Below, in pieces: positions 1 through 64,000 of a DNA stretch of 64,000 nt. The DNA lies in the NCBI GenBank assembly GCA_023819145.1, contig JAMWCW010000001.1, positions 66,400 through 130,399 on the forward strand. The letters run 5' to 3'. The DNA is from Candidatus Omnitrophota bacterium. Lineage in GTDB: Bacteria > Omnitrophota > Gorgyraeia > DTHP01. How positions within the stretch are numbered: position 1 is the stretch's first letter; each line of letters starts with the position of its first letter. The position numbers and the translations under genes were made by a program. The notes beneath the pieces are model-generated. The model was not told where the DNA came from. It saw only the letters and a list, made by a program, of their open reading frames with translations, and did not search any database.

Positions 1-289
1 ATTAAGAAACCCGATGAAGTCTGGGAGTATGTATTTAACTGGAGTAAAGCGCGGGGCAAAATAACCCTTCAAGATAACCTTACGATGGGTCTTCCTTAGC
101 AATTCTTTCTTGTGAATTTTCTGTTGTTCCAGCCAGCACACATCCTTGACGATAGCCGATAATTGTGGTATCTTTAAAGAGGAAGCAATTGCAAGAATAA
201 AAATCTTGAATTGTTTTGTAAAAGTATACCCTGTTTGGGCGATTTTAAGCCGGTTATAAAATCTTTTTCTTAAAAATGGCTTAGCGGTG

Positions 290-1210
290 ATGAAATTTAG
301 AAGAATGAAAATGGGGCTTGTTTTATATTTTGCTGTGGTATGGTCTTTTCTATCCGGTAGCTATCTTATCTTACCTCAAAAGAGCCAAATTATCTACGAT
401 AGGCTAAGTGCACGTAGAGTAAAAAGTGACTCTCGTTCAGATTACAATCTTACTTATTGTGCTCCTCAGTATTTTATTGATGGGATTAAAGAATTTATCC
501 CACCCTCTTATTACCCTATTGCTTGGCGGTTATATGAACATTTACGAACAGGTTATAGGGGGGAGCTGCTTTCTTCCGATTTAAGAACTGCATTTATCCA
601 ACTATTTAAGTATCATGGTATTAGGTCAATATTAGATTTGGGTTGTGGGAGGGGTAATTTTTTGTTTATGCTTCAACCTCTCGCTAAGGAAGCGGGGATA
701 GAACTGGTTGGTGTAGATTTAGAATTATCTCAAGATGTTAAAGAGAAAATGAGCAGGCTTGGTATTGAATTTTACGAGGGCGATTCCGAGGATTTAAGCG
801 AATTGGTGGGCAGGAGAAAATTTGACATTATTGTTGCGGCAGGAGTATTGGGGCAAGCTCAAATTTCTCTTTCTAAAGAAAATCTATCGCAGGCCCAAAA
901 GCAAAGCACGCATATTGCTCTTGCGGCAGTAGATGCATTAAGTAGTAATCCTTACGCAGTGTTTATTACCGCTTCAATATTCTCTTTTTTGTTTTTAGAA
1001 CGCAGTAAATTGGAAGAGATGGGTATTAGAATCGTTTATTGGAATAATGAAGAGATGAGGGTGAGAGAAGAGACGAGCTGGGATTCCATAGATGACCGCA
1101 TACGTGTTTGGTATGGGGAGAGATATTACGGGGAAGATTGTCCAAGTATTGGATTCTACAACCTATGGAACCAAAGCGCCAATGTTGCGGTTATGCAAAA
1201 ACGAAGATAG
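290..1210 (+). CDS. SAM-dependent methyltransferase-like protein with N-terminal signal-anchor plus RR leader motif
   Basis: Motif I LDLGCGRGNF (Rossmann MTase); N-terminal hydrophobic stretch GLVLYFAVVWSFLSGSYLIL followed by LSARRVKSD; ORF track 287-1210, ATG at 290. Confidence 0.5.
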   Translation: MKFRRMKMGLVLYFAVVWSFLSGSYLILPQKSQIIYDRLSARRVKSDSRSDYNLTYCAPQYFIDGIKEFIPPSYYPIAWRLYEHLRTGYRGELLSSDLRTAFIQLFKYHGIRSILDLGCGRGNFLFMLQPLAKEAGIELVGVDLELSQDVKEKMSRLGIEFYEGDSEDLSELVGRRKFDIIVAAGVLGQAQISLSKENLSQAQKQSTHIALAAVDALSSNPYAVFITASIFSFLFLERSKLEEMGIRIVYWNNEEMRVREETSWDSIDDRIRVWYGERYYGEDCPSIGFYNLWNQSANVAVMQKRR

Positions 1211-1361
1211 AATCTAAAGGGAATTATTCTCTAAAAAAACATCTTAAATAGATTATGGCGTAGTTGCAGGGTTTTACTTAAAAAAAGTCTTCCCGACTAA
1301 CTGAGTTGTTGATAGTTCGTCTTTCTTAATTTTTGTTAAGATTAGAGGGGGGATTCTAACT

Positions 1362-2210
1362 TTATTTTTTGCCACGCTCGGCAAGGATTTTATCCCAGAC
1401 CTCTCTTTGATATTGAGTGAAAAGTTCGTAAAGTCTTGACTCTAAAACTTTTCTTTCCCCTTCTTCGCTCCATAGTCTATAACTTTCCGAACAGAGCTTA
1501 AAAGCAATCATTAAAAGCTCATATTTATAACCTAATACTTCTCTTAAACGCTGCTCCTCTTTTTTTAGAGATTCTTCTAATTTTTCGTAGTCAATATTTA
1601 TCGCTTCATAATCAATTAAATAACCATCCTCGCCGGTTTTAGGATTATAATTTTCTCCTTCAATCCAGTGTTTACCTACGCGTCCATCATCTGCTTGTAC
1701 TGTATCCCGCGTATAGTCTATACCCCAGCTTTTGAGCTTAGGTAAAAACGGGGGGAGGGGCCTATATTTTTCTGCTTCTCCTGTCCAGGGATTCTGTACC
1801 CATCCGGAAGGAGGAGAGTCTTCCCTTCCTTCTGCATATTGATAGATATAGCAACCATCTTGGTAAAGGGTAAGAATATAAGGGACGTTTCTTGCTGGCA
1901 CTTCTCCCGTTAAGAACCAGTATTCATTCAAAAGAGCGCAAATAAGATGAATTTTATCTCCCCCTTTTGACTTGGCAATTAACAATAAAGGAGGACTAAA
2001 TTTTACTCCTTTAAGTTCTTCTATCTCAATAAAATCAACCTGCCCAACGCGCCAATTATTTGCTGCTTCGCGTATTTCTTCGGTGGTGATAAACGAGGGA
2101 TGAGTTTTTATTCTGCGTAGAGAAGAATAAGAGAGAGGTTCTATAAAGATAAAAAGAGCGTTAAATAATAGACTAAGCAAAGATAAGAGTAATAAAATTC
2201 TTGTTCTCAT
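1362..2210 (-). CDS. hypothetical protein of the RR-leader family (signal peptide then SLRRIKTHP)
   Basis: ORF 1362-2276 minus; internal Met MRTRILLLLSLLSLLFNALFIFI (start codon complement at 2208-2210) gives a typical n-h signal region; motif LSYSSLRRIKTHPSF follows; divergent to the PGK gene. Confidence 0.4.
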   Translation of the reverse strand: MRTRILLLLSLLSLLFNALFIFIEPLSYSSLRRIKTHPSFITTEEIREAANNWRVGQVDFIEIEELKGVKFSPPLLLIAKSKGGDKIHLICALLNEYWFLTGEVPARNVPYILTLYQDGCYIYQYAEGREDSPPSGWVQNPWTGEAEKYRPLPPFLPKLKSWGIDYTRDTVQADDGRVGKHWIEGENYNPKTGEDGYLIDYEAINIDYEKLEESLKKEEQRLREVLGYKYELLMIAFKLCSESYRLWSEEGERKVLESRLYELFTQYQREVWDKILAERGKK

Positions 2211-2260
2211 TTTTCTTCCCTGAGAAAATATAACACCTAATTTACCTAGCGTCAAGGGAC

Positions 2261-2292
2261 ACTTGACGATTTGCAAAAAGCGTGTTATATTT
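2261..2292 (+). promoter_or_regulatory. sigma70-like promoter (cccTTGACG -17- TATATT), copy 1 of a duplicated 29-bp promoter
   Basis: TTGACG 2264-2269, 17-nt spacer, TATATT 2287-2292; identical 29-mer CTTGACGATTTGCAAAAAGCGTGTTATAT recurs at 3913-3943; lies inside the over-long ORF 2271-3785, arguing that ORF's first 43 codons are not translated. Confidence 0.5.
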
Positions 2293-2399
2293 TAAACGAA
2301 ACTAAAATTCCTTTATCTAAGGATGCGGTAACTAATCTTTCCTTTAAGCTTAAATTTAGAACCCCTATAATTAAATACATAAAGAAGGTGTTTATACAA

Positions 2400-3785
2400 A
2401 TGTTATTGGTGAGGTTATTTTTGCTATTTGTTTTTGGTTTAGATGTATTATTTAATTTTTCTTCTTATTTATCTTGCCATAATTTTCTCTACGCATTACG
2501 CAGAAGTAAGCAAAGTAATATTTTTAGCTTAGGAATTGGTTCAAAGAAGACTATCGATGATTTGGGAGATATTTATGGCAAGGTTGTTTTAGTGAGGGTA
2601 GATTTTAATGTGCCTATTAAAGATGGACTTGTTTTAGACACCTATCGCTTAGAAAGAGCAAAAGAGACAATAGAAAATTTAACTAAGCGTGGTGCGAAGG
2701 TAGTTTTGATGTTTCATTTAGGCCGACCCAAAGGAAAGATTGTTCAAGAATATAGGATAGAACCGGTAATTGCTAAGTTTAGTGAAATGTTAGGCAAAGA
2801 GATTAAAATAGGTCCAGATGCCGTAGTAGGTGATGAATTAAGGGAGTTGGTTAGCAAGATGAATCCGGGGGAGGTAATTTCTTTACAGAATTTGCGTTTT
2901 CATTCCGGAGAAGAAAAACAAGATGAAGCCTTTGCGGAGGCAATTCTTAATTACACGAGGGCAGAGATTTACGTAAATGATGGGTCTGCCAATATGCACG
3001 GTAGCGACCAAGTGTCTGAAACTATCTTACCTCTCTTAATGCAGAGAAGAGGGCTTCCGACGGTTTTAGGAAAATTGGTGGTAGAAGAGTTTGGAATTCT
3101 GGAAAATTTTGTTAAGGGTGGTATAGATTTAGCCTTGTTTGGCGGTTCAAAATTTGAAAAGATTGAATCTATAAAGAATTTAGTGTCTAGTGGAAGAGTA
3201 AAAACTGTTTTTCTCTCGGGAGCAATGGCACACTTGTTCCTTAAAGCCAAAGGATTTGAATTAGGAAAGTCTAAAATTGACACAGAACTCGTGAGTGAAG
3301 CAGAAGAGATACTTGCTTTAGCCGAAAAGCGTGGCGTACGCATTGTGCTTCCTGTGGATGTGCGTTTAGATGATGGAAGTTTATTAGTTATTGCTGATAA
3401 AAAAGGAAATAAAATTGCTGATATACCGCCAGAAAGAGCCATTTGGGATATTGGAATTATTACTTTAAAAATGCTCAAAGACATGATGGAGATGATTCCT
3501 TCTTCAGGAAGAATAATTAGTAACGGCACCGCAGGATGGTTAGAAAAAGGTTTTCCTTTTGACTGGGGAACAAATGATATAAATAGAATGTTGATAAATC
3601 ATCCTGCAGAAAAATTAATTTTAGGAGGAGAAGGAGCTTTTGCTGCTTTGAATATGTTGGCTGAATATCAGGGAACACCTGAGCAGTTTAATATGACCAT
3701 TCTTACTGCAGGAGGAGCAGCACTTGCTTATCTAGCAGAAAGAGCGGATGAGCTTACGCCTTTTAATTATATTGATACGAAGTGA
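2400..3785 (+). CDS. pgk: phosphoglycerate kinase paralogue with N-terminal signal-anchor plus RR leader
   Basis: KVVLVRVDFNVPIKDG, KVVLMFHLGRPKG, IYVNDGSANMHGS, RIVLPVDV, LILGGEGAFAALN match PGK signatures; start moved to ATG 2400 (RBS aaagaaggtg at 2381-2390) downstream of the promoter; N-term MLLVRLFLLFVFGLDVLF...FLYALRRSKQS; the WNGPxGVFE region is divergent. Confidence 0.8.
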   Translation: MLLVRLFLLFVFGLDVLFNFSSYLSCHNFLYALRRSKQSNIFSLGIGSKKTIDDLGDIYGKVVLVRVDFNVPIKDGLVLDTYRLERAKETIENLTKRGAKVVLMFHLGRPKGKIVQEYRIEPVIAKFSEMLGKEIKIGPDAVVGDELRELVSKMNPGEVISLQNLRFHSGEEKQDEAFAEAILNYTRAEIYVNDGSANMHGSDQVSETILPLLMQRRGLPTVLGKLVVEEFGILENFVKGGIDLALFGGSKFEKIESIKNLVSSGRVKTVFLSGAMAHLFLKAKGFELGKSKIDTELVSEAEEILALAEKRGVRIVLPVDVRLDDGSLLVIADKKGNKIADIPPERAIWDIGIITLKMLKDMMEMIPSSGRIISNGTAGWLEKGFPFDWGTNDINRMLINHPAEKLILGGEGAFAALNMLAEYQGTPEQFNMTILTAGGAALAYLAERADELTPFNYIDTK

Positions 3786-3905
3786 TAATGAGTCGTAATC
3801 CGTAAACCGTAATCGGTAATTTGTAATAAAAAATAACGAACTCAACGAAATAACCAACTAAACGAAAATAACGAAATTAACGAACACAACGAACAAAATA
3901 TCATC
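3786..3905. repeat. composite microsatellite: 5 tandem 7-mers (CCGTAAT-like) followed by about 7 AACGAA units at 8-9 nt period
   Basis: tcgtaat ccgtaaa ccgtaat cggtaat ttgtaat, then aacgaact caacgaaa taaccaac taaacgaa aataacgaa attaacgaa cacaacgaa read directly; a related element occurs at 39095-39180. Confidence 0.6.
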
Positions 3906-3912
3906 AACGCAG

Positions 3913-3944
3913 CCCTTGACGATTTGCAAAAAGCGTGTTATATC
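3913..3944 (+). promoter_or_regulatory. sigma70-like promoter, copy 2 of the duplicated 29-bp promoter
   Basis: TTGACG 3916-3921, 17-nt spacer, TATATC 3939-3944; identical to the 2261 copy over 29 nt; precedes the GAPDH-like gene with a ~245-nt leader. Confidence 0.5.
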
Positions 3945-4187
3945 TTAATGTAGAAGAGAGGTACTTTATAAAACTTAAATTTCAATATCATAAATTAACT
4001 TTCTAGAATAAAAAGATGAGAGATTTTAATTATTTCTTTCTATTGGAAAGTGAAAAAATAGTTTCTCATTCTAAAGGGTATCAAGCCCTGATTAAAGCAT
4101 TGGAGCATGGTTTTGAAGGATTAGACAAGGAAATAGCCAAGAGGTTAATAAATTCCTATTTATATTTAAATGAAAGGAGGGAATGTA

Positions 4188-6611
4188 ATGAAAGGTTCTA
4201 AAATAAAATTTTTCTTAGTTTCTTTTTTGGTGCTTTCTTTTAGTTTTGGTTTTTCTTTTTCCGGTGATTCTTCTTTTTTATTGAGAAGACTCAGAAGTGT
4301 TCCTGTAGGTTATTTACCATCTTCAGGGATAGAAGTGGTAGATGCATTAGATGGTATGGTGAAGGTAGAGATGATTTTGCCTCAAACTTTTGAAGAGAAT
4401 CCGGCGTTAGTTCCGACATTATCGGCTTTTTTTCGTGCTTTAAGCTATAACCGCGATATAGAAATCTCAGCGATTGTATCTCCTGTTTCTGCGGAAGAGT
4501 TGGCTAGAGCCATTCAGTCAAATTATGCGTTAGGTCCGTGGAGAGGGGTTAATGTAAGTGCTGAAGGAAACACCTTAATTATAAGAGGAATGGATACAGA
4601 GGTAAGAATACCTGTTTCTACAAGTTCTACAAGATCCACCGGCGGAGCCGATGTTTCTATCTGTCTAGGAGATGTCTCCCGTGCTCCTTCGATTCTTTCC
4701 GGGAAAAGAGCGCTTTATTTTCCTGTAGGAAGCATAACAACGCAAGAAGGAATAACTGCTTTACCTGGTTCTATTGGAGAATGGGATAGTGCGGTGGTTA
4801 ATGTTTCGGAACTTACAGGTTTAGCAATAGCTTTACAAGCTCTGAGAGAAGAATTAGGAGGTTTTGGGATGGTGGGTAGAATAGATGTATTTTGTCCGGA
4901 AGGGGATATGACTATTGTGCCTTCGGCAAAAGAAGCCGATGTTTCTGATTACCTTTCTTCTTTAGGGATAACCTCCCCGGGAATGAGAGTAACTCTTCAT
5001 ACCACAAAAATATCCGGAGATATCAAAGGAGCAAGACTGGTAGGAATAGTAATTACTTTTCCCAGTAAAGTTACCAAAGAAGATTTAATAAAAATATTTG
5101 AAGCGCATCCTTTATTAGGAGTTGCTCCTGAAAAAGATTCTACTTCGGCAATGTTTACCAACCCCTATGAGACAAAACTTTTTTATCTCAATACCGGTAA
5201 GACTGTGGTAGACGAGCTAAAAGATGGTTCTACCATGATAACTCTGCGTGGTTGGGTAGGGGATTATTCTTACGCAGGAATGATGATTTCTGCCATCACT
5301 GAGGTGGGACAGCGTTTGTCGGAGTTAGGTATTCTTTCTACCCAGAAGGCAAGTGTAATCTATCCGGCAGTAGAGCATCCTAAAGTTCAAGTTCTTGCTC
5401 AACCGAAGAGAGTTATGGTCAATGGGGGAGGAGGGAGAATTGGAGTAAATATTTTGAGAAGTCTTATCGGAGATCCTAATTTTGATGTGGTGGCGGTTAA
5501 CGGAGTGCGTAGTGCCGAAGCCTTGCGTCAGGGATTACTTTATGACGAAATACTAGGTCCTACGCGGGCGGTAATAGAAACCGGCAAGCAGAAGTTATTG
5601 GACGGGAGAGAGATAGAGTTTGTGACTATAAATGGCCATAAAATATATGTGTTTAATGCCCGTGAAGATGAAGAAGTGCGTCAACTTCCGTTAGGTGATT
5701 TGGGGATTGAGTATGTTTTAGAAGCAAGTGGCAATTATACTCAAACAAAGGATTTTGAACCTTTCTTTCAAGCAGGAGCTAAATATGGCTTTATCAGCGC
5801 TCCCGCAAAAGATAAAACTACTCCAGAGATTGTTCCCGGTGTAAATCCTGAAACTTTTGTAGCGATGGCAAGAGAAGGACTATCTCAAGTGGTTTCTTTT
5901 GGTTCATGTACTACAAATAATGCTGCTCCTGCCATAAGAGCAGTGCTTGATCTTTTAGAAGCAAGAGGATTGCAAGTAGAAGAGCAATTAGAAAAAGTCA
6001 CTTTAGAGACAGTTCATGCAGTAACCCAGACCCAAGCACATCTTTTACCAATTCAAATCAGAGACCCAAATAAAGAGCCTGAGAGAGCAAGAGCAGGAGC
6101 ACTTAATATTGTAGTTTCTAGTACTGGTGCAGCTAAAGTTATTCCTAAAATCATTGAAGAAATTGACAAAATGGAGGGAATAGCTTTGCGCGTGGGCAAT
6201 CCTAATGGTTCGGAATCGCAGATTTCTTTCTATTTAGATGGTAAATCGCCCGTGACCAAGGAAGAAATAGTTGCTTATTTACAAGAAAGAGCGAGAACTG
6301 ACCTCTTTAATATTTTAAGAGTAAATACTGGAGAAAAATTAGATTCCCTAGCGATAAACGGTTCAGATATTACTTCCATTGTGGAAGCTTCAACGGTGAA
6401 AGTTACTCCTCGTTATAATGATAAAGGAGAATATGTTGGCGATATGATCGTGCTTAATACTTGGTATGATAACGAATGGAGTTATACTCAACAGTACTTA
6501 AGGGGAATTATTATGTTTACCCTATTACTGGAGAACCCTGGTTTAACCCCCGAAGAACTCTTGGTGCGTAGTGACAGATTGGGTGTACATGCCTATGCTC
6601 CTATCCCATAG
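4188..6611 (+). CDS. glyceraldehyde-3-phosphate dehydrogenase-like protein: degenerate N-terminal GAPDH-like copy plus intact C-terminal GAPDH domain, with RR leader
   Basis: C-half: MVNGGGGRIGVNILR (NAD-binding GxGxxG), SCTTNNAAP (active-site SCTTNCLAP with second Cys replaced by Asn), NIVVSSTGAAKVIPKI, WYDNEWSYT all GAPDH hallmarks; N-half: LGPWRGVNVSAEGNTLIIRGMDTEVRI and TLRGWVGDYSYAGMMISAI echo the corresponding GAPDH segments but lack the catalytic motifs; start at ATG 4188 after RBS aaaggaggg; leader FLVSFLVLSFSFGFSFSG...FLLRRLRSVP. Confidence 0.75.
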   Translation: MKGSKIKFFLVSFLVLSFSFGFSFSGDSSFLLRRLRSVPVGYLPSSGIEVVDALDGMVKVEMILPQTFEENPALVPTLSAFFRALSYNRDIEISAIVSPVSAEELARAIQSNYALGPWRGVNVSAEGNTLIIRGMDTEVRIPVSTSSTRSTGGADVSICLGDVSRAPSILSGKRALYFPVGSITTQEGITALPGSIGEWDSAVVNVSELTGLAIALQALREELGGFGMVGRIDVFCPEGDMTIVPSAKEADVSDYLSSLGITSPGMRVTLHTTKISGDIKGARLVGIVITFPSKVTKEDLIKIFEAHPLLGVAPEKDSTSAMFTNPYETKLFYLNTGKTVVDELKDGSTMITLRGWVGDYSYAGMMISAITEVGQRLSELGILSTQKASVIYPAVEHPKVQVLAQPKRVMVNGGGGRIGVNILRSLIGDPNFDVVAVNGVRSAEALRQGLLYDEILGPTRAVIETGKQKLLDGREIEFVTINGHKIYVFNAREDEEVRQLPLGDLGIEYVLEASGNYTQTKDFEPFFQAGAKYGFISAPAKDKTTPEIVPGVNPETFVAMAREGLSQVVSFGSCTTNNAAPAIRAVLDLLEARGLQVEEQLEKVTLETVHAVTQTQAHLLPIQIRDPNKEPERARAGALNIVVSSTGAAKVIPKIIEEIDKMEGIALRVGNPNGSESQISFYLDGKSPVTKEEIVAYLQERARTDLFNILRVNTGEKLDSLAINGSDITSIVEASTVKVTPRYNDKGEYVGDMIVLNTWYDNEWSYTQQYLRGIIMFTLLLENPGLTPEELLVRSDRLGVHAYAPIP

Positions 6612-6644
6612 AAAATAAGATTTATTCTCGCAAAAGGAGGAATT

Positions 6645-8798
6645 ATGCGGATAAGCAATTTAGTAAGAGTTATTTTTATTTTCTTTTCTGTTCAATTTTC
6701 TCTCTTTTCTGGTGAACTCCGGAATGGAGTAATCTTAATTTCTCGTCGGGCTAAGAATCAAGAATTTTTAATAGTGTCTCCCTTTCAAAAATTACTCTCT
6801 CTTTTAGGAAACGGATTACAAACTGGTCTTAACTTTGATGAAGGGATAGAACTTTTTCGCCAGATAGAGAGATTGCGCTTGTCTGTGGAGGAAACAGAAG
6901 ATTTTTATTCTTTTATAGCGAATAATCTTGTTGATTTTTTGGTAGTTTCAGAAAGGTCAGGAATTAGAATTGACCTTCTTGATATTCGCGACCTTTTCTC
7001 GGCAGCACAGAACTATGCTTTGGGGATAAGAAGAGATGAGTTGGGATTAAATAGGGGAGGAAGGGCTCTTTTAAATAAGATGTTAAGTGTTAAAGATATA
7101 AAAATCATTGGTGAACAGCTTTTAGAAGCACTTGACTCCTCTTTTAACAATGGCAGGATTGATAAAGCTAATTACCTGAAATATAGAGAGCGTCTTGAAA
7201 TTATTACTCTGATGGCTGGACTCTGGGCAACTTCACCAGTGAGTTCTAAGAGTATGCTTAGAGCTTTAGAAGGAGGAAATACCGCCATTATGGCCGCAAA
7301 TACCCAGATGTCGGTAAGTATTCCCGGACTTATGCTTGCTTCTTTAGAATTTGGAGCTCCCCTTATGTTTGAATCGGCAATGAGTGAAGTCAACCTGCAA
7401 GACCCAAATGACCCTGCGAAAATAGCTATTGGTTATATCGGTAGAAATCCCCAGGAATTTGCGGAAGTAGTAAGATACTATGCCTTTCTTTTAGGTTACG
7501 ACCTGCCTTATGCCATTCATGCTGACCACACCACAGTAAGTAAAGATACAGCGGAGGCAATTGACTATGCTAAAAGACTTAATCAAGCACAATTATCTGC
7601 AGGATATACCTCTTTTGCTATTGATCCTTCATCTCTTCCCGCAGTGAGAGAAGATACCCAGTTAAAAACGCTCAATGCCATGGAGGTGGAAGAGTTCTTG
7701 AGGCTTGGTTTTGATGAAAGTTTAGCAAAAACTTTAGCCGCGCGAGAATTTAAAAAATTAAAAGAACTCTCTTCTATTGAAGGAATAGACGAGAGAAAGA
7801 TCAATATTCTGATGGACTATATTGAGTCACAGATTCTAGTTGCAGTTTTGAATAAAATGGGGTATGAAGATTTGATGAGCATTCCACGTATGCCTGGAAC
7901 TATTGCCCGTGCCATTGTAGAGAACGGTCCGTTTACTTCCTTGGAAGAGCTAAAAGAAATTGATGGGCTGGGTGATGATGATATTTTCTATATTGAGGGA
8001 ATAGACAATGCGGTTCTTTTGTTTGATTATTTAAAGGCTTACTTAGATTTAAAGCGGATTATTGAGATAAATATAGAATTAGCAAAATTTATTCCTGAAG
8101 AGTTTGGTTTAGAGGTGGAAGTTGGTCATATTGGAAGAGTTGATCCACTGACGGGAGAGGCGGTGATGACTACTCCTTTAGAAGCGGTAGTTTTGATTGA
8201 AGCATTACAAAGATTTGGGATAAAACCACAGCTTTTGGCGGTAAATAATGGAACAAAACACGGAATTGTCTTCATTGGGGGTAAAGAGGTTCCTACGACT
8301 GTAGATGTAAAAAGAACCGATGAAATAGCGAGCGCTATAAGACCTTTAGGAGTTTCCCTTGCTCAGCACGGAACTACTGGTACGCCTTTTGAGGTTATAA
8401 AAGATCAACTTGCGGGAAATATCCTTAAAGCCAATGTAGGAACCGAGTGGCGGAGAACTGTTTTAAGAAGCATGCCTTTGGATTTATTCTATAGAATGGT
8501 AGAGTGGACAGTGGAAGAAGAAAAAAGGAAAGCTCCAGAGAAATTTTCTGGACTTCTTCCGGTAAGAAGTTATACACGTGAACAACTGCTAAGTTCAGAG
8601 TGTCCTTACTATGCTTTAATTATTGATCCTATAAAACGGGCAATAGGAGTTTTTAGAGCTGAAATTGATAATATTTCTGGTGAGGATTTGGATTTAATTG
8701 TAGAAACAACCCGCGAAGTAGCAAGAGAGTATTTTACTGCTTTTAATGCTCTAGAGAAAGTTTGGAAGATTGTAAAGTATTTGGGTTGGGGATGGTGA
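6645..8798 (+). CDS. class II fructose-bisphosphate/tagatose-bisphosphate aldolase-like protein with inserted HhH motif and RR leader
   Basis: Zn-ligand-bearing motifs AIHADHTT, EVEVGHIG, AVNNGTKHGIVF, LAQHGTTGTP...ANVGTEW align to class II FBA (HTDH, ELG, GNVHG, FHGGSG); ComEA-like helix-hairpin-helix IPRMPGTIARAIVENGPFTSLEELKEIDGLGD inserted; leader VIFIFFSVQFSLFSG...ILISRRAKNQ; RBS aaaaggagg. Confidence 0.55.
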   Translation: MRISNLVRVIFIFFSVQFSLFSGELRNGVILISRRAKNQEFLIVSPFQKLLSLLGNGLQTGLNFDEGIELFRQIERLRLSVEETEDFYSFIANNLVDFLVVSERSGIRIDLLDIRDLFSAAQNYALGIRRDELGLNRGGRALLNKMLSVKDIKIIGEQLLEALDSSFNNGRIDKANYLKYRERLEIITLMAGLWATSPVSSKSMLRALEGGNTAIMAANTQMSVSIPGLMLASLEFGAPLMFESAMSEVNLQDPNDPAKIAIGYIGRNPQEFAEVVRYYAFLLGYDLPYAIHADHTTVSKDTAEAIDYAKRLNQAQLSAGYTSFAIDPSSLPAVREDTQLKTLNAMEVEEFLRLGFDESLAKTLAAREFKKLKELSSIEGIDERKINILMDYIESQILVAVLNKMGYEDLMSIPRMPGTIARAIVENGPFTSLEELKEIDGLGDDDIFYIEGIDNAVLLFDYLKAYLDLKRIIEINIELAKFIPEEFGLEVEVGHIGRVDPLTGEAVMTTPLEAVVLIEALQRFGIKPQLLAVNNGTKHGIVFIGGKEVPTTVDVKRTDEIASAIRPLGVSLAQHGTTGTPFEVIKDQLAGNILKANVGTEWRRTVLRSMPLDLFYRMVEWTVEEEKRKAPEKFSGLLPVRSYTREQLLSSECPYYALIIDPIKRAIGVFRAEIDNISGEDLDLIVETTREVAREYFTAFNALEKVWKIVKYLGWGW

Positions 8799-8868
8799 GA
8801 TCTTATAATTCTTCTTAGTAATTGAAGTTGTCTAAAAATTATTTGCTACTAAAGGAGGGATTGTAGAG

Positions 8869-10407
8869 ATGAGAAAAATATTTTTAGTTCTTTCTTTTTG
8901 TTTATTGTTTTTTCTATTTTGTCCTTTAAATTATAATTCTCAAGAATATTTTTCTTTCCGTAGAATTCATCGTAATCTTTTAATCACTGACCCACAACTT
9001 TTAGATGAGGCATATTTGTTGAATATCCTCCATATTGGGGGTGGATTGGGTTCCATTGTAGTCGATGCTCGTAGCGGAGAGCATATTGCGAGATTGAGTA
9101 TCTCTGGGAAAAGAATTATTAGTCGTGATGGTTTTAGCGTGCAGGATATTTTAAAAGGGATAGAAGAAGGGCGATTCGTTACTGTTACTCATCAAGAATT
9201 AGTTCAGAGGGCTCTTGAACATAGAGAGAATTGTGTGCTTGTCTTTACAGGTGGTGGAGATTCTGCGGGTATAAATGCAGTAATCAGTTCTGCAGTCCAA
9301 GGATTAAAGAAATTGAAACCAGAAATGACTGTTTTGGGTTTAAGAAACGCAGGAGCCAGTCTGGTGGTTTCTCCGGAAGAATTTCCCGAACATCTTGTTC
9401 TGATAGATGAATTATACGCTGAAGATGTTGCGGAACAGGGCAGTACTTTTTTGGGCTCTTCAAGGTATAATCCTTTTAAGAAAGCAGAAGATATGGCAAA
9501 GACTCTGGAAAACATAAAGGGTTTTGGAGCGTGGATTTCTACAGGAGGAGATGATAATCTTAAGGTTGCCCAGAGATTATCCCAGGAAAATCCGGAAATG
9601 GTGGTTTTGGCTACTGCCAAAACCATCGATGGTGATGTGATGGTTAATGGAAGAGGAGTGCAATGTTTGGGATTTGATTCAGCAGCGAAGATGTATCGGG
9701 ACGAAATTTATTCTATTGCCCAGAGTGCCAAAGCTCATGGAGAGAAAGAACAACCGCTGGTAATTGTGGTTGAGGTGTTTGGAAGGGATTCCGGAAGGTT
9801 GGCTTTTGAATCGGCGCGCCCCGATGACTTTTCCGGATTGAATGCGGAGGAAATTCGGAGACAAGTTGACCTTGCAGGAACGATAATGATCGTTGTTCCT
9901 GAGGAGAAACATGCTGACGGGACTCAAGCGACCATTGATGAATTAGTAAAAAGGGCAGAGGAAATTATTGCCCGCGAAAATGCAGTGGTAATAGTTGTTG
10001 CTGAAGGTTATCGGCCAGGAGATATGCCGGATATTGTAAAAACTTCTTCTAAAACAGATGCCTACGGACACGTTCAACTTGCCGGCATTGGTTCCGCGCT
10101 TGTTCCGGTTTTAGAAAAAAGAATTCCTAAAGCAAAAGTAAGAACCTCTCTTCTTAACTATGAAGGAAGGGGAACGCTTCCCAGCGAATACGATGTTACA
10201 TTGGGTTATAAGATTGGTTGGGAAATGGCTGAACTAATAGCCCAAGGAGTGACGGGTGGAAGGTTTGTAGGATATTTCAATGAAATGGATGCCCGTTTTG
10301 AACTGCCGGTGGTGCTGGAATTGGTGAATATCTCTAACCAGAATACCTTAGAGCTTTATCCCCGTCAAATATTAGAGAGGAATAGGGTTTTGGTGCTTGA
10401 TAGGTAA
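8869..10407 (+). CDS. pfk: 6-phosphofructokinase (ATP- or PPi-dependent) with RR leader
   Basis: VLVFTGGGDSAGINAVI, GSTFLGSSRYNPF, WISTGGDDNLKVAQRL, AKTIDGDV, PLVIVVEVFGRDSGRLAFESA match PfkA motifs closely; leader LVLSFCLLFFLFCP...YFSFRRIHRN; RBS aaggaggg. Confidence 0.8.
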   Translation: MRKIFLVLSFCLLFFLFCPLNYNSQEYFSFRRIHRNLLITDPQLLDEAYLLNILHIGGGLGSIVVDARSGEHIARLSISGKRIISRDGFSVQDILKGIEEGRFVTVTHQELVQRALEHRENCVLVFTGGGDSAGINAVISSAVQGLKKLKPEMTVLGLRNAGASLVVSPEEFPEHLVLIDELYAEDVAEQGSTFLGSSRYNPFKKAEDMAKTLENIKGFGAWISTGGDDNLKVAQRLSQENPEMVVLATAKTIDGDVMVNGRGVQCLGFDSAAKMYRDEIYSIAQSAKAHGEKEQPLVIVVEVFGRDSGRLAFESARPDDFSGLNAEEIRRQVDLAGTIMIVVPEEKHADGTQATIDELVKRAEEIIARENAVVIVVAEGYRPGDMPDIVKTSSKTDAYGHVQLAGIGSALVPVLEKRIPKAKVRTSLLNYEGRGTLPSEYDVTLGYKIGWEMAELIAQGVTGGRFVGYFNEMDARFELPVVLELVNISNQNTLELYPRQILERNRVLVLDR

Positions 10408-10461
10408 AGAGATAACTTATTTTATTTGGCATTTTTAAAACAAATAGGTTTCTGAGTATTT

Positions 10462-11253
10462 GTGCGATATTTAATAATAAGAAAAATAGTAATTATTTTA
10501 TTTTTTTTGGCTCTTTCTCAGACAATAGTATTTTCTCCGGTGTATGCTCGCAGAGTGAAGTGGTTTGGGGGTGAGTTATCACTTCTTCAAGAAAATAATT
10601 TTTTTGTAGGGCTGGAAGATAGTTTGAAAGAGTTTGTTATTAAATTCGAGGATGCCAGAGTAATAAAATCTATCTCTCAGCCAGAGCCATTAGAAGGGGA
10701 TGCCCCTTTTGATTCCGGAGAAAAGATAGTTACCTATAAAATTGAGGTTTTGACAGATAAAGGGGTTAGCAGTTTAGTAGTGAAATTGGTAAGTAGCAGA
10801 GAAGCAAAAAATTTCTTAACTGCTTCTTTAAGGGGTGTTTCTCCAGGTCCAGCGATTTTTGTAGAACAGGGGTGGGAGAACAGAAATGGCGTTAGCGAAG
10901 GTTATTTAATCTATCGGTTCTTTGAAGGAGTGAAGTTAAGCGAAATTTGTAATCAGGAACAGGCAATTGATATCCTAAAGAATAATCTTTGGATTATTGA
11001 AGAATTAGGTATTAAACTTGCGAATTTAAAGAAAGCAGGGGTAAAATATAGAGATTTTTTATATTATAATACGCTTATTGATTTAGAAAAGAGAGCTCTT
11101 GTGATTGTTGATTACGGTGATAGGCATTGCGCTGATCCCTTTATTCAGGTAAGAGATTGGTGGTTGCCTTTGATGTTCAATACTGAACCCGAGATATTAG
11201 AGAAAGTTATTAGTTTATTTGTAGAAGTTTATCAGAGAGAATTAAATAATTAA
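10462..11253 (+). CDS. protein-kinase-like fold protein (candidate secreted kinase) with RR leader
   Basis: VVKLV (VAIK-like Lys), KYRDFLYYNTLID (HRDxxxxN catalytic loop), VIVDYGD (DFG-like); leader IVIILFFLALSQTIVFSPVYARRVKW; GTG start. Confidence 0.35.
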   Translation: MRYLIIRKIVIILFFLALSQTIVFSPVYARRVKWFGGELSLLQENNFFVGLEDSLKEFVIKFEDARVIKSISQPEPLEGDAPFDSGEKIVTYKIEVLTDKGVSSLVVKLVSSREAKNFLTASLRGVSPGPAIFVEQGWENRNGVSEGYLIYRFFEGVKLSEICNQEQAIDILKNNLWIIEELGIKLANLKKAGVKYRDFLYYNTLIDLEKRALVIVDYGDRHCADPFIQVRDWWLPLMFNTEPEILEKVISLFVEVYQRELNN

Positions 11254-11325
11254 TGAGATTTGCTACTCTTAAAGAAATTATCTTGCGGCGAGAAATGATC
11301 ACAATTTTAAGGGGGAGGAAGTGAT

Positions 11326-13551
11326 ATGGGTATGAGGAAAATATTCATATTTTGTTTTATTCTCATAAAATTTGCCATCTTTTCATTTTCTTTTAATTTT
11401 TCCTCTTTAGAAATTATTGCGCATCGCAGAACTAAAATTTCTCCTTTAGTAGCAAATCATGAGTCTGTAAGGAAAGTTTTAGTAGATATTTTCTACAGAG
11501 CAGCAGGATTTCAAGGGGCTTTGCGCAGCGGAACAGCACAAGAACGGCGAGATATTTTAAACCAACCTGAGGTAAAGCGCGCTGTTTCTTTGCTCCAATA
11601 TGGTTTGAGTTTAGGAAGTACAACTTTAAGAAATCAAGTGGCTTATCTTGCTGAACGTTTAGGGATAAGCGCGAATCCCGCAGTAAATATTGGAATCTAT
11701 CAGGGAGAAGCCGAAATTTTTGATATTCTGGGAAATATCTTTATGCCTGAGGGAGATGGTTTAGTCTTTTATCAAAAAGGAACTGATAATCCCGAAACTC
11801 TTTTTAAGCCTTTTTTGGCTCGCTATGGAGCCAAAATATTTGAATTTGACCCTTACTTCGTAGAGCGCAATTCTACTCCCTCCTATTCTACAGAATTAAG
11901 CGGTTTTGAAGCGCTGATTTCTTTAGCTATTCAAGAGGGACAAAATCCGCGTTTTATCTATCTTAGCGGAAAAGGTTTAACCGAAGCGCAAGCAAGAAGA
12001 ATTTATGCTTTGGCAGAAACTTACAATCTTATAATTATTGAGGATATTACCAACGCAAACCCTACAGATTATCTACTTTCTGCAAACGATTCTCAAGGGA
12101 GAGTAATTTCCATCGGAAATTTTGACAAGTATTTAGGGGCTGCAAATCCTTTAAGTTATGCCATTGCGGGAGAAGAGATTATGCGTCTTATGGAAATTGC
12201 TATTGGCGGGATAAGTCTTCATCCCAATGCTTTTATTCAGCCGATAGTCTCGGAAATTTTAGCCCAAAACGGTATACCTTTCTCGGTAAATGTTTCCTAT
12301 AAACCCATCACTCTTTCTGAGAGTGTAAAAGCAATTCTTGCTTCAACAGGTGCAGACCAGCGCTTAAAACCCTCCATCATTAGAGAAATTCTTAAAGGGG
12401 CAGTTTCGGATATGGTGCGTATGGGAGGAGGGGTTCCTGCCGAGGAGTTCTTCCCTTATGTGGAAATTGCCCAGATTATAGAAAATATGAGCCCTGAGGA
12501 ATGGGAAAAGGTAATGGCTGGGGACCCGGCGATTAATTTAGAGTTGCGCAGTGTTTTTTGCCGGTGGCTTGAAGAAAGAGGAATAAAAGCTGACCCCCGT
12601 CAGGTTTTGGTAACCAATGGGAGCCAGCAGGGTTTGGATTTATTGGGAAGATGGGTGGGAAAAGAAGGAGTTGTTTTTGCCGAATCTCCTACCTATGTAG
12701 GAATGATTACGGGAGTTGCTCCTTACGGAGGCCTTCCTTATGGTAGAAATATTCGGCATTGGGATTTACGCACACTCACTGGATTAGAGAATTTAGAGAA
12801 AGAAATTGAAGAGAACTATCGAGGTAAAAAAATTGTTTTATATGTTACACCAAACTTTGGTAATCCTCCTTCAGGGAATATGTGGACGATTAGCGAAAGA
12901 AGGAATCTTCTGGCTTTTGCCCAGAGGATGCGCTTAAAGGGATACGATTTGCATATTGTAGAAGATGATCCTTATGGAGAACTAAATTATACTGGTCAAA
13001 GAATTGTAGATATCAAAGAGTTGGATACAAACGGAACAGTAATTTATTTCAACTCCAATTCCAAAGTCTTTTCTCCGGGAATGCGTGTGGGGTACATTGT
13101 GGCTGATGAGAAAATAATTCATGAATTTGCTTCTCTTATGGATGAAGTAGGTTCTTTTGTTCCTACACTCCCCCAACTTATTATTACTAAGTTTATCGAG
13201 ACAGGAGCGATGGATAGACATATTGAATTTTTGATTGGTGAATATTCAAAACGTGCACGGGCAATGGAAGAAGCTTTAGAGGAATTTATGCCTGAAGGTG
13301 TAACCTGGACAAAACCTGAGGGAGGGTTATTTATTACTTTAACTGTTCCCTGGGATATAGATTTTATGGCCATGCTTGAGGAGGCCAAAAATTACGCGAT
13401 TCCCTTTAACTTTGTTCCGGGTATCGCCTTTAGTGTGGATGGCTCAAGTGCTCATAAAATTCGTCTTTGCTTTTCCACAGAGTCTGAAGAAAGAATAACC
13501 TTAGGTATTAAGGCTTTTGCGGAGTTGATAAAAAAACACCTTGGCCAATAG
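11326..13551 (+). CDS. PLP-dependent aminotransferase (class I/II fold) with N-terminal degenerate aminotransferase-like domain and RR leader
   Basis: C-half: LVTNGSQQGLDLLG, NSNSKVFSPGMRVGYIV (SxSK...R PLP-lysine motif); N-half has similar architecture (IYLSGKG...IIIEDI, SIGNFDKYLGAANP) without the full motif; leader FIFCFILIKFAIFSFSFNFSS...IIAHRRTKIS. Confidence 0.5.
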   Translation: MGMRKIFIFCFILIKFAIFSFSFNFSSLEIIAHRRTKISPLVANHESVRKVLVDIFYRAAGFQGALRSGTAQERRDILNQPEVKRAVSLLQYGLSLGSTTLRNQVAYLAERLGISANPAVNIGIYQGEAEIFDILGNIFMPEGDGLVFYQKGTDNPETLFKPFLARYGAKIFEFDPYFVERNSTPSYSTELSGFEALISLAIQEGQNPRFIYLSGKGLTEAQARRIYALAETYNLIIIEDITNANPTDYLLSANDSQGRVISIGNFDKYLGAANPLSYAIAGEEIMRLMEIAIGGISLHPNAFIQPIVSEILAQNGIPFSVNVSYKPITLSESVKAILASTGADQRLKPSIIREILKGAVSDMVRMGGGVPAEEFFPYVEIAQIIENMSPEEWEKVMAGDPAINLELRSVFCRWLEERGIKADPRQVLVTNGSQQGLDLLGRWVGKEGVVFAESPTYVGMITGVAPYGGLPYGRNIRHWDLRTLTGLENLEKEIEENYRGKKIVLYVTPNFGNPPSGNMWTISERRNLLAFAQRMRLKGYDLHIVEDDPYGELNYTGQRIVDIKELDTNGTVIYFNSNSKVFSPGMRVGYIVADEKIIHEFASLMDEVGSFVPTLPQLIITKFIETGAMDRHIEFLIGEYSKRARAMEEALEEFMPEGVTWTKPEGGLFITLTVPWDIDFMAMLEEAKNYAIPFNFVPGIAFSVDGSSAHKIRLCFSTESEERITLGIKAFAELIKKHLGQ

Positions 13552-13608
13552 ATTTTTTTGTAATATTTATATCTCCCTTTGGTTATAGATAATAGGGGGG
13601 CGAGAAAG

Positions 13609-14769
13609 ATGAAGAAATACTTAAGAATTAGAGGGATATTTATTTTAGTAGTATTTGTAGTATTTTTATTTACGCTTTTGATTCCTGTAAAACATTCCTT
13701 GGCTTATCCCAGGAGTTATCCTTATTTAGTTTCTAATTCATTACCAGCTTTTTCCGCGCGAGGGTTTAATGAAGCGCTCTTAGCGCGAGTTTTGCGCGAG
13801 ATTATCATTATCTATAAATTCTTGGCTCAAATCGAAAGGGTTCTTAATGAAAGAGGAGAAAATGATTTTCCATCTTTAGGTAGGGTCATCGGAGACAGAC
13901 CTCAGGAGAGAGAAAATTCCCAAAATACTCCCCCCAAAAGAAGTAATTTAAGGGAAGAACCTGCGGGTAACCGTCATCTAGACCCAGAAAATCCTTCGGC
14001 AAAACTACCAGAAGGGTCATCTTCGTCACCTGCTGGTTCTCTAGGAAAGATAAAGATTGCGATTATTGATATTGACTCTAAGCACGCCGCAGAAGTAAAG
14101 GCGGTAATGGAAGAGACAATTCGGCGTAAGAATCCCGGGGCAAAAGTAGAAATTCGTACCATTATTCTTCCTGGCAAATGGCAAAGGGATGGTTCTAAAG
14201 CGGTGGCTACCAGTGATATTTTAGACGCTTTTGCAGAAGCCAAAGCTTGGGGCGCAAAGGTAATCAATATGAGTATTGGTGCACAAGGAGGTGTAGACGG
14301 TATAGTGCTTAGTGCCTTACGCGACCTTTCTGAAAGTGGCATTCTGGTAGTAGCGGCATCAGGTAATGAAGGTAGTTATGATGCTTGGGGGCAAGCTGGC
14401 CGATATGTCTTATCAGTGGGGGTAAGAGGTGCACCTTATTCCAATACCGCTGATTTATATGTCGATTGGGGAGAGCTTCCACCTGGATTAGAAGGCACAT
14501 CTTTTGCTGCTCCGATTATTGCTGCGGAAGCGGCTTTAGCCTGGTTAGAAAACCCTTCCCTTAACTTGGCAAGTTTGCCTTCTCAATTAGGTTCACGGGA
14601 CACAGTTTATGCCCGGAGTAATCCTCCGCAAAGAAGTTCGCAGGGGTTTCACACTTCGGCAATAGAGTTTGTAAGGCCACCTGTTGTTTTTTATACGCCG
14701 GTGGAAGAAATGCCTTTTTACGAACAGAGTTTTTATTCGCCTGTTGGCTGTTTTCCGTCTTTTTGGTAA
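13609..14769 (+). CDS. subtilisin-like serine peptidase (S8 family), signal-anchored, no canonical HGTH motif seen
   Basis: AIIDIDS (Asp box), VINMSIGA, VAASGNEGS (oxyanion Asn), GTSFAAPIIAA (catalytic Ser box); start at ATG 13609 after RBS agggggg; N-term LRIRGIFILVVFVVFLFTLLIP; no RR motif after the hydrophobic segment. Confidence 0.55.
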   Translation: MKKYLRIRGIFILVVFVVFLFTLLIPVKHSLAYPRSYPYLVSNSLPAFSARGFNEALLARVLREIIIIYKFLAQIERVLNERGENDFPSLGRVIGDRPQERENSQNTPPKRSNLREEPAGNRHLDPENPSAKLPEGSSSSPAGSLGKIKIAIIDIDSKHAAEVKAVMEETIRRKNPGAKVEIRTIILPGKWQRDGSKAVATSDILDAFAEAKAWGAKVINMSIGAQGGVDGIVLSALRDLSESGILVVAASGNEGSYDAWGQAGRYVLSVGVRGAPYSNTADLYVDWGELPPGLEGTSFAAPIIAAEAALAWLENPSLNLASLPSQLGSRDTVYARSNPPQRSSQGFHTSAIEFVRPPVVFYTPVEEMPFYEQSFYSPVGCFPSFW

Positions 14770-14876
14770 TTTTTGTTTGTTTTCTTCTAAATAAAGGGGA
14801 CACTTACTACCGACTCTTCATTGGTTGTAAGAAAGTAAAAGATATTAAACTTGAATTCCGAGGAGGTATTATATAA

Positions 14877-16064
14877 ATGAAAAATAGTAGAGGAAAGATT
14901 TATGTTATGTTTTTGGGTTTGTTATTTTTCTTTCTTAACTCATTATTATATTTAGACTTATCTGCGGGATGCTCTTTCCGGCGAATCAAAACTCAACCTG
15001 CCAAAGAATCTGCGCTGGTGCTTTTTTTCCACGAATTAGGTAGAGAAGATATTTTTTTAGTGGGAGGAAAAGGGGCAAATTTGGGAGAACTTTCGCATAT
15101 TGCCGGGATAAGCGTTCCCGAGGGGTTTGTAGTTACCACCACCGCTTTTCAAAAATTTTTAGATGCCAACCCTGGATTACAAGATAAAATTATCAGGATT
15201 ATAAATAGTATAGATTGGGATACCCCTTCCAGTATAAACTCTGCTGCGGAAAAGATAAAAGAAGCGGTTTTGCGTGCGAACATGCCGCGAGAGATTATTG
15301 AGATGATTAAAGCAGGTTATGGCCATTTAGAAGAGATCTCCGGAATAAAGGATGTGCCCTGTGCTGTAAGAAGTTCGGGAGTTGCTGAGGATTCTCCTAA
15401 CTTTTCTTGGGCAGGTCAATTCCGCACTGAATTAAATCAGAGGGGAATATATCAGGTTTTAGAGGCGGTTAAATTAATCTGGGCAGAGTTGTATAATCCT
15501 GATGCCCTTACCTATGGACATCAGAATGGTATCGACCCGCGCAAATTTTCTATGGGAGTGGTAATTCAGCGGATGATAAATTCAGAGAAATCAGGAGTGG
15601 CTTTTGGACTGGAGTCCGATACAGGTTTTCGTGCCAATCCCGGAGGAATGGAAGGAGTTTTTTATATTGAAGGGGTTTATGGTTTAGGTGAAGGGATGGT
15701 GCAAAATATTCAAGAACCTGATGGATTTTTGGTAGTAAAGATGCCTAATGGTGAATTTAAAATTATTGAACGCATTTTCGGTTCCAAAAGAGAACAGATA
15801 GTTTATCGGTCTGGAATGAGTGGGACAGAGAAAACTTCGGTTCCCGAAGAATGGCGTCAGAGATGGGTTTTTTCAGAAGCAGAGGTGTTAGAGATTGCTC
15901 GTGCAGTTTTTGCCTTAAATAGCCACTATAATCATCCCCAGGATGTAGAATTTGCCTGGGAAGGAGGAAAACTATACATATTACAATCACGCAATGAGAC
16001 AGTTCATGCAGATAAACCAGTAGATTTAATTGAATGGAGAAAGTTTAGAATTAACCTTAAATGA
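14877..16064 (+). CDS. PEP synthase/pyruvate phosphate dikinase N-terminal nucleotide-binding (ATP-grasp) module, separate ORF, with RR leader
   Basis: LVGGKGANLGELSHIAGISVPEGFVVTTTAF matches PEP-utilising enzyme N-terminal signature; RBS gaggagg; leader VMFLGLLFFFLNSLLYLDLSAGCSFRRIKTQP. Confidence 0.75.
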   Translation: MKNSRGKIYVMFLGLLFFFLNSLLYLDLSAGCSFRRIKTQPAKESALVLFFHELGREDIFLVGGKGANLGELSHIAGISVPEGFVVTTTAFQKFLDANPGLQDKIIRIINSIDWDTPSSINSAAEKIKEAVLRANMPREIIEMIKAGYGHLEEISGIKDVPCAVRSSGVAEDSPNFSWAGQFRTELNQRGIYQVLEAVKLIWAELYNPDALTYGHQNGIDPRKFSMGVVIQRMINSEKSGVAFGLESDTGFRANPGGMEGVFYIEGVYGLGEGMVQNIQEPDGFLVVKMPNGEFKIIERIFGSKREQIVYRSGMSGTEKTSVPEEWRQRWVFSEAEVLEIARAVFALNSHYNHPQDVEFAWEGGKLYILQSRNETVHADKPVDLIEWRKFRINLK

Positions 16065-16083
16065 AAAAAGGGGGAGATAAATA

Positions 16084-18471
16084 ATGAAGTGGTTACATGT
16101 TAAAATTTTTTGGAGTATTGCCTTTTTAATTATTGCCAGCCTACTTTATGTTGATAATCTTTTTATGTTTTCTTCTTTAGATTTTATTACAAGAAGAGTA
16201 TTAACTCCTTCTTATACAGATTCTCCTTCGGTTGAGGTTCCCTCCGGTTCTCCTAAAATAATTGCCCGTGGAGAAGGGGTAGGTGCTAAAGGAGCGGGGG
16301 TAGGACGAGTGGTTATCATTGATGAAAATAGTTCCATCCCTATTCGTGAGCAGGCAATGCGTGTGCGCGAAGGAGATGTACTTGTTGCTTATCGCACCGA
16401 TCCTTCTTTGGTGGATGCCATGCGCCGAGCAGGTTTGGTGATTACTGAAATTGGAGGGAAAAATTCTCATGCTGCGATTGTCGCTAGAGAATTTAATTTA
16501 AATGCGGTTATTGGTGTGCCCAATGCTACGCGTATTTTTGCTCAAGGGCAGGTAGTTACTGTTGATGCTGAGCATGGAGTCATTTATGCTGGAGCTTTGC
16601 CGCTTGAAGAAGATAGTGTTTCCTATCGCGTGAGTGAACTTCCGTCTACGAGCCCTGTAAAGATAGGGATACTTTCCTTTGATACTGCTCGGGTGAGAGC
16701 GATGTTTCCTTTGGGTTTGTATTCTGATTTTTACGGTATAGGGCTGATGCGTGCAGAGTTTGCTTTACAAAATATTGGCATCCATCCGTTAGCAATATTG
16801 GATTTTGATAGAGGTACGCTTAGAGATGCAAGGCTACAAACAGAAATTACGCAAAAAATCAAAGGCTATGCGAGTGCGCGAGACTATTACATCTCAAAAC
16901 TTTCTTCTGCAATATTTTCCAATTCGCTTATTCTACATGAGGGGCAAAAGGTTATTTACCGCACCACTGATTTTAAAACCAACGAATATGAAGATATGTT
17001 AGGAGGGGATGTTTACGAGCATAAAGAGCCCAACCCCATGATGGGCAATCGCGGTTTACAGCGAATGATTAGTCCTGAATACCGGGAAGCATTTGATATG
17101 GAACTCGAAGCATTTTTACTTGCCTGGAAAGATAATCCGGGAAAGATTTCTATCATGGTTCCTATGGTACGCACTCCCCAAGACCTTCTGACTTTTCGTC
17201 AAATTCTTGAGGGAAAAATAAGGAGTATGGGGCTCTCGGGTATGCCTGAGGTAGTAATGATGTATGAATTGCCCGCGAATGTTTTTCAGATAGAGGAATT
17301 TATTCACGCCGGTATAAATGGTATTTCCATTGGTTCAAATGACCTGACACAATTTATTCTGGCAGTAGACAGGGACAGTGGTTTATTTAGAGAAGGAGGT
17401 AGAGAAGAATATGATGCCGTAAATAGAGCAGTATTGCGTGCTATCGGCATCGGTATAACTTCTTCTAAAGCCCGCGGTGTAAAAACAGGTATTTGTGGGC
17501 AAGCGCCATCAGACCATCCAGATGTTTATCCTGCAATTCTTACTGCTTTAGGAATAGATTCTATAAGTGTTACTCCCGATGTGTTTCATAAAGTGGTAGA
17601 AGCAGTAGCCCAAGCACAACAAAATCCTTCTTTTGGGATGAGATACCTTTCGGGTTTAGATTTATTTTTAGGCTACGATACCCAGACTAATCCCAAACGA
17701 GAATTAAAGAAGATAATTAGTTCTGATGATATACTTCGGAGTATTGGCATTCATCCTTTAGCCTTACTTGCCTTTGACCGGGGAAGTAGTTTATTGAGTG
17801 ATACGGCGATAAGTAGGCAGATTGTTTCTTTTGCCGGAGAAGAAACTGCAGAACGGGCTTACTTTGACCGTGTATATAGGGCGGTAAAGAATGCTTTACT
17901 TATGGATGGAGAGGTAGTTTATAGAACAGGAAGTTTGCTCAGTACCGATTATAAAACGCTTGTGGGAGGAGATATTTTTGAAAAAGAAGAAGCAAATCCC
18001 TTATTGGGTGCGTTTGGAATGTACCGCCTGCTCAGATATGGTTCAGAAGATGGCGCTTTGAGTATGCGTGATATTTTTAACATAGAGATGGATGCAGTTT
18101 TAAAAGCTGTGCGGGATACCGGTAAAGTTATTCATTTAGAGTTAGATATGGTGCGCACTTTTGGAGAATTACAGGAGGCAGTTTCTGTGATTAATGAGGC
18201 AATACGCCGTACAGGGATTTCTCCAGATAAGGTGAAAATTGGTCTAAATGTTTCTACTCCGGCAAATGTTCTGCTTATTTCTGATTTTATTAACCAAGGG
18301 AGATTAAGTTTTGTGAGTATCGACGAAAAAAGGTTAGCCTGTTATCTTTTGGGGGTGGATTCCTTGAGTATGGTTAGCCCCGAGGCTATTGAACGAGCCC
18401 TATATATACCTCGTCAACTGGTTTATACAGCATTAGCTCAAAAGGGAATCCCTTTAGTTAACTCCCCCTAA
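16084..18471 (+). CDS. PEP synthase/PPDK phosphohistidine swivel domain plus PEP/pyruvate-binding TIM barrel, followed by a degenerate second TIM-barrel copy, with RR leader
   Basis: GGKNSHAAIVAREFNLNAVIGV (mobile His domain), GLMRAEF, MVPMVRTPQD, SIGSNDLTQF (TIM-barrel motifs); second copy GIHPLALLAFDRG, LDMVRTFGEL, LSFVSIDEKRL lacks NDLTQ; leader IAFLIIASLLYVDNLFMFSS...FITRRVLTP. Confidence 0.75.
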   Translation: MKWLHVKIFWSIAFLIIASLLYVDNLFMFSSLDFITRRVLTPSYTDSPSVEVPSGSPKIIARGEGVGAKGAGVGRVVIIDENSSIPIREQAMRVREGDVLVAYRTDPSLVDAMRRAGLVITEIGGKNSHAAIVAREFNLNAVIGVPNATRIFAQGQVVTVDAEHGVIYAGALPLEEDSVSYRVSELPSTSPVKIGILSFDTARVRAMFPLGLYSDFYGIGLMRAEFALQNIGIHPLAILDFDRGTLRDARLQTEITQKIKGYASARDYYISKLSSAIFSNSLILHEGQKVIYRTTDFKTNEYEDMLGGDVYEHKEPNPMMGNRGLQRMISPEYREAFDMELEAFLLAWKDNPGKISIMVPMVRTPQDLLTFRQILEGKIRSMGLSGMPEVVMMYELPANVFQIEEFIHAGINGISIGSNDLTQFILAVDRDSGLFREGGREEYDAVNRAVLRAIGIGITSSKARGVKTGICGQAPSDHPDVYPAILTALGIDSISVTPDVFHKVVEAVAQAQQNPSFGMRYLSGLDLFLGYDTQTNPKRELKKIISSDDILRSIGIHPLALLAFDRGSSLLSDTAISRQIVSFAGEETAERAYFDRVYRAVKNALLMDGEVVYRTGSLLSTDYKTLVGGDIFEKEEANPLLGAFGMYRLLRYGSEDGALSMRDIFNIEMDAVLKAVRDTGKVIHLELDMVRTFGELQEAVSVINEAIRRTGISPDKVKIGLNVSTPANVLLISDFINQGRLSFVSIDEKRLACYLLGVDSLSMVSPEAIERALYIPRQLVYTALAQKGIPLVNSP

Positions 18472-18483
18472 CCGGGAAAAACC

Positions 18484-18582
18484 GACCCCACCTCGTAGGT
18501 GTCCTTTTCACTGTATTGTAAGTTGTTTTTATATGGATACTTATGTGGGACGATTTTGGCCACCTACGAGGTGGGCACGGTT
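18484..18582. repeat. REP/BIME-like element: two inverted hairpin units (CCACCTCGTAGGTG / CACCTACGAGGTGGG) about 55 nt apart
   Basis: ccccacctcgtaggtgtcc 18486-18504 and ggccacctacgaggtgggcacggtt 18558-18582 are mutual reverse complements; the same units recur at 29475-29573 and 30283-30380 flanking a RAYT gene. Confidence 0.6.
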
Positions 18583-18948
18583 AGTTTTGGTTTGGGTGTG
18601 GGTTGAGGAAAGTAGATTTTGGGTTGAGGAGTTAGATTAAGGAAAAATAAAAAACAGAATAGAATGTTTTGAGGTGTAAAGAAAGTTTACCCCCACAATG
18701 ATAGAAGATGTCAGTGTAAGTAGATATTTATCAGTAACTTATGGATAGATGCTCTTAGAATGTAATTTTAATTTACTTTCTTATTTGCCTTATGAAAAAA
18801 GGAGGAAGATAAATTTTCTTGTTTTATAGTCGGAAAAATCTGTCTTTGGTGATTATCTAATATTCTGGCATAAATTTTGCTTACTCTAGTAACAGAAAAA
18901 ATGTCAGAATTAAAAATTGAAATAAGAAAATTTTTACCATCTCTGCCA

Positions 18949-18977
18949 TTGACGATAAGAGAAAGATGTGATATAAT
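18949..18977 (+). promoter_or_regulatory. strong sigma70-like promoter TTGACG -17- TGaTATAAT (extended -10) for the giant YD-repeat gene
   Basis: TTGACG 18949-18954, extended -10 TGATATAAT 18969-18977; 25 nt upstream of ATG 19002. Confidence 0.5.
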
Positions 18978-19001
18978 TTATATAGAGAATAATAATAAAT
19001 A

Positions 19002-22000
19002 ATGAATAAAATAATAAAAATGATAAATATGGAAAAGAAGAGAAAATATATTCTTATCTTTTTGGGACTATTTTTGCTTATTAGTGCCTATGTAGAGGCA
19101 AAGGTGCGTACTCAAGTAATTCGCAATAGCCCCGTCCCGGAAAGAAATGTGGGAATTATTCCTGAGGCGCGTTCGGTAGAAGACTGGGCACGGGTGAGAA
19201 CTCAGGTTATAAAAGAAACAGAAAGGAGAAACCGTCAAATAGAGACCAGCCAGAATCTTCCCGATAAAATGGAAGATAGCCGGAGAGAGACAGAAGAGGA
19301 ACGCCTCAAATCCGCTTACAAAATAGAAAAAGATGCTCGGGAGATGAAACAAAAAATAGAGCAGGCTTCTCCCAATGAGGTGGTAGGAGAAAATCCCGAT
19401 GGGACAAAATGGTATCAATACTCAGGAAGATTTGACATCTTCAAGAACTGGATAAAAAACAAACTCAAAGAACTTGGCCTCTTGGATAAATGGAAGGGTG
19501 AAAGTTTTGAGGAATTAGTTCAAAAATATGGTAAAACCAATTTTGACCTCACCTTCAACAAAAAATCTTGGTCTTATTTTGGTAAGCGCTCCTCGACTCT
19601 GCAAACCACAGAATTTCAATTTAGTTTAACCAATCCCGAAGATAATTTTGAAAAATATATTCAGACGCGCTCGCGTCAATTAATCTGGGATAGCGCCAAT
19701 AATCGCGAGGCAGAAATTGTGCAACATACTATAACCGATGAGATAGAATGGGCAGGTAAGTTCTATGGCACGCCGGGAAAAACCGAACAAGGAAGGCAGA
19801 TGCTTTCTTCTCGCCAGAGAACTTGGGATGAGACCAGGGGAACTTATTCTGAGGTAAACCAGAGAAATGTCTATGAAGGGAATTTCCATATGCCCATTAA
19901 GACCATCCGCAAGGTCTTTGAATCGGGCTACGATACTAAAGGCAATTACTATGAACGCCGATACGAGATGACCCGTGAGAATATTGAATGGGCGTGGGTT
20001 GTTTCAAGTGACCCAATTTCTGGCGGAAGTTATGAAACAAAGAGCTTTGACCAGACGATGATTGATTATTCCACGCCTGATAAAAAGACAATTTCCCACC
20101 ATGAGTTTACTTATACTGATGATGGAGTTCCGGAAAGTCAATTGATTGTTAGCCGAGAAGTTGGTTTAGGGCTAAATCATATTTCAGTAAGTTTAGAAAG
20201 ATATCTTGACTACTACAAAGATGGTTCTTTGCGCCAAGGACTGAGTCTTGATCTCACTGGTGATTTTCCTGACGTATATACCGCCGTAAAAGAAGGAAGA
20301 ACTTTACAGAATTTAATCAATAATAAAGAAACAAAGTCGCAAATCGAAGCACAGTTGGGACGCAGTTTAAACTTGAACAATCCTCAAGATTTAAAAATCT
20401 ATACCGCTTATCTGAGGGAAGGATTGGGGGAAACAGCAAGAAAAATCAGTTTGAGTTTTGCCGAGAAGAAACACAATGACAAAGCATTCCTTGCCTGGGA
20501 AAAAGAGACAGTTGCCATTGAAGGAAAAGATGAAAATGGGAGCCTGATTAGTTCTAGCAGTGAAATAGAAAAAACTTATACCCAGTTCTTACCCTTTGGT
20601 CAACCCACAGAGATTGAGCAACTGATAAGAAGCGAAGCCACACCAAATGTAGAAACAAAATTAAAGATTTCTTTAAAATACAACAAGTATTGTCAGGTAA
20701 CTGAACAGAGAACCGAAACGCGAGAAACAAGCCTTGATGGCAAACTTAATAAACACACGATAAGCATAAAAGATAAAATTGTTTACAATGGTTTAGGACA
20801 GGAAATTTCCTATCGTGAGCGAGAAGAAGAATATGATATAGATGGAAAGCGCATTGGCAATCGTGAAACTTTAGTAAAAAATATTACCTATAATGAAGAT
20901 GGCTTGCAGACCGGTTACGAGATGCAGAGCATAACCAGAGGAATTGATACTCATGATGGAAGTATTTTTGAGATAATTACTGAAACAAAAGTGCGCGATA
21001 TCCGATATAATGAATTGGATATGCGTATATCCTGGAAGGAGATAAGTATAGATTTAAGCAGAAGCCCGGGATTAATTAGTGAGAGAATGTATCAGGTAAA
21101 GGCAATAGATGAATTTGGAAGAATTACGGAGATAGATATAAAAGAACACACTTATGGCACTGCTTCCGATGGAACCTCTCTAAATACTGAACGCACCATT
21201 AACCGCAAGATAAAATACAACTCTTTAGGTCAGGAAGAAGAGGCAATTGAGGAGGTAATTGAGAAGGCAAAGACCACTATCTCAACCATTAAATATGCCT
21301 ATGACCAGTATGGGAGAATTTCGCGCGAAGAAAGAAAAGTGCATGTAACGGGGAAAGATGGAGATAGCGAATTGGACTATACTTATACTCTATTGCGCTA
21401 TGGATTTGAGTACAATGATGCAGGACTTCTACAGAGATATAAGGCTAAAATCCGGAATGAATCTACAGCCGATATAGAAATAACTCAGGAGGTAGAGATT
21501 GGCTATGACAGTCTGGGAAGAGTAGATTATCAGAAGACTCAAGTCTGGGAAGATACGCGAAGCGGAGATAAGGCCTTACACAAATACACACTTACCGTAA
21601 GGGAAAACATTACCTATAATGAATTAGGATTAGAGACAGCTTATACTGAAACAGAGGAGGAATTTGATGAAGATGGAAAACGCATTGGCAATCGTAAGGT
21701 TAAGGTAAGTAACATTACTTATAATGAAGATGGTTTGCAGACTGGTTATGACATGGCGGTAATAGTAGAAGGGACTGATACCCATGACGGAAGTAGTTTT
21801 GAAACCTTTACCGAGATTAAAGTGCGCGATATTCGTTACAACAATTTAGGCATCCGCATTAGTTGGAGAGAAACCACCATAGATACAAGTAGGAGTCCAG
21901 GATTAACTACCGAAAGAAAATACGCGGTTACAGAGATAGATAGGTTTGGTAGACCTATAGAGCTTATAATCAATGAGCATGCTTATGGCTCTGCTTCTGA

Positions 22001-23138
22001 CGGGACAAGTTTAGATACCTTCCGCAAGATTACACGCCAGATAACCTACAATTCTTTAGGTCAGGAAGAGGAAATTACTGAAACCGTAGAAGAAGGGGCA
22101 AAGAAAACCACTTCCAAGATTAAGTACGAATACGATGAATGTGGCAGGATTAAATATGAAGAAAGAAATATTCATGTAGAGGGCGAAGAAGAGGGGGTTG
22201 AGTTGGATTATATTTCTACAATAAGGCGTTATGGATTTAAATACAATGATGCAGGGCTTGTACAGGGCTATACGGCAGAAATCTGGAACGAGTCCAGTCC
22301 CGACTTAGAAATAAAGCAGGAGGTAGAATTTGGCTATGACAGTCTGGGAAGAATAGACTATCAACGAAGCGAAACCTGGGAAAAGGGAATAAGTAAAAAG
22401 CGCGATAAACATGGTGAACCTACAGGCGAGGAAGAAGAGGTTGAACGGCATACAATTTCTGAGAAATATGATATCCAATATAATGAATTGGGCTTGGAAA
22501 CTTATTATAAAACCGATAGAAAAGAATACGAGGATGGAGAGTTAATCCGCGATGTTACCGAGACCACTTCGGGAATAAGGTATGATAGTAAGGGAAGAAT
22601 GACTGAATACACCACCCATAGAACTGGTCAAGAGAGATTCCTTGAAGACAGTGGAGAATATGGGGAATTAAAGAGTGTAAATATTACTACCCATATTTAC
22701 AACATTACCTATGTTGATGGTCTGGATTTAAGAAAATCCTGGAGAGAAGAAATTTCTGGTTATATAGGGGGACAGGAATTTAAGGCAAGCACCCGTCAAT
22801 ATGAAATCTTAGAATTTGACCGCTTTGGAGAAGTGGTAGATATAAATATTGAAGGAGATGGAGTGGAGGAGGAAAATTCTGCTCCTCAGATTGATACGCG
22901 GGGAACAACTTCTGGCCCAGAAGTTAATCAGACCACCAGACCTTACTCTCCGACAGGTTCAATAAAGACAACAAGTGTTCGTCGGGGACCAGTAAGAGGT
23001 TTAGGAGTGCGCGGAAAAAGTAGAACTTATGCAAAAAGACCTTCCGGAATAAGTCTTTTGAGTAGTGAATCCAGTCAGCGTAAGAAATTAGAAGAGGAAG
23101 CAGAATATATTACGCCAGATAAAGAAGAAGAAAAATAG
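19002..23138 (+). CDS. giant secreted YD-repeat (Rhs/teneurin-type) protein, 1378 aa, with two near-identical ~290-aa tandem super-repeats
   Basis: Signal peptide YILIFLGLFLLISAYVEA; YD-type units ITYNEDGLQTGY, YAYDQYGRISREE, YEYDECGRIKYEE, IGYDSLGRVDYQ; super-repeat from about aa 598-888 repeated at 889-1170 (nt about 20790-22510); alternative start at ATG 19029 (MEKKRK) is possible. Confidence 0.6.
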   Translation: MNKIIKMINMEKKRKYILIFLGLFLLISAYVEAKVRTQVIRNSPVPERNVGIIPEARSVEDWARVRTQVIKETERRNRQIETSQNLPDKMEDSRRETEEERLKSAYKIEKDAREMKQKIEQASPNEVVGENPDGTKWYQYSGRFDIFKNWIKNKLKELGLLDKWKGESFEELVQKYGKTNFDLTFNKKSWSYFGKRSSTLQTTEFQFSLTNPEDNFEKYIQTRSRQLIWDSANNREAEIVQHTITDEIEWAGKFYGTPGKTEQGRQMLSSRQRTWDETRGTYSEVNQRNVYEGNFHMPIKTIRKVFESGYDTKGNYYERRYEMTRENIEWAWVVSSDPISGGSYETKSFDQTMIDYSTPDKKTISHHEFTYTDDGVPESQLIVSREVGLGLNHISVSLERYLDYYKDGSLRQGLSLDLTGDFPDVYTAVKEGRTLQNLINNKETKSQIEAQLGRSLNLNNPQDLKIYTAYLREGLGETARKISLSFAEKKHNDKAFLAWEKETVAIEGKDENGSLISSSSEIEKTYTQFLPFGQPTEIEQLIRSEATPNVETKLKISLKYNKYCQVTEQRTETRETSLDGKLNKHTISIKDKIVYNGLGQEISYREREEEYDIDGKRIGNRETLVKNITYNEDGLQTGYEMQSITRGIDTHDGSIFEIITETKVRDIRYNELDMRISWKEISIDLSRSPGLISERMYQVKAIDEFGRITEIDIKEHTYGTASDGTSLNTERTINRKIKYNSLGQEEEAIEEVIEKAKTTISTIKYAYDQYGRISREERKVHVTGKDGDSELDYTYTLLRYGFEYNDAGLLQRYKAKIRNESTADIEITQEVEIGYDSLGRVDYQKTQVWEDTRSGDKALHKYTLTVRENITYNELGLETAYTETEEEFDEDGKRIGNRKVKVSNITYNEDGLQTGYDMAVIVEGTDTHDGSSFETFTEIKVRDIRYNNLGIRISWRETTIDTSRSPGLTTERKYAVTEIDRFGRPIELIINEHAYGSASDGTSLDTFRKITRQITYNSLGQEEEITETVEEGAKKTTSKIKYEYDECGRIKYEERNIHVEGEEEGVELDYISTIRRYGFKYNDAGLVQGYTAEIWNESSPDLEIKQEVEFGYDSLGRIDYQRSETWEKGISKKRDKHGEPTGEEEEVERHTISEKYDIQYNELGLETYYKTDRKEYEDGELIRDVTETTSGIRYDSKGRMTEYTTHRTGQERFLEDSGEYGELKSVNITTHIYNITYVDGLDLRKSWREEISGYIGGQEFKASTRQYEILEFDRFGEVVDINIEGDGVEEENSAPQIDTRGTTSGPEVNQTTRPYSPTGSIKTTSVRRGPVRGLGVRGKSRTYAKRPSGISLLSSESSQRKKLEEEAEYITPDKEEEK

Positions 23139-23395
23139 AAAAAAAATTACGGAGGATAACAAAAATCTTTCATTTTAAGTAATTGTAATTAAATAGTTTA
23201 AAAATTAATTTTATAAGCATGTAACTTAAGTTTACAATTATTAAACATTTTAGGGAGGAGAAAAAAGAGAGATAAAAAATGTAAATTTAATTATATTAAT
23301 TACTTATAAATGACGATGATTTTAGAGGAAAATTGGCATTAAACTTGCTTATATAAAGATGAAAAATTAAAATTTTGAAAAAAGGAGGGTAAAAA

Positions 23396-26300
23396 ATGAA
23401 AAAGACAAGATTTTTACTAAACCGGGCCGGGGGAATTTTAATACTTTTCTTAATTTTGGCTTTTACAAAGCCGGGAGAGGGATTATTTTTTACTGGTGAT
23501 GACCCTACTCAATACCATATGAGTACTGGATGCGGGATGTATGGTAATGGTTGTAATGCTTTTGGGGATCAAGAACGGCAAACTCCAGGCTTACTGAGGC
23601 AAATGAGTTCGTCACCGGCGTCTATTCAATTTAAGGACGGAATTCCAGTGACAGGGGATTCAGTGAGGTGGTCTCTTTTCGATCTGGATAATGATGGTAA
23701 TGTTGATTGTTATATAGATGAAAGTGGAAATAGATATTTAAAAACTATAACCTCAGATGGCATAATAACAGGTTATATTTTAGCAAAAAATCTTGAAAAT
23801 GGAGATTTAGATGTTCAAGTATATGGATATACTCAAACTTCAGGTTATTTTCCTATAATTCCTATAGAACCACTTGATCACACAGAACAGAATACTCAGG
23901 TAGTTGAAACACAATACCGTTTAGTGGCACATTTTAAAGTAGACCAAGCCGCTGGGCTTAATTCTTTAATAAAAGCTATTTTAGATGATACTCGCCTGCA
24001 ATCATTCCTTCAAAAATTTGATCCCAATATGAATAGTATGCTTAATGTGGGTGGCCAACAACTGAAGTTAGTTGAAAGTTTTACATATAACGATACAGAC
24101 TCTGAATGGAATAAAAATGACCAGGAGGAAAAATATTACTCCTCTATAAATGGATATTTAAAAAGGGAGGTAATTTCTGGAAAGGAATATTATTATGTCT
24201 ATAATTCCGACTATACCTTAGCTGCGCGCTATACAAAAGATACTAGTGGTGATATCACAAGCTTGACATTTATTACTCCTTCTGGAGGAGCTTTTGAGCG
24301 AGGTAAGTTAATTAGTGGGACTGAATATGAATTATCCGGGGCTTCCTTGGGGTATCTGAAGGGCTTATCGGAACTCTCGCTAAATATAAATAATATAGGT
24401 TCTTTAATGGAAAAATCTGCAATAATAGCGGGAACCTCATGGCTTAAGTTAGGCGAAAACCACTATTTTCAGCTTAAAAAAGGAACAATTGAGCAGGTAG
24501 TAACTGTAACTGTAGCAGACGATGGAAAATCTTCTTCTTTAACTTTGCAAAGGCTCAAATTGGAAGATGATAAATTGGTAGTAGTAAATGGTCAGTCAAT
24601 AACTGTTTCCAACGCGCTTTTAACTGGCAAGTTGCCAAGCGGATACTTAGATTCCTCAATTACTTCCCCTAAAGTCTTAGACCTTATTTTAAAAGGAGCC
24701 TCCATAGATTACACTCATCAGAGAATTTATTTTGATTATACAGGAAAGACTTATGCTTATGATGTTACTGGAGAAGGCTTACAGTATTATTATGTTTATT
24801 ATATGGGCGGAGGAAATACATTACCATTATTACAAATTTATGGTCCTGATACTAATATAACAACTGAAAACCCTGATTTAACTTTAACTGTGCCACAAGA
24901 ATTAAAAATCACTAATTTTACTTTTAATGTTAAAGGAACTAGCGCTACATTATCTTTCCAAGCAGATGGTAAAGAATACACATATAACCTTCCTACTAGT
25001 AAAAATGGTTCTTTTACCTTGAGTATTGATCCCCAAGCCACTGGTGCAGGGGTAATTGCACCTACTATTAAAATACTACCACCCGCATTAAGCGAGGAGC
25101 AAAAAAGATGGATTGCTAGTATTTTGGGTCTAGAAGACGATCCGGGTGGTCGAACAGCCGTACAACAATTGGATAATTTATTGGGAGATTCCCAAAATTA
25201 TTTTGTAACTGGTAATTATTTTGGGATTCAATCAGGAGAGAGTATTTTTATATTTAATACTTCCTCACTAAGTGCAGGTAGTAGATATCTTAAATTTGAT
25301 GGTAAAAATCTAATAATTAATGAGGGTACTACAACTATAACTATAGGAGATTTCGCTAAAGTTTTAAAGAGTCTAGGATTCTCTGCTTGGCTGGATGCTT
25401 TTAAATCTATGGAGGAAGATTCTCTGAGGACCCTTTTTGGACTAAATCCGAGCAATTCAGCCAATTTCACACTTGCCTTTGAGAAGATTATTACTGAGGC
25501 GCAGAAAGAGTTTTATAATTTCTCGTTTGAGAAAGACACAAGTGGTAGTAATTATTCGCCTAGGGGATATGCTAAGGCTATGTTGGATAATTCCCGATCT
25601 GTTGTTGTTGTTGAGTTTTATATTAGTGATGGGGATAGTTTCACCAAAGTTTTAGGATTTGATAGACCTACATTACTGCAAATATTAGATAGATCAGAAA
25701 CCTTTGAAGGCTTGTATGAAAAAGCTAAGGGATTTGTCAGGAATATTAGTTATGTAAAAAGGTTAGATGGAACTTATGTTTGGGTATGTAGTATAGGTAA
25801 TAAGTTTGTTCAATTTTATTCTATTGGAGGAGGAAGTGAATGGTGGGCATTGGCTGTTGATGCTACTGGTGATGTTACTGTATATGATAGCGGATGGGAG
25901 ATAAAATATACAATTGCTAAAATAGAGTTAGAATCGTCACCATCACCAAGCGTTGATTTAGTAAAAAGCCTAATTTTTGATGAGCAAACATTGCATCTTC
26001 TTCGGTTAAGTATAGAGCAAAGAGGAGACGGTGGTGTAACAGGTGTAACAATCCAAAGAAACAAAATAGAAGTGTGGGAACTGAAAAAAGCTTCGGCGAA
26101 TAGTAATGCGTTAAAGAGGATAGAAAAATTTACTTTGCTTGGAGAGGAATCTGTGGTAGCAGGAAGGGCGACCCCACTTGATCCAGAGCCAGTTATTGAA
26201 TTCGGCAGTAGAAAAATAAAGGAAATCCAATTTACCAATTTTGCGGGGATGGTAACCTTCGCTCGAGGAATTAGTTTTAAGACTCAGGGTGATAAAAGTT

Positions 26301-29300
26301 ATCTGATTTTAGGAGGAAAAATTTATGAGCTTTCTTTAGCAGAAGATGGATCAATCTTTACAATTAGCCAAACTCCTATTATTACGATTGAGCAACAAAC
26401 TTGGGAAGCAATAAGAACACTTATTGCTTACGAGCGGACAAATACTGGAAGTGTAACTGGCCCGAGTGCAATTGGCTGGGCTGATATTAGTATAGTAATA
26501 GAAAAAGAGGACAAAGTGTACTTTGAGGTGCCAGTGAAATCAATTGATGAGGGAAGATATGTATTGAGATTTGATAGTAAGGGACAATTAATTAAGAGAG
26601 ATGGTGCAGTATTGAGTTTTACTCCCACAGATTCAGATGAATCCCAAAAAGCAGAAAGCTTTAAAACATTTTTGCAAAATAATGTAGGCAATCTTCCTTT
26701 ATCTGCAGCAGGCAAAGCCTATGAGAGATTTTGTTCACAGTTGGCAATTGCTGGTGTGGCTAAAGTAGATTGGGAGATATTTCTTCGTAGCTGGAATGAA
26801 GGGGCAAAAACTCTTGAAGGCTTTAGTGACCCCGGATGGGGTGGGGGACTTAGTAGGAGCGAACTTATCGCGGCATTGGAGCTTAGTGATGAGCAGAAAC
26901 AACAGCAGTTGCGTAGAATTGAGGCTACAGATATAAATGGGTTTAATAAATATCTTTATATTGATGACAAGGGAAATATAGTTTATGTAGAAGAACTACC
27001 TGATCCCTCGAAAGGAAAATATAAAGGATATTTATTAAGGTATCAGTGGAATGATTCTGCTAATCCTCCGGAAGCGAATATTTCTGGAGTATTGGTAGGA
27101 GCTATGCAGCGTTCAACTTCACAAAATGTTTTATCACAAAATGTTTTATATGGAATAGTAGCAGAGGTTGATAATGGTGGGGGTTATGTAAAATTGAATG
27201 ATAAAGGATTTGAATTAAATTTAAATATTATATTTAAAGGTAATAACAAGGGGTATGAGAATCTTTTTGATTTTGAAACATACAAAATCGAAATCAAGGT
27301 TAGTAGAGTGGATAATACATTGACGCAGGTAGAAACAACGAATTGGGCTAATTCTAATGCGCAAAGATGGTATACGAGCTCTACCATTACTACAGTAGTA
27401 GGGCTACTGGAGGATGGGAAATTTGAAAAAAAGCGAGAAGAAAGGGTATTAAAAAATAATGAGGGGGAGCAAGAAACAATCACTTTTCCTGAATTTGATG
27501 GAAAAGGCAACCCCACTAAAAAACAGGTGCATTCTTTGAGGAAAGTCGATATTGAGGGTTGGGAATGGAGAGAGGATAATTATACAGAGACAGGAACTCT
27601 TAACAGTAATCAACAATGGGTGAGGAAAGGTTATGAACCTAATACTCAAAGGACAATTAAGCTAAGTAGAGGAAATGGGGATTATCTACAGCAGGAGTAC
27701 TCTATAGATGGAAATGGAAAAGCAATCAGATGTGTTATTGAGGAAAAAAGAGGTTCGGTAACTGCCAAAGTAGAAGAAGAAGTAGTAGGTGAAGGGGATT
27801 TATTATTCTTAGGAGAGAATACACAACTTACCTTGAATATTAATGGAGATAGGATAGATCCCAAAACAGGACAAACGGTAAGTGTAAGTGGCAATAATGT
27901 AGTAAGGTCTGTTTATGTATTTAAGGACGAAGAGGTGGCAGCACTTAAACAGCAGGGCTTAACCATAAGGGCTGGTATTCCTTATATCCTTGATAAATAT
28001 GAAGATGGTTCGTTTAGAATATATACCGCATTTGTAGAACAAACATATCTTGATGCACAAGGAAAACCTAAAGCGTATTATGTGGCTGGAGAATATGTAG
28101 GAACCCTTGGTTCAAAAAAAGCCAGTGACGGTGCCAGTGGCGGAGGCGGTGGAGGAGGTGGAGGAGGTGGAGGAGGTGGACCGGCAGGAAGTGACAAAAT
28201 TCCTCCTTCACAAATAGCTAATCAGGATACAGGAGAGATTGTTGGTGGTATGGAAGGGCAATTAGATGGTTTTGTGAAAAGAAGCTATCCTGAGAGAGTA
28301 GAGGAATTAGCTCATACTTATCGGGCAATGGGTCCGGGAATGAAGGAGAGAGCACTTTCTATAAACGATAGAGATAGTGCCAGAATATATCTATTGGGGA
28401 GATTTCTTTCCAGAGATAAAATTAAACAAGTTCTTTCGGTTCTTAAAAATAAGAATCTTTCTATTGAGGAAAAACGCGCTTTACTTAAGAAACTGGGGCT
28501 TTCGGATAAATTGCTTGACTTACTCCTTAATGGTGATGAAGAAGCATTAATTAAAGAAGCTCAAAAAATGCTCCTTAAGGATTTCGGGCTTTCTGATGAG
28601 GAGATTGAAGAATTCTTCAAGAGCAGTGATAAAAAAGGATATTTGCAGAAGAAAGGACTTTCTGATGAACGCATTGAGGCGGTAATGGAGATAACAGATT
28701 TAGAGAAGGCTCAAGAGGCAATCCTTAATCAGGAGGCAGTTTTGGAAGAGTTGCTCAGTGAGGAAGAGAAAGCACTTATGGAGGAGCTTTTTGCTTTGTT
28801 AGAGGAATATACCGGATTTATTAGTGATGAAGAGTATGCGGAATTAAGGGAGATTTTGGTAGATTTGGGGCTTTCTGAGGAGACCATAGATGATTTAATA
28901 GGTAAAAATGCGGATGAGTTTATGAATAGTCAGTTGCGGAATTGGGCAATGATGGATGAGAAAAATATTCTTGAATTGGCAAGGATGCTTTTCTTTGATG
29001 AAGACTTAAAGTTAGATAAATGGACTGCGGAGTTTATTGTAAAAGGTGATGAGTTTATGGTAAATGAGCTCTTAAGTAAAATTAGACAAGCAGTAAAAGA
29101 GTATCTTGAAGAGTATTGGGGTAAAGAGGTCAGTGAAGAAGAAGTTAAAGGTTTGGATGAGGCGACTAGAGAGAAAATTGCCGATGCTTTACTGCAAGCG
29201 ATAGGTAGAGGAGGACTTACGCTGGAAAATGCTTCTAAAAAAGTAAAGGAAATTCTTGCAGAGATTATCCCTTTGAAGGAAGCGAAAGAGGAGAAGAGCC

Positions 29301-29443
29301 CTATTCAGCCAGCACCTTCTCCGGAACCGTTACAGCCACAATCTCTTGCTGCGGTAAGTATTCAGGGTAACTGGAGGAGCAAAAATAATGATGATGATAT
29401 TCCGCGGTTGTTAAGAGAAAAAAATGAACTCAGAAGCAGATAG
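23396..29443 (+). CDS. giant secreted protein, 2015 aa, with Gly15 run and C-terminal acidic helical GLSDE-repeat region
   Basis: RBS aaaaggaggg; signal peptide ILILFLILAFTKPGEG; GGN-codon run 28138-28185 encoding G15; repeated GLSDEEIE / GLSDERIE / GLSEETID motifs about 28460-28890; no recognisable catalytic motif. Confidence 0.55.
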   Translation: MKKTRFLLNRAGGILILFLILAFTKPGEGLFFTGDDPTQYHMSTGCGMYGNGCNAFGDQERQTPGLLRQMSSSPASIQFKDGIPVTGDSVRWSLFDLDNDGNVDCYIDESGNRYLKTITSDGIITGYILAKNLENGDLDVQVYGYTQTSGYFPIIPIEPLDHTEQNTQVVETQYRLVAHFKVDQAAGLNSLIKAILDDTRLQSFLQKFDPNMNSMLNVGGQQLKLVESFTYNDTDSEWNKNDQEEKYYSSINGYLKREVISGKEYYYVYNSDYTLAARYTKDTSGDITSLTFITPSGGAFERGKLISGTEYELSGASLGYLKGLSELSLNINNIGSLMEKSAIIAGTSWLKLGENHYFQLKKGTIEQVVTVTVADDGKSSSLTLQRLKLEDDKLVVVNGQSITVSNALLTGKLPSGYLDSSITSPKVLDLILKGASIDYTHQRIYFDYTGKTYAYDVTGEGLQYYYVYYMGGGNTLPLLQIYGPDTNITTENPDLTLTVPQELKITNFTFNVKGTSATLSFQADGKEYTYNLPTSKNGSFTLSIDPQATGAGVIAPTIKILPPALSEEQKRWIASILGLEDDPGGRTAVQQLDNLLGDSQNYFVTGNYFGIQSGESIFIFNTSSLSAGSRYLKFDGKNLIINEGTTTITIGDFAKVLKSLGFSAWLDAFKSMEEDSLRTLFGLNPSNSANFTLAFEKIITEAQKEFYNFSFEKDTSGSNYSPRGYAKAMLDNSRSVVVVEFYISDGDSFTKVLGFDRPTLLQILDRSETFEGLYEKAKGFVRNISYVKRLDGTYVWVCSIGNKFVQFYSIGGGSEWWALAVDATGDVTVYDSGWEIKYTIAKIELESSPSPSVDLVKSLIFDEQTLHLLRLSIEQRGDGGVTGVTIQRNKIEVWELKKASANSNALKRIEKFTLLGEESVVAGRATPLDPEPVIEFGSRKIKEIQFTNFAGMVTFARGISFKTQGDKSYLILGGKIYELSLAEDGSIFTISQTPIITIEQQTWEAIRTLIAYERTNTGSVTGPSAIGWADISIVIEKEDKVYFEVPVKSIDEGRYVLRFDSKGQLIKRDGAVLSFTPTDSDESQKAESFKTFLQNNVGNLPLSAAGKAYERFCSQLAIAGVAKVDWEIFLRSWNEGAKTLEGFSDPGWGGGLSRSELIAALELSDEQKQQQLRRIEATDINGFNKYLYIDDKGNIVYVEELPDPSKGKYKGYLLRYQWNDSANPPEANISGVLVGAMQRSTSQNVLSQNVLYGIVAEVDNGGGYVKLNDKGFELNLNIIFKGNNKGYENLFDFETYKIEIKVSRVDNTLTQVETTNWANSNAQRWYTSSTITTVVGLLEDGKFEKKREERVLKNNEGEQETITFPEFDGKGNPTKKQVHSLRKVDIEGWEWREDNYTETGTLNSNQQWVRKGYEPNTQRTIKLSRGNGDYLQQEYSIDGNGKAIRCVIEEKRGSVTAKVEEEVVGEGDLLFLGENTQLTLNINGDRIDPKTGQTVSVSGNNVVRSVYVFKDEEVAALKQQGLTIRAGIPYILDKYEDGSFRIYTAFVEQTYLDAQGKPKAYYVAGEYVGTLGSKKASDGASGGGGGGGGGGGGGGPAGSDKIPPSQIANQDTGEIVGGMEGQLDGFVKRSYPERVEELAHTYRAMGPGMKERALSINDRDSARIYLLGRFLSRDKIKQVLSVLKNKNLSIEEKRALLKKLGLSDKLLDLLLNGDEEALIKEAQKMLLKDFGLSDEEIEEFFKSSDKKGYLQKKGLSDERIEAVMEITDLEKAQEAILNQEAVLEELLSEEEKALMEELFALLEEYTGFISDEEYAELREILVDLGLSEETIDDLIGKNADEFMNSQLRNWAMMDEKNILELARMLFFDEDLKLDKWTAEFIVKGDEFMVNELLSKIRQAVKEYLEEYWGKEVSEEEVKGLDEATREKIADALLQAIGRGGLTLENASKKVKEILAEIIPLKEAKEEKSPIQPAPSPEPLQPQSLAAVSIQGNWRSKNNDDDIPRLLREKNELRSR

Positions 29444-29472
29444 GTTAAACAAAAGTAATTAACCCCAAACCC

Positions 29473-30380
29473 CTGCCCACCGCGTAGGTGGGCATTTTTT
29501 CTTGACATAAGCTTATAAATTTGCTATATTTATTATAGAGTTTAAGGGACACCTACGCGGTGGGATAGGTTTTATTAATTATAGGAGAGTATAAAGAAGT
29601 TAACGAGAGTTAAGGAGAAAAAATGAGAAAGAATTTTCTGGCAGTAGGAGAAATTTATCACGTGTTGAATAAAAGTATTGCGGGTTTTCAGATTTTTAAC
29701 GATGAAGATGAATATCAGCGAATGGCTGGGCTTTTTGCCTATTATCAAAAAGAGAATCCTCCAGTTAAGTTCTCTAAGTATTTAAATTCCAATAAAAAAG
29801 GTTCTGAGGGGGAGAATACAGGAAATAAATTAGTGGAAATTATCGCCTATTGTCTTATGCCTACCCATCTTCATCTCTTATTGAGACAGATGAAAGAAGA
29901 AGGGATTTCTCTTTTTATGGGAAATGTTTTAAATAGCTACACCCGCTATTTTAATACCCGACATAAGCGCAAAGGACCTCTCTGGGAGGGTAGATTTAAA
30001 AGAATTCAAGTAAAAACCGAGGAAAATTTATTGCACCTTACCCGCTATATCCATCTTAATCCGGTTACAGCGTATCTGGTGAACAAGCCCGAGGATTGGC
30101 TTTTTTCTTCTTATCGAGAGTATTTAGGTCAGGTTGATGGTAAGGAGAAAATTTGCAATTTTGAAGATTCTTTAGAGATAGGCCCTGACTATAAAGAATT
30201 TGTGGAAGATAGAATTTCTTACCAGAGAGAACTTGCTCAGATTAAAGATTTAATAGTTGAAAACCTCTCCACCTAAACCTTAGACCACCTCGTAGGTGTC
30301 CTAAATCGATGATTATAAGTGTAAGAAATTATGTAGCTTATGATGAAGGAAATAGACCACCTACGAGGTGGGTACGGTTT
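29473..30380 (+). mobile_element. REPtron: RAYT gene flanked on both sides by REP/BIME hairpin pairs; the upstream pair contains a terminator-like hairpin and an embedded promoter
   Basis: gcccaccgcgtaggtgggc+TTTTTT (29475-29500) then ggacacctacgcggtgggataggtttt (29547-29573); TTGACA 29502-29507 -17- TATATT 29525-29530 between the units; downstream pair gaccacctcgtaggtgtcc 30283-30301 and gaccacctacgaggtgggtacggttt 30355-30380. Confidence 0.65.
29623..30276 (+). CDS. REP-associated tyrosine transposase (RAYT, IS200/IS605 Y1 HuH family)
   Basis: HuH motif AYCLMPTHLHLLL, LWEGRFKRIQV, catalytic-Tyr region LTRYIHLNPVTAYLV, WLFSSYREY; 217 aa; RBS aaggag. Confidence 0.8.
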   Translation: MRKNFLAVGEIYHVLNKSIAGFQIFNDEDEYQRMAGLFAYYQKENPPVKFSKYLNSNKKGSEGENTGNKLVEIIAYCLMPTHLHLLLRQMKEEGISLFMGNVLNSYTRYFNTRHKRKGPLWEGRFKRIQVKTEENLLHLTRYIHLNPVTAYLVNKPEDWLFSSYREYLGQVDGKEKICNFEDSLEIGPDYKEFVEDRISYQRELAQIKDLIVENLST

Positions 30381-30439
30381 ATAACGGTAGGAAAAGGAAG
30401 GAAGAAGAGGAAAGGTAAGTGAGAGGAGGAAAGAGGGAG

Positions 30440-30838
30440 ATGAAAAAAAGAATTCTGTTTTTGGGGATGGTTGGAGTATTATTGAGTTTTGTTTCTTGTG
30501 GAAAGGCAAAAGAGGAAGTTTACGAATCAGAGACAAAGGCAAGCGAAGAGGTGAAAATAGCTATGGTAGAGGAGGGAGAAATGGCCCAGAAACCTGAACT
30601 AAAATATGTGGAAGGAGAGCTTTTAGTAAAGTTTAAACCCGAAGTTTCTGCAGAAGAGATAATTACGATCCTCAAAGACGAATATCAATGCGAGATTATT
30701 GATATTATAAAAGGATTAGATGTTTACAGGATAAAAATGCCCAAAGGAAAAACTGTCCCCGAGATGGTGGAGTTATTGAGTAAAGATGAACGGGTGAAAT
30801 ACGCCGAACCTAACTATATCTATCGCTTACAGATGTAG
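30440..30838 (+). CDS. small lipoprotein with subtilase-propeptide (inhibitor I9)-like domain
   Basis: Signal MKKRILFLGMVGVLLSFVSC (lipobox-like); LLVKFKPEVSAEEI...VYRIKMPKG...VKYAEPNY resembles peptidase inhibitor I9 / subtilisin pro-domain ending in YAEPNY; ORF track starts at GTG 30419. Confidence 0.4.
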   Translation: MKKRILFLGMVGVLLSFVSCGKAKEEVYESETKASEEVKIAMVEEGEMAQKPELKYVEGELLVKFKPEVSAEEIITILKDEYQCEIIDIIKGLDVYRIKMPKGKTVPEMVELLSKDERVKYAEPNYIYRLQM

Positions 30839-30847
30839 AGGTAAAAC

Positions 30848-31612
30848 ATGAGACGCAGTATAATCGCGAGAGATAAAGCGGAATTAGTGCGCAAAATGAG
30901 GCTAAAATATTTATTTTCTTTTGGCGTAATCAGCGGGTTTGTTTTTTACTCTGGCTTGGCTTTCGCAGAGGAAAAAGCAGAAAAGCTTGAGGATTACAGC
31001 AAGTACGGTTATACCCTTAAATATAAAGACCCCAAGGTCTATACTACGCAACCGGGAGAAAAAGAATCTCCCTACCATCAGAAAGAACCCCAGCTTCCTC
31101 CCGCTTTAGAAGGCAGAACCAAATCGCCCCAATGGTCTAAACCAGAAAAGTTGCAAGAGGTTAAACCGGAAGAACTCTACATGCCTCCCTTGGAAGCAAT
31201 TTTAGGCTCATTACCACCTCCTCGCGAAGAGGAAAGCGTAGAAGAAAAGATTTTAACTAAAGAAGGGGAGATTTCCTTAGAGGCTTGGGGAGAAAAAGTA
31301 GAGTTAATGATTGAGGAAGTTCTGGGGAAAGAAGCTGAGGTGAAATTGGTAAGAGAAGGATTTTCTTTTACTACGCCGGTTACTCCCGTAGAGGAAGAAG
31401 AAGAAAAAGAAGTCCAAGAAAAACCTTCTACCTCCCTTTTCTCTGATACTTGGGAGATGCTTATCCAAGAAGGAAGGGTTACCCTTAAACCTTTAGGGAA
31501 AGTCTCACCCGAAGATTTAGAGAAAATTGCTGCTTATTTAGTAGACCTCTTAGGAAGGGGCGGAGAAATAACTAAGATAAGTCCGGAAGGAATTGAGGTT
31601 GAACTAAAATAG
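30848..31612 (+). CDS. hypothetical Pro/Glu-rich membrane-anchored protein
   Basis: One N-proximal hydrophobic segment LFSFGVISGFVFYSGLAFA; low-complexity PE-rich middle; no known motif. Confidence 0.3.
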   Translation: MRRSIIARDKAELVRKMRLKYLFSFGVISGFVFYSGLAFAEEKAEKLEDYSKYGYTLKYKDPKVYTTQPGEKESPYHQKEPQLPPALEGRTKSPQWSKPEKLQEVKPEELYMPPLEAILGSLPPPREEESVEEKILTKEGEISLEAWGEKVELMIEEVLGKEAEVKLVREGFSFTTPVTPVEEEEEKEVQEKPSTSLFSDTWEMLIQEGRVTLKPLGKVSPEDLEKIAAYLVDLLGRGGEITKISPEGIEVELK

Positions 31613-31922
31613 ATACTGTATCAAACCATATCAAGAAACTTTCTCGCTTATTTATTCCCAAATCTCACGAGAAAAGATAAACCGTATCAGAGCCGTGATA
31701 CGGTATTTAATTTCCTAAATTACCGAGCCACTCTCCATAAAGCAAGGGTATCAACTGTATCATAATTCTTTAAAAACCCTTGCCAAAATCCCTGCCGAAA
31801 AAGATAAGAAAAAAATATAACCAAAATGATTTTTTTTCTTGACAAAAGTTCTTAATTATGATAAGGTTAAAACCCTGATACTGTTTGATATAGTTAAACC
31901 CCCTTTAAAACAGGAGGGAGAA

Positions 31923-34109
31923 ATGAAGAAAGGTTTATTAAGGAAAGGAACCTTCATCGGGTTTCTTTTTTTATTGTTCTGGACAAGTAAGGTGAAGGGA
32001 GAAAAACAGGAAAGGAGTTTGGATAGTATAGAGCTAAAAGAACGGAATGAAGGGATACGGTTGATTATCTTGACCGACCAACCAGTAGAATATTCAGTGT
32101 ATGAAACCGACCTTCCTCCACGGCTGATTGTTGACCTCATCGGTACAGATATTTATGCCCATTCTAGAGTACCTTCTCATCTTGTGGTAGATAAATCACA
32201 ACTTAGGGCGGTGAACTTGCGTTGGTATGGCAAGCCTCCAGAAAAAGAAGGAGAACGGGCAAAAGTAGATTTGATAGAGTTTTTGCTAAAGAAAAAAGTT
32301 AAATATAAAGTGCTTAAACAAAATAACCGGATTATCGTAGATTTGGATTTACCGGGTTTTGTGCCTACGAAAGAGATAACGGAGGAGAAAGAAGTAAAAA
32401 CCCCTTTAGTAAATTTAGAACCCAGATTTCTGGAAGAAACCGAGGGTTGGGAAAAATGGATGGACATTGCCCTTGCCAATTACAAACCACTCCATATCGC
32501 TTATGAACAGGTGGAACTGGCACAGATAAAGGTGCGCGAAGCAAGAAGAATGCTTTTCCCGATTACGGTGATTAAGGCTGGACGCACCCGCGGTGATACT
32601 TCCGTAAGGGATGTCAGTTTTACGGAACAATCCTTTGGGATTCAGATGGAACAACCCATTAGCCAGGGAGGAGAACTGCGTTATAAATTGGAACAGGCTC
32701 TGGTTAATATGGATATTGCTCAGCGCGAGTATGAGCGGATAAAGGCAGATTATATGCTGGAAGTGAAACGCGCCTATTACAATTTACTGATTTATATTAT
32801 GAATGCAAAAATTTATGAAGATATTTTTAAGGAAGCAAATGATTTTTTGGAAATGGCCAAAAACCACTATGAAAAGAAATTAATTACCCAGTTGGAATTC
32901 CTCAATGTCCAGTCCCTCTATAGCCAGATTAAATACCAGCTGGTGGCTGCCCAGAAAGACCGCACCTTGGCAGAGCTTACTTTCAAACAAGTGCTAAACT
33001 TAGACCCCACGGTTACGCTGGAGCTTGAAGGCTGGTTAAAATTTGAAAAGCTTAATTTACACTTAGAACGGTGCAAGGAAATTGCTTTTAAGAAGAGGCC
33101 AGAGTTATCCATTAATGAGTTGATTGTCCGCTTTAATGAGTTAGGACAGAAAGCAGCAGATTCCAAAGAGAAACTTAAAGTTAGTCTAAGCGGATATTTG
33201 GGCACTACGGGAAGTGCCTATGATACTGAAGAGTTAAAGATGAAATCTGACTGGTTTCTAGGGCTTAAACTGAGCAAGGCATTTGGAGGGAATACCTTAA
33301 ATACCTCCCTGGTCAAGGAAGAGACGGTTCCTCGGCTTTCTCTTTCCCAGGAAAAAACCGGGAGTATAAGCGCCTCTGCAGAGTTTAATCTCTTAGATGG
33401 ACTTAGTCGTTTATCAGAGAAAAAAGGAGCCAGCGTAGAATATCTGCGCGCGGTGAATGAATTGTGGGAGGTGAAAAAGACTGTGGAATCAGAAGTGGTC
33501 AGTTCTTTTAACGAGTATCAGAAAGCCCTTTATCAATTAGATAATGTCTGGGAACGTATCCAGTTTCAGAAGAAGCGCGTGGATGTGACGGAGGCGCGCT
33601 GGAAACTGAATGAGGCAGGTATTTCTGATGTGCTGGAAGCAAAGATTGCCCTTGCTTCGGAAAAAGCATATTACAATAATCTCTTAGCCAATTACTATGG
33701 GGCGTTGAGCACGCTTACAAAAGCGTGCGGTCTGTATAAATATGCGGAGTTGATTCAAGGAGCTTCTCCGGAAATATTCTGGCATCGGGTAGCGGGAACA
33801 GAGGAACTTGATTATACCCAACTGCATAAGGAAGTTTTTCTTCCTAAGGGCGAGAAAATAGTCAAAATTGAGGACCTTCCCGGAGGGAAAATTATTGCGG
33901 TAAATAACGAAAGTGGTTTTGCCATCATTAATCTCGGTCAGGACCAGGGTGTAAGAGAAGGAGCAGAGTTGTGGGTGTATCGCCGGAAGGAAAAGGTGGG
34001 AGTATTAAAAGTCAGTAAGACCAAAAATGCTACTTCTTCTTGTAGGATTGCCCGTGCGGAAGCAGGAGAGAAAATTAGATTAGGGGATGAAGTAAAGGTA
34101 ATACCTTAG
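31923..34109 (+). CDS. outer-membrane efflux protein (TolC/OEP family) with AMIN-like N-terminal domain and extra C-terminal beta-domain
   Basis: Start moved to ATG 31923 after RBS aggaggga; signal FIGFLFLLFWTS; IRLIILTDQPVEYSVYETDLPPRLIVDLIG resembles AMIN; long coiled-coil OEP repeats (LEQALVNMDIAQREYERIKADY...LITQLEFLNVQSLYSQIKYQL); C-terminal GFAIINLGQDQGVREGAELWVYRRKEKVGVLKV; possible promoter TTGACA at 31839-31844. Confidence 0.6.
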   Translation: MKKGLLRKGTFIGFLFLLFWTSKVKGEKQERSLDSIELKERNEGIRLIILTDQPVEYSVYETDLPPRLIVDLIGTDIYAHSRVPSHLVVDKSQLRAVNLRWYGKPPEKEGERAKVDLIEFLLKKKVKYKVLKQNNRIIVDLDLPGFVPTKEITEEKEVKTPLVNLEPRFLEETEGWEKWMDIALANYKPLHIAYEQVELAQIKVREARRMLFPITVIKAGRTRGDTSVRDVSFTEQSFGIQMEQPISQGGELRYKLEQALVNMDIAQREYERIKADYMLEVKRAYYNLLIYIMNAKIYEDIFKEANDFLEMAKNHYEKKLITQLEFLNVQSLYSQIKYQLVAAQKDRTLAELTFKQVLNLDPTVTLELEGWLKFEKLNLHLERCKEIAFKKRPELSINELIVRFNELGQKAADSKEKLKVSLSGYLGTTGSAYDTEELKMKSDWFLGLKLSKAFGGNTLNTSLVKEETVPRLSLSQEKTGSISASAEFNLLDGLSRLSEKKGASVEYLRAVNELWEVKKTVESEVVSSFNEYQKALYQLDNVWERIQFQKKRVDVTEARWKLNEAGISDVLEAKIALASEKAYYNNLLANYYGALSTLTKACGLYKYAELIQGASPEIFWHRVAGTEELDYTQLHKEVFLPKGEKIVKIEDLPGGKIIAVNNESGFAIINLGQDQGVREGAELWVYRRKEKVGVLKVSKTKNATSSCRIARAEAGEKIRLGDEVKVIP

Positions 34110-34142
34110 GTAAAATCAAAAATTAGCAAAAGGAGGAGAAAA

Positions 34143-35411
34143 ATGGCAAAAATGTCTCCTAAGAATTTAAGGATTGTAATTTTGATACTTATGGTGGTGT
34201 TAGTGATGGTTTTAGCGAAGAAATTAGCCAAGCCACCTCCGCAACCCCCAAAAGGGAGGACTACTGCTACTAAGGTTAGTCCCAAACTTACGCGGGGCGC
34301 AGAAGTGAAAAAGGAAGAAAAAAAGAAGAAAAAAGAGGAAAAAGCACCTCAGATTCCTTCTGCCTTGGAACAATTGCTGATGGGCACGGGTGAGGCAGAG
34401 AAAATTCCCGTTAAAGTTTATAAAATCTCCCGCACCGATTTTCAGGATGAACTGCCCATTGTGGGAACAGTAAGGAGTATTCCGGAGATAGACCTGAAGT
34501 TTGAGATAAATGGCAGAGTGGCAGAAATCCGGTTTAAGGAAGGAGAGCGGGTGAAAAAAGGAGAGCTTATTGCCCGGTTAGACCAAAAAGATGCCCAGTT
34601 AGAACTCTCTTGGGCAGAGGCAAAATATAATGCGGCGTTAGCAGAGGCAGAAGCAGTAAAGAAACGTGCAGAGACTATTGAGAAATTGTATGAAGTAGGG
34701 GCAATTGTAGAAGCACGGGTGGAAGAAGCAAGAGCAGAAGTCAAAGCCTCAGAAGAAAGAGCCAAAGTAGCAAAGGCAGAAGTAGAATCGGCTAAATCAA
34801 GACTGGAAAAGACTAATCTCTATGCTTCTCAAAATGGGATTATGGGCCCCCGGGACCTAGATGTAGGAGAGTTTGTTACCCCCAATGAACGTTTGGGAAC
34901 GCTTTTTAGTGAAGAGAATACTTTTATTGAAGTGGGGGTGATTGAAAAAGATATAGGTAAAGTTCAGACGGGTCAGAGGGTCATTGTAAATGTTGACGCT
35001 TATCCCTATACTGATTTCTATGGAGTAGTAGAAAATATCTTTCCTAACTTAGAAGCACGTACCCGCACCTTGAATGTACGCATCAGACTTATAGAAACCA
35101 AAACGACGCTTCTTCCAGGAATGTTTGCCCGGACAAGGATTGTGGTCTATACGAAAAAGAATGCCTTGGTTGTTCCCAGCACCGCACTGTCAGTAGAAGG
35201 GAGAAGATATTTTGTTCCCGTTGTTAAGGATAATCGGGTAAGGAATAAAGAAGTGTTTACCGAGTATGCCACGTTAGACTATGCAGTGATTGCCCGTGGA
35301 TTGGAAGAAGGGGAATTGGTTATTGTTGAGACGCCGGGATTAAAGAAATTAAAAGACGGAACTCCTGTGGAGATTACCGAGACCCAAGAGAAATTGGCCT
35401 CGGGTAAATAG
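34143..35411 (+). CDS. RND efflux membrane-fusion (periplasmic adaptor, HlyD family) protein
   Basis: Single N-terminal TM, lysine-rich linker, coiled-coil hairpin DQKDAQLELSWAEAKYNAALAEAEA, beta-barrel/lipoyl-like segments; position upstream of two RND pumps; RBS aaaggagg. Confidence 0.65.
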   Translation: MAKMSPKNLRIVILILMVVLVMVLAKKLAKPPPQPPKGRTTATKVSPKLTRGAEVKKEEKKKKKEEKAPQIPSALEQLLMGTGEAEKIPVKVYKISRTDFQDELPIVGTVRSIPEIDLKFEINGRVAEIRFKEGERVKKGELIARLDQKDAQLELSWAEAKYNAALAEAEAVKKRAETIEKLYEVGAIVEARVEEARAEVKASEERAKVAKAEVESAKSRLEKTNLYASQNGIMGPRDLDVGEFVTPNERLGTLFSEENTFIEVGVIEKDIGKVQTGQRVIVNVDAYPYTDFYGVVENIFPNLEARTRTLNVRIRLIETKTTLLPGMFARTRIVVYTKKNALVVPSTALSVEGRRYFVPVVKDNRVRNKEVFTEYATLDYAVIARGLEEGELVIVETPGLKKLKDGTPVEITETQEKLASGK

Positions 35412-35492
35412 TATTTTTGGTTAAATAGTTAAATTGGTTAGATGGGTAAATAGTTAAAAGGTTAAATAGTCAATTAGTTGATTTAATTTGCG
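35412..35492. repeat. tandem ~16-bp repeat GGTTAAATAGTTAAAN x about 4
   Basis: ttggttaaatagttaaattggttagatgggtaaatagttaaaaggttaaatagtcaattagttga read directly between the MFP stop and the RND start. Confidence 0.5.
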
Positions 35493-35495
35493 AAG

Positions 35496-38400
35496 ATGAG
35501 ATTACCTGAGTTTTCAGTAAGAAAGCCGGTTACGGTAACCATGATTTTTCTGGGAGTGGCGCTTTTAGGATACATTTCCTGGACAAGACTTCCCCAAGCA
35601 CTTTTTCCTGCCATTACTTATCCCCAGATTACAGTAGTTACCGTTTACGAAAACGCTGCTCCCGAAGAGGTAGAGATTCTTATCACCAAAGTTATTGAAG
35701 AGGTGGTAGGTACTGTACCTAATCTTAAACGCATTTCTTCTATCTCCAAAGAGGGTCTTTCCACAATTATTCTAGAATTTAACTGGGGAACCAATATGGA
35801 TTTGGCTTCTTTGGCAGTGCGGGAGAAAATTGATTTAATTAAAGAAAGACTTCCCTTAGGCGCGCAAGACCCGATTGTAATGAAATATAATCCTTTTGAA
35901 CTTCCGGTAGTGATTCTTTCGGTTACCGGACCAATCAGCCCTCTGGAATTACGCGAGGTCTGCCGTAAGGTAATCAAAGATGAAATAGAAAAAATTGAGG
36001 GTGTTGCCTCCGCAAACATTACCGGAGGATGGGAAAGGGAAATCATCGTGGAAGTTGACCAAGGAAGACTTTCCGCAAACGGAATTCCTATTTTGCGCAT
36101 TGTTAATGCCTTGAAGGAAACAAATTTTTCTTTTCCTGCAGGGACAATAAAGGAGACATTTTTTGAGTATCTGATTCGCACCATGGGAGAATTCGAAAGG
36201 GTTAATGAAGTAAAGAGTGTGGTAATCGAAGCAATGGAACCCAACCCACCAAAGACTCGTTACGAAATGTTCTTGCAGGAAAGAGAGAAGAAAGAAAAAG
36301 ATAGACGCCTGATTTCTCTTTCCGATTTAGCCACGGTAAGAGATGCTTGGAAGGAACAAACCTCCATCTCCCGCTACAACGGCAAAGACAATGTGACGGT
36401 TTCGGTAATGAAACAGGCGGATGCCAATGTTGTGCTTACCGCACGTAAGGTAAGAGAGGTTTTGGAGAAGATTAAAGATAGAATTCCTAAACAATTGAAT
36501 GTAGAAGTTATCTATGACCAGTCGGAATTTATCCGCGCTTCCATCCAGGATTTAAAGACAAATGCCTGGCAGGGAGGCGTGCTTGCCTTTTTAGTACTTT
36601 TGTTATTCTTGCGCGAGTTCCGTAGTTCTTTGATTATCAGTCTCTCCATACCTGTTTCCATTATGGCTGCGCTGTGCATGATGTATTTTCAGGGCATAAG
36701 TATCAATATGATGTCCCTAGGAGGATTGGCTTTAGGAGTGGGAATGATTGTAGATAATTCCATCGTTGTTTTGGAAAACATTTATCGTTATCGCAAACAG
36801 TATGGCAAAGGATTTAGGGAAGCAGTTATTTTGGGAGCAACCGAGATGGGCTCGGCAATTACCGGTTCGACATTGACTACCGTTGTCGTTTTTGTTCCCC
36901 TAATCTATGTGGTGGGAATTGCCGGGCAACTTTTCCGAGAAATGGCTTTGACCATTACCTACTCTTTGCTTATTTCTTTGGTTGTTGCTTTGACGCTTGT
37001 TCCTCGTCTGGCAGCAATAGGTAGCGAAAAAAAAGAGATAGAGATTAGTAAAGAGGTAAGGAAAAAAGAGCCAAAATTCTTCTTAAAGATCGGTAATGCC
37101 TATGCAAGACTAATTGCTATTTTTTTAAAATTTCGTTTTATAGGTCTTTTTCTCATTGGACTTGTTTTTATTTTGAGTATTGGGATGCTTGCTAAATCGG
37201 ACCGAGAATTGTTGCCCAAAATTGATGAGAGGCAGTTTGTTCTGAAATTAGAGATGCAGACCGGAACAAAATTAGAAGTAACCGACCGAATATGCCGAGA
37301 GGTGGAGAAAGCACTTTTAAGTATTCCCGATATAGAAGGCGTAAGTTTGGCTATCGGTTCTACACGTGAGGAAAGAACCGGTGAAGTGGTGGAGACGATG
37401 GGTTCGCACCAAGCACGCTTTGTTGTGAATTTAAAGAAAGTGAATCGCCGGGACCCTGGTTATCGCTCGACGCAAGAGATAATTAATGTTTTCCAGGAGG
37501 AATTGGCGCATGCAAATTTGGAAGGAGCGCGTCTGGAGTATATTTTGCAAGAAAGTGTGTTCAAGATGGCTTTTCAGGCAGGTAAACCCATAAGTTTAGA
37601 AATAAAAGGGCATGATTTAAAAACTCTGGAAGCAATTTCCAAAGATATGGAGAAAATGTTGCAAGGAATTTCTGGGGTTTATGGAGTTACTTCCTCACTC
37701 GCTCCTCCCCATCCTGAAACAAAAGTCAATGTTTTAAAAGATAAGGCAGCTTACTATAATCTCTCGGTAAACGATATCGCTATGTCTGCCCAAGTGGCTA
37801 TCAAAGGACATGTCGCCACCAAGTTTAAAGAAATGGGGCAGGAATATGATATAAGAGTGCGATTGAGGGAAGAGGACAGGAATGAGATGAATAAACTAAG
37901 GCAGATATTGATTCATTCTAATGCGCTTGATGTGGATATTCCGCTTTCTGATGTTGCCTATATTGTTTCCGGAACCGGTCCAAGTCAGATTGAAAGATTA
38001 GACCAGCAGAGAGTAATCGTCCTTTCTGCTAATATTTATAAACGTGGATTTGATAAAGTGGCGAAGGACATTGAATCTGCTTTATCCCGCTACAGGATAC
38101 CCGAGGGATTTACTATAAAGTTGGGAGGCGAGCGTAAGGATATGGAAGAATCTTTTAAATCATTGCGTTTTGCCCTTATCCTTTCACTTATTCTCAACTA
38201 TATGGTTATGGCTTCGGAATTCGAATCTTTATGGCAACCGTTTATTATTATGTTCAATCTTCCTCTATCAATAATCGGTGTTGCCTTGGCAATATTTTTC
38301 ACCCGTACCACTTTAAATTCGGTGGTGATTTTAGGAACGATTATGTTGGGAGGAATTGTGGTTAATAATGGAATTGTTTTAATCGAGACGATAAACAGCC

Positions 38401-39026
38401 TCCGTAAGGAAGGGATGGTTGTAGAGAAGGCTTTAATCCAGGCAGGATTACAGAGGGTGCGTCCGATTATGATGACCTCGTTGACTACAATATTGGGACT
38501 ACTTCCGCTTGCTTTGGGTTTAGGAGAGGGAGCTGAATTGCGTGCGCCGATGGCAATTACGGTTATTGGAGGGCTATTATCCGGAACATTCTTGACCCTT
38601 TTGGTGATTCCAGCTCTCTATTTAATCGTGTTTAGATTCTTTGCCCTCTTTAGAAAGAAGGAGGTTTTAGTAGAGATTGAGCCGCCGGAAATAATTCACG
38701 AAGGCGTAAAGCCCATTCCTGTAGAAATAACCCCGGAGGTAAAAATACTACCTGAGAAAGAAACAGTTCCTCAAATTTCCGGCATTCCTTTTGCCGAAGA
38801 GAAACTTCCTTTAGTGGAAGAGGAGAAACTCGGCGGATTGAACGAACGTCAGAAAAAGTTTTTAGCAGAGTTAAAGACAAAAATTCGTCTTACACGCAAA
38901 GATTATATTAAATTATTTAATGTTTCTATGCCCACTGCTGCACGGGATATTAAGATTTTGGTAGAAAAAGGTTTTATCCGTGCTAAAGGTCCTGCAGGAC
39001 CGGGGAGATGGTATGAACTGACATAA
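35496..39026 (+). CDS. RND multidrug efflux permease (AcrB/HAE1 family) with ~130-aa C-terminal extension carrying a winged-HTH-like motif
   Basis: 12-TM RND architecture; conserved GLALGVGMIVDNSIVVLENI and VVFVPL motifs, both repeated in the second half; C-terminal tail ERQKKFLAELKTKIRLTRKDYIKLFNVSMPTAARDIKILVEKGFIRAKGPAGPGRWYEL. Confidence 0.8.
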   Translation: MRLPEFSVRKPVTVTMIFLGVALLGYISWTRLPQALFPAITYPQITVVTVYENAAPEEVEILITKVIEEVVGTVPNLKRISSISKEGLSTIILEFNWGTNMDLASLAVREKIDLIKERLPLGAQDPIVMKYNPFELPVVILSVTGPISPLELREVCRKVIKDEIEKIEGVASANITGGWEREIIVEVDQGRLSANGIPILRIVNALKETNFSFPAGTIKETFFEYLIRTMGEFERVNEVKSVVIEAMEPNPPKTRYEMFLQEREKKEKDRRLISLSDLATVRDAWKEQTSISRYNGKDNVTVSVMKQADANVVLTARKVREVLEKIKDRIPKQLNVEVIYDQSEFIRASIQDLKTNAWQGGVLAFLVLLLFLREFRSSLIISLSIPVSIMAALCMMYFQGISINMMSLGGLALGVGMIVDNSIVVLENIYRYRKQYGKGFREAVILGATEMGSAITGSTLTTVVVFVPLIYVVGIAGQLFREMALTITYSLLISLVVALTLVPRLAAIGSEKKEIEISKEVRKKEPKFFLKIGNAYARLIAIFLKFRFIGLFLIGLVFILSIGMLAKSDRELLPKIDERQFVLKLEMQTGTKLEVTDRICREVEKALLSIPDIEGVSLAIGSTREERTGEVVETMGSHQARFVVNLKKVNRRDPGYRSTQEIINVFQEELAHANLEGARLEYILQESVFKMAFQAGKPISLEIKGHDLKTLEAISKDMEKMLQGISGVYGVTSSLAPPHPETKVNVLKDKAAYYNLSVNDIAMSAQVAIKGHVATKFKEMGQEYDIRVRLREEDRNEMNKLRQILIHSNALDVDIPLSDVAYIVSGTGPSQIERLDQQRVIVLSANIYKRGFDKVAKDIESALSRYRIPEGFTIKLGGERKDMEESFKSLRFALILSLILNYMVMASEFESLWQPFIIMFNLPLSIIGVALAIFFTRTTLNSVVILGTIMLGGIVVNNGIVLIETINSLRKEGMVVEKALIQAGLQRVRPIMMTSLTTILGLLPLALGLGEGAELRAPMAITVIGGLLSGTFLTLLVIPALYLIVFRFFALFRKKEVLVEIEPPEIIHEGVKPIPVEITPEVKILPEKETVPQISGIPFAEEKLPLVEEEKLGGLNERQKKFLAELKTKIRLTRKDYIKLFNVSMPTAARDIKILVEKGFIRAKGPAGPGRWYELT

Positions 39027-39094
39027 ATTCGAAGCACGAAATCCGAAGCTTGAAACAGGAAATTTAAAACTAGAAACTCTCGTTCCTTTGGGGC

Positions 39095-39180
39095 GATGTA
39101 ATTTGTAAATCGTAAACCGTAATTCAGGAAAACGAACCCGAAGAACAGAACTGACTGAACGAGCTAACGAACCAAAGGGA
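39095..39180. repeat. second copy of composite GTAAT 7-mer / AACGAA repeat element
   Basis: tgtaatt tgtaaat cgtaaac cgtaatt, then aaaacgaac...gaacgagctaacgaacc; related to 3786-3905. Confidence 0.5.
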
Positions 39181-39196
39181 GTTAACATTAAGTAAA

Positions 39197-42100
39197 ATGA
39201 ATCTGCCAAAATTATCCATTCATCGGCCAGTTACTTTTACCATGGTTTTCTGGGGAATAATTCTTGTAGGCATAGTTTCCCTACAGCGTTTGCCTGTAGA
39301 GATGATGCCCAATGTAGCTTTTGAAGATATCTCCATAATTATTCAGATTCGAGGAGGAATTCCTCCTTCTGATGTAGAGATGCTGGTTACTAAGCCAGTG
39401 GAAGAGGCGGTTGGTGGTGTGAGTCACTTAAGGGAAATTATTTCTATCTCTGAGGAGGGAGAGTCGCGGGTGGTTTTAAGGTTTGAGCCCGGAACCAATA
39501 TGGATTTTGCCGCATTAGAGGTGAGAGAAAAATTTTCACGTATTGTTGATAAACTTCCCCGAGAAATTGAAAAGCCAGTGATTGCAAAATATCAAAAGAC
39601 TGATGTTCCAATAGTTATTCTTGCCGTTACCGGAATAGGTTATACTCCGGAAATTTTAAGACGCTTGGTAGATGAGAAGATAAAAGAGCGTTTTCAGCGT
39701 TTGGAAGGGGTGGCTAATGTGGAAGTAGTGGGAGGGAGAGAAAGGAAAATTCTCATTGAGGCAAGACAAGATGACTTACAGAGATACGGGATTCCCTTAG
39801 GCCGTGTGCTTAATATTTTAAATTTGAACAATCTTAATCTTCTGGCGGGAGAGATAAAGAGGGAAAGAGATAAATTTCTTATTCGCACGATGGGACAATA
39901 TGAAAATATTTCTGATATTGAGAATTTGGGAGTGGGGGTTTCTCATCAGGGTTCAGTAATCAGACTTAGAGATGTTGCTTTTGTGAAGGACTCTTTTCTT
40001 GAACCCATAGATTTGGCACGTGTGGATATCCAGCCGGTAGTTTCTTTGTATCTCCAGAAAGAATCAACTGCTAATACCGTTAAGGTAGTTGAATCGATAA
40101 AAAAAGAAATTGAAGAAACCCGCTTCATTATTCCTAAGGATATTGTAATGAAACTGACTTACAATCAAGCGGAGGCAATTCGTGATGCTATTTCTGCGGT
40201 AAAGAGTTCACTTTTCTGGGGAGGTATTTTGGCGATTATAGTACTTTTCTTTTTCTTGTGGGATTTGAAATCAACTTTAATTATTGGTATTTCTATTCCG
40301 GTTTCTGTCATCGCTACTTTTGCTTTTATGTTTTTTGCTAAACTTACTTTGAATGTTATGACTTTGAGTGGGCTTGCTTTAGGCATAGGGATGTTGGTGG
40401 ATAATTCTGTCGTGGTTTTGGATAATATTTTTAAAAAAAGAGAAGTCGGCCTTTCGCAGAAAAAGGCTGCAGAAGAGGGCAGTTCTGAAGTAACTTTGGC
40501 GATAACTGCTTCTACCCTTACCACGATCGTAGTTTTTTTGCCGATTGTTTTTGTAAATAAAGAGATTAGACTTCTGTATGTAGGGCTTTCCTTAACGGTG
40601 GTTTTTTCCCTGCTTGCCTCGTTGTTTGTGGCAATATCTTTTATACCGCTTTTGGGTTCGCGTTTAGTGATGCGTTCATACGGAAGGAAGATAGAAAATG
40701 TTCCCCGTGCGAGGAGATATTTTATAAAAATAAAGAAATTTTATCGAAACGCTTTAGCTAAAGCTCTCCATTTTCGTTATGCAATAGTGCTCGTTGCCTT
40801 CCTGCTTTTTATTTTTGCTCTCAAGATGGGGAAAAATTTAAAAACCGAGTTTATCGGAGTAACAGAACAAAATGAATTCACCATCCATGTGCAATTACCG
40901 GTGGGAGCGAAATTGGATGTTTCGGATAAGTGCGTAGAGCAGATAGAAAGGGTAGCCAAGGAGCTTCCTGAAGTCAGAACAATTTCTTCGCGCATTGAGC
41001 GCTGGTCTTCAAAAATATATGTAAGACTCTATCCTTTAGCCCAACGTGCAAGGTCTACCCAGGAGATTATTAATGAACTCCGTCCCAGAACTGAGGAGAT
41101 TGAACGTTACTATGATGCCTTCATCTATTTTGAAGAACCTCAGGAAGTAGGGACACGGGAAGTTTTTTTAGATGTGTTTGGTTATGATTATGAAGTATTG
41201 AAGAATCTTGCCATTGCTATGGCAAGTAAACTCCAGACAGTAAAAGGAATGACCGATGTCAAGATAAGAATGCGCGAAGGACGGCCAGAACTGCGATTAT
41301 TTATTGATAAAGAAAAAGCAGCTTCATTTGGGTTAAATATCGAAGATATTTCTACCACCATTCATGGACAGATGCGTGGTTTGCGTGCTACCTATTACCA
41401 TACGGAAGCAAAAGAGGTGGAAATAGTAGTGCGTCTTCATGAAGACGACCGTCGGCGGTTTAAAGATTTACATCGTCTTATTCTTACCTCTCGCGATGGA
41501 AATAGTGTTTATCTTAACCAGATTGCGAATTTTCGTTTTGATATCGGTCCGAGTGAAATCTGGCGCAAGAATAAACAGAGGATGGTTCAGGTGAGTGGAA
41601 GCAGAGGTTCTATGTCTTTGAAAGAAGCGGGTGAGAAAATTAAAGAGGCCTTAAAGAGCGTGGAATTTCCCAAAGACTATTTTTATCGCTTTGGTGGTGA
41701 TTATGAGAAAATGTTGAAAAATCAGAAAGAATTTACTTTTGCTATATTTTTAACTTTATTTTTGGTATACTTAGTAATGGCTTGTTTATTTGAGTCATAT
41801 GCTCAACCGTTAATTATTATGATGACAGTTCCTTTGGCAGCGATTGGTGTGGTTTCTATAATGCGAATTACGGATACTTCTATAAATATTGGCGCGCTGA
41901 TTGGATTTATGATGTTAGGGGGAATTGTGGTGAACAACGCCATAGTTTTAATTGATTTTATTAATTTAAAATTGCAAAATAAGAAGCATAAAAGGTATAA
42001 TTTACTCAAAGCTTTGATTTTTGCGGGAGAGGATAGGTTGCGTCCGATACTTATGACTACCATTACTACTTTATTGGGACTTACGCCGATGGCCCTTGAC

Positions 42101-42295
42101 CGTTCGGAGTCCGCAAGTCTCTGGTCTCCTCTAGCGATTACCGTTATGGGAGGTTTGACAAGTTCTACTTTTTTGACCCTTTTTATTATTCCCAGCTTAT
42201 TCTTGATTTTTGAAGACATAAAGAAATTTATATTGGCAGTTGTAATTGAAAGAAAGCCTTTGCTGAGTCTGAAACTTCTGCGAAGGACTACATAA
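39197..42295 (+). CDS. RND efflux permease (AcrB family), second paralogue
   Basis: GLALGIGMLVDNSVVVLDNI, VVFLPIVF, 12-TM repeat architecture, 1032 aa. Confidence 0.85.
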   Translation: MNLPKLSIHRPVTFTMVFWGIILVGIVSLQRLPVEMMPNVAFEDISIIIQIRGGIPPSDVEMLVTKPVEEAVGGVSHLREIISISEEGESRVVLRFEPGTNMDFAALEVREKFSRIVDKLPREIEKPVIAKYQKTDVPIVILAVTGIGYTPEILRRLVDEKIKERFQRLEGVANVEVVGGRERKILIEARQDDLQRYGIPLGRVLNILNLNNLNLLAGEIKRERDKFLIRTMGQYENISDIENLGVGVSHQGSVIRLRDVAFVKDSFLEPIDLARVDIQPVVSLYLQKESTANTVKVVESIKKEIEETRFIIPKDIVMKLTYNQAEAIRDAISAVKSSLFWGGILAIIVLFFFLWDLKSTLIIGISIPVSVIATFAFMFFAKLTLNVMTLSGLALGIGMLVDNSVVVLDNIFKKREVGLSQKKAAEEGSSEVTLAITASTLTTIVVFLPIVFVNKEIRLLYVGLSLTVVFSLLASLFVAISFIPLLGSRLVMRSYGRKIENVPRARRYFIKIKKFYRNALAKALHFRYAIVLVAFLLFIFALKMGKNLKTEFIGVTEQNEFTIHVQLPVGAKLDVSDKCVEQIERVAKELPEVRTISSRIERWSSKIYVRLYPLAQRARSTQEIINELRPRTEEIERYYDAFIYFEEPQEVGTREVFLDVFGYDYEVLKNLAIAMASKLQTVKGMTDVKIRMREGRPELRLFIDKEKAASFGLNIEDISTTIHGQMRGLRATYYHTEAKEVEIVVRLHEDDRRRFKDLHRLILTSRDGNSVYLNQIANFRFDIGPSEIWRKNKQRMVQVSGSRGSMSLKEAGEKIKEALKSVEFPKDYFYRFGGDYEKMLKNQKEFTFAIFLTLFLVYLVMACLFESYAQPLIIMMTVPLAAIGVVSIMRITDTSINIGALIGFMMLGGIVVNNAIVLIDFINLKLQNKKHKRYNLLKALIFAGEDRLRPILMTTITTLLGLTPMALDRSESASLWSPLAITVMGGLTSSTFLTLFIIPSLFLIFEDIKKFILAVVIERKPLLSLKLLRRTT

Positions 42296-42349
42296 TAAAT
42301 AACAATAGTTTAAATATATAACAATTTAGCAGTTTAACAATTTAAGACG

Positions 42350-43564
42350 ATGAGGCAAATTTTTCGCACACTCTTAACTGCGGTGTTTGTGCTTTTACTT
42401 TTTGTAATGGCTATTGCCTTATTTTATCTTGCTTCGGAAAAAAGAAAAATTACCAATCAATATAATAAAGACCGTGAATTGTGGACCATTAGAAATAACG
42501 CCTTACGGGAGAGCCTTAAGAAGAGTGAGGAAGATATCTTGAATTTAAAGAAAGAGTTGGAAGGTTTAAATGTTGAGTTAAAAAAGGCTAACGATGAATT
42601 AAGTGCATTGAGGTTGAGTTATGAAAATTTGAACAAAGAAAATCTTTCGCTCAATCAGAAAATCAATGTTTATTCGAGAGAAAGGGAAGGGCTTCTGCAA
42701 AAAATTGCACGTCTAGAACAGGATTTACGCATGGTTCAAAACACAAAAGCCCCACAAGAGGAATCTTGGGCGACTCTTTTGAAAGAAAAGGTTGATTTAC
42801 AGATGCGCATAAATGAGGTAGAAGAAAAACTTAAAAATAACCGTTTATTGATTACCCAATTGGAGACAGAACGGAGGAAGTTGGGAGAGCGTTTAAGCGG
42901 GGTTCAACTGGATAAGATTGGCATAGAGAAGAATCTTGGAAGTGGTGGGACTACCAAATCAACTTCTCCCCGTGATATATTGAAGGCAAATTTAGAAAAA
43001 GAAAATATGGAGCAGAAGTTAGCAGACTTGGCAATAGAGAAGGATAATTTGGAAGAGCGGATTATTTCCTTAAAAGAAGAAGTAGATAAAGCCGATGCAG
43101 AGAGAGATGTCCTTAATACCCAGATAGAACGTATAAATCAATTATTGGAAGAGAAGTTAAGCCAGATAAATAAAGTAAGAGAAGAATTGGAAAGTGCGCT
43201 TAAGGAAGCAAAACGCATAGCTCTTGCAGGAACTTCTCCTGTAGAACTCCCTCCGGTGGTAGTAAAGAAAGGAATAGCAGAAGGGACTCAGAAATTACCT
43301 CCGCCACCACGCATTCCTCCTCCCAGAACCGAACAGGCGAATATAGTTTTAGTTAACGAAAAATACAATTTCGTGATTATAAATGTGGGTAAAAGCGAAG
43401 GGGTTGTAGAAGGTATGCTTTTTGACCTCTATGAAAATAAAGAGAACATTGGGCAGATAAAGATAAAAGAAGTCAGAGAAAGACTTTCTGCAGGTGAGAT
43501 TGTAGAATTGAAAAAAGGTAAGAGCATAAAATCTGAAACCACTCTGGCAATATACTCTCCTTGA
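42350..43564 (+). CDS. membrane-anchored coiled-coil protein with C-terminal beta-domain shared with the TolC-like protein
   Basis: N-terminal TM LLTAVFVLLLFVMAIALFYL; about 250 aa heptad-rich coiled coil; proline-rich linker; C-terminal NFVIINVGKSEGVVEGMLFDLYE...GQIKIKEV parallels GFAIINLGQDQGVREGAELWVYR...VGVLKV of the 31923 gene. Confidence 0.4.
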   Translation: MRQIFRTLLTAVFVLLLFVMAIALFYLASEKRKITNQYNKDRELWTIRNNALRESLKKSEEDILNLKKELEGLNVELKKANDELSALRLSYENLNKENLSLNQKINVYSREREGLLQKIARLEQDLRMVQNTKAPQEESWATLLKEKVDLQMRINEVEEKLKNNRLLITQLETERRKLGERLSGVQLDKIGIEKNLGSGGTTKSTSPRDILKANLEKENMEQKLADLAIEKDNLEERIISLKEEVDKADAERDVLNTQIERINQLLEEKLSQINKVREELESALKEAKRIALAGTSPVELPPVVVKKGIAEGTQKLPPPPRIPPPRTEQANIVLVNEKYNFVIINVGKSEGVVEGMLFDLYENKENIGQIKIKEVRERLSAGEIVELKKGKSIKSETTLAIYSP

Positions 43565-43700
43565 TATTCTCTTCTGTAACCCGAAATAATGCAAAGAGTT
43601 ATATTTTCTTGCTATTATACGCGTTTTTAATCTAATAAAATTTTTGCAATCAATTTCTTCATCTACCGTTATAAATTTGGAGCACAATTACAATAATTAC

Positions 43701-43747
43701 TTGACAAATATAGAAATTTCAAGATAATCCCTTTTAAGGAAGGGATA
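43701..43747 (+). promoter_or_regulatory. promoter TTGACA -16- GATAAT overlapped by 20-bp perfect palindrome ATCCCTTttaaggAAGGGAT (candidate operator)
   Basis: TTGACA 43701-43706, GATAAT 43723-43728; palindrome 43727-43747 read directly; upstream of mscS-like gene. Confidence 0.4.
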
Positions 43748-43824
43748 ATTTATTAGAATAAGCTGTTGTAAAGAATAGTAATACTGTTTCCACCAGATGT
43801 TTTCTTTTGGTTTAGTAAAGGGAG

Positions 43825-44865
43825 GTGATTATTTTGCAGAAGACATATGAGGTTTTATTGCCGGTAGTTATTTTCTTTTTTATCTTTATTCTTGGTTACA
43901 TCGTCAGGAAGTTAATCTTAAATAGATTGACCAAGTGGACAGAAAAGACCAGAACCAGCATCGATGATATTATCGTTTCTTCTATTAAAGGGCCGTTTAT
44001 TATCTGGTGCATTATGTTGGCAGTTTATTCAGCGTTCAAATTTTCTCATTTCTCAGACGAGGTAGTAACTTTTATCGGTAAGGCGCTTCTTTCTTTAGGG
44101 ATTTTATCAGTAACGCTGGTTATCGCAGGTATTGCGACGCGGATAATTAAGCAATATTCTTCAGAAAAAGAAGGAGGATTACCTCTTCCTTCACTTACAG
44201 AGAATATTGTGCGGATAGTAATCTTAGGGATAGGCATACTTGTAATATTGAACAATCTTGGGATATCGATTACCCCGCTTCTTACTGCTTTGGGTATTGG
44301 GGGGCTCGCAGTTGCTTTAGCGCTTCAGGACACACTTTCCAATCTCTTTGCGGGATTTTACATTTCTTTTACTCACCAGATTAGCGTTGGAGATTTTGTA
44401 AAATTGGAATCAGGTGATGAGGGTTATGTCTTAGATATTGGCTGGCGTGCCACAAGAATAAGAATGCTACCCAATAATGTAATTATTATTCCCAATAGTA
44501 AACTGGCGCAGTCTATAATTACCAATTATTATCTTCCGGATAAAGAAATGGCAGTGTTAGTTCCTGTAGGTGTGCATTATAGTAGCGACTTAGATAAGGT
44601 AGAAGAGATAACTATTGAAGTAGCCAAGGAGGTAATGCGTGAAGTAGAGGGAGGGGTTCCAGAGTTTGAACCTTTTATAAGGTATCATACTTTTAATGAT
44701 TTCAGTATAAATTTCAATGTAATCTTAAGAACAAAAGAGGTTGTAAATCAGCATTTAATTAGACATGAATTTATTAAAAGATTGCACAAACGATATAAAA
44801 AAGAGAAAATTGTAATTCCCTATCCCATAAGGGCAATAAATTACGAACAGGAAAAAACAGGGTAA
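43825..44865 (+). CDS. small-conductance mechanosensitive channel (MscS family)
   Basis: Three N-terminal TMs, signature ALQDTLSNLFAGFYISFTHQISVGDFVKL and beta-domain; GTG/TTG start inside or just after RBS gggaggtg, start uncertain by about 9 nt. Confidence 0.8.
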   Translation: MIILQKTYEVLLPVVIFFFIFILGYIVRKLILNRLTKWTEKTRTSIDDIIVSSIKGPFIIWCIMLAVYSAFKFSHFSDEVVTFIGKALLSLGILSVTLVIAGIATRIIKQYSSEKEGGLPLPSLTENIVRIVILGIGILVILNNLGISITPLLTALGIGGLAVALALQDTLSNLFAGFYISFTHQISVGDFVKLESGDEGYVLDIGWRATRIRMLPNNVIIIPNSKLAQSIITNYYLPDKEMAVLVPVGVHYSSDLDKVEEITIEVAKEVMREVEGGVPEFEPFIRYHTFNDFSINFNVILRTKEVVNQHLIRHEFIKRLHKRYKKEKIVIPYPIRAINYEQEKTG

Positions 44866-44882
44866 TAAGGAAAGAAAACATT

Positions 44883-46358
44883 ATGTGGACAAAAGAGAGT
44901 TTAGAAGAGTTGATTAAGACGCGACTGGAAGATTATCTTTTGATTGTAGTTTCTAATCGTGAACCCTATGTGCATACTCTGAAAAAAGGAAAAGTTGTTT
45001 GTCAGAAAGGTGCCGGAGGAGTGATCACTGCTTTAGACCCCGTCATGCGGACATGTAAAGGAATCTGGATTGCCCAAGCCTCTGGTGAAGCCGATAGGAA
45101 AGTAGCCGATAGAGAAGGGAAAGTTAAAGTTCCTCCCGAAGAACCTTTGTATGAATTAAAAAGAGTCTGGTTAAGCAAGGAAGAAGATGAGGGATATTAT
45201 TATGGTTTTTCTAATGAAGCCCTCTGGCCCCTTTGCCATATGGCTTTTATCCGACCTATCTTTAGAGAATCAGATTGGGAGTATTACAAGAAAGTTAATG
45301 AGAAATTTGCCAAAGCAGTACTTGAAGAGACAAAGGGTAAAAAAGCATTTGTTTGGATTCAGGATTATCATCTGGCACTTTTACCTAAATATCTTAAAGA
45401 GGCGCAGTCTAACATTATTACAGCACACTTCTGGCATATCCCTTGGCCCGGTCCTGATGTTTTTAGAATTGCTCCTCACCGTCAGGAGATATTAGAGGGA
45501 CTGCTTGCCAATGACCTCCTCGGTTTCCATATTCGTTATAATTGCGATAATTTCTTGGGTTGTGTAGATAGAGAGCTGGAAGCAAAGATTGACCGTGAAA
45601 GATATTCGGTAATTAAAGGTGGACACGAAACCCTTATAAGACCTTATCCCATAAGCGTAGATTTTCTTGATATTGCCCGAAAAGCTGATTTCCAAGAAGT
45701 GCAGGAACTAATAGGACAACTGCGGGAAGAATTTTCACTTAATTATGAGTTTGTCTGTTTGGGACTTGATCGGATAGATTATACAAAAGGGATTCCTGAA
45801 AGATTACAAGCGGTGGGAAGATTTCTGGATAAATATCCCCAGTATCGGGAAAGGTTTGTCTTTATACAAATGGGAGAAATTTCCCGTTTGCATATTCCCC
45901 AATATAAGCTCCTGAATGATGAACTTAATGCTTTGGTAGAGAAGATAAACTGGAAATATGCTACTGAATATTGGTCACCTATCGTTTTAGTAAGAAGACA
46001 TTTAAGCTATCCGGAACTGCTCGCTTTTTATCGTTTAGGTAACCTCTGTATTGTTTCCTCCTTGCATGATGGGATGAATTTAGTTTCTAAGGAATTTGTA
46101 TCCGCAAGAGTTGATTTGGATGGGGTTTTACTCTTAAGTCAATTTACGGGAGCAGCCAGAGAACTTACAGATAGTATTTTAATCAATCCCTACGATACCG
46201 AAGAATTTGCCGATAAAATCTATCAAGCAGTTAATTTATCTCGGGAGGAGAGAGAAAAAAGAATGTTAAAGATGCGTAAAATTGTAGAGTTTAATAATAT
46301 CTATCGCTGGGCAGGGAAAGTGATTTCTGAACTTTTAAAATTTGAGTTTAAGGAATGA
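44883..46358 (+). CDS. otsA: alpha,alpha-trehalose-phosphate synthase (GT20)
   Basis: GFSNEALWPLCH, FWHIPWP, GFHIRYNCDNF, GLDRIDYTKGI, SSLHDGMNLVSKEF are classic OtsA motifs. Confidence 0.85.
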   Translation: MWTKESLEELIKTRLEDYLLIVVSNREPYVHTLKKGKVVCQKGAGGVITALDPVMRTCKGIWIAQASGEADRKVADREGKVKVPPEEPLYELKRVWLSKEEDEGYYYGFSNEALWPLCHMAFIRPIFRESDWEYYKKVNEKFAKAVLEETKGKKAFVWIQDYHLALLPKYLKEAQSNIITAHFWHIPWPGPDVFRIAPHRQEILEGLLANDLLGFHIRYNCDNFLGCVDRELEAKIDRERYSVIKGGHETLIRPYPISVDFLDIARKADFQEVQELIGQLREEFSLNYEFVCLGLDRIDYTKGIPERLQAVGRFLDKYPQYRERFVFIQMGEISRLHIPQYKLLNDELNALVEKINWKYATEYWSPIVLVRRHLSYPELLAFYRLGNLCIVSSLHDGMNLVSKEFVSARVDLDGVLLLSQFTGAARELTDSILINPYDTEEFADKIYQAVNLSREEREKRMLKMRKIVEFNNIYRWAGKVISELLKFEFKE

Positions 46359-47131
46359 AACATTTGGTTAGACACTGGGAAGAGATAAGAGGGATAATAA
46401 AGGACAAAAAGGTTTTTATTTTTCTTGACTACGACGGCACGCTTGCTCCTATTGTAAATACTCCTCAAGAAGCAAAATTGTCTTTGGAAATCAGGGCATC
46501 GCTCCTTAAATTAGTTAAAAAATCCAATTTTAGTCTGGCGGTTATTAGCGGAAGAGAATTGAGGGAAATAAAACAGAGAGTGAATATAAAAGGAATAGTT
46601 TATGCCGGGAATCACGGATTAGAGATAGAAGGGAAGGGAGTAAATTTTAAAGGTTTGGTTTCAGATGATTACCGAAAACTCTTGAAAGAGATTAAGCGGC
46701 GTTTATTAAAAATATTTGCCTCTTTTAAAGGGGTAATAGTTGAAGATAAAGGATTGAGTATAAGTATCCATTATCGCCTTGCAGAGAAGAGTAGAATACC
46801 TTTAATAAAGAAAGAAATTGAGCGGGTTGTAAAGCGATTAAAGGCAAGAAGGAATGTAGAGTTAAAAGAAGGGAAGATGGTTAAAGAGATAATGCCAAAG
46901 GTTAAATGGGATAAAGGCAAGGCAGTTAAGTGGATTCTTGCTAATAAAAAGGGTAATTACTTTCCGATTTATATTGGCGATGATAAAACCGACGAAGATG
47001 CTTTTCGGGTAGTTAGAAAAAAGGGAATTTCTATTTATGTAGGAAAGCCCAAAAGGAGTTTTGCGGAGTATTTTCTATACGATACCCAAGAAGTAAATAA
47101 ATTTTTGAATAAACTTTTATGGTTGAACTAA
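46355..47131 (+). CDS. otsB: trehalose-6-phosphate phosphatase (HAD family)
   Basis: FLDYDGTLAPIV (HAD motif I), GDDKTDEDAF (motif IV); 4-nt overlap with otsA. Confidence 0.8.
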   Translation: MKHLVRHWEEIRGIIKDKKVFIFLDYDGTLAPIVNTPQEAKLSLEIRASLLKLVKKSNFSLAVISGRELREIKQRVNIKGIVYAGNHGLEIEGKGVNFKGLVSDDYRKLLKEIKRRLLKIFASFKGVIVEDKGLSISIHYRLAEKSRIPLIKKEIERVVKRLKARRNVELKEGKMVKEIMPKVKWDKGKAVKWILANKKGNYFPIYIGDDKTDEDAFRVVRKKGISIYVGKPKRSFAEYFLYDTQEVNKFLNKLLWLN

Positions 47132-47790
47132 CGAGAGCAAAAGAACCATTTAGATTCTATACACGTTTGCATCTGACGGAACTTACTGGTTTTAGGGCGG
47201 TGAACCTTTCACAATTATTAGAGTTGATTAAAGAAATCCCAGGTTCTGCTATCTATCATCATACCCATAGATTCCTGCAACAACATCTTTATCTCTCTCC
47301 CGAACCACCTAATGATTTTGCATACTGGGTGAGAGAATTTCTGGGAGAGGATGAATTAGGAGAAAAACTTGCGAGCATCGATACCTTAGAATTTTCTACC
47401 ATCCGTGCTTTAAGAGAGAAGATAATAGAAATGGTTGAAGTTTATCTTAAGGAGAAACCACGTGCAAGATTGAAGTTTGCTAATGAGGGAGAAGAATTTC
47501 ATTTTGTTAAATCCGTAAGTTTCATCCTCCCTACTCCTTACATTGCCTATGACCTTAAAGAATTTGTAGAAATTATAAAGAAAATTACTATAGATTCCAT
47601 ATACTTTCATATTTTTGAAGCACGTTTACGTCTGGAGAAGGGCAGAAACGATTTTTCTTACTGGATAGAGACCTCGTTGGGAGATAGAGAATTAGCTGAA
47701 GAGATTTCTCAATTTGATCCTTATACAAGGACTCTTGAAGAATTAAGAAAAACTCTCATAAGGATAATTGAAAAGAGAATTAAAATTTAG
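47119..47790 (+). CDS. hypothetical protein with internal tandem duplication
   Basis: NDFAYWVREFLGEDELGEKLASID...IRALREKIIEMVE repeated as NDFSYWIETSLGDRELAEEISQFD...LEELRKTLIRIIE; overlaps otsB stop. Confidence 0.35.
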   Translation: MVELTRAKEPFRFYTRLHLTELTGFRAVNLSQLLELIKEIPGSAIYHHTHRFLQQHLYLSPEPPNDFAYWVREFLGEDELGEKLASIDTLEFSTIRALREKIIEMVEVYLKEKPRARLKFANEGEEFHFVKSVSFILPTPYIAYDLKEFVEIIKKITIDSIYFHIFEARLRLEKGRNDFSYWIETSLGDRELAEEISQFDPYTRTLEELRKTLIRIIEKRIKI

Positions 47791-47807
47791 AGTTTAGTAT
47801 TTTATAA

Positions 47808-49025
47808 ATGGCAATGGAAAAATTAGAAGCATATATTCCTATTGTGGGAGAATCGGTAATCAATGACCTGCGTCTTCTTGCCAAAAGTCTTAAAGGGAGA
47901 GTTATCCAGAACATAAATTCTACTGCTGTTGGAGGAGGAGTAGCAGAAATTTTAACGCGGATGGTACCTCTTTTGAAGGAGCTCGGCATAGATGCACGAT
48001 GGGATTTAATAAAAGGAGGAGAAGATTTTTTTACCGTAACCAAGAAATTTCACAATGTCTTGCATGGAAGAAAAGAAGAGGTTACCGACAGAGATTTTGA
48101 GATTTTCCTTAAGACAAGTGAAGAAAACATTAAAGAGGTTAATATTGATGGAGACATTATCTTTATTCACGACCCTCAGCCAATTGCCTTGGTAGAGAAG
48201 AAAGGAAATAATAAGTGGCTTTGGCGTTGTCATATTGATGTCTCGCGCCCTGACCTTAAAGTCTGGGATTTTTTAAAAAGATATATTGTAAATTATGACG
48301 CCTGTATTTTTTCTGCTCCTGCTTTTTCCCAGCCTTTGCCTATACGACAATTTCTCATTGCACCCTCTATTGATCCTTTAAGCGATAAAAATAAGGATTT
48401 GCCTCAAGAAATAATTGATTCGGTTCTGAGAAAATATAACATTCCTCAGGATAAGCCGATAATTACCCAGATTTCTCGTTTCGACCGTTTAAAAGACCCT
48501 TTGGGAGTTATTGAGGCATATAGACTGGTTAAAAAATATAATGAGTGTAGACTTATTTTAGCCGGAGGTTTGGCTACCGATGATCCGGAAGGATTGAAAG
48601 TTTATGATGAGCTAAAAGAAAAAGCAGGCAAAGACCCATGTATCCATATTTTGCTTTTGCCTCATTCGGATATCACGGTGAACGCTCTACAAAGGGCTTC
48701 TGACATAATTATTCAAAAATCTCTCCGGGAAGGATTTGGTTTAACAGTAGCCGAGGCGCTTTGGAAAGCAAAGCCAACAGTTGCTTCAGCGGTAGGAGGT
48801 ATTCCTTTACAGATTAAACATAAATATTCTGGTCTTTTGTGCCATTCTGTAGAAGGTGCAGCTTTTGCTCTGAAACAACTATTGAATAGTCCTGATTATG
48901 CAAAGAAACTGGGAGAAAATGGGAAGGAGCATATAAGACAGAATTTTCTTTTGACTCGTCATCTACGCGACTATATGTTGCTTTTTCTTTCGCTTTATCA
49001 TCAGGAAGACATCGTTTATCTTTAA
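47808..49025 (+). CDS. GT4-family glycosyltransferase (candidate trehalose/glucosylglycerate-type synthase)
   Basis: EGFGLTVAEALWKAKPTVASAVGGIPLQI is the GT-B/GT4 E-x7-E region; location beside otsAB suggests compatible-solute synthesis. Confidence 0.65.
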   Translation: MAMEKLEAYIPIVGESVINDLRLLAKSLKGRVIQNINSTAVGGGVAEILTRMVPLLKELGIDARWDLIKGGEDFFTVTKKFHNVLHGRKEEVTDRDFEIFLKTSEENIKEVNIDGDIIFIHDPQPIALVEKKGNNKWLWRCHIDVSRPDLKVWDFLKRYIVNYDACIFSAPAFSQPLPIRQFLIAPSIDPLSDKNKDLPQEIIDSVLRKYNIPQDKPIITQISRFDRLKDPLGVIEAYRLVKKYNECRLILAGGLATDDPEGLKVYDELKEKAGKDPCIHILLLPHSDITVNALQRASDIIIQKSLREGFGLTVAEALWKAKPTVASAVGGIPLQIKHKYSGLLCHSVEGAAFALKQLLNSPDYAKKLGENGKEHIRQNFLLTRHLRDYMLLFLSLYHQEDIVYL

Positions 49026-49152
49026 AAATTACACTCATCGGTAAAAAATCGGTTTTTTCGTAATTGTTTAGCAAAGTTTATTAGGCAATAACCAATAGGA
49101 CTAAGCTAACATGCTAAACAAACGAACGTACTTATAAAATTTATAATTTTTC

Positions 49153-49180
49153 TTGACATATACATAAAATTATTGATAAT
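49153..49180 (+). promoter_or_regulatory. candidate promoter TTGACA -16- tGATAAT
   Basis: TTGACA 49153-49158, GATAAT 49175-49180. Confidence 0.3.
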
Positions 49181-49206
49181 TAATACTGCCCAAGAAAGGA
49201 GGAGAG

Positions 49207-49659
49207 ATGAAGAATTGTATAATGCTGATAGTGGTAGCTGGTTTTTTATTCTCAGGTTGTGCCACCTCTTCTAAACAAATGGATTTAGAAACGCAGAGAT
49301 TACGGACCCAGATTGGAACACTTGAACAACAGCTTAAAGATAGTGAGAAAGAAATCGAAATTTTGGAGATCCAGTTAGAAAGAGAGAGACAGACGCGAAG
49401 AAATTTAGAAAGGCAGATATTAGCGGAGAAGTCAAAGTTAGCGGATTTTCAGACTTTACCCCGACCTTCGGTGAGAAATATTCAAGAGGCATTACGCAAA
49501 GCAGGTTTTTATGATGGGGCGGTGGATGGGAAATTGGGCCCTAAGACCAAAGAGGCGATTAAGAATTTTCAGAGAAGTAGAGGATTGCAAGTAGATGGCA
49601 TCGTAGGGAAAGCAACTTGGAGAGAATTAGCAAAATATTTAACTGATAAACAGAAATAA
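49207..49659 (+). CDS. lipoprotein with C-terminal peptidoglycan-binding (PG_binding_1-like) domain and N-terminal coiled coil
   Basis: Lipobox LFSGCA; LRKAGFYDGAVDGKLGPKTKEAIKNFQRSRGLQVDGIVGKATW matches PG-binding domain consensus; RBS aaaggagga. Confidence 0.6.
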   Translation: MKNCIMLIVVAGFLFSGCATSSKQMDLETQRLRTQIGTLEQQLKDSEKEIEILEIQLERERQTRRNLERQILAEKSKLADFQTLPRPSVRNIQEALRKAGFYDGAVDGKLGPKTKEAIKNFQRSRGLQVDGIVGKATWRELAKYLTDKQK

Positions 49660-49744
49660 CCCCCTGTTATTCCTTTCTATCATCCTTCCATTTTAATTGC
49701 TAAGAGCACTCTCTTTTGTTATATTATTTTTCGCAAAAAGGCAA

Positions 49745-50758
49745 ATGAAAACTAAGCTCTTCAAGATAAACCCTCGTAAGATAGAAATTGATAAAATTAG
49801 AAAAGCAGCCCAGATAATAAAAAAAGGAGGTCTGGTTGCTTTTCCTACAGAGACTGTTTATGGTTTGGGTGCGGATGCTTTTAATAAGCAAGCGATAACC
49901 AAAATTTTTAGAGTAAAGAAACGTCCTTTTAATGACCCGCTGATCGTGCATATTGCAGATAAAAAAGATGTTTTTAAAGTTGCTGATAAAATAGATAAAA
50001 CAGTCTGTAAGATTATAGAGCAATTCTGGCCGGGGCCATTAACGGTAATTTTAAAGAAAGCCAAAGATATTCCCAAAATAGCCACTGCAAACTTAGAGAC
50101 AATAGCTATAAGAATGCCTGCTCATTCAGTTGCTTTGAGTTTGATAAAAGAAGCAAAGACTCCTCTAGTTGCTCCCAGCGCTAATCTCTTTGGAAAGCTT
50201 TCACCTACAACAGCAGAAGATGTTTTGGAAGATTTGAGAGGGAAAATAGACTTAGTCCTTGATGCGGGAAAAACGGTTGTGGGGATAGAGTCCACTATTT
50301 TAGACCTCACGCGGCGACCTTTTTCCGTATTACGTTTCGGAGGAGTTTCTTTAGAAGAACTTAAAAGAGTAATTCCTGAATTTAGGTTGTATAAAGAAAA
50401 AGAGATTCTTGCTCCGGGGATGTTTATACGCCATTATTCCCCTCGGGCAAAGTTGATTGTGGTAGAGGAAGGCAAAGGACAAATAGGGAAGGTTAAGAAA
50501 ATGGTTTATAAATTTTTGCGGGAAAGGAAGAAAGTAGGGATAATGGCGAAGGCAGAACACCGGTCTCAATATCGCAACTTTAAAGTAAAATTTCTGGGAA
50601 GAGGCAATGATTTTTCTTCCTGCGCAAGCAATCTTTTTGCTCTATTGCGTGAGTTTGATAGAGAGAAATTTGAGATAATTATTGCCGAAGGCGTTAAAGA
50701 AAAGGGTTTGGGCAGGGCAATTATGGAGAGATTAAGAAAGGCTCAAGGAGATGGTTAA
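49745..50758 (+). CDS. tsaC: L-threonylcarbamoyladenylate synthase (TsaC/Sua5, YrdC plus Sua5 domains)
   Basis: GGLVAFPTETVYGLGADAFN, KxR...PLIVHI motifs of YrdC; C-terminal Sua5 extension; start at internal ATG 49745 more plausible than the ORF-track start 49697. Confidence 0.8.
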   Translation: MKTKLFKINPRKIEIDKIRKAAQIIKKGGLVAFPTETVYGLGADAFNKQAITKIFRVKKRPFNDPLIVHIADKKDVFKVADKIDKTVCKIIEQFWPGPLTVILKKAKDIPKIATANLETIAIRMPAHSVALSLIKEAKTPLVAPSANLFGKLSPTTAEDVLEDLRGKIDLVLDAGKTVVGIESTILDLTRRPFSVLRFGGVSLEELKRVIPEFRLYKEKEILAPGMFIRHYSPRAKLIVVEEGKGQIGKVKKMVYKFLRERKKVGIMAKAEHRSQYRNFKVKFLGRGNDFSSCASNLFALLREFDREKFEIIIAEGVKEKGLGRAIMERLRKAQGDG

Positions 50759-51431
50759 TCTTTTTTTATTTTTAACGATTTTTTTCTTTAGTACCGATAT
50801 TAATGCCGAAGATTTTTCCTTAGCAAGAGAAAGAATGGTTAAAGAGCAGATTGAAATAAGAGGAATAAAAAACCCTCGACTTTTGGAGGTAATGCGTAAA
50901 GTAGAAAGACACCTTTTTGTTCCTTCTTCCTATAGAATGTTTGCTTATGAAGATAGCCCCCTTCCCATCGGTTTTGGACAAACTATTTCTCAGCCGTATA
51001 TTGTGGCTTTAATGACAGAATTATTGGATTTAAAGGGTACGGAAAAGGTCTTAGAAATTGGGACTGGATCCGGTTATCAGGCAGCAATTTTAGCAGAGCT
51101 CGCCAAAGAAGTTTACACCATAGAAATCATCAAACCCTTGGCAGAGAAAGCAGAGGAGTTGCTTAAAGATTTGGGTTACGCTAATATCTTTGTAAAATAT
51201 GGAGACGGATTTTTAGGTTGGCCAGATAAAGCCCCTTTTGAGGCAATAATTGTAACCTGTGCACCTCCAGAGATTCCTCCTCCTCTAATTGAGCAGTTAG
51301 TGGAAGGAGGAAGATTGGTTATTCCCGTTGGAGAAGACTGGCAGATTTTAAAGCGCGTAGAAAAGAGAGAAGGGAAGGTTTTTATAAAGGATATTATCCC
51401 GGTGATTTTTGTTCCCATGATGAGAGATTGA
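50751..51431 (+). CDS. pcm: protein-L-isoaspartate O-methyltransferase with apparent N-terminal signal peptide
   Basis: TISQPYIVALMTELL, VLEIGTGSGYQAAILAEL, FEAIIVTCAPPEIPPPLIEQL; 25-aa hydrophobic N-extension MVNLFLFLTIFFFSTDINA precedes the region aligning to the E. coli Pcm N-terminus; alternative start ATG 50835. Confidence 0.8.
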   Translation: MVNLFLFLTIFFFSTDINAEDFSLARERMVKEQIEIRGIKNPRLLEVMRKVERHLFVPSSYRMFAYEDSPLPIGFGQTISQPYIVALMTELLDLKGTEKVLEIGTGSGYQAAILAELAKEVYTIEIIKPLAEKAEELLKDLGYANIFVKYGDGFLGWPDKAPFEAIIVTCAPPEIPPPLIEQLVEGGRLVIPVGEDWQILKRVEKREGKVFIKDIIPVIFVPMMRD

Positions 51432-53686
51432 TGAAAAAGAAATTGATTCTTTCTTTAATGGTGTTGGGTTTAAGCGGAATAATAGCCGAAGTTTTACTTT
51501 TGCGGGAACTTTTGATAATTTTTTATGGTAATGAGTTAACCATTGGAATAATTCTAGCTAACTGGTTAATTCTTGAGGCGATAGGAGCATACTTACTGGG
51601 TAAGAACATAGAGCATATTTTGCGAAAATTAGAAGGCTTTGTGGGGTTGGAGGTTATTTTTTCTCTCTCTTTTCCTTGGGCTATTTATCTTACGCGCATT
51701 ATCAGAGATGTTTTTGGAATTGTTCCGGGTGTTGGGCTGGGTTTGGGTCCAGTTTTTTTGTTTTCTTTTTTGGTACTTTTCCCTGTTAGCGTGTCTCACG
51801 GAGCGCTTTTTACCTTCGGGTGTAGAATTTTTTCTCTGCATGTGCAGCCGGAAGCGAAAGGAATCGGGAGAGTTTATGTTTATGAAACGATAGGAACTAT
51901 TCTTGGCGGTTTGATTTTTACCTATTTTTTAATTCCTTATCTACATTCTTTTCAGATTGCGTTCAGTATAACTTTAATAAATTTTTTGCTCTGTGTTTTA
52001 CTATTAGGAAAATTCTGGGATAAAGGTAGGACTTTAACGAGTAAAACTTTAGGGTTAGTTGTTGCCATTTTATGTTTTATCAATATTATCTTATTTACAG
52101 GAGAGGTGGAAAAGATTCATCGTTATTCTATCCGCAGACAATGGAAGGAGTATGAAGTTAAATATTATCAAAATACATTCTTTGGTAATATAGTGGTGGC
52201 AGAAAAGGAAAATGCGCTTACTTTCTTTTTTAACGGTTTACCTCTGGTTGACTTATCATCTCCGGATGTTTATTCGGTGGAGGAGTTTGCACATTTTTCT
52301 CTGCTTTCTCACGAGGCACCAAGGGATGTTCTGGTTATTGGTAAAGGAGCAGGAGGATTAATTAATGAGTTACTTAAACATTCAGTCAAAAGTATTGATT
52401 ACGTAGAGATTGACCCCCTATTTTTAAAGGCTCTTAAGAAATTTTCTAATTCGCTTATTGCAGAAGAACTTAATAATCCTCGAGTAAATATTATCTCTCT
52501 CGATGGCAGATTTTTTATTAAGAGAACAGATAAAAAATATGATTTGATTCTTGTGGGTATTATTAATCCCTGGGACTTACAGAGCAATCGTTATTTTACC
52601 CAAGAATTTTTCTCTTTGGCAAAGCGGAGTTTAAAAGATAAAGGTATTTTAGCCTTTCGTCTTCCCAGCTTGCCCCGGGCGATTTTAAATTTGAAAGAAC
52701 TCAGGGAACTCAATGGTTCAATTCTCTTTGCCTTAGAGAAGGTATATAGATGCACAAGAGTAATTCCCGGTGATGGGAATAATCTTTTTCTTGCTTCGAC
52801 GAGTAAAGAGATTACGTTGATTGATTCTAAATTGTTTATAGAGAGGATGAAGGATAGAAGAATTGCCACTTCGTTGCTTATCCCTCCCTATGTTGAATAT
52901 AGATTAGAGCCATGGTGGTATAATAATTTCTTTAATTCTCTTAAGGATGCTCCTCTTAATCTTAACAAGGACTTTAAACCCATAGCTACATTTTATAGCC
53001 TTGCCTACTGGAATGCGCTTTTTTCACCCTATTTATTAGGAATTTCACGGGGAATAGATAAAACAATTCTTTTTACGGGAATCTTTCTTCTTTGTTCTTT
53101 TGTGGTGGTATTACTATCCAGAAGAATTCGTTTAAGCATTCCCTATTCTGTTTTAACTACTGGTTTTTCGGGAATGCTTTTTAATTTAGTCTTGATTTTC
53201 GTCTTTCAGATAGTCTACGGATATGTCTTTCACTGGATAGGTTTTTTAATCACTTCTTTCATGGGAGGTGTAGCGTTTGGAGGTTTTCTTATGACAGAAA
53301 ATTTAGAAAAGATTAAAAGAGACCGTTTCTGGTTTCTGAATACAGAACTATCTCTTATCTTATTTTCAATAATCCTTCCTTTTATTTTCTTTATTATCCA
53401 CAATTTTTCAAATAATCCATTTGTTTTTCTTCTTACCGCTTTCCTTGCGGGGATATTTATCGGAGTGCAGTTTCCTTTAGCTAATAAGATCTATCTGAAT
53501 AATTGTCCTGATTTGAGTAAGACCGCTGGTTTACTTTATGGTGCGGATTTAGTAGGAGGTTGGTTTGCAGGAATATGTGGGGGGATTTTAATCTTACCTC
53601 TTTTGGGAGTTTATGGGACCTTTATGGTAATTTTTATACTTAAATTAGCTAGCTTCACTATATTCTTCTTTAGCCGGAGGTTTTGA
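51428..53686 (+). CDS. polytopic membrane protein fused to spermidine-synthase-like (polyamine aminopropyltransferase fold) domain
   Basis: Central DVLVIGKGAGGLINELLKH and DLILVGIINPWD motifs (SpeE-like SAM fold) flanked by about 7 N-terminal and about 6 C-terminal TM helices. Confidence 0.65.
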   Translation: MMKKKLILSLMVLGLSGIIAEVLLLRELLIIFYGNELTIGIILANWLILEAIGAYLLGKNIEHILRKLEGFVGLEVIFSLSFPWAIYLTRIIRDVFGIVPGVGLGLGPVFLFSFLVLFPVSVSHGALFTFGCRIFSLHVQPEAKGIGRVYVYETIGTILGGLIFTYFLIPYLHSFQIAFSITLINFLLCVLLLGKFWDKGRTLTSKTLGLVVAILCFINIILFTGEVEKIHRYSIRRQWKEYEVKYYQNTFFGNIVVAEKENALTFFFNGLPLVDLSSPDVYSVEEFAHFSLLSHEAPRDVLVIGKGAGGLINELLKHSVKSIDYVEIDPLFLKALKKFSNSLIAEELNNPRVNIISLDGRFFIKRTDKKYDLILVGIINPWDLQSNRYFTQEFFSLAKRSLKDKGILAFRLPSLPRAILNLKELRELNGSILFALEKVYRCTRVIPGDGNNLFLASTSKEITLIDSKLFIERMKDRRIATSLLIPPYVEYRLEPWWYNNFFNSLKDAPLNLNKDFKPIATFYSLAYWNALFSPYLLGISRGIDKTILFTGIFLLCSFVVVLLSRRIRLSIPYSVLTTGFSGMLFNLVLIFVFQIVYGYVFHWIGFLITSFMGGVAFGGFLMTENLEKIKRDRFWFLNTELSLILFSIILPFIFFIIHNFSNNPFVFLLTAFLAGIFIGVQFPLANKIYLNNCPDLSKTAGLLYGADLVGGWFAGICGGILILPLLGVYGTFMVIFILKLASFTIFFFSRRF

Positions 53687-53687
53687 T

Positions 53688-54602
53688 TTGTTTAGAAAAA
53701 AAATAAAACTTTTTTCTTTAATCATCTTCTTTTCAGCGGTTATTTATTTTTCATACCTTACCTATACTAAAATCGAGCGCATAATAAGAGAAAAAGAACT
53801 GTTTAGAAAAAGGGAACTCGCCTGGACAGAACTAAGAAAAGATTTAGGAAATAAATTGAAAGAGTTCAAAGGAAAGGTAGGGATATTGATCAAAGATTTA
53901 GAGACAAACTGGGTAATTTCTTTTAATGAGGAACTTTCTTTTCCTGCAGCAAGTTTGATAAAAGTGCCCATTATGCTTGCCTGTTTTTCTGCGGTTGAAG
54001 AAGGAAGAATGAAATTTGAAGATACTGTAAAATTAAAAAATTCTGATAAAACTTCCGGCTCGGGAATATTAAAAAACTTACCCGCGGGAAAAATCTTTAA
54101 TATTGAACGCCTCGTTGAACTTATGATTACCGTGAGTGATAATACAGCTACTAATATACTGATAGAGAAATTAGGTTTTGAATACTTAAACAATTATTTT
54201 AATAAAATTGGGTTAAGAAACACTACTCTTGTACGGAGGATGATGGATTTTCGCGAGCGTAAAAAAGGAGTAGATAACTTTACTACCGCAAAAGATATGG
54301 CTTGTGTTTTTGAAAAGATTTATCGTAAACAGAAGGTAAAGGCAAATTTTGCCGATAAATCTCTTGGTTTTCTGGAGGCGCAGAAATATCGTGATCGCAT
54401 TCCTTCAAAACTACCTCCCGAAATAAAAGTAGCGCATAAAACAGGGTTAGAACGAGGTGTATGTCATGATACAGGGATAGTTTTTGGACCTAAAGGAGAT
54501 TTTCTTATTGTAGTTTTGACAGAAGGTGCAGAGGCAAAGAATGCTAAGGAATTTATTGCCGATGTCTCTTTTCGTGTCTACAGCTATTACCTTAAATTTT
54601 AG
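53688..54602 (+). CDS. class A beta-lactamase-like serine hydrolase
   Basis: SLIK (SxxK), SDN, HKTGL (KTG) in correct order and spacing; N-terminal signal/TM; TTG start after RBS ccggagg. Confidence 0.6.
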   Translation: MFRKKIKLFSLIIFFSAVIYFSYLTYTKIERIIREKELFRKRELAWTELRKDLGNKLKEFKGKVGILIKDLETNWVISFNEELSFPAASLIKVPIMLACFSAVEEGRMKFEDTVKLKNSDKTSGSGILKNLPAGKIFNIERLVELMITVSDNTATNILIEKLGFEYLNNYFNKIGLRNTTLVRRMMDFRERKKGVDNFTTAKDMACVFEKIYRKQKVKANFADKSLGFLEAQKYRDRIPSKLPPEIKVAHKTGLERGVCHDTGIVFGPKGDFLIVVLTEGAEAKNAKEFIADVSFRVYSYYLKF

Positions 54603-54697
54603 AATTTAAATATGGAAAATAAAACTTGACAAAAACAATTGAATAAAATAAAATAATTTTATAAAATCCTTTAAAATTATAAAAGGAGGGAAGAATA

Positions 54698-55969
54698 ATG
54701 GAGAGAAAATTTATTTTTCTTTTAATTTTATGTTTTTTTATAATTGGTTGCGGAAAGAAAGAGACAAGAGAATCTATACCCACCATTAAAGTAGCCTTTT
54801 GGGGTACTCCTGAAGAGGTAGAGATTATAGAGAATATCATTCTACCTTGGCAAAAGGAGCATCCGCAAATAAAAGTAGAATTACAACACTCCCCTTTTGC
54901 CGGTTATGTGAATAAGATTCTAACACGGATTGCTGGTGGCGCTCCACCTGATGTGATATGTGCCGAGGCAAATCTTTTTGTAAGTTTATGGAATAAAGGG
55001 ATATTTTTAAATCTTAGTCCTTTTCTCGAGAAAGAAATAGGCTTTTCTATAAAAGATTTCTTTCCCGAAGTAGTCAATCGTTTTACTGTGGAGGGGAAGG
55101 TCTATGGTATTCCTCGGGACACCGCTCCCTTTGCTTGCGTTTATTACAACAAGAAGATTTTTGACGAGAAGAATGTTTCCTATCCTACTGATGATTGGAG
55201 TTGGCAGGATTTATTAGAAAAAGCAAAAGCCCTTACTGAATATGATGAACAAGGGAGAGCCCTCTGTTATGGTTTTTACGGCTGGGCTTGGCAGAATTTT
55301 ATCTATTCTAACGGAGGTGCTCTTGTAGATAATGTAGAAAAACCTACTCTTTGTCTTCTGGACCGTCCTGAATCTATTGAGGGTTTAGAATTTTATGTCG
55401 ATTTAATTCATAAGTATAAAGTTTCTCCTACACCTACTGCTCTCATAAACTTGGGGATGGGGGTCCAGATGATGTTTATGACCGGAAGGCTAGCAATGTT
55501 TTCTTCAGGAATCTGGGAGACCCCTATTTTAAGAAAAGCAAAAGATTTTGATTGGGATGTGGTAATGTTTCCCAAAGGGCCAAAAGGCATCAGGGGGTTT
55601 GGAACAGGAGGGAGTGCCTATGGAATTTTGAAAACAACGAAATATCCTAAAGAAGCTTGGGAGGTAGTAAAGGCACTTACTAATGAAAGAGCCCAGACAA
55701 TTCTCGCAGATTCCGGACTCGCTCAGCCGGCGAATCGGAAAATAGCAGAGAGTGAACATTTTGCTTTGGATGAGAAGTTACCAAAGAATAAGAAAATGCT
55801 TAACGAAGCAGTAAAATATATTTCTTACGAACCTTTTCATGGCCGTTGGAGGGAGATTAATGAGTTGTATATTGTGCCTGAACTTGATATGGTTTTTAAT
55901 GGACAGAAGAGTGTACGGGAAGCGATTGCTAAGATTGTTCCCGATATAAATAAGTTATTGAAACAATAA
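54698..55969 (+). CDS. ABC transporter extracellular solute-binding lipoprotein (family 1, sugar type)
   Basis: Lipobox IIGCG; size and composition typical; RBS aaaaggaggg; possible promoter TTGACA at 54626-54631. Confidence 0.6.
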   Translation: MERKFIFLLILCFFIIGCGKKETRESIPTIKVAFWGTPEEVEIIENIILPWQKEHPQIKVELQHSPFAGYVNKILTRIAGGAPPDVICAEANLFVSLWNKGIFLNLSPFLEKEIGFSIKDFFPEVVNRFTVEGKVYGIPRDTAPFACVYYNKKIFDEKNVSYPTDDWSWQDLLEKAKALTEYDEQGRALCYGFYGWAWQNFIYSNGGALVDNVEKPTLCLLDRPESIEGLEFYVDLIHKYKVSPTPTALINLGMGVQMMFMTGRLAMFSSGIWETPILRKAKDFDWDVVMFPKGPKGIRGFGTGGSAYGILKTTKYPKEAWEVVKALTNERAQTILADSGLAQPANRKIAESEHFALDEKLPKNKKMLNEAVKYISYEPFHGRWREINELYIVPELDMVFNGQKSVREAIAKIVPDINKLLKQ

Positions 55970-55987
55970 AAAAGAGGAGGTGGGAAA

Positions 55988-57190
55988 ATGGCGGAAGAAA
56001 TTTTTGGTGAAGAAATAATGAGCGACCGTGAAAGGAAGAACTGGGTAATTCTGGATTTGATTCGGCGTAAGGGACCAATTACCCGAACCGAAATTTCTAA
56101 GGAAACACAGCTTAATATAGTGACAGTTTCCAACTATATTAATAGTTATATTCAAAAAGGATTGGTTTTAGAAGGGGGGCTTGATGTTTCCAGCGGTGGT
56201 CGAAGACCGGTGATGGTAGAGCTTAATCCCAAGGCGGGATTTGTTGTTGGTGTCGGTCTTGACCTTTTTAATATTATAGGGCTTACTACTGATCTTCAGG
56301 CAAATGTCTTGGTTAAGGTAAAGAAACCTCGTCCTGTTGGTTCCGAGGATATGGTTATAGACAATATCGTAGATTTGGTAGATGAGTTAATGAAGAAATC
56401 TGAATTGGAACCCTCCAAGATTAAGGGTTTAGGAGTAGGCATTCCCGGAATAATAGACCGCCGAGTAGGGACAATTCGCTGGCCAAATCAGATGGGAAGT
56501 ATTTATATTTCTACTTTGAAGAGTCTATTGGAACAGAAATTTGGCATTCCTACCTTTATCGAGAATGATGCCACTGTTGCCGCCTGCGGAGAAAGAGAAC
56601 TGGAATTGGAAACAGGAGTCCAGAATCTTATATTTATGTATTCGGGAGTAGGTTCGGGGATTATTATTAATGGTCAGGTTTACCGTGGAGCAAGTGGATG
56701 TGCGGGAGAACTGGGGATTGCTAATTTTACCGAAGATGAGAAACATAAATGGGGTGGTATGGCACGTTGGGAAGCAGATTTGGGCTTAACAACGCGGGCA
56801 ATAGAAGCGATTAAGAAAGGAGAAAAGACACGGATTTTTGATCTGGCCAATGGAGATGTAAATAAGATTACCATGAAAACCGTGGTGGAAGCAGCCAAAG
56901 AAGGCGATGCATTAGCTGATAAATTGGTAGAAGAGGCGGGTATAGAACTGGGTATACGTATTGCCTACTTGGTTAACTTTCTCAATCCTGAAGTAGTGGT
57001 AATCGGAGGAGGGATTGAACGTGCGGGGGCAGTGCTTCTCGATGCTATAAAACGCACGGTGAGAGCAAGAGCGTTTGAAGAAATGGCAAATGTTGTGCGT
57101 ATTGTCCCTACCCAGTTGGGAGAAGATTCGGTTGCTATGGGTGCAGTAAGTTTGGTAATTCAAGAAATCTTTACCCATGTGATGCTTTAA
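55988..57190 (+). CDS. ROK-family transcriptional regulator (N-terminal wHTH plus ROK sugar-kinase fold)
   Basis: HTH ITRTEISKETQLNIVTVSNYIN; glycine-rich GVGIPGIID and GSGIIINGQVYRGASGCAGELG ROK segments; RBS agaggaggtg. Confidence 0.65.
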   Translation: MAEEIFGEEIMSDRERKNWVILDLIRRKGPITRTEISKETQLNIVTVSNYINSYIQKGLVLEGGLDVSSGGRRPVMVELNPKAGFVVGVGLDLFNIIGLTTDLQANVLVKVKKPRPVGSEDMVIDNIVDLVDELMKKSELEPSKIKGLGVGIPGIIDRRVGTIRWPNQMGSIYISTLKSLLEQKFGIPTFIENDATVAACGERELELETGVQNLIFMYSGVGSGIIINGQVYRGASGCAGELGIANFTEDEKHKWGGMARWEADLGLTTRAIEAIKKGEKTRIFDLANGDVNKITMKTVVEAAKEGDALADKLVEEAGIELGIRIAYLVNFLNPEVVVIGGGIERAGAVLLDAIKRTVRARAFEEMANVVRIVPTQLGEDSVAMGAVSLVIQEIFTHVML

Positions 57191-57230
57191 ATTCTAAAAG
57201 AATAAAGACACATAGAGAAGAAACAAAAGA

Positions 57231-57425
57231 ATGGAATGTACCCAAAAGAAAAATTTGGATTTTTGCACTTGCACTTACGAACCCTGTCCTCGTAAAGGCA
57301 AGTGCTGTGAATGTATAATCTATCATCGAAACAAGGGGCAACTTCCCGGATGTCTTTTCCCACCCCAGGCAGAGAAATCTTACGACCGTTCTCTGAAAGC
57401 ATTCATCTCTGCGTTTAAGAAATAG
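57231..57425 (+). CDS. small cysteine-rich protein (7 Cys in 40 aa), possible metal-binding
   Basis: CTCTYEPCPRKGKCCECIIYHRNKGQLPGC; weak RBS. Confidence 0.3.
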   Translation: MECTQKKNLDFCTCTYEPCPRKGKCCECIIYHRNKGQLPGCLFPPQAEKSYDRSLKAFISAFKK

Positions 57426-57434
57426 AGGGGAATT

Positions 57435-57854
57435 ATGGAAAGCAAAGATAATGGTTTAATTGAAATGGAACTTTTTAGAATCCAGATAGATGAAAATAGA
57501 GGAGAACAGGTGATTGTTCTCAAGGAAAAAAATGGCACACGCACTATGCCCATTGTTATTGGCATTGTGGAAGCTACAGCCATAAAGATGAAAATCGGTG
57601 GTTTTTCGCCTCCTCGTCCTTTGACGCACGATTTACTTAATAATACTATTAAGGAACTGGATGCCCATTTAGAACGGATTGTGGTAGAAAAACTTGAGGA
57701 TAATATTTTTTATGCTAAGCTTGTAATCCGAGATTATGTGGGTAATTTTAGAGAAGTTGATGCCCGTCCATCCGACTCTATTGCTTTAGCCCTCCGTGCC
57801 AATGCTCCTATCTTTGTACGCAACGAAGTTTTAGAAAAATTGAAGCTTACATGA
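57435..57854 (+). CDS. bifunctional nuclease (BFN/DUF151) domain protein
   Basis: MPIVIGIVEATAIKMKIGGFSPPRPLTHDLL and FREVDARPSDSIALALR match BFN domain; RBS agagggg. Confidence 0.65.
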   Translation: MESKDNGLIEMELFRIQIDENRGEQVIVLKEKNGTRTMPIVIGIVEATAIKMKIGGFSPPRPLTHDLLNNTIKELDAHLERIVVEKLEDNIFYAKLVIRDYVGNFREVDARPSDSIALALRANAPIFVRNEVLEKLKLT

Positions 57855-58897
57855 ACACCTTTGAATTTCAAGCTACAGGTATTGGGAGTTTAGGACACGT
57901 TAATTACCAGGAAGCGGTTTCTTTTGTATTAGACCTTTTTCCCGAAATTCCTTTTTGGGTTCAGCTTCCCCAGCGCTGTTTCCGAGAGAATATGTATGTT
58001 CAATTTAGTGAAGGTATTCCTGGTATTGTAGTTAAGGAAGAAGAGAGGAAGGTCTATGTTGATACACGGAAAATAACTGAAGAGGACTTGTCCAATATCT
58101 ACGAGCATTATCTTGGAGGCAAGAATGATTTTTTTGGGATAAGCAAAGAATACGCGGAGGGATTTTATGAGTTTATTGAACAGCTAAGAGCAAAAAAGAT
58201 TTCTTGCTCTTTCCTAAAAGGTCAGATTATCGGACCGATTAGTTTTATGCTTACGGTCACCGACGATTCTAAAAAACCGCTTATCTATCAGGAACAAATT
58301 GCAGACTCAATTCTTAAAATTCTTACAATGAAAGCCAGATGGCAAGTAAGAAGATTAAAAGAGATTGCTCAAAGGGTAATTATTTTCGTTGATGAGCCGT
58401 ATTTAGTTTCTCTCGGTTCAGGTTATGTGAATTTAGACTTTCGGGATGTTTTGAAGAATCTTGATGAAATGATTGAGGGTATTCGGCAGGAAAATGCCTT
58501 GGTGGGGATTCACTGCTGTGGGAATACCGATTGGGGATTGTTAACTCAGACAAAAACTGATATCATAAGTTTCGATGCTTATAATTTTAGCGAATCAATT
58601 TTAGTGTATTCTGAAGCGATAAATATTTTTATGAAACGAGGGGGGGTAATTGCTTGGGGAATAGTTCCTACGGACTCTGACGTGGAAAAACTCAGCTCTA
58701 AGGAGTTATTTAAGAAATTTATGGAAACAGTAGAAATACTTGTTTCCAAGGGATTAAATAGAGAGTTGATTTATAAGCAGTCAATAATTACTCCCGGCTG
58801 TGGTTTAGGAAGCTTTTCCTCAGAGAAAGGAGAGGTTGTTCTCCGCGCTACTTGTGAATTATCTCGTAAGTTAAGAAAAGAATTGTTTTTCAGGTAG
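57851..58897 (+). CDS. UroD/MetE-like superfamily protein (possible Zn-dependent methyltransferase)
   Basis: IIFVDEPYL (like MetE IQIDEPA) and GIHCCGNTDWG (His-x-Cys zinc motif); tentative. Confidence 0.3.
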   Translation: MNTFEFQATGIGSLGHVNYQEAVSFVLDLFPEIPFWVQLPQRCFRENMYVQFSEGIPGIVVKEEERKVYVDTRKITEEDLSNIYEHYLGGKNDFFGISKEYAEGFYEFIEQLRAKKISCSFLKGQIIGPISFMLTVTDDSKKPLIYQEQIADSILKILTMKARWQVRRLKEIAQRVIIFVDEPYLVSLGSGYVNLDFRDVLKNLDEMIEGIRQENALVGIHCCGNTDWGLLTQTKTDIISFDAYNFSESILVYSEAINIFMKRGGVIAWGIVPTDSDVEKLSSKELFKKFMETVEILVSKGLNRELIYKQSIITPGCGLGSFSSEKGEVVLRATCELSRKLRKELFFR

Positions 58898-58899
58898 TT

Positions 58900-60069
58900 A
58901 TGAAATTTAATAAGCCTCTTACGCGCAGAAACTTCATAAAAAAAACCTGCCTCTTTTGCTTAAGTTTGGGGTTTTCCGGTCTCATAAAGTCTCTCCTCAA
59001 AGAAAAATTTGTCTTTGGAGATATCCTGCTTCGTCAGGGAATGCGGGAGGCAATGTTTTATGATGTTATAGATACGGAGACGGTGCAGTGTCATTTATGT
59101 CCACGTAATTGCACATTGACAAACGGTCAGCGCAGTTTCTGTCGTGTAAGGGAACCCGAGAAGGGTAAACTTTATAGTTTAGTTTATGGGCTTGCTTGTG
59201 CGGTGCATGTTGACCCGATAGAGAAAAAACCCATATTTCATATGCTTCCCGGAACGAGTTCCTTTTCTATAGCTACGGTAGGTTGCAATCTCCGTTGTAA
59301 GTTCTGTCAGAACTGGACAATTTCGCAGGTTAAGCCAGAGGAAGTTGACTACCTATATTTACCGCCACTGGAGGTTATTAAAATGGCTGAGGAAAAAAAA
59401 TGTGCATCCATTGCCTATACTTATACAGAACCAACTATCTTCTATGAGTATATGCTTGATACCGCAAAACTCGCTAAAGAAAAAAATATAAAAAATATTT
59501 ATGTCACCGCTGGCTATATTAATCCCCAGCCCGCAAGACTTTTAGCTAAATATATTGATGCGGCAAACATTGACCTTAAGGCATATGATGATGAGTATCT
59601 CCAAAATATCTGTGCCCAGAGACTCGAGCCTCTTCTTGAAGCAATAAAGTTGTTTAAGGATTTAGGAGGCTGGGTAGAGATTACTAACTTAATTCTTCCC
59701 ACATTGAATGACAAAATGGAAAAAATTCGCCAAATGTGCTACTGGATAAAGAAGAATTTAGGTGCGGATACCCCTATACATTTTTCAAGATTTTCTCCAA
59801 TGTATAAGATGGTTCATTTACCTTCTACACCAGTTTCTACCTTGGAGGAGGCAAGAAGGGTAGCCATGGAGGTTGGGCTTAACTATGTTTATATCGGAAA
59901 TGCTCCCGGACATCCCGGAGAACATACCTACTGTCCGGGATGTAAAAAAATACTTATCGAAAGAAAAGGATTTTTTCTAACCCAATATAATTTAAATAAA
60001 AATAGATGTAAATATTGCAAGTGCGAGATTGCCGGAATCTGGCCTGAAAAATATTCTTTAGTTGATTAG
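58900..60069 (+). CDS. AmmeMemoRadiSam-system radical SAM enzyme with twin-arginine (Tat) signal peptide
   Basis: N-terminal LTRRNFIKKTCLFCLSLGFSG (S/T-R-R-x-F-L-K plus h-region); CHLCPRNCTL, PIFHMLPGTSSFSIATVGCNLRCKFCQNW radical-SAM CxxxCxxC cluster. Confidence 0.75.
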   Translation: MKFNKPLTRRNFIKKTCLFCLSLGFSGLIKSLLKEKFVFGDILLRQGMREAMFYDVIDTETVQCHLCPRNCTLTNGQRSFCRVREPEKGKLYSLVYGLACAVHVDPIEKKPIFHMLPGTSSFSIATVGCNLRCKFCQNWTISQVKPEEVDYLYLPPLEVIKMAEEKKCASIAYTYTEPTIFYEYMLDTAKLAKEKNIKNIYVTAGYINPQPARLLAKYIDAANIDLKAYDDEYLQNICAQRLEPLLEAIKLFKDLGGWVEITNLILPTLNDKMEKIRQMCYWIKKNLGADTPIHFSRFSPMYKMVHLPSTPVSTLEEARRVAMEVGLNYVYIGNAPGHPGEHTYCPGCKKILIERKGFFLTQYNLNKNRCKYCKCEIAGIWPEKYSLVD

Positions 60070-60080
60070 AGGTTCATCCC

Positions 60081-60109
60081 TTGACGCTCTCCTAAGAATA
60101 TGCTATCTT
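60081..60109 (+). promoter_or_regulatory. candidate promoter cccTTGACG -17- TATCTT
   Basis: Same cccTTGACG -35 context as the promoters at 2261 and 3913. Confidence 0.3.
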
Positions 60110-60161
60110 TTATATTAGAGAGATTAAATTACTTTTTAAATTAAAATAAAAAGGTGTTTTT

Positions 60162-61886
60162 ATGATGAATAAGAAAAAATTATGTATCACAATTGTATTT
60201 TTAACTTTATTCTTATCAGCTGGAGATATCTGTTTTGCCCGTCGAATACCCTCATATTTTAGTCTTTCGCAAATTCTTAACGCGGCGTATGTTCGAGGAT
60301 ATCTTACCCCAGAAGAGATAACTGCCCTGTATCGAAGATCTTCCGGAAAGGCAGATTTAACAGATATGCAAGGTGAGGTCAAACTTGCCATCTTACTTGA
60401 TGGGAGGTCTCTTCCTGTCAGGGTTTATGGCGGATATATCGATGTGGGACAAGACAGATTCGTTATTCAGATTAAAGGGGAAGAAGAAACAGGTTTATAT
60501 AATGAAATTATTTTCCAAGAAGGAAATGCAGGAAAACCTTTTGTTATAAATCTAAGGACCGGCGGGACCATCAGCATGGAAGAGAAAGACGAAAAAAGAG
60601 GAACAGCAAGAGATGGGCTTAAATCAGAATTACCATATATCCAGGTTGGTTCTACGAGGTGGGATTCCAGCCAGATTGGCGGAGAAGAACTGCTTACCTT
60701 AGTAAATTGTGTTTCACGGGTATTGGATTTAGGTATGGTTCCTTTGATTACGCATGGGACTGATACGATGGAGATCACCGCATTTATTCTCAGTCTTTTG
60801 TTTCCTAATAGATTTATGGTTATGACCGGTGCTTTTGATGCTGCCAACACTCCCGGAGGAGACGCTCCTATTAATTTTAGGTCTTCCCAGCAATTAGCCG
60901 AAAGTGGTAATGTTCCAGCACATCTCTATGTAGTGATGAACAATAAAATTCATTTGGGCTCACGGCTGGTGAAAGTAGGGACGTCTAAAGAATATGGATT
61001 TTTAAGTTATGGTGGCCATATTGGAGAAATAGATGAAAACGGTGTGATTCGGTTTAATAACTCTTTTCTGGTTGAAGAAAAGAGTTTTTCCTCCACTATA
61101 CTTGACCCCACAAAATACGGAATTTCTGATACGGTGTTATTTTATAGTAACGCTTACTTACCACTTATTGCTATCAAGACACTAACCACACAATTAATCA
61201 CCAAAAAGGAATCTGGTGGAAGACCGGGTTTAGTTATAGAAGGAAGTCTCCCCCCAGGAAGCGAACCTTTCTTGGATATGCTTTTTCAGAGAGGTATTCC
61301 CGTATTTGTAGAGGATGTTAATCAGGAAATTACAGGCGTTTTTAAAATCCCCGATTGGCTTAGTCCTTTGCAGGCTTGGGCAAAACTCAGTTTATTGCTC
61401 AATCAATTTGAGAACGAGGTGATACCAGATTTAATGCTTTTAGATATAGCTGGAGAAAAGGTTTATCACGATTATCTGTGGATAAAAAAGGCAGAAGAAG
61501 TGTCTCGACCTTACAGTGAAAGGATTCCTCGTCAGAAAATCAGCGGAAATTTCTATTCTAATGCAGGGAGAGCAGTGAGTTTTGTTTTGACCTTTCCTGG
61601 CTCAATGTCAAAAGCAGTTTTGAAATCAGAGATAGATAGACTTTTGGCAACACCTGCCCAAGAAAAGATTCTTGTAATTGAAGGCGCAGGAAATGGTAAT
61701 GTTGACTTGCAGTTAAACGATTTGCTAAGCTTTGCGCTGAATAAAGGTATTAAAGTTGTAGTAATTGCCCGTCCAGTTACAGGCAGAGCAGATCTAAGCT
61801 ATGATGTAGCACTTAAATTAGATTCCCGCTGTATACATGCGGATGGTTTGGGTAGGGACTATTTGTTGAGCTTACTTGAGCCATAG
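60162..61886 (+). CDS. secreted L-asparaginase/glutaminase-family protein, enlarged (574 aa)
   Basis: Signal peptide ITIVFLTLFLSAGDICFA; VPLITHGTDTMEITAF (asparaginase hGTDTM motif), LVIEGAGNGNV; long inserts relative to 330-aa asparaginases. Confidence 0.5.
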   Translation: MMNKKKLCITIVFLTLFLSAGDICFARRIPSYFSLSQILNAAYVRGYLTPEEITALYRRSSGKADLTDMQGEVKLAILLDGRSLPVRVYGGYIDVGQDRFVIQIKGEEETGLYNEIIFQEGNAGKPFVINLRTGGTISMEEKDEKRGTARDGLKSELPYIQVGSTRWDSSQIGGEELLTLVNCVSRVLDLGMVPLITHGTDTMEITAFILSLLFPNRFMVMTGAFDAANTPGGDAPINFRSSQQLAESGNVPAHLYVVMNNKIHLGSRLVKVGTSKEYGFLSYGGHIGEIDENGVIRFNNSFLVEEKSFSSTILDPTKYGISDTVLFYSNAYLPLIAIKTLTTQLITKKESGGRPGLVIEGSLPPGSEPFLDMLFQRGIPVFVEDVNQEITGVFKIPDWLSPLQAWAKLSLLLNQFENEVIPDLMLLDIAGEKVYHDYLWIKKAEEVSRPYSERIPRQKISGNFYSNAGRAVSFVLTFPGSMSKAVLKSEIDRLLATPAQEKILVIEGAGNGNVDLQLNDLLSFALNKGIKVVVIARPVTGRADLSYDVALKLDSRCIHADGLGRDYLLSLLEP

Positions 61887-62010
61887 GGAATTAAAATCCT
61901 TCTAATTACTTTTTCATTGCTTATTATCCCACGGAGTGAACCTCTGATTCTTTTCTAGATTTTAGATAAATTTGTACGGAATTAGTAGAGAACTATTAAA
62001 TTTAATTTCC

Positions 62011-62039
62011 TTGACAAGCAGTCAGATAAGTTCTAAAAT
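62011..62039 (+). promoter_or_regulatory. candidate promoter TTGACA -17- TAAAAT
   Basis: TTGACA 62011-62016, TAAAAT 62034-62039, 40 nt before the Fe-S subunit gene. Confidence 0.4.
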
Positions 62040-62078
62040 ATTCCCCAATTATTGTGAAAAAAATCACAAATTTATAAA

Positions 62079-63134
62079 ATGCCTCTATACTATTTCCCCA
62101 GAGCCAAGTGTTTAGAATTCTTATCTCTTTTAGAGAAAGAATATGAGCTTTATCTCCCTTCGGTAATAGAAGGTAAAGGTATATCTTGCGAATTCGGTTA
62201 CAATTTACCGATAACCGATTTCACACTGGTGAAATACTCATCTTCTAAAGAATCCGATTTATTCTTTAATTCTTATCGAACCGTAGAGCCTTTAAAAACA
62301 TTTTTTACTTTTCCTAAAGAAAAACTTGTTTCTAAGAAAGAAAAATTTGCCATTTTGGGAGTTAAAAATTGCGATTTATTCTCTTTAAAAATTCAGGATT
62401 ATGTTTTTTTAGAAGGAATAGTTTCTGACCCTTTCTACCGAGCGAGGAGAGAAAACTCTTTAATTATCTCTGGAGATTGCACTGCTTTTAAAGAAGTATG
62501 TTTCTGTTTGTCTTTGGAAATAAATCCCTATCCTGGGGATGGTTTTGATATAAACCTCTCTCCTTTAGAAGACGGTTTTTTGGTAGAGGCGGGTTCTTTA
62601 AAAGGTGAAGAGATAATTAAGAAAGGTAAAGGCATTTTTTCCTTAGCGCAAAATGAACAGATTGCCAAACGGATTGAAAACAGAGAGGCTTTTAAGAAGA
62701 GTTTGGATAAACATATTCAATTCCATAATATTCCTAAAAAAGAGGTTCTGCAAAAAATAGTCAAAGATGGATTTAGTTCTTCTTTATGGCAGGAAGAAGC
62801 TCTCCGTTGTGTAGAATGTGGAGGATGTAATTTATCTTGTCCCACTTGTCACTGTTTTTTACTGGCTGAAGATAGATTTGGTAATGCGCACGAAAAGGTG
62901 CGCCTCTGGGATGCCTGTCTTTATGCCAATTTTGCTAGGGTAGCAGGGGGAGCTAACCCTTTGCGTTATCGTTATCAACGTTTGCGTAATCGCTATTTGA
63001 AAAAATTTGATTTTTTCCCGGAGAATATTTCTTTGTTTGCCTGTTCTGGCTGTGGAAGGTGTATTGAGGTTTGTCCGGCAAAGATTGACATCAGGAAAAA
63101 TCTAAAAGAATTAAGTGTAAGGTGTAAAGTATAA
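62079..63134 (+). CDS. 4Fe-4S dicluster subunit of an AsrA/sulfhydrogenase-beta-like oxidoreductase
   Basis: CVECGGCNLSCPTCHCF and CSGCGRCIEVCPAKIDI ferredoxin-type Cys clusters; 350 aa; followed by a PyrK/AsrB-like partner gene. Confidence 0.5.
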   Translation: MPLYYFPRAKCLEFLSLLEKEYELYLPSVIEGKGISCEFGYNLPITDFTLVKYSSSKESDLFFNSYRTVEPLKTFFTFPKEKLVSKKEKFAILGVKNCDLFSLKIQDYVFLEGIVSDPFYRARRENSLIISGDCTAFKEVCFCLSLEINPYPGDGFDINLSPLEDGFLVEAGSLKGEEIIKKGKGIFSLAQNEQIAKRIENREAFKKSLDKHIQFHNIPKKEVLQKIVKDGFSSSLWQEEALRCVECGGCNLSCPTCHCFLLAEDRFGNAHEKVRLWDACLYANFARVAGGANPLRYRYQRLRNRYLKKFDFFPENISLFACSGCGRCIEVCPAKIDIRKNLKELSVRCKV

Positions 63135-63203
63135 AGTATGTATGATTTTTTTTGAATAAGCGGGAATTTATATCCTGTATATTTCATATTGAATAATACT
63201 AAG

Positions 63204-64000
63204 ATGGATAATCCTTATCAACCTCTAAAAGCAACTTTAGAAACGATAATCACGGAAACGCCGAATATTAAAACTTTTGTGATGAAACCGGAAAAAGATT
63301 TTTCTTTTAAAACAGGGCAGTTTATTGAAGTTTCTTTTCCTGGTTTTGGAGAGGGACCTTTTACTCCCTCCTCTGACCCAGAGGTTAAGAATAGATTAGA
63401 AGTAACAATTATGAATGTCGGGAGACTTACTTCTAAACTCCATAGCCTTAGTGGGGGAGAGGTATTGGGGATACGTGGACCATATGGCAAAGGTTATCCT
63501 TTGGATAAATTTGTGGATAAGGACGTTTTAATAGTTGGTGGAGGAGTGGGACTTGCTCCTTTACGCTCTCTGCTTTTTGCCCTTTTTTCTGATATTAAGA
63601 GGTATAATAAAGTCATCTTGCGTTACGGAGCCCGTTCTCCCCAAGATATTGTTTATAAAAATTCTCTTCCCGAATGGGGCAAAAGAGAAAAAGTAGATGT
63701 TTTGGTTACTGTAGATGTCGGAGATAATAGTTGGAAAGGGAATGTGGGTTTGGTCACTTCTATCCTCAAAGATTTGCCTTTGGAGATAAGTAGGGCGGTA
63801 GCGGTTGTTTGTGGGCCACCGATAATGATGAAGTTTGTTACCTTGAAATTAGTGGATTTGGGTTTTGGTGCTCAGGATATCTATCTTTCAATGGAAAAGA
63901 ATATGTCCTGTGGTTTGGGAAAATGTGGGCATTGTCGACTGGGAAAATACTATGTCTGTCGCGATGGTCCGGTGTTTACCTATCAAGAGATGAAGGATAT
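63204..64000 (+). CDS. FAD/NAD(P)-binding 2Fe-2S oxidoreductase subunit (PyrK/AsrB/HydG-like), 3-prime truncated by the window edge
   Basis: FKTGQFIEVSFPG (FAD-binding beta-barrel), GGGVGLAPLRSL (NAD GGxGxxP), C-terminal MSCGLGKCGHCRLGKYYVCRDGP 2Fe-2S motif; open to the window end. Confidence 0.6.
   Translation, partial: MDNPYQPLKATLETIITETPNIKTFVMKPEKDFSFKTGQFIEVSFPGFGEGPFTPSSDPEVKNRLEVTIMNVGRLTSKLHSLSGGEVLGIRGPYGKGYPLDKFVDKDVLIVGGGVGLAPLRSLLFALFSDIKRYNKVILRYGARSPQDIVYKNSLPEWGKREKVDVLVTVDVGDNSWKGNVGLVTSILKDLPLEISRAVAVVCGPPIMMKFVTLKLVDLGFGAQDIYLSMEKNMSCGLGKCGHCRLGKYYVCRDGPVFTYQEMKD

Follow-up and report, generated by a model that had tools for sequence, protein, structure and literature searches.

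Proteins with conserved ends and a replaceable middle are known from flagellin (D0/D1 versus D2/D3), from Anaplasma Msp2/P44 and from S-layer proteins with a constant anchoring domain. A second arrangement is that of two-partner secretion (TPS) and CDI with subtilase maturation, as in FhaC, FhaB and SphB1 and in CdiB and CdiA; in Bordetella, the conserved C-terminal prodomain of FhaB is removed via the subtilase SphB1. Omnitrophota carry giant proteins which fall into Archaeovorin-type, Dockerin-type, multi-enzyme and tandem-repeat classes (bioRxiv 10.1101/2023.11.21.568195; 10.64898/2026.06.07.730766). The locus analysed here belongs to a Candidatus Omnitrophota bacterium and lies in a window of 64,000 nucleotides, the whole stretch of DNA that we analysed (assembly GCA_023819145.1, contig JAMWCW010000001.1, positions 66,400 to 130,399). 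It holds a giant gene with the following parts (positions in the window):

23396..29443, + strand: giant ORF, open in one frame over 2015 codons before the stop, encoding 2015 aa
23396..23650, + strand: conserved N-terminal module reaching to about aa 85, with a predicted signal peptide (aa 1-29), then a Cys-x6-GC loop and an RQTP motif
23482..28138, + strand: exchangeable body cassette, aa ~30-1581, without DNA homology to the sister species
26696..28138, + strand: pre-linker part of the body, aa 1101-1581, common to the relative P0009 and the L002 giant protein and, weakly, to P0011
28139..28180, + strand: Gly14 hinge, (GGN)14, aa 1582-1595, with three perfect GGAGGAGGT units; 3' boundary of the swapped cassette
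28181..29443, + strand: conserved acidic, all-helical C-terminal tail, aa 1596-2015, the family-defining module
28460..28915, + strand: four two-helix units of ~25-30 aa each, of the form [FY]Lxx(K)G-L-S-[DE]-E-x-I, resembling the C-terminal half of Pex14_N
29021..29038, + strand: WTAEFI motif, better conserved than any other short motif of the tail; it reads [WF][TL]A[EK][FYL]I across 8 of 8 tails
29399..29440, + strand: basic motif IPRLLREKNELRSR at the extreme C-terminus, from the tail alignment
29474..29494, + strand: terminator-like element, a GC hairpin with a T run after it, 31 nt 3' of the giant stop codon

We found that the giant ORF is intact and uninterrupted across the GGN tract, as the preliminary description of this DNA had read it, and that it runs for more than 6 kb without stops in a genome of 38% GC. 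A ribosome-binding site (AAAGGAGGG), graded strong, lies 8 nt 5' of the start, and the terminator-like hairpin doubles as one arm of a REPIN doublet (29477/29549). The signal peptide is predicted from one hydrophobic segment (aa 4-22) after a KKTR n-region, which is the sole hydrophobic segment of the protein, the tail having none. Searches of Pfam, NCBIfam, PHROGs, PADLOC and PDB with the giant protein returned zero matches, to catalytic or other domains, in line with the initial statement that no catalytic motif is recognisable.

Comparison of the window with the sister-species locus (L001) by blastn revealed homology over the partner gene, which lies upstream of the giant gene, and over the first 86 nt of the giant ORF (to nt 23481); homology is absent from 23482 to 28138 and resumes at 28139, the first Gly codon. 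At the protein level, the window protein and the L001 giant (L001g) match only across aa 1-84 and 1530-1970, and the N-terminal similarity across aa 1-84 is found with P0010 as well. A second, independent case is given by P0010 and P0011, whose tails are 90% identical (428 aa) with unrelated bodies; these proteins have 21 of 29 signal-peptide residues in common and break at their Gly-rich linkers. Furthermore, the nearest body to that of L001 is found in P0010 (E 1e-150) and the nearest tail in the window protein; this disagreement between body and tail relationships indicates recombination. On these alignments the bodies are mosaic, a large middle being swapped between conserved ends in relatives, and this is the main feature that the preliminary description had missed. 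Silent donor cassettes, donor pseudogenes or a recombinase were not found in the sequence available. Within the body, aa ~85-1100 had no significant relative anywhere searched. The pre-linker part has no PDB match and no similarity to the partner; it matches P0009 (phmmer E 1e-17 and 4e-49) in an alignment that continues across the linker into the tail.

The tail, counted over aa 1601-2015, contains 89 D+E versus 60 K+R and is therefore acidic, with 14.7% E and 14.2% L, and GLS[D/E] occurs in it four times (aa 1701, 1731, 1754 and 1825; nt 28496-28880), which bears out the acidic region with iterated GLSD units noted at first inspection. The ~25-30-aa GLS[D/E] unit recurs in every relative, in 2 to about 10 copies, and is thus not a chance pattern. 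Identity to the L001 tail is 62% by BLASTP and 72% over MAFFT-aligned codons. The dN/dS of the tail versus the sister species is 0.08, a rough value with dS saturated (~2), next to equally rough values (dS ~2) of 0.10 for the partner and 0.07 for the neighbouring OEP and HlyD genes. By this ratio the tail is under purifying selection and therefore not mere low complexity, a doubt that the preliminary description had itself raised. A single-sequence AF2 model of the tail is all helix, with a pLDDT of 49 overall and 70-83 in the repeat core; at this low overall confidence the model gave no fold match. An I-x-x-LL-x-(R/K) peptide stands at the C-terminus of 6 of 8 tails and is absent from P0009 and P0012. 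No Pfam or NCBIfam model for a T9SS CTD, PEP-CTERM, LPXTG, SLH or autotransporter barrel matches the tail, even at E<=5.

When 1.84 billion (1.84e9) protein representatives were scanned exhaustively with HMMER, only five proteins had the tail, always at the C-terminus. Seven full-length relatives, from separate assemblies or samples and with differing bodies, follow a common plan of signal peptide, body, Gly-rich linker and tail, while the fragment P0008 has only the tail with the [WF][TL]A[EK][FYL]I motif. In the window protein the Gly14 run leaves 1581 aa before it and 420 aa after it, close to the ~1580-aa body and ~400-aa tail first proposed. Each of the seven full-length relatives has a Gly-rich linker at the equivalent place, 370-640 aa before its C-terminus; this is the expectation for a functional hinge and agrees with the flexible hinge postulated earlier. 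All family members with a source name are from Omnitrophota. We propose a new Omnitrophota family, tiny and unnamed, defined by its tail and recognised by a signal peptide, a variable body, a Gly-rich linker and C-terminal GLS[DE]E-type units plus [WF][TL]A[EK][FYL]I; the window protein and the seven full-length relatives carry all of these.

Around the giant gene, the window contains:

13579..14769, + strand: subtilase gene (Peptidase_S8; Pfam S8 E 4e-10), with an N-terminal hydrophobic segment, a GTSFAAP Ser motif and VINMSIG
18488..18574, unstranded: REPIN-like element, two REP palindromes in inverted orientation, at the 3' edge of a block that the sister locus lacks
18949..18977, + strand: promoter-like site of sigma-70 type, TTGACG-17-TATAAT extended by TG, 25 nt before the partner gene
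19002..23138, + strand: partner gene, encoding a 1378-aa protein predicted to be secreted, with beta-hairpins and YD-like motifs
30419..30838, + strand: free-standing Fervidolysin_NPro-like (subtilase prodomain-like) protein, Pfam E 2.3e-16, with orthologues in L001, L011 and L012
30848..31612, + strand: 254-aa protein without domain match, 61% identical to the L001 gene at the equivalent position
31839..42295, + strand: large OEP (TolC-like), HlyD-type adaptor and two AcrB-type RND pumps (Pfam), a conserved downstream context

The promoter-like site matches 11 of 12 consensus positions, and its -35 hexamer and TGTGnTATA are kept in L001; the extended -10 promoter of the preliminary description is real as a promoter-like site and is conserved in the sister species. 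The block without counterpart in the sister locus consists of a PPDK gene pair and the REPIN-like element. Partner and giant gene are adjacent in the sister species, too, and at two Omnitrophota loci that are further removed; the partner is absent beside the more distant members P0009 and P0012, for which reason it is not a universal docking site. From this distribution the two-gene unit is clade-specific; the pairing described earlier stands for these loci and fails for the more distant tail genes. The latter, though lacking the partner, still keep S8, NPro-like, OEP, MFP and RND neighbours. An S8 gene immediately precedes the partner in L001 and L003-L009; in L011-L013 it immediately follows the giant gene. 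The order of OEP, HlyD and RND genes is identical in L001, L011, L012 and L013, the window OEP, which has a weak sub-threshold AMIN match, being 35% identical to the OEPs of L011 and L012; this RND synteny may reflect conserved gene order and not function. At the position of the 254-aa protein, other loci have a gene of ~235-240 aa likewise without domain match; BLASTP at E<=1e-3 gave no match between the 254-aa protein and its L011 or L012 counterpart, which are 40% identical to each other.

The reading that we favour, at a rough probability of 0.45, is a surface protein with a recombined body, in which a constant anchoring tail and a flexible hinge carry an exchangeable ectodomain. The giant gene would encode a Sec-exported envelope or surface protein made of a constant frame and an exchangeable insert. 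The frame would comprise the signal peptide with its short Cys-loop, the glycine-rich flexible hinge and the acidic all-helical C-terminal domain with its two-helix units ([FY]LxxKGLS[DE]ExI) and WTAEFI and terminal LLxxR motifs, and the insert would be the large body, wholly different between close relatives and replaced through recombination with end points in the signal-peptide-coding region and the (GGN)n tract. The tail may act as a constant handle that docks the protein to conserved machinery of its own neighbourhood, candidates being the Rhs-like hairpin partner in this clade and, more widely, the S8 protease, the prodomain-like protein, OEP, MFP and RND. Through the hinge, the variable body would gain freedom of movement; exposed and under pressure to diversify, this body would most plausibly serve contact with host or prey cells. 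Adhesion or cell-cell interaction by the giant and partner pair, as suggested in the preliminary description, is plausible.

The tail might instead be a periplasmic, FhaB-like prodomain at the C-terminus, or an intramolecular chaperone, with control over how the body is exported and folded; the S8 protease would then cut at or near the Gly-rich linker and leave the body alone as mature product. No neighbours of tail-bearing genes are more constant than the S8 gene and the free prodomain-like gene, a cleavage site in an unstructured Gly-rich linker would be accessible, and the processing of FhaB via SphB1 sets a precedent. However, a TPS domain (Haemagg_act), a POTRA/ShlB barrel or an Omp85 partner was not detected in the giant protein or the partner with Pfam and NCBIfam, including segment-wise scans at E<=5; moreover, the Pfam matches of the S8 genes are weak and partial, and the strong conservation of the tail is equally compatible with an anchor. 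We regard cleavage of the tail as rather unlikely, and the anchoring tail as the better reading.

The partner (P0001, Ca. Omnitrophica MAG protein NC818_00260) has six homologues, all named ones from Omnitrophota MAGs, and is 72% identical to its L001 orthologue. It contains a 277-aa internal tandem duplication and 16 [YF][DN]xxG motifs and ends in a basic low-complexity tail of 85 aa. Its AF2 model (pLDDT 85, pTM 0.70) shows about 70 hairpin strands arranged as a meander, and the top 8 Foldseek matches are all Rhs/Tc/teneurin shells (E 4e-18 to 3e-10, probability 1.0), with no other significant PDB matches; TM-scores to the Rhs shells are only 0.09-0.13 with an rmsd of about 30 A, a local fold likeness with unmatched global shape. 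Neither an RHS_repeat/YD model (Pfam E<=0.01, NCBIfam E<=0.1) nor, for a profile built from 7 homologues, any PDB chain at E<=1 matched the partner. The name "YD protein" given to it earlier thus fails at the level of sequence models and PDB profile and stands only as local fold similarity of a confident model. These data bear on the idea that the partner closes into a YD shell with the giant's tail or other cargo housed in it or docked to it, the two proteins together forming a toxin-like or attack complex of a predatory or episymbiotic Omnitrophota cell. Its sole significant fold matches being T6SS Rhs, TcB-TcC, YenB-RHS2 and teneurin shells, the YD-type motifs and the pairing of a basic partner C-terminus with an acidic giant tail count for such delivery, as does the tie of Omnitrophota giant proteins to predation, with hollow Rhs-like beta structures predicted in them (bioRxiv 10.1101/2023.11.21.568195). 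Against these points, the partner has no DPxGL by regex, and so no PxxxxDPxGL aspartyl autoprotease motif, and no C-terminal toxin domain; it lacks the sequence-model and PDB profile matches and is missing in distant family members, its TM-scores do not exceed 0.13, and TcA, VgrG or PAAR is not found among the Pfam-scanned ORFs of the window (up to 43564). We consider delivery improbable.

The glycine tract had been described as Gly15, (GGN)15-16 at 28138-28185, and as a potential site of phase or length variation. The run is real, with the count and coordinates corrected to Gly14 at 28139-28180; its codons are GGC GGA GGC GGT (GGA GGA GGT)x3 GGA, flanked by AGT (Ser) and CCG (Pro), and TRF reports a 9-nt unit repeated 4.3 times. 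A contingency locus, in which (GGN)n slippage would switch the protein on and off or vary hinge length in populations, draws on the three perfect 9-nt units and on a run of 14 Gly in the window against 16 in the sister species. Yet phase variation is excluded because triplet or 9-nt slippage keeps the frame, all slippage units inside the ORF being multiples of 3, and there is no long mononucleotide run. As to length, five independent assemblies of the sister species carry one and the same tract, built there of mixed codons, and more distant relatives have linkers of mixed G/S/P instead of homopolymers. A different, 84-nt repeat does vary among the sister-species assemblies. A slippage hot spot is thus less probable still than delivery by the partner. 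It is hardly credible that the ORF is a chimera made in assembly, with its join in the low-complexity tract, or a decaying remnant: the exact giant protein is missing from a 15-billion-protein collection in which its upstream neighbour is present, and the join of conserved and non-conserved DNA coincides exactly with the repeat, but the same body, Gly linker and tail order recurs in the seven full-length proteins, the pre-linker body aligns with P0009 through the linker into the tail, the frame is open throughout and selection on the tail appears purifying.

Compared with the shells of T6SS Rhs cores, TcB-TcC, YenB-RHS2 of ABC toxins and teneurins, the partner is alike in its run of 10-15-residue beta-hairpins, its [YF][DN]xxG turns and its similar size (about 1200 aa), and is unlike them in having a Sec signal peptide, in lacking a sequence-model match, a DPxGL motif and a toxin domain, and in TM-scores of at most 0.13. 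With TPS and CDI, the pair shares a beta-rich partner gene just ahead of a polymorphic gene for a very large exoprotein, conserved segments between which modules are exchanged, a nearby subtilase and a conserved C-terminal region; it differs in that the variable part is the middle and not a C-terminal toxin, that there is no immunity gene and that the partner is Rhs-like, not Omp85-like. A type I secreted RTX adhesin was considered and rejected: the giant protein has no RTX/HemolysinCabind match and has an N-terminal signal-like segment, and the pumps are of the AcrB-type RND class, not ABC.

The tail unit [FY]LxxKGL[ST][DE]EEI fits profile positions 23-45 of Pex14_N (PF04695), and the conserved W-x-x-E-[FY] motif of the tail recalls the Pex5 ligand motif WxxxF/Y. 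The window tail was rejected as a Pex14_N member, scoring 14.5 bits against a cutoff of 23.2 over profile positions 26-45 only; the gathering score is passed only by summed partial repeats, in P0009 (46 bits) and P0012 (32.5 bits). The PDB match to PEX14 has an E of 1.4. Of the three-helix domain only the last half finds a counterpart, no single stretch reaches significance, and the tail belongs to a bacterial, extracytoplasmic setting. Judged by these scores, the likeness is a motif-level resemblance only.

The window protein resembles Omnitrophota giant proteins in phylum, in being secreted or membrane-anchored, in having few recognisable domains, in that many are sequence-unique and in suspected host or prey contact (bioRxiv 10.1101/2023.11.21.568195; 10.64898/2026.06.07.730766). 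Those giant proteins have at least 10,000 aa, the window protein being five to seventy times shorter and, unlike them, without dockerin, TSP3 and C39 domains or multiple TM helices; for them, the passages searched in the two preprints describe neither a comparable conserved tail nor such a Gly hinge or exchange of bodies. The giant protein has no sequence or fold relationship to flagellin, Msp2/P44 and S-layer proteins, no donor pseudogene cassettes were seen for it, and it differs from them in a boundary formed by a Gly homopolymer or Gly-rich linker and in a 400-aa acidic helical repeat tail without known counterpart. What it has in common with these proteins is the arrangement itself, terminal modules that appear to be under purifying selection flanking a middle unrelated between close relatives.

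The giant gene is one unbroken frame of 2015 codons preceded by a AAAGGAGGG ribosome-binding site, and it lies downstream of a 1378-aa gene that we refer to as the partner:

18949-18977: promoter-like TTGACG-17-TATAAT with TG extension, upstream of the partner
19002-23138 (+): partner
23396-29443 (+): giant
28139-28180: Gly run of the giant, aa 1582-1595, 14 codons, GGC GGA GGC GGT (GGA GGA GGT)x3 GGA
29474-29494: GC hairpin and T run, 3' of the giant

The open reading frame of the preliminary description stood intact, whereas its Gly15 run proved to be Gly14, with tract coordinates off by a few bases. Tandem Repeats Finder resolved the tract into 4.3 copies of a 9-nt unit, with 1581 residues of the protein N-terminal and 420 C-terminal of the run. 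The sole hydrophobic segment, aa 4-22, stands behind a KKTR n-region and is signal-peptide-like. The C-terminal tail (aa 1601-2015) contains 14.7% Glu and 14.2% Leu, with 89 acidic and 60 basic residues, and carries GLS[D/E] four times (aa 1701, 1731, 1754 and 1825). BLAST self-comparison detected no internal repeats in the body. Early in the body, a DxDxDG-type calcium-binding-loop-like motif (FDLDNDGNVDCYIDESGN; 23681-23731, aa 96-112) gave a sub-threshold EF-hand_1 match (E 0.12).

Aligning the window with the locus of a sister species (L001, a 390-kb contig recovered by metagenome scan), we found ~73% blastn homology over 18859-23481, a span that reaches from the promoter through the partner and the spacer to nt 86 of the giant ORF, no homology across 23482-28138, and homology again from 28139, which is the first Gly codon, to 29145. 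Protein matches between the two giants are confined to aa 1-84, comprising the signal peptide, a C-x6-GC loop and RQTP, and to aa ~1530-1970; the tails, with 62% identity by BLASTP, follow bodies of 1495 and 770 aa that are unrelated. An independent second case is provided by two tail-bearing database proteins, P0010 and P0011, which have tails 90% identical over 428 residues, share 21 of 29 signal-peptide residues, and carry unrelated bodies that break at the Gly-rich linkers. The body of L001 is nearest that of P0010 (E 1e-150) and its tail nearest that of the window, while aa 1101-1581 of the window giant, its pre-linker body, have relatives in P0009, in the giant of a more distant locus (L002) and, weakly, in P0011; aa ~85-1100 have no significant relative. 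This pattern is one of replacement by recombination and not of fast divergence. The cassette boundaries at the poly-Gly tract are unusually clean, and the tract clearly marks both the hinge and the 3' limit of the cassette that was exchanged. Searches by tblastn of the window and of every locus retrieved revealed no silent cassettes of body or tail.

The best-supported reading of the giant, to which we assign a probability of about 0.45, is that of a constant frame bearing an exchangeable ectodomain. The constant frame would consist of signal peptide, hinge and helical tail, with the tail as the handle by which the protein docks to, or is assembled with, conserved components of the envelope and the body forming the exposed, diversifying part; that the protein lies at the surface, docks, is cleaved or adheres is in each case inferred. 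The alternatives, ranked by likelihood, are an FhaB-like prodomain, an Rhs/Tc-like complex, a slippage locus and an artefact.

All full-length relatives follow a common plan of N-terminal signal peptide, large body, Gly-rich linker and tail, the linker sitting 370-640 residues from the C-terminus. It is G14 in the window, G16 in L001, GSGGGAGGGGGGNGGSGN in P0010 and GAGAGGEGYAGGGGQAGGSRPGPGGGGPSGDG in P0012, and a G/S/P-rich stretch in L002, P0009 and P0011. The tail alignment (A2) revealed a repeat in the form of a two-helix unit, [FY]Lxx(K)G[LFIV][ST][DE]ExI, with 4 copies in the window, ~9-10 in P0009, ~5 in P0012 and 2-3 in P0010 and L002. All eight tails contain a [WF][TL]A[EK][FYL]I motif, which in the window giant reads WTAEFI (aa 1876), and six, those of P0009 and P0012 being the exceptions, also have a terminal I-x-x-LL-x-(R/K) peptide. 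The tail model obtained by single-sequence AlphaFold2 was all helical, with a pLDDT of 49 overall and of 70-83 over the GLSDE units, and Foldseek with this low-confidence model gave no match; PDB profile searches, started from the tail, from the partner and from the pre-linker body, found nothing. Compared with Pex14_N, the tail repeats of P0009 and P0012 reached summed scores of 46 and 32.5 bits (gathering cutoff 23.2) over profile positions 23-45 only, whereas the window tail was sub-threshold at 14.5 bits; the likeness appears to be a motif-level resemblance and not membership.

Estimates of dN/dS between the window and L001, which are rough as dS is ~2 and saturated, were 0.08 for the tail, 0.10 for the partner, 0.18 for the S8 protease, 0.07 each for the OEP and the HlyD-type adaptor, and 0.59 for the first 85 residues of the giant, the low value of the tail indicating that it is a functional domain and not merely low-complexity. 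The preliminary description had allowed for a low-complexity tail devoid of structure; the tail is conserved, and its structure is predicted in part, the model being of low confidence outside the repeat core.

The giant is found in two gene orders, in which S8 is a subtilase gene, NPro-like a Fervidolysin_NPro-like prodomain gene, and the OEP, adaptor and RND genes are those of a downstream pump:

Window clade: S8 subtilase, partner, giant, NPro-like, ~250-aa protein, OEP, HlyD-type adaptor, AcrB-type RND pump(s)
More distant loci L011 (encoding P0009) and L012/L013 (encoding P0012): giant, directly S8, NPro-like, ~235-aa protein, OEP, adaptor, RND

Between S8 and the partner the window alone carries a PPDK pair and a REPIN, and between the giant and NPro-like there are a RAYT gene and REPINs, to which L001 adds an fn3 protein. 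The OEPs of the window-clade and L011/L012 genomes are only about 35% identical, indicating that the gene order outlived large divergence; its preservation suggests a possible functional link. The first alternative takes the tail for an FhaB-like prodomain that is cut off at the linker by the S8 protease. An S8 gene in both orders and a Gly-rich linker ahead of the tail would suit such processing; the constraint on the tail would suit an anchor just as well, and we consider this alternative unlikely. Export of the giant by a T1SS through the adjacent OEP and adaptor (MFP) was considered and rejected, since the pump genes are of RND type and the giant bears a Sec signal.

The PPDK-like split pair (PPDK_N 14877-16064, PEP-utilizers 16084-18471) and the adjacent REPIN are missing from L001, in which the S8 gene lies directly upstream of the partner (L001 ~4990-5350, corresponding to window ~14600-18860). 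Three REPIN-like doublets, made of inverted CCACCTACGAGGTGG-type palindromes 72 nt apart, are located at 18488-18574, 29477-29563 and 30285-30371; two of them flank the RAYT (REP-associated tyrosine transposase) gene at 29623-30276, and the terminator hairpin of the giant is also one arm of a doublet. REP palindromes gave 11 strand-matches at six sites of the window, with 0.02 expected. The TolC-like OEP (31839-34109) is unusually long (756 aa; relatives 725-842 aa), and shows a weak N-terminal AMIN match just under the Pfam threshold and a weak FlgT_C match. A same-strand run at 2271-13551 holds very divergent PGK, GAPDH, class II aldolase, PFK and aminotransferase genes, whose Pfam scores in our judgement look low for such enzymes. 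Four of these glycolysis-type genes have signal-peptide or TM-like N-termini and N-terminal extensions of 120-480 aa, in which the one domain match is HHH_3 at aa 402-445 of the aldolase ORF. Apparently they encode exported or membrane-anchored homologues of glycolytic enzymes, which is odd, and they may be related to the 'multi-enzyme' giant proteins reported from Omnitrophota.

The two-gene giant surface-protein unit of the preliminary description is real but clade-specific, as no partner gene lies next to P0009 (L011) or P0012 (L012, L013) within their contigs, and in L002 it is interrupted. The interval in L002 (6152-7568), between the partner and a 2556-aa giant, holds a HicA/HicB pair, a 23S-rRNA-IVP-like gene and small ORFs. 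The partner had been called a YD protein, a label that the sequence models failed to bear out, with no YD/RHS detected by Pfam, NCBIfam or a PDB profile search with seven homologues, but which the local fold recalls. AlphaFold2 with a 7-sequence alignment gave a confident model of residues 121-1295 (pLDDT 85, pTM 0.70), comprising ~70 strands of 10-15 residues with short turns and small helical inserts. The best eight Foldseek PDB matches of this model were Rhs-type shells only (E 4e-18 to 3e-10, probability 1.0), among them the T6SS Rhs core 8qja, TcB-TcC 6suf and 4o9x, teneurin-2 9g42, and YenB-RHS2 5kis and 4igl, at TM-scores of only 0.09-0.13. The partner has 16 [YF][DN]xxG motifs, no DPxGL autoprotease motif, and a 277-aa internal tandem duplication (aa 546-820 and 821-1097, 57% identity) with a third degenerate copy, the repeat region spanning aa 546-1284. 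Judged by the model, the partner is probably Rhs-like in local fold, with no demonstrable family membership and its global shell shape unmatched. That partner and giant together form an Rhs/Tc-like delivery complex would agree with this local fold; weighing it with the low TM-scores and the loci in which the giant stands with no partner beside it, we regard it as quite improbable. A TcA-like giant, as in a Tc toxin, was rejected because the tail lacks a hydrophobic channel helix and no TcA domains were found. No relationship between the pre-linker body and the partner was detected by hhalign, indicating that the two genes are not paralogues. The partner illustrates that an Rhs-type hairpin protein can escape every sequence model yet emerge by structure prediction, which bears on how widespread Rhs-like shells are in candidate phyla.

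The proposal that the Gly tract is a slippage-prone site of phase or length variation fared poorly. Its repeat units are all multiples of three, so that slippage cannot shift the frame and phase variation is excluded. Tract length differs between species (14 and 16), and the G16 tract of the sister species, with its mixed codons, is identical in five of five independent assemblies (L001, L006-L009), leaving length variation at the population level unsupported in these assemblies and a slippage locus very improbable. Near the N-terminus of the sister-species giant, an 84-nt (28-aa) tandem repeat (GPQATTTQADAVAPA.QGSNLQ.TLT.T; L001 10001-14017 compared with L006 14493-18425) is present in 1 or 2 copies, yielding proteins of 1310 or 1338 aa. 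Between giant and RAYT, the sister species alone carries an fn3/Ig-rich gene (L001 14161-17136; L006-L009 ~18600-21630) whose product measures 971, 980 or 988 aa by assembly (in L001 the ORF, called under another start rule, has 991 aa), which suggests that a further repeat varies in length.

Searching for relatives of the giant, we obtained no match in Pfam, including segment-wise scans at E<=5, or in NCBIfam, PHROGs and PADLOC, the last two indicating no phage or defence link, and only scFv Gly linkers among PDB sequences. Neither the whole protein nor the body alone had a relative among the best 8000 candidates of a 5.8-billion-protein index, which does not hold the sister protein. Exhaustive HMMER search of 1.84 billion cluster representatives found the tail in only five proteins (P0008-P0012), always as a C-terminal match, one of the five being annotated as a Candidatus Omnitrophota MAG protein. 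The partner is 100% identical to a GenBank Candidatus Omnitrophica MAG protein (NC818_00260) and has six homologues from MAGs and metagenomes, those named being Omnitrophota MAGs throughout; contig look-ups by way of the partner recovered L002 to L010. There was no match in GTDB representative genomes for the giant or, in the synteny query, for the upstream PEP-utiliser gene, none in the viral contigs scanned, and no exact entry for giant, partner or neighbour gene in the contig index; scanning the window with Rfam and for tRNAs gave nothing. A 15-billion-protein collection lacks the exact giant while it contains the protein encoded directly upstream in the same MAG, and the public record of the giant may carry another start call, a split or a pseudogene flag. 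We conclude that the gene of the giant is real and belongs to a very small unnamed family, the tail family being confined to Omnitrophota as far as named sources show; that it is an artefact is, with its intact frame and conserved tail, barely credible.

The bacteria of the Omnitrophota are uncultured and ultra-small and probably depend on a host; little is known about the way in which they contact and exploit other cells, and most of their very large proteins lack recognisable domains. Beyond the constant frame with its exchangeable ectodomain, a joint reading that we hold to be rather improbable would combine fixed recombination anchors, ectodomain exchange, the tail as assembly domain and an S8-matured attachment or attack organelle. 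The anchors would be the (GGN)n tract and the DNA that encodes the signal peptide, letting whole host- or prey-recognition ectodomains pass between Omnitrophota lineages, and the Pex14_N-like units of the tail would attach either to the conserved W-x-x-E-F/Y motif in neighbouring tails or to the inside of the partner shell. If true, this would be a previously undescribed modular attachment/attack organelle of episymbiotic nanobacteria, matured by a dedicated S8 protease. Three predictions follow from the locus: breakpoints should fall at the signal peptide and at the Gly linker, the tail should bind the product of a neighbouring gene, and S8 should cleave the linker. The tail profile offers a handle for finding all such proteins in new complete genomes, bioRxiv 10.64898/2026.06.07.730766 covering 229 Omnitrophota genomes that are complete or of high quality.

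The Omnitrophota giant-protein literature, in the parts covered, deals with proteins of at least 10,000 aa and other architectures (bioRxiv 10.1101/2023.11.21.568195; 10.64898/2026.06.07.730766), and those parts contain no description of the tail, the hinge or the body swapping. For Omnitrophota giants a hollow antiparallel beta helix, with helices on its outside, is reported. With its medium size and its clear logic of constant frame and exchangeable body, the locus is a tractable example, and we regard the giant as a fresh variant on a known theme, that of a constant anchor joined to a variable surface module.
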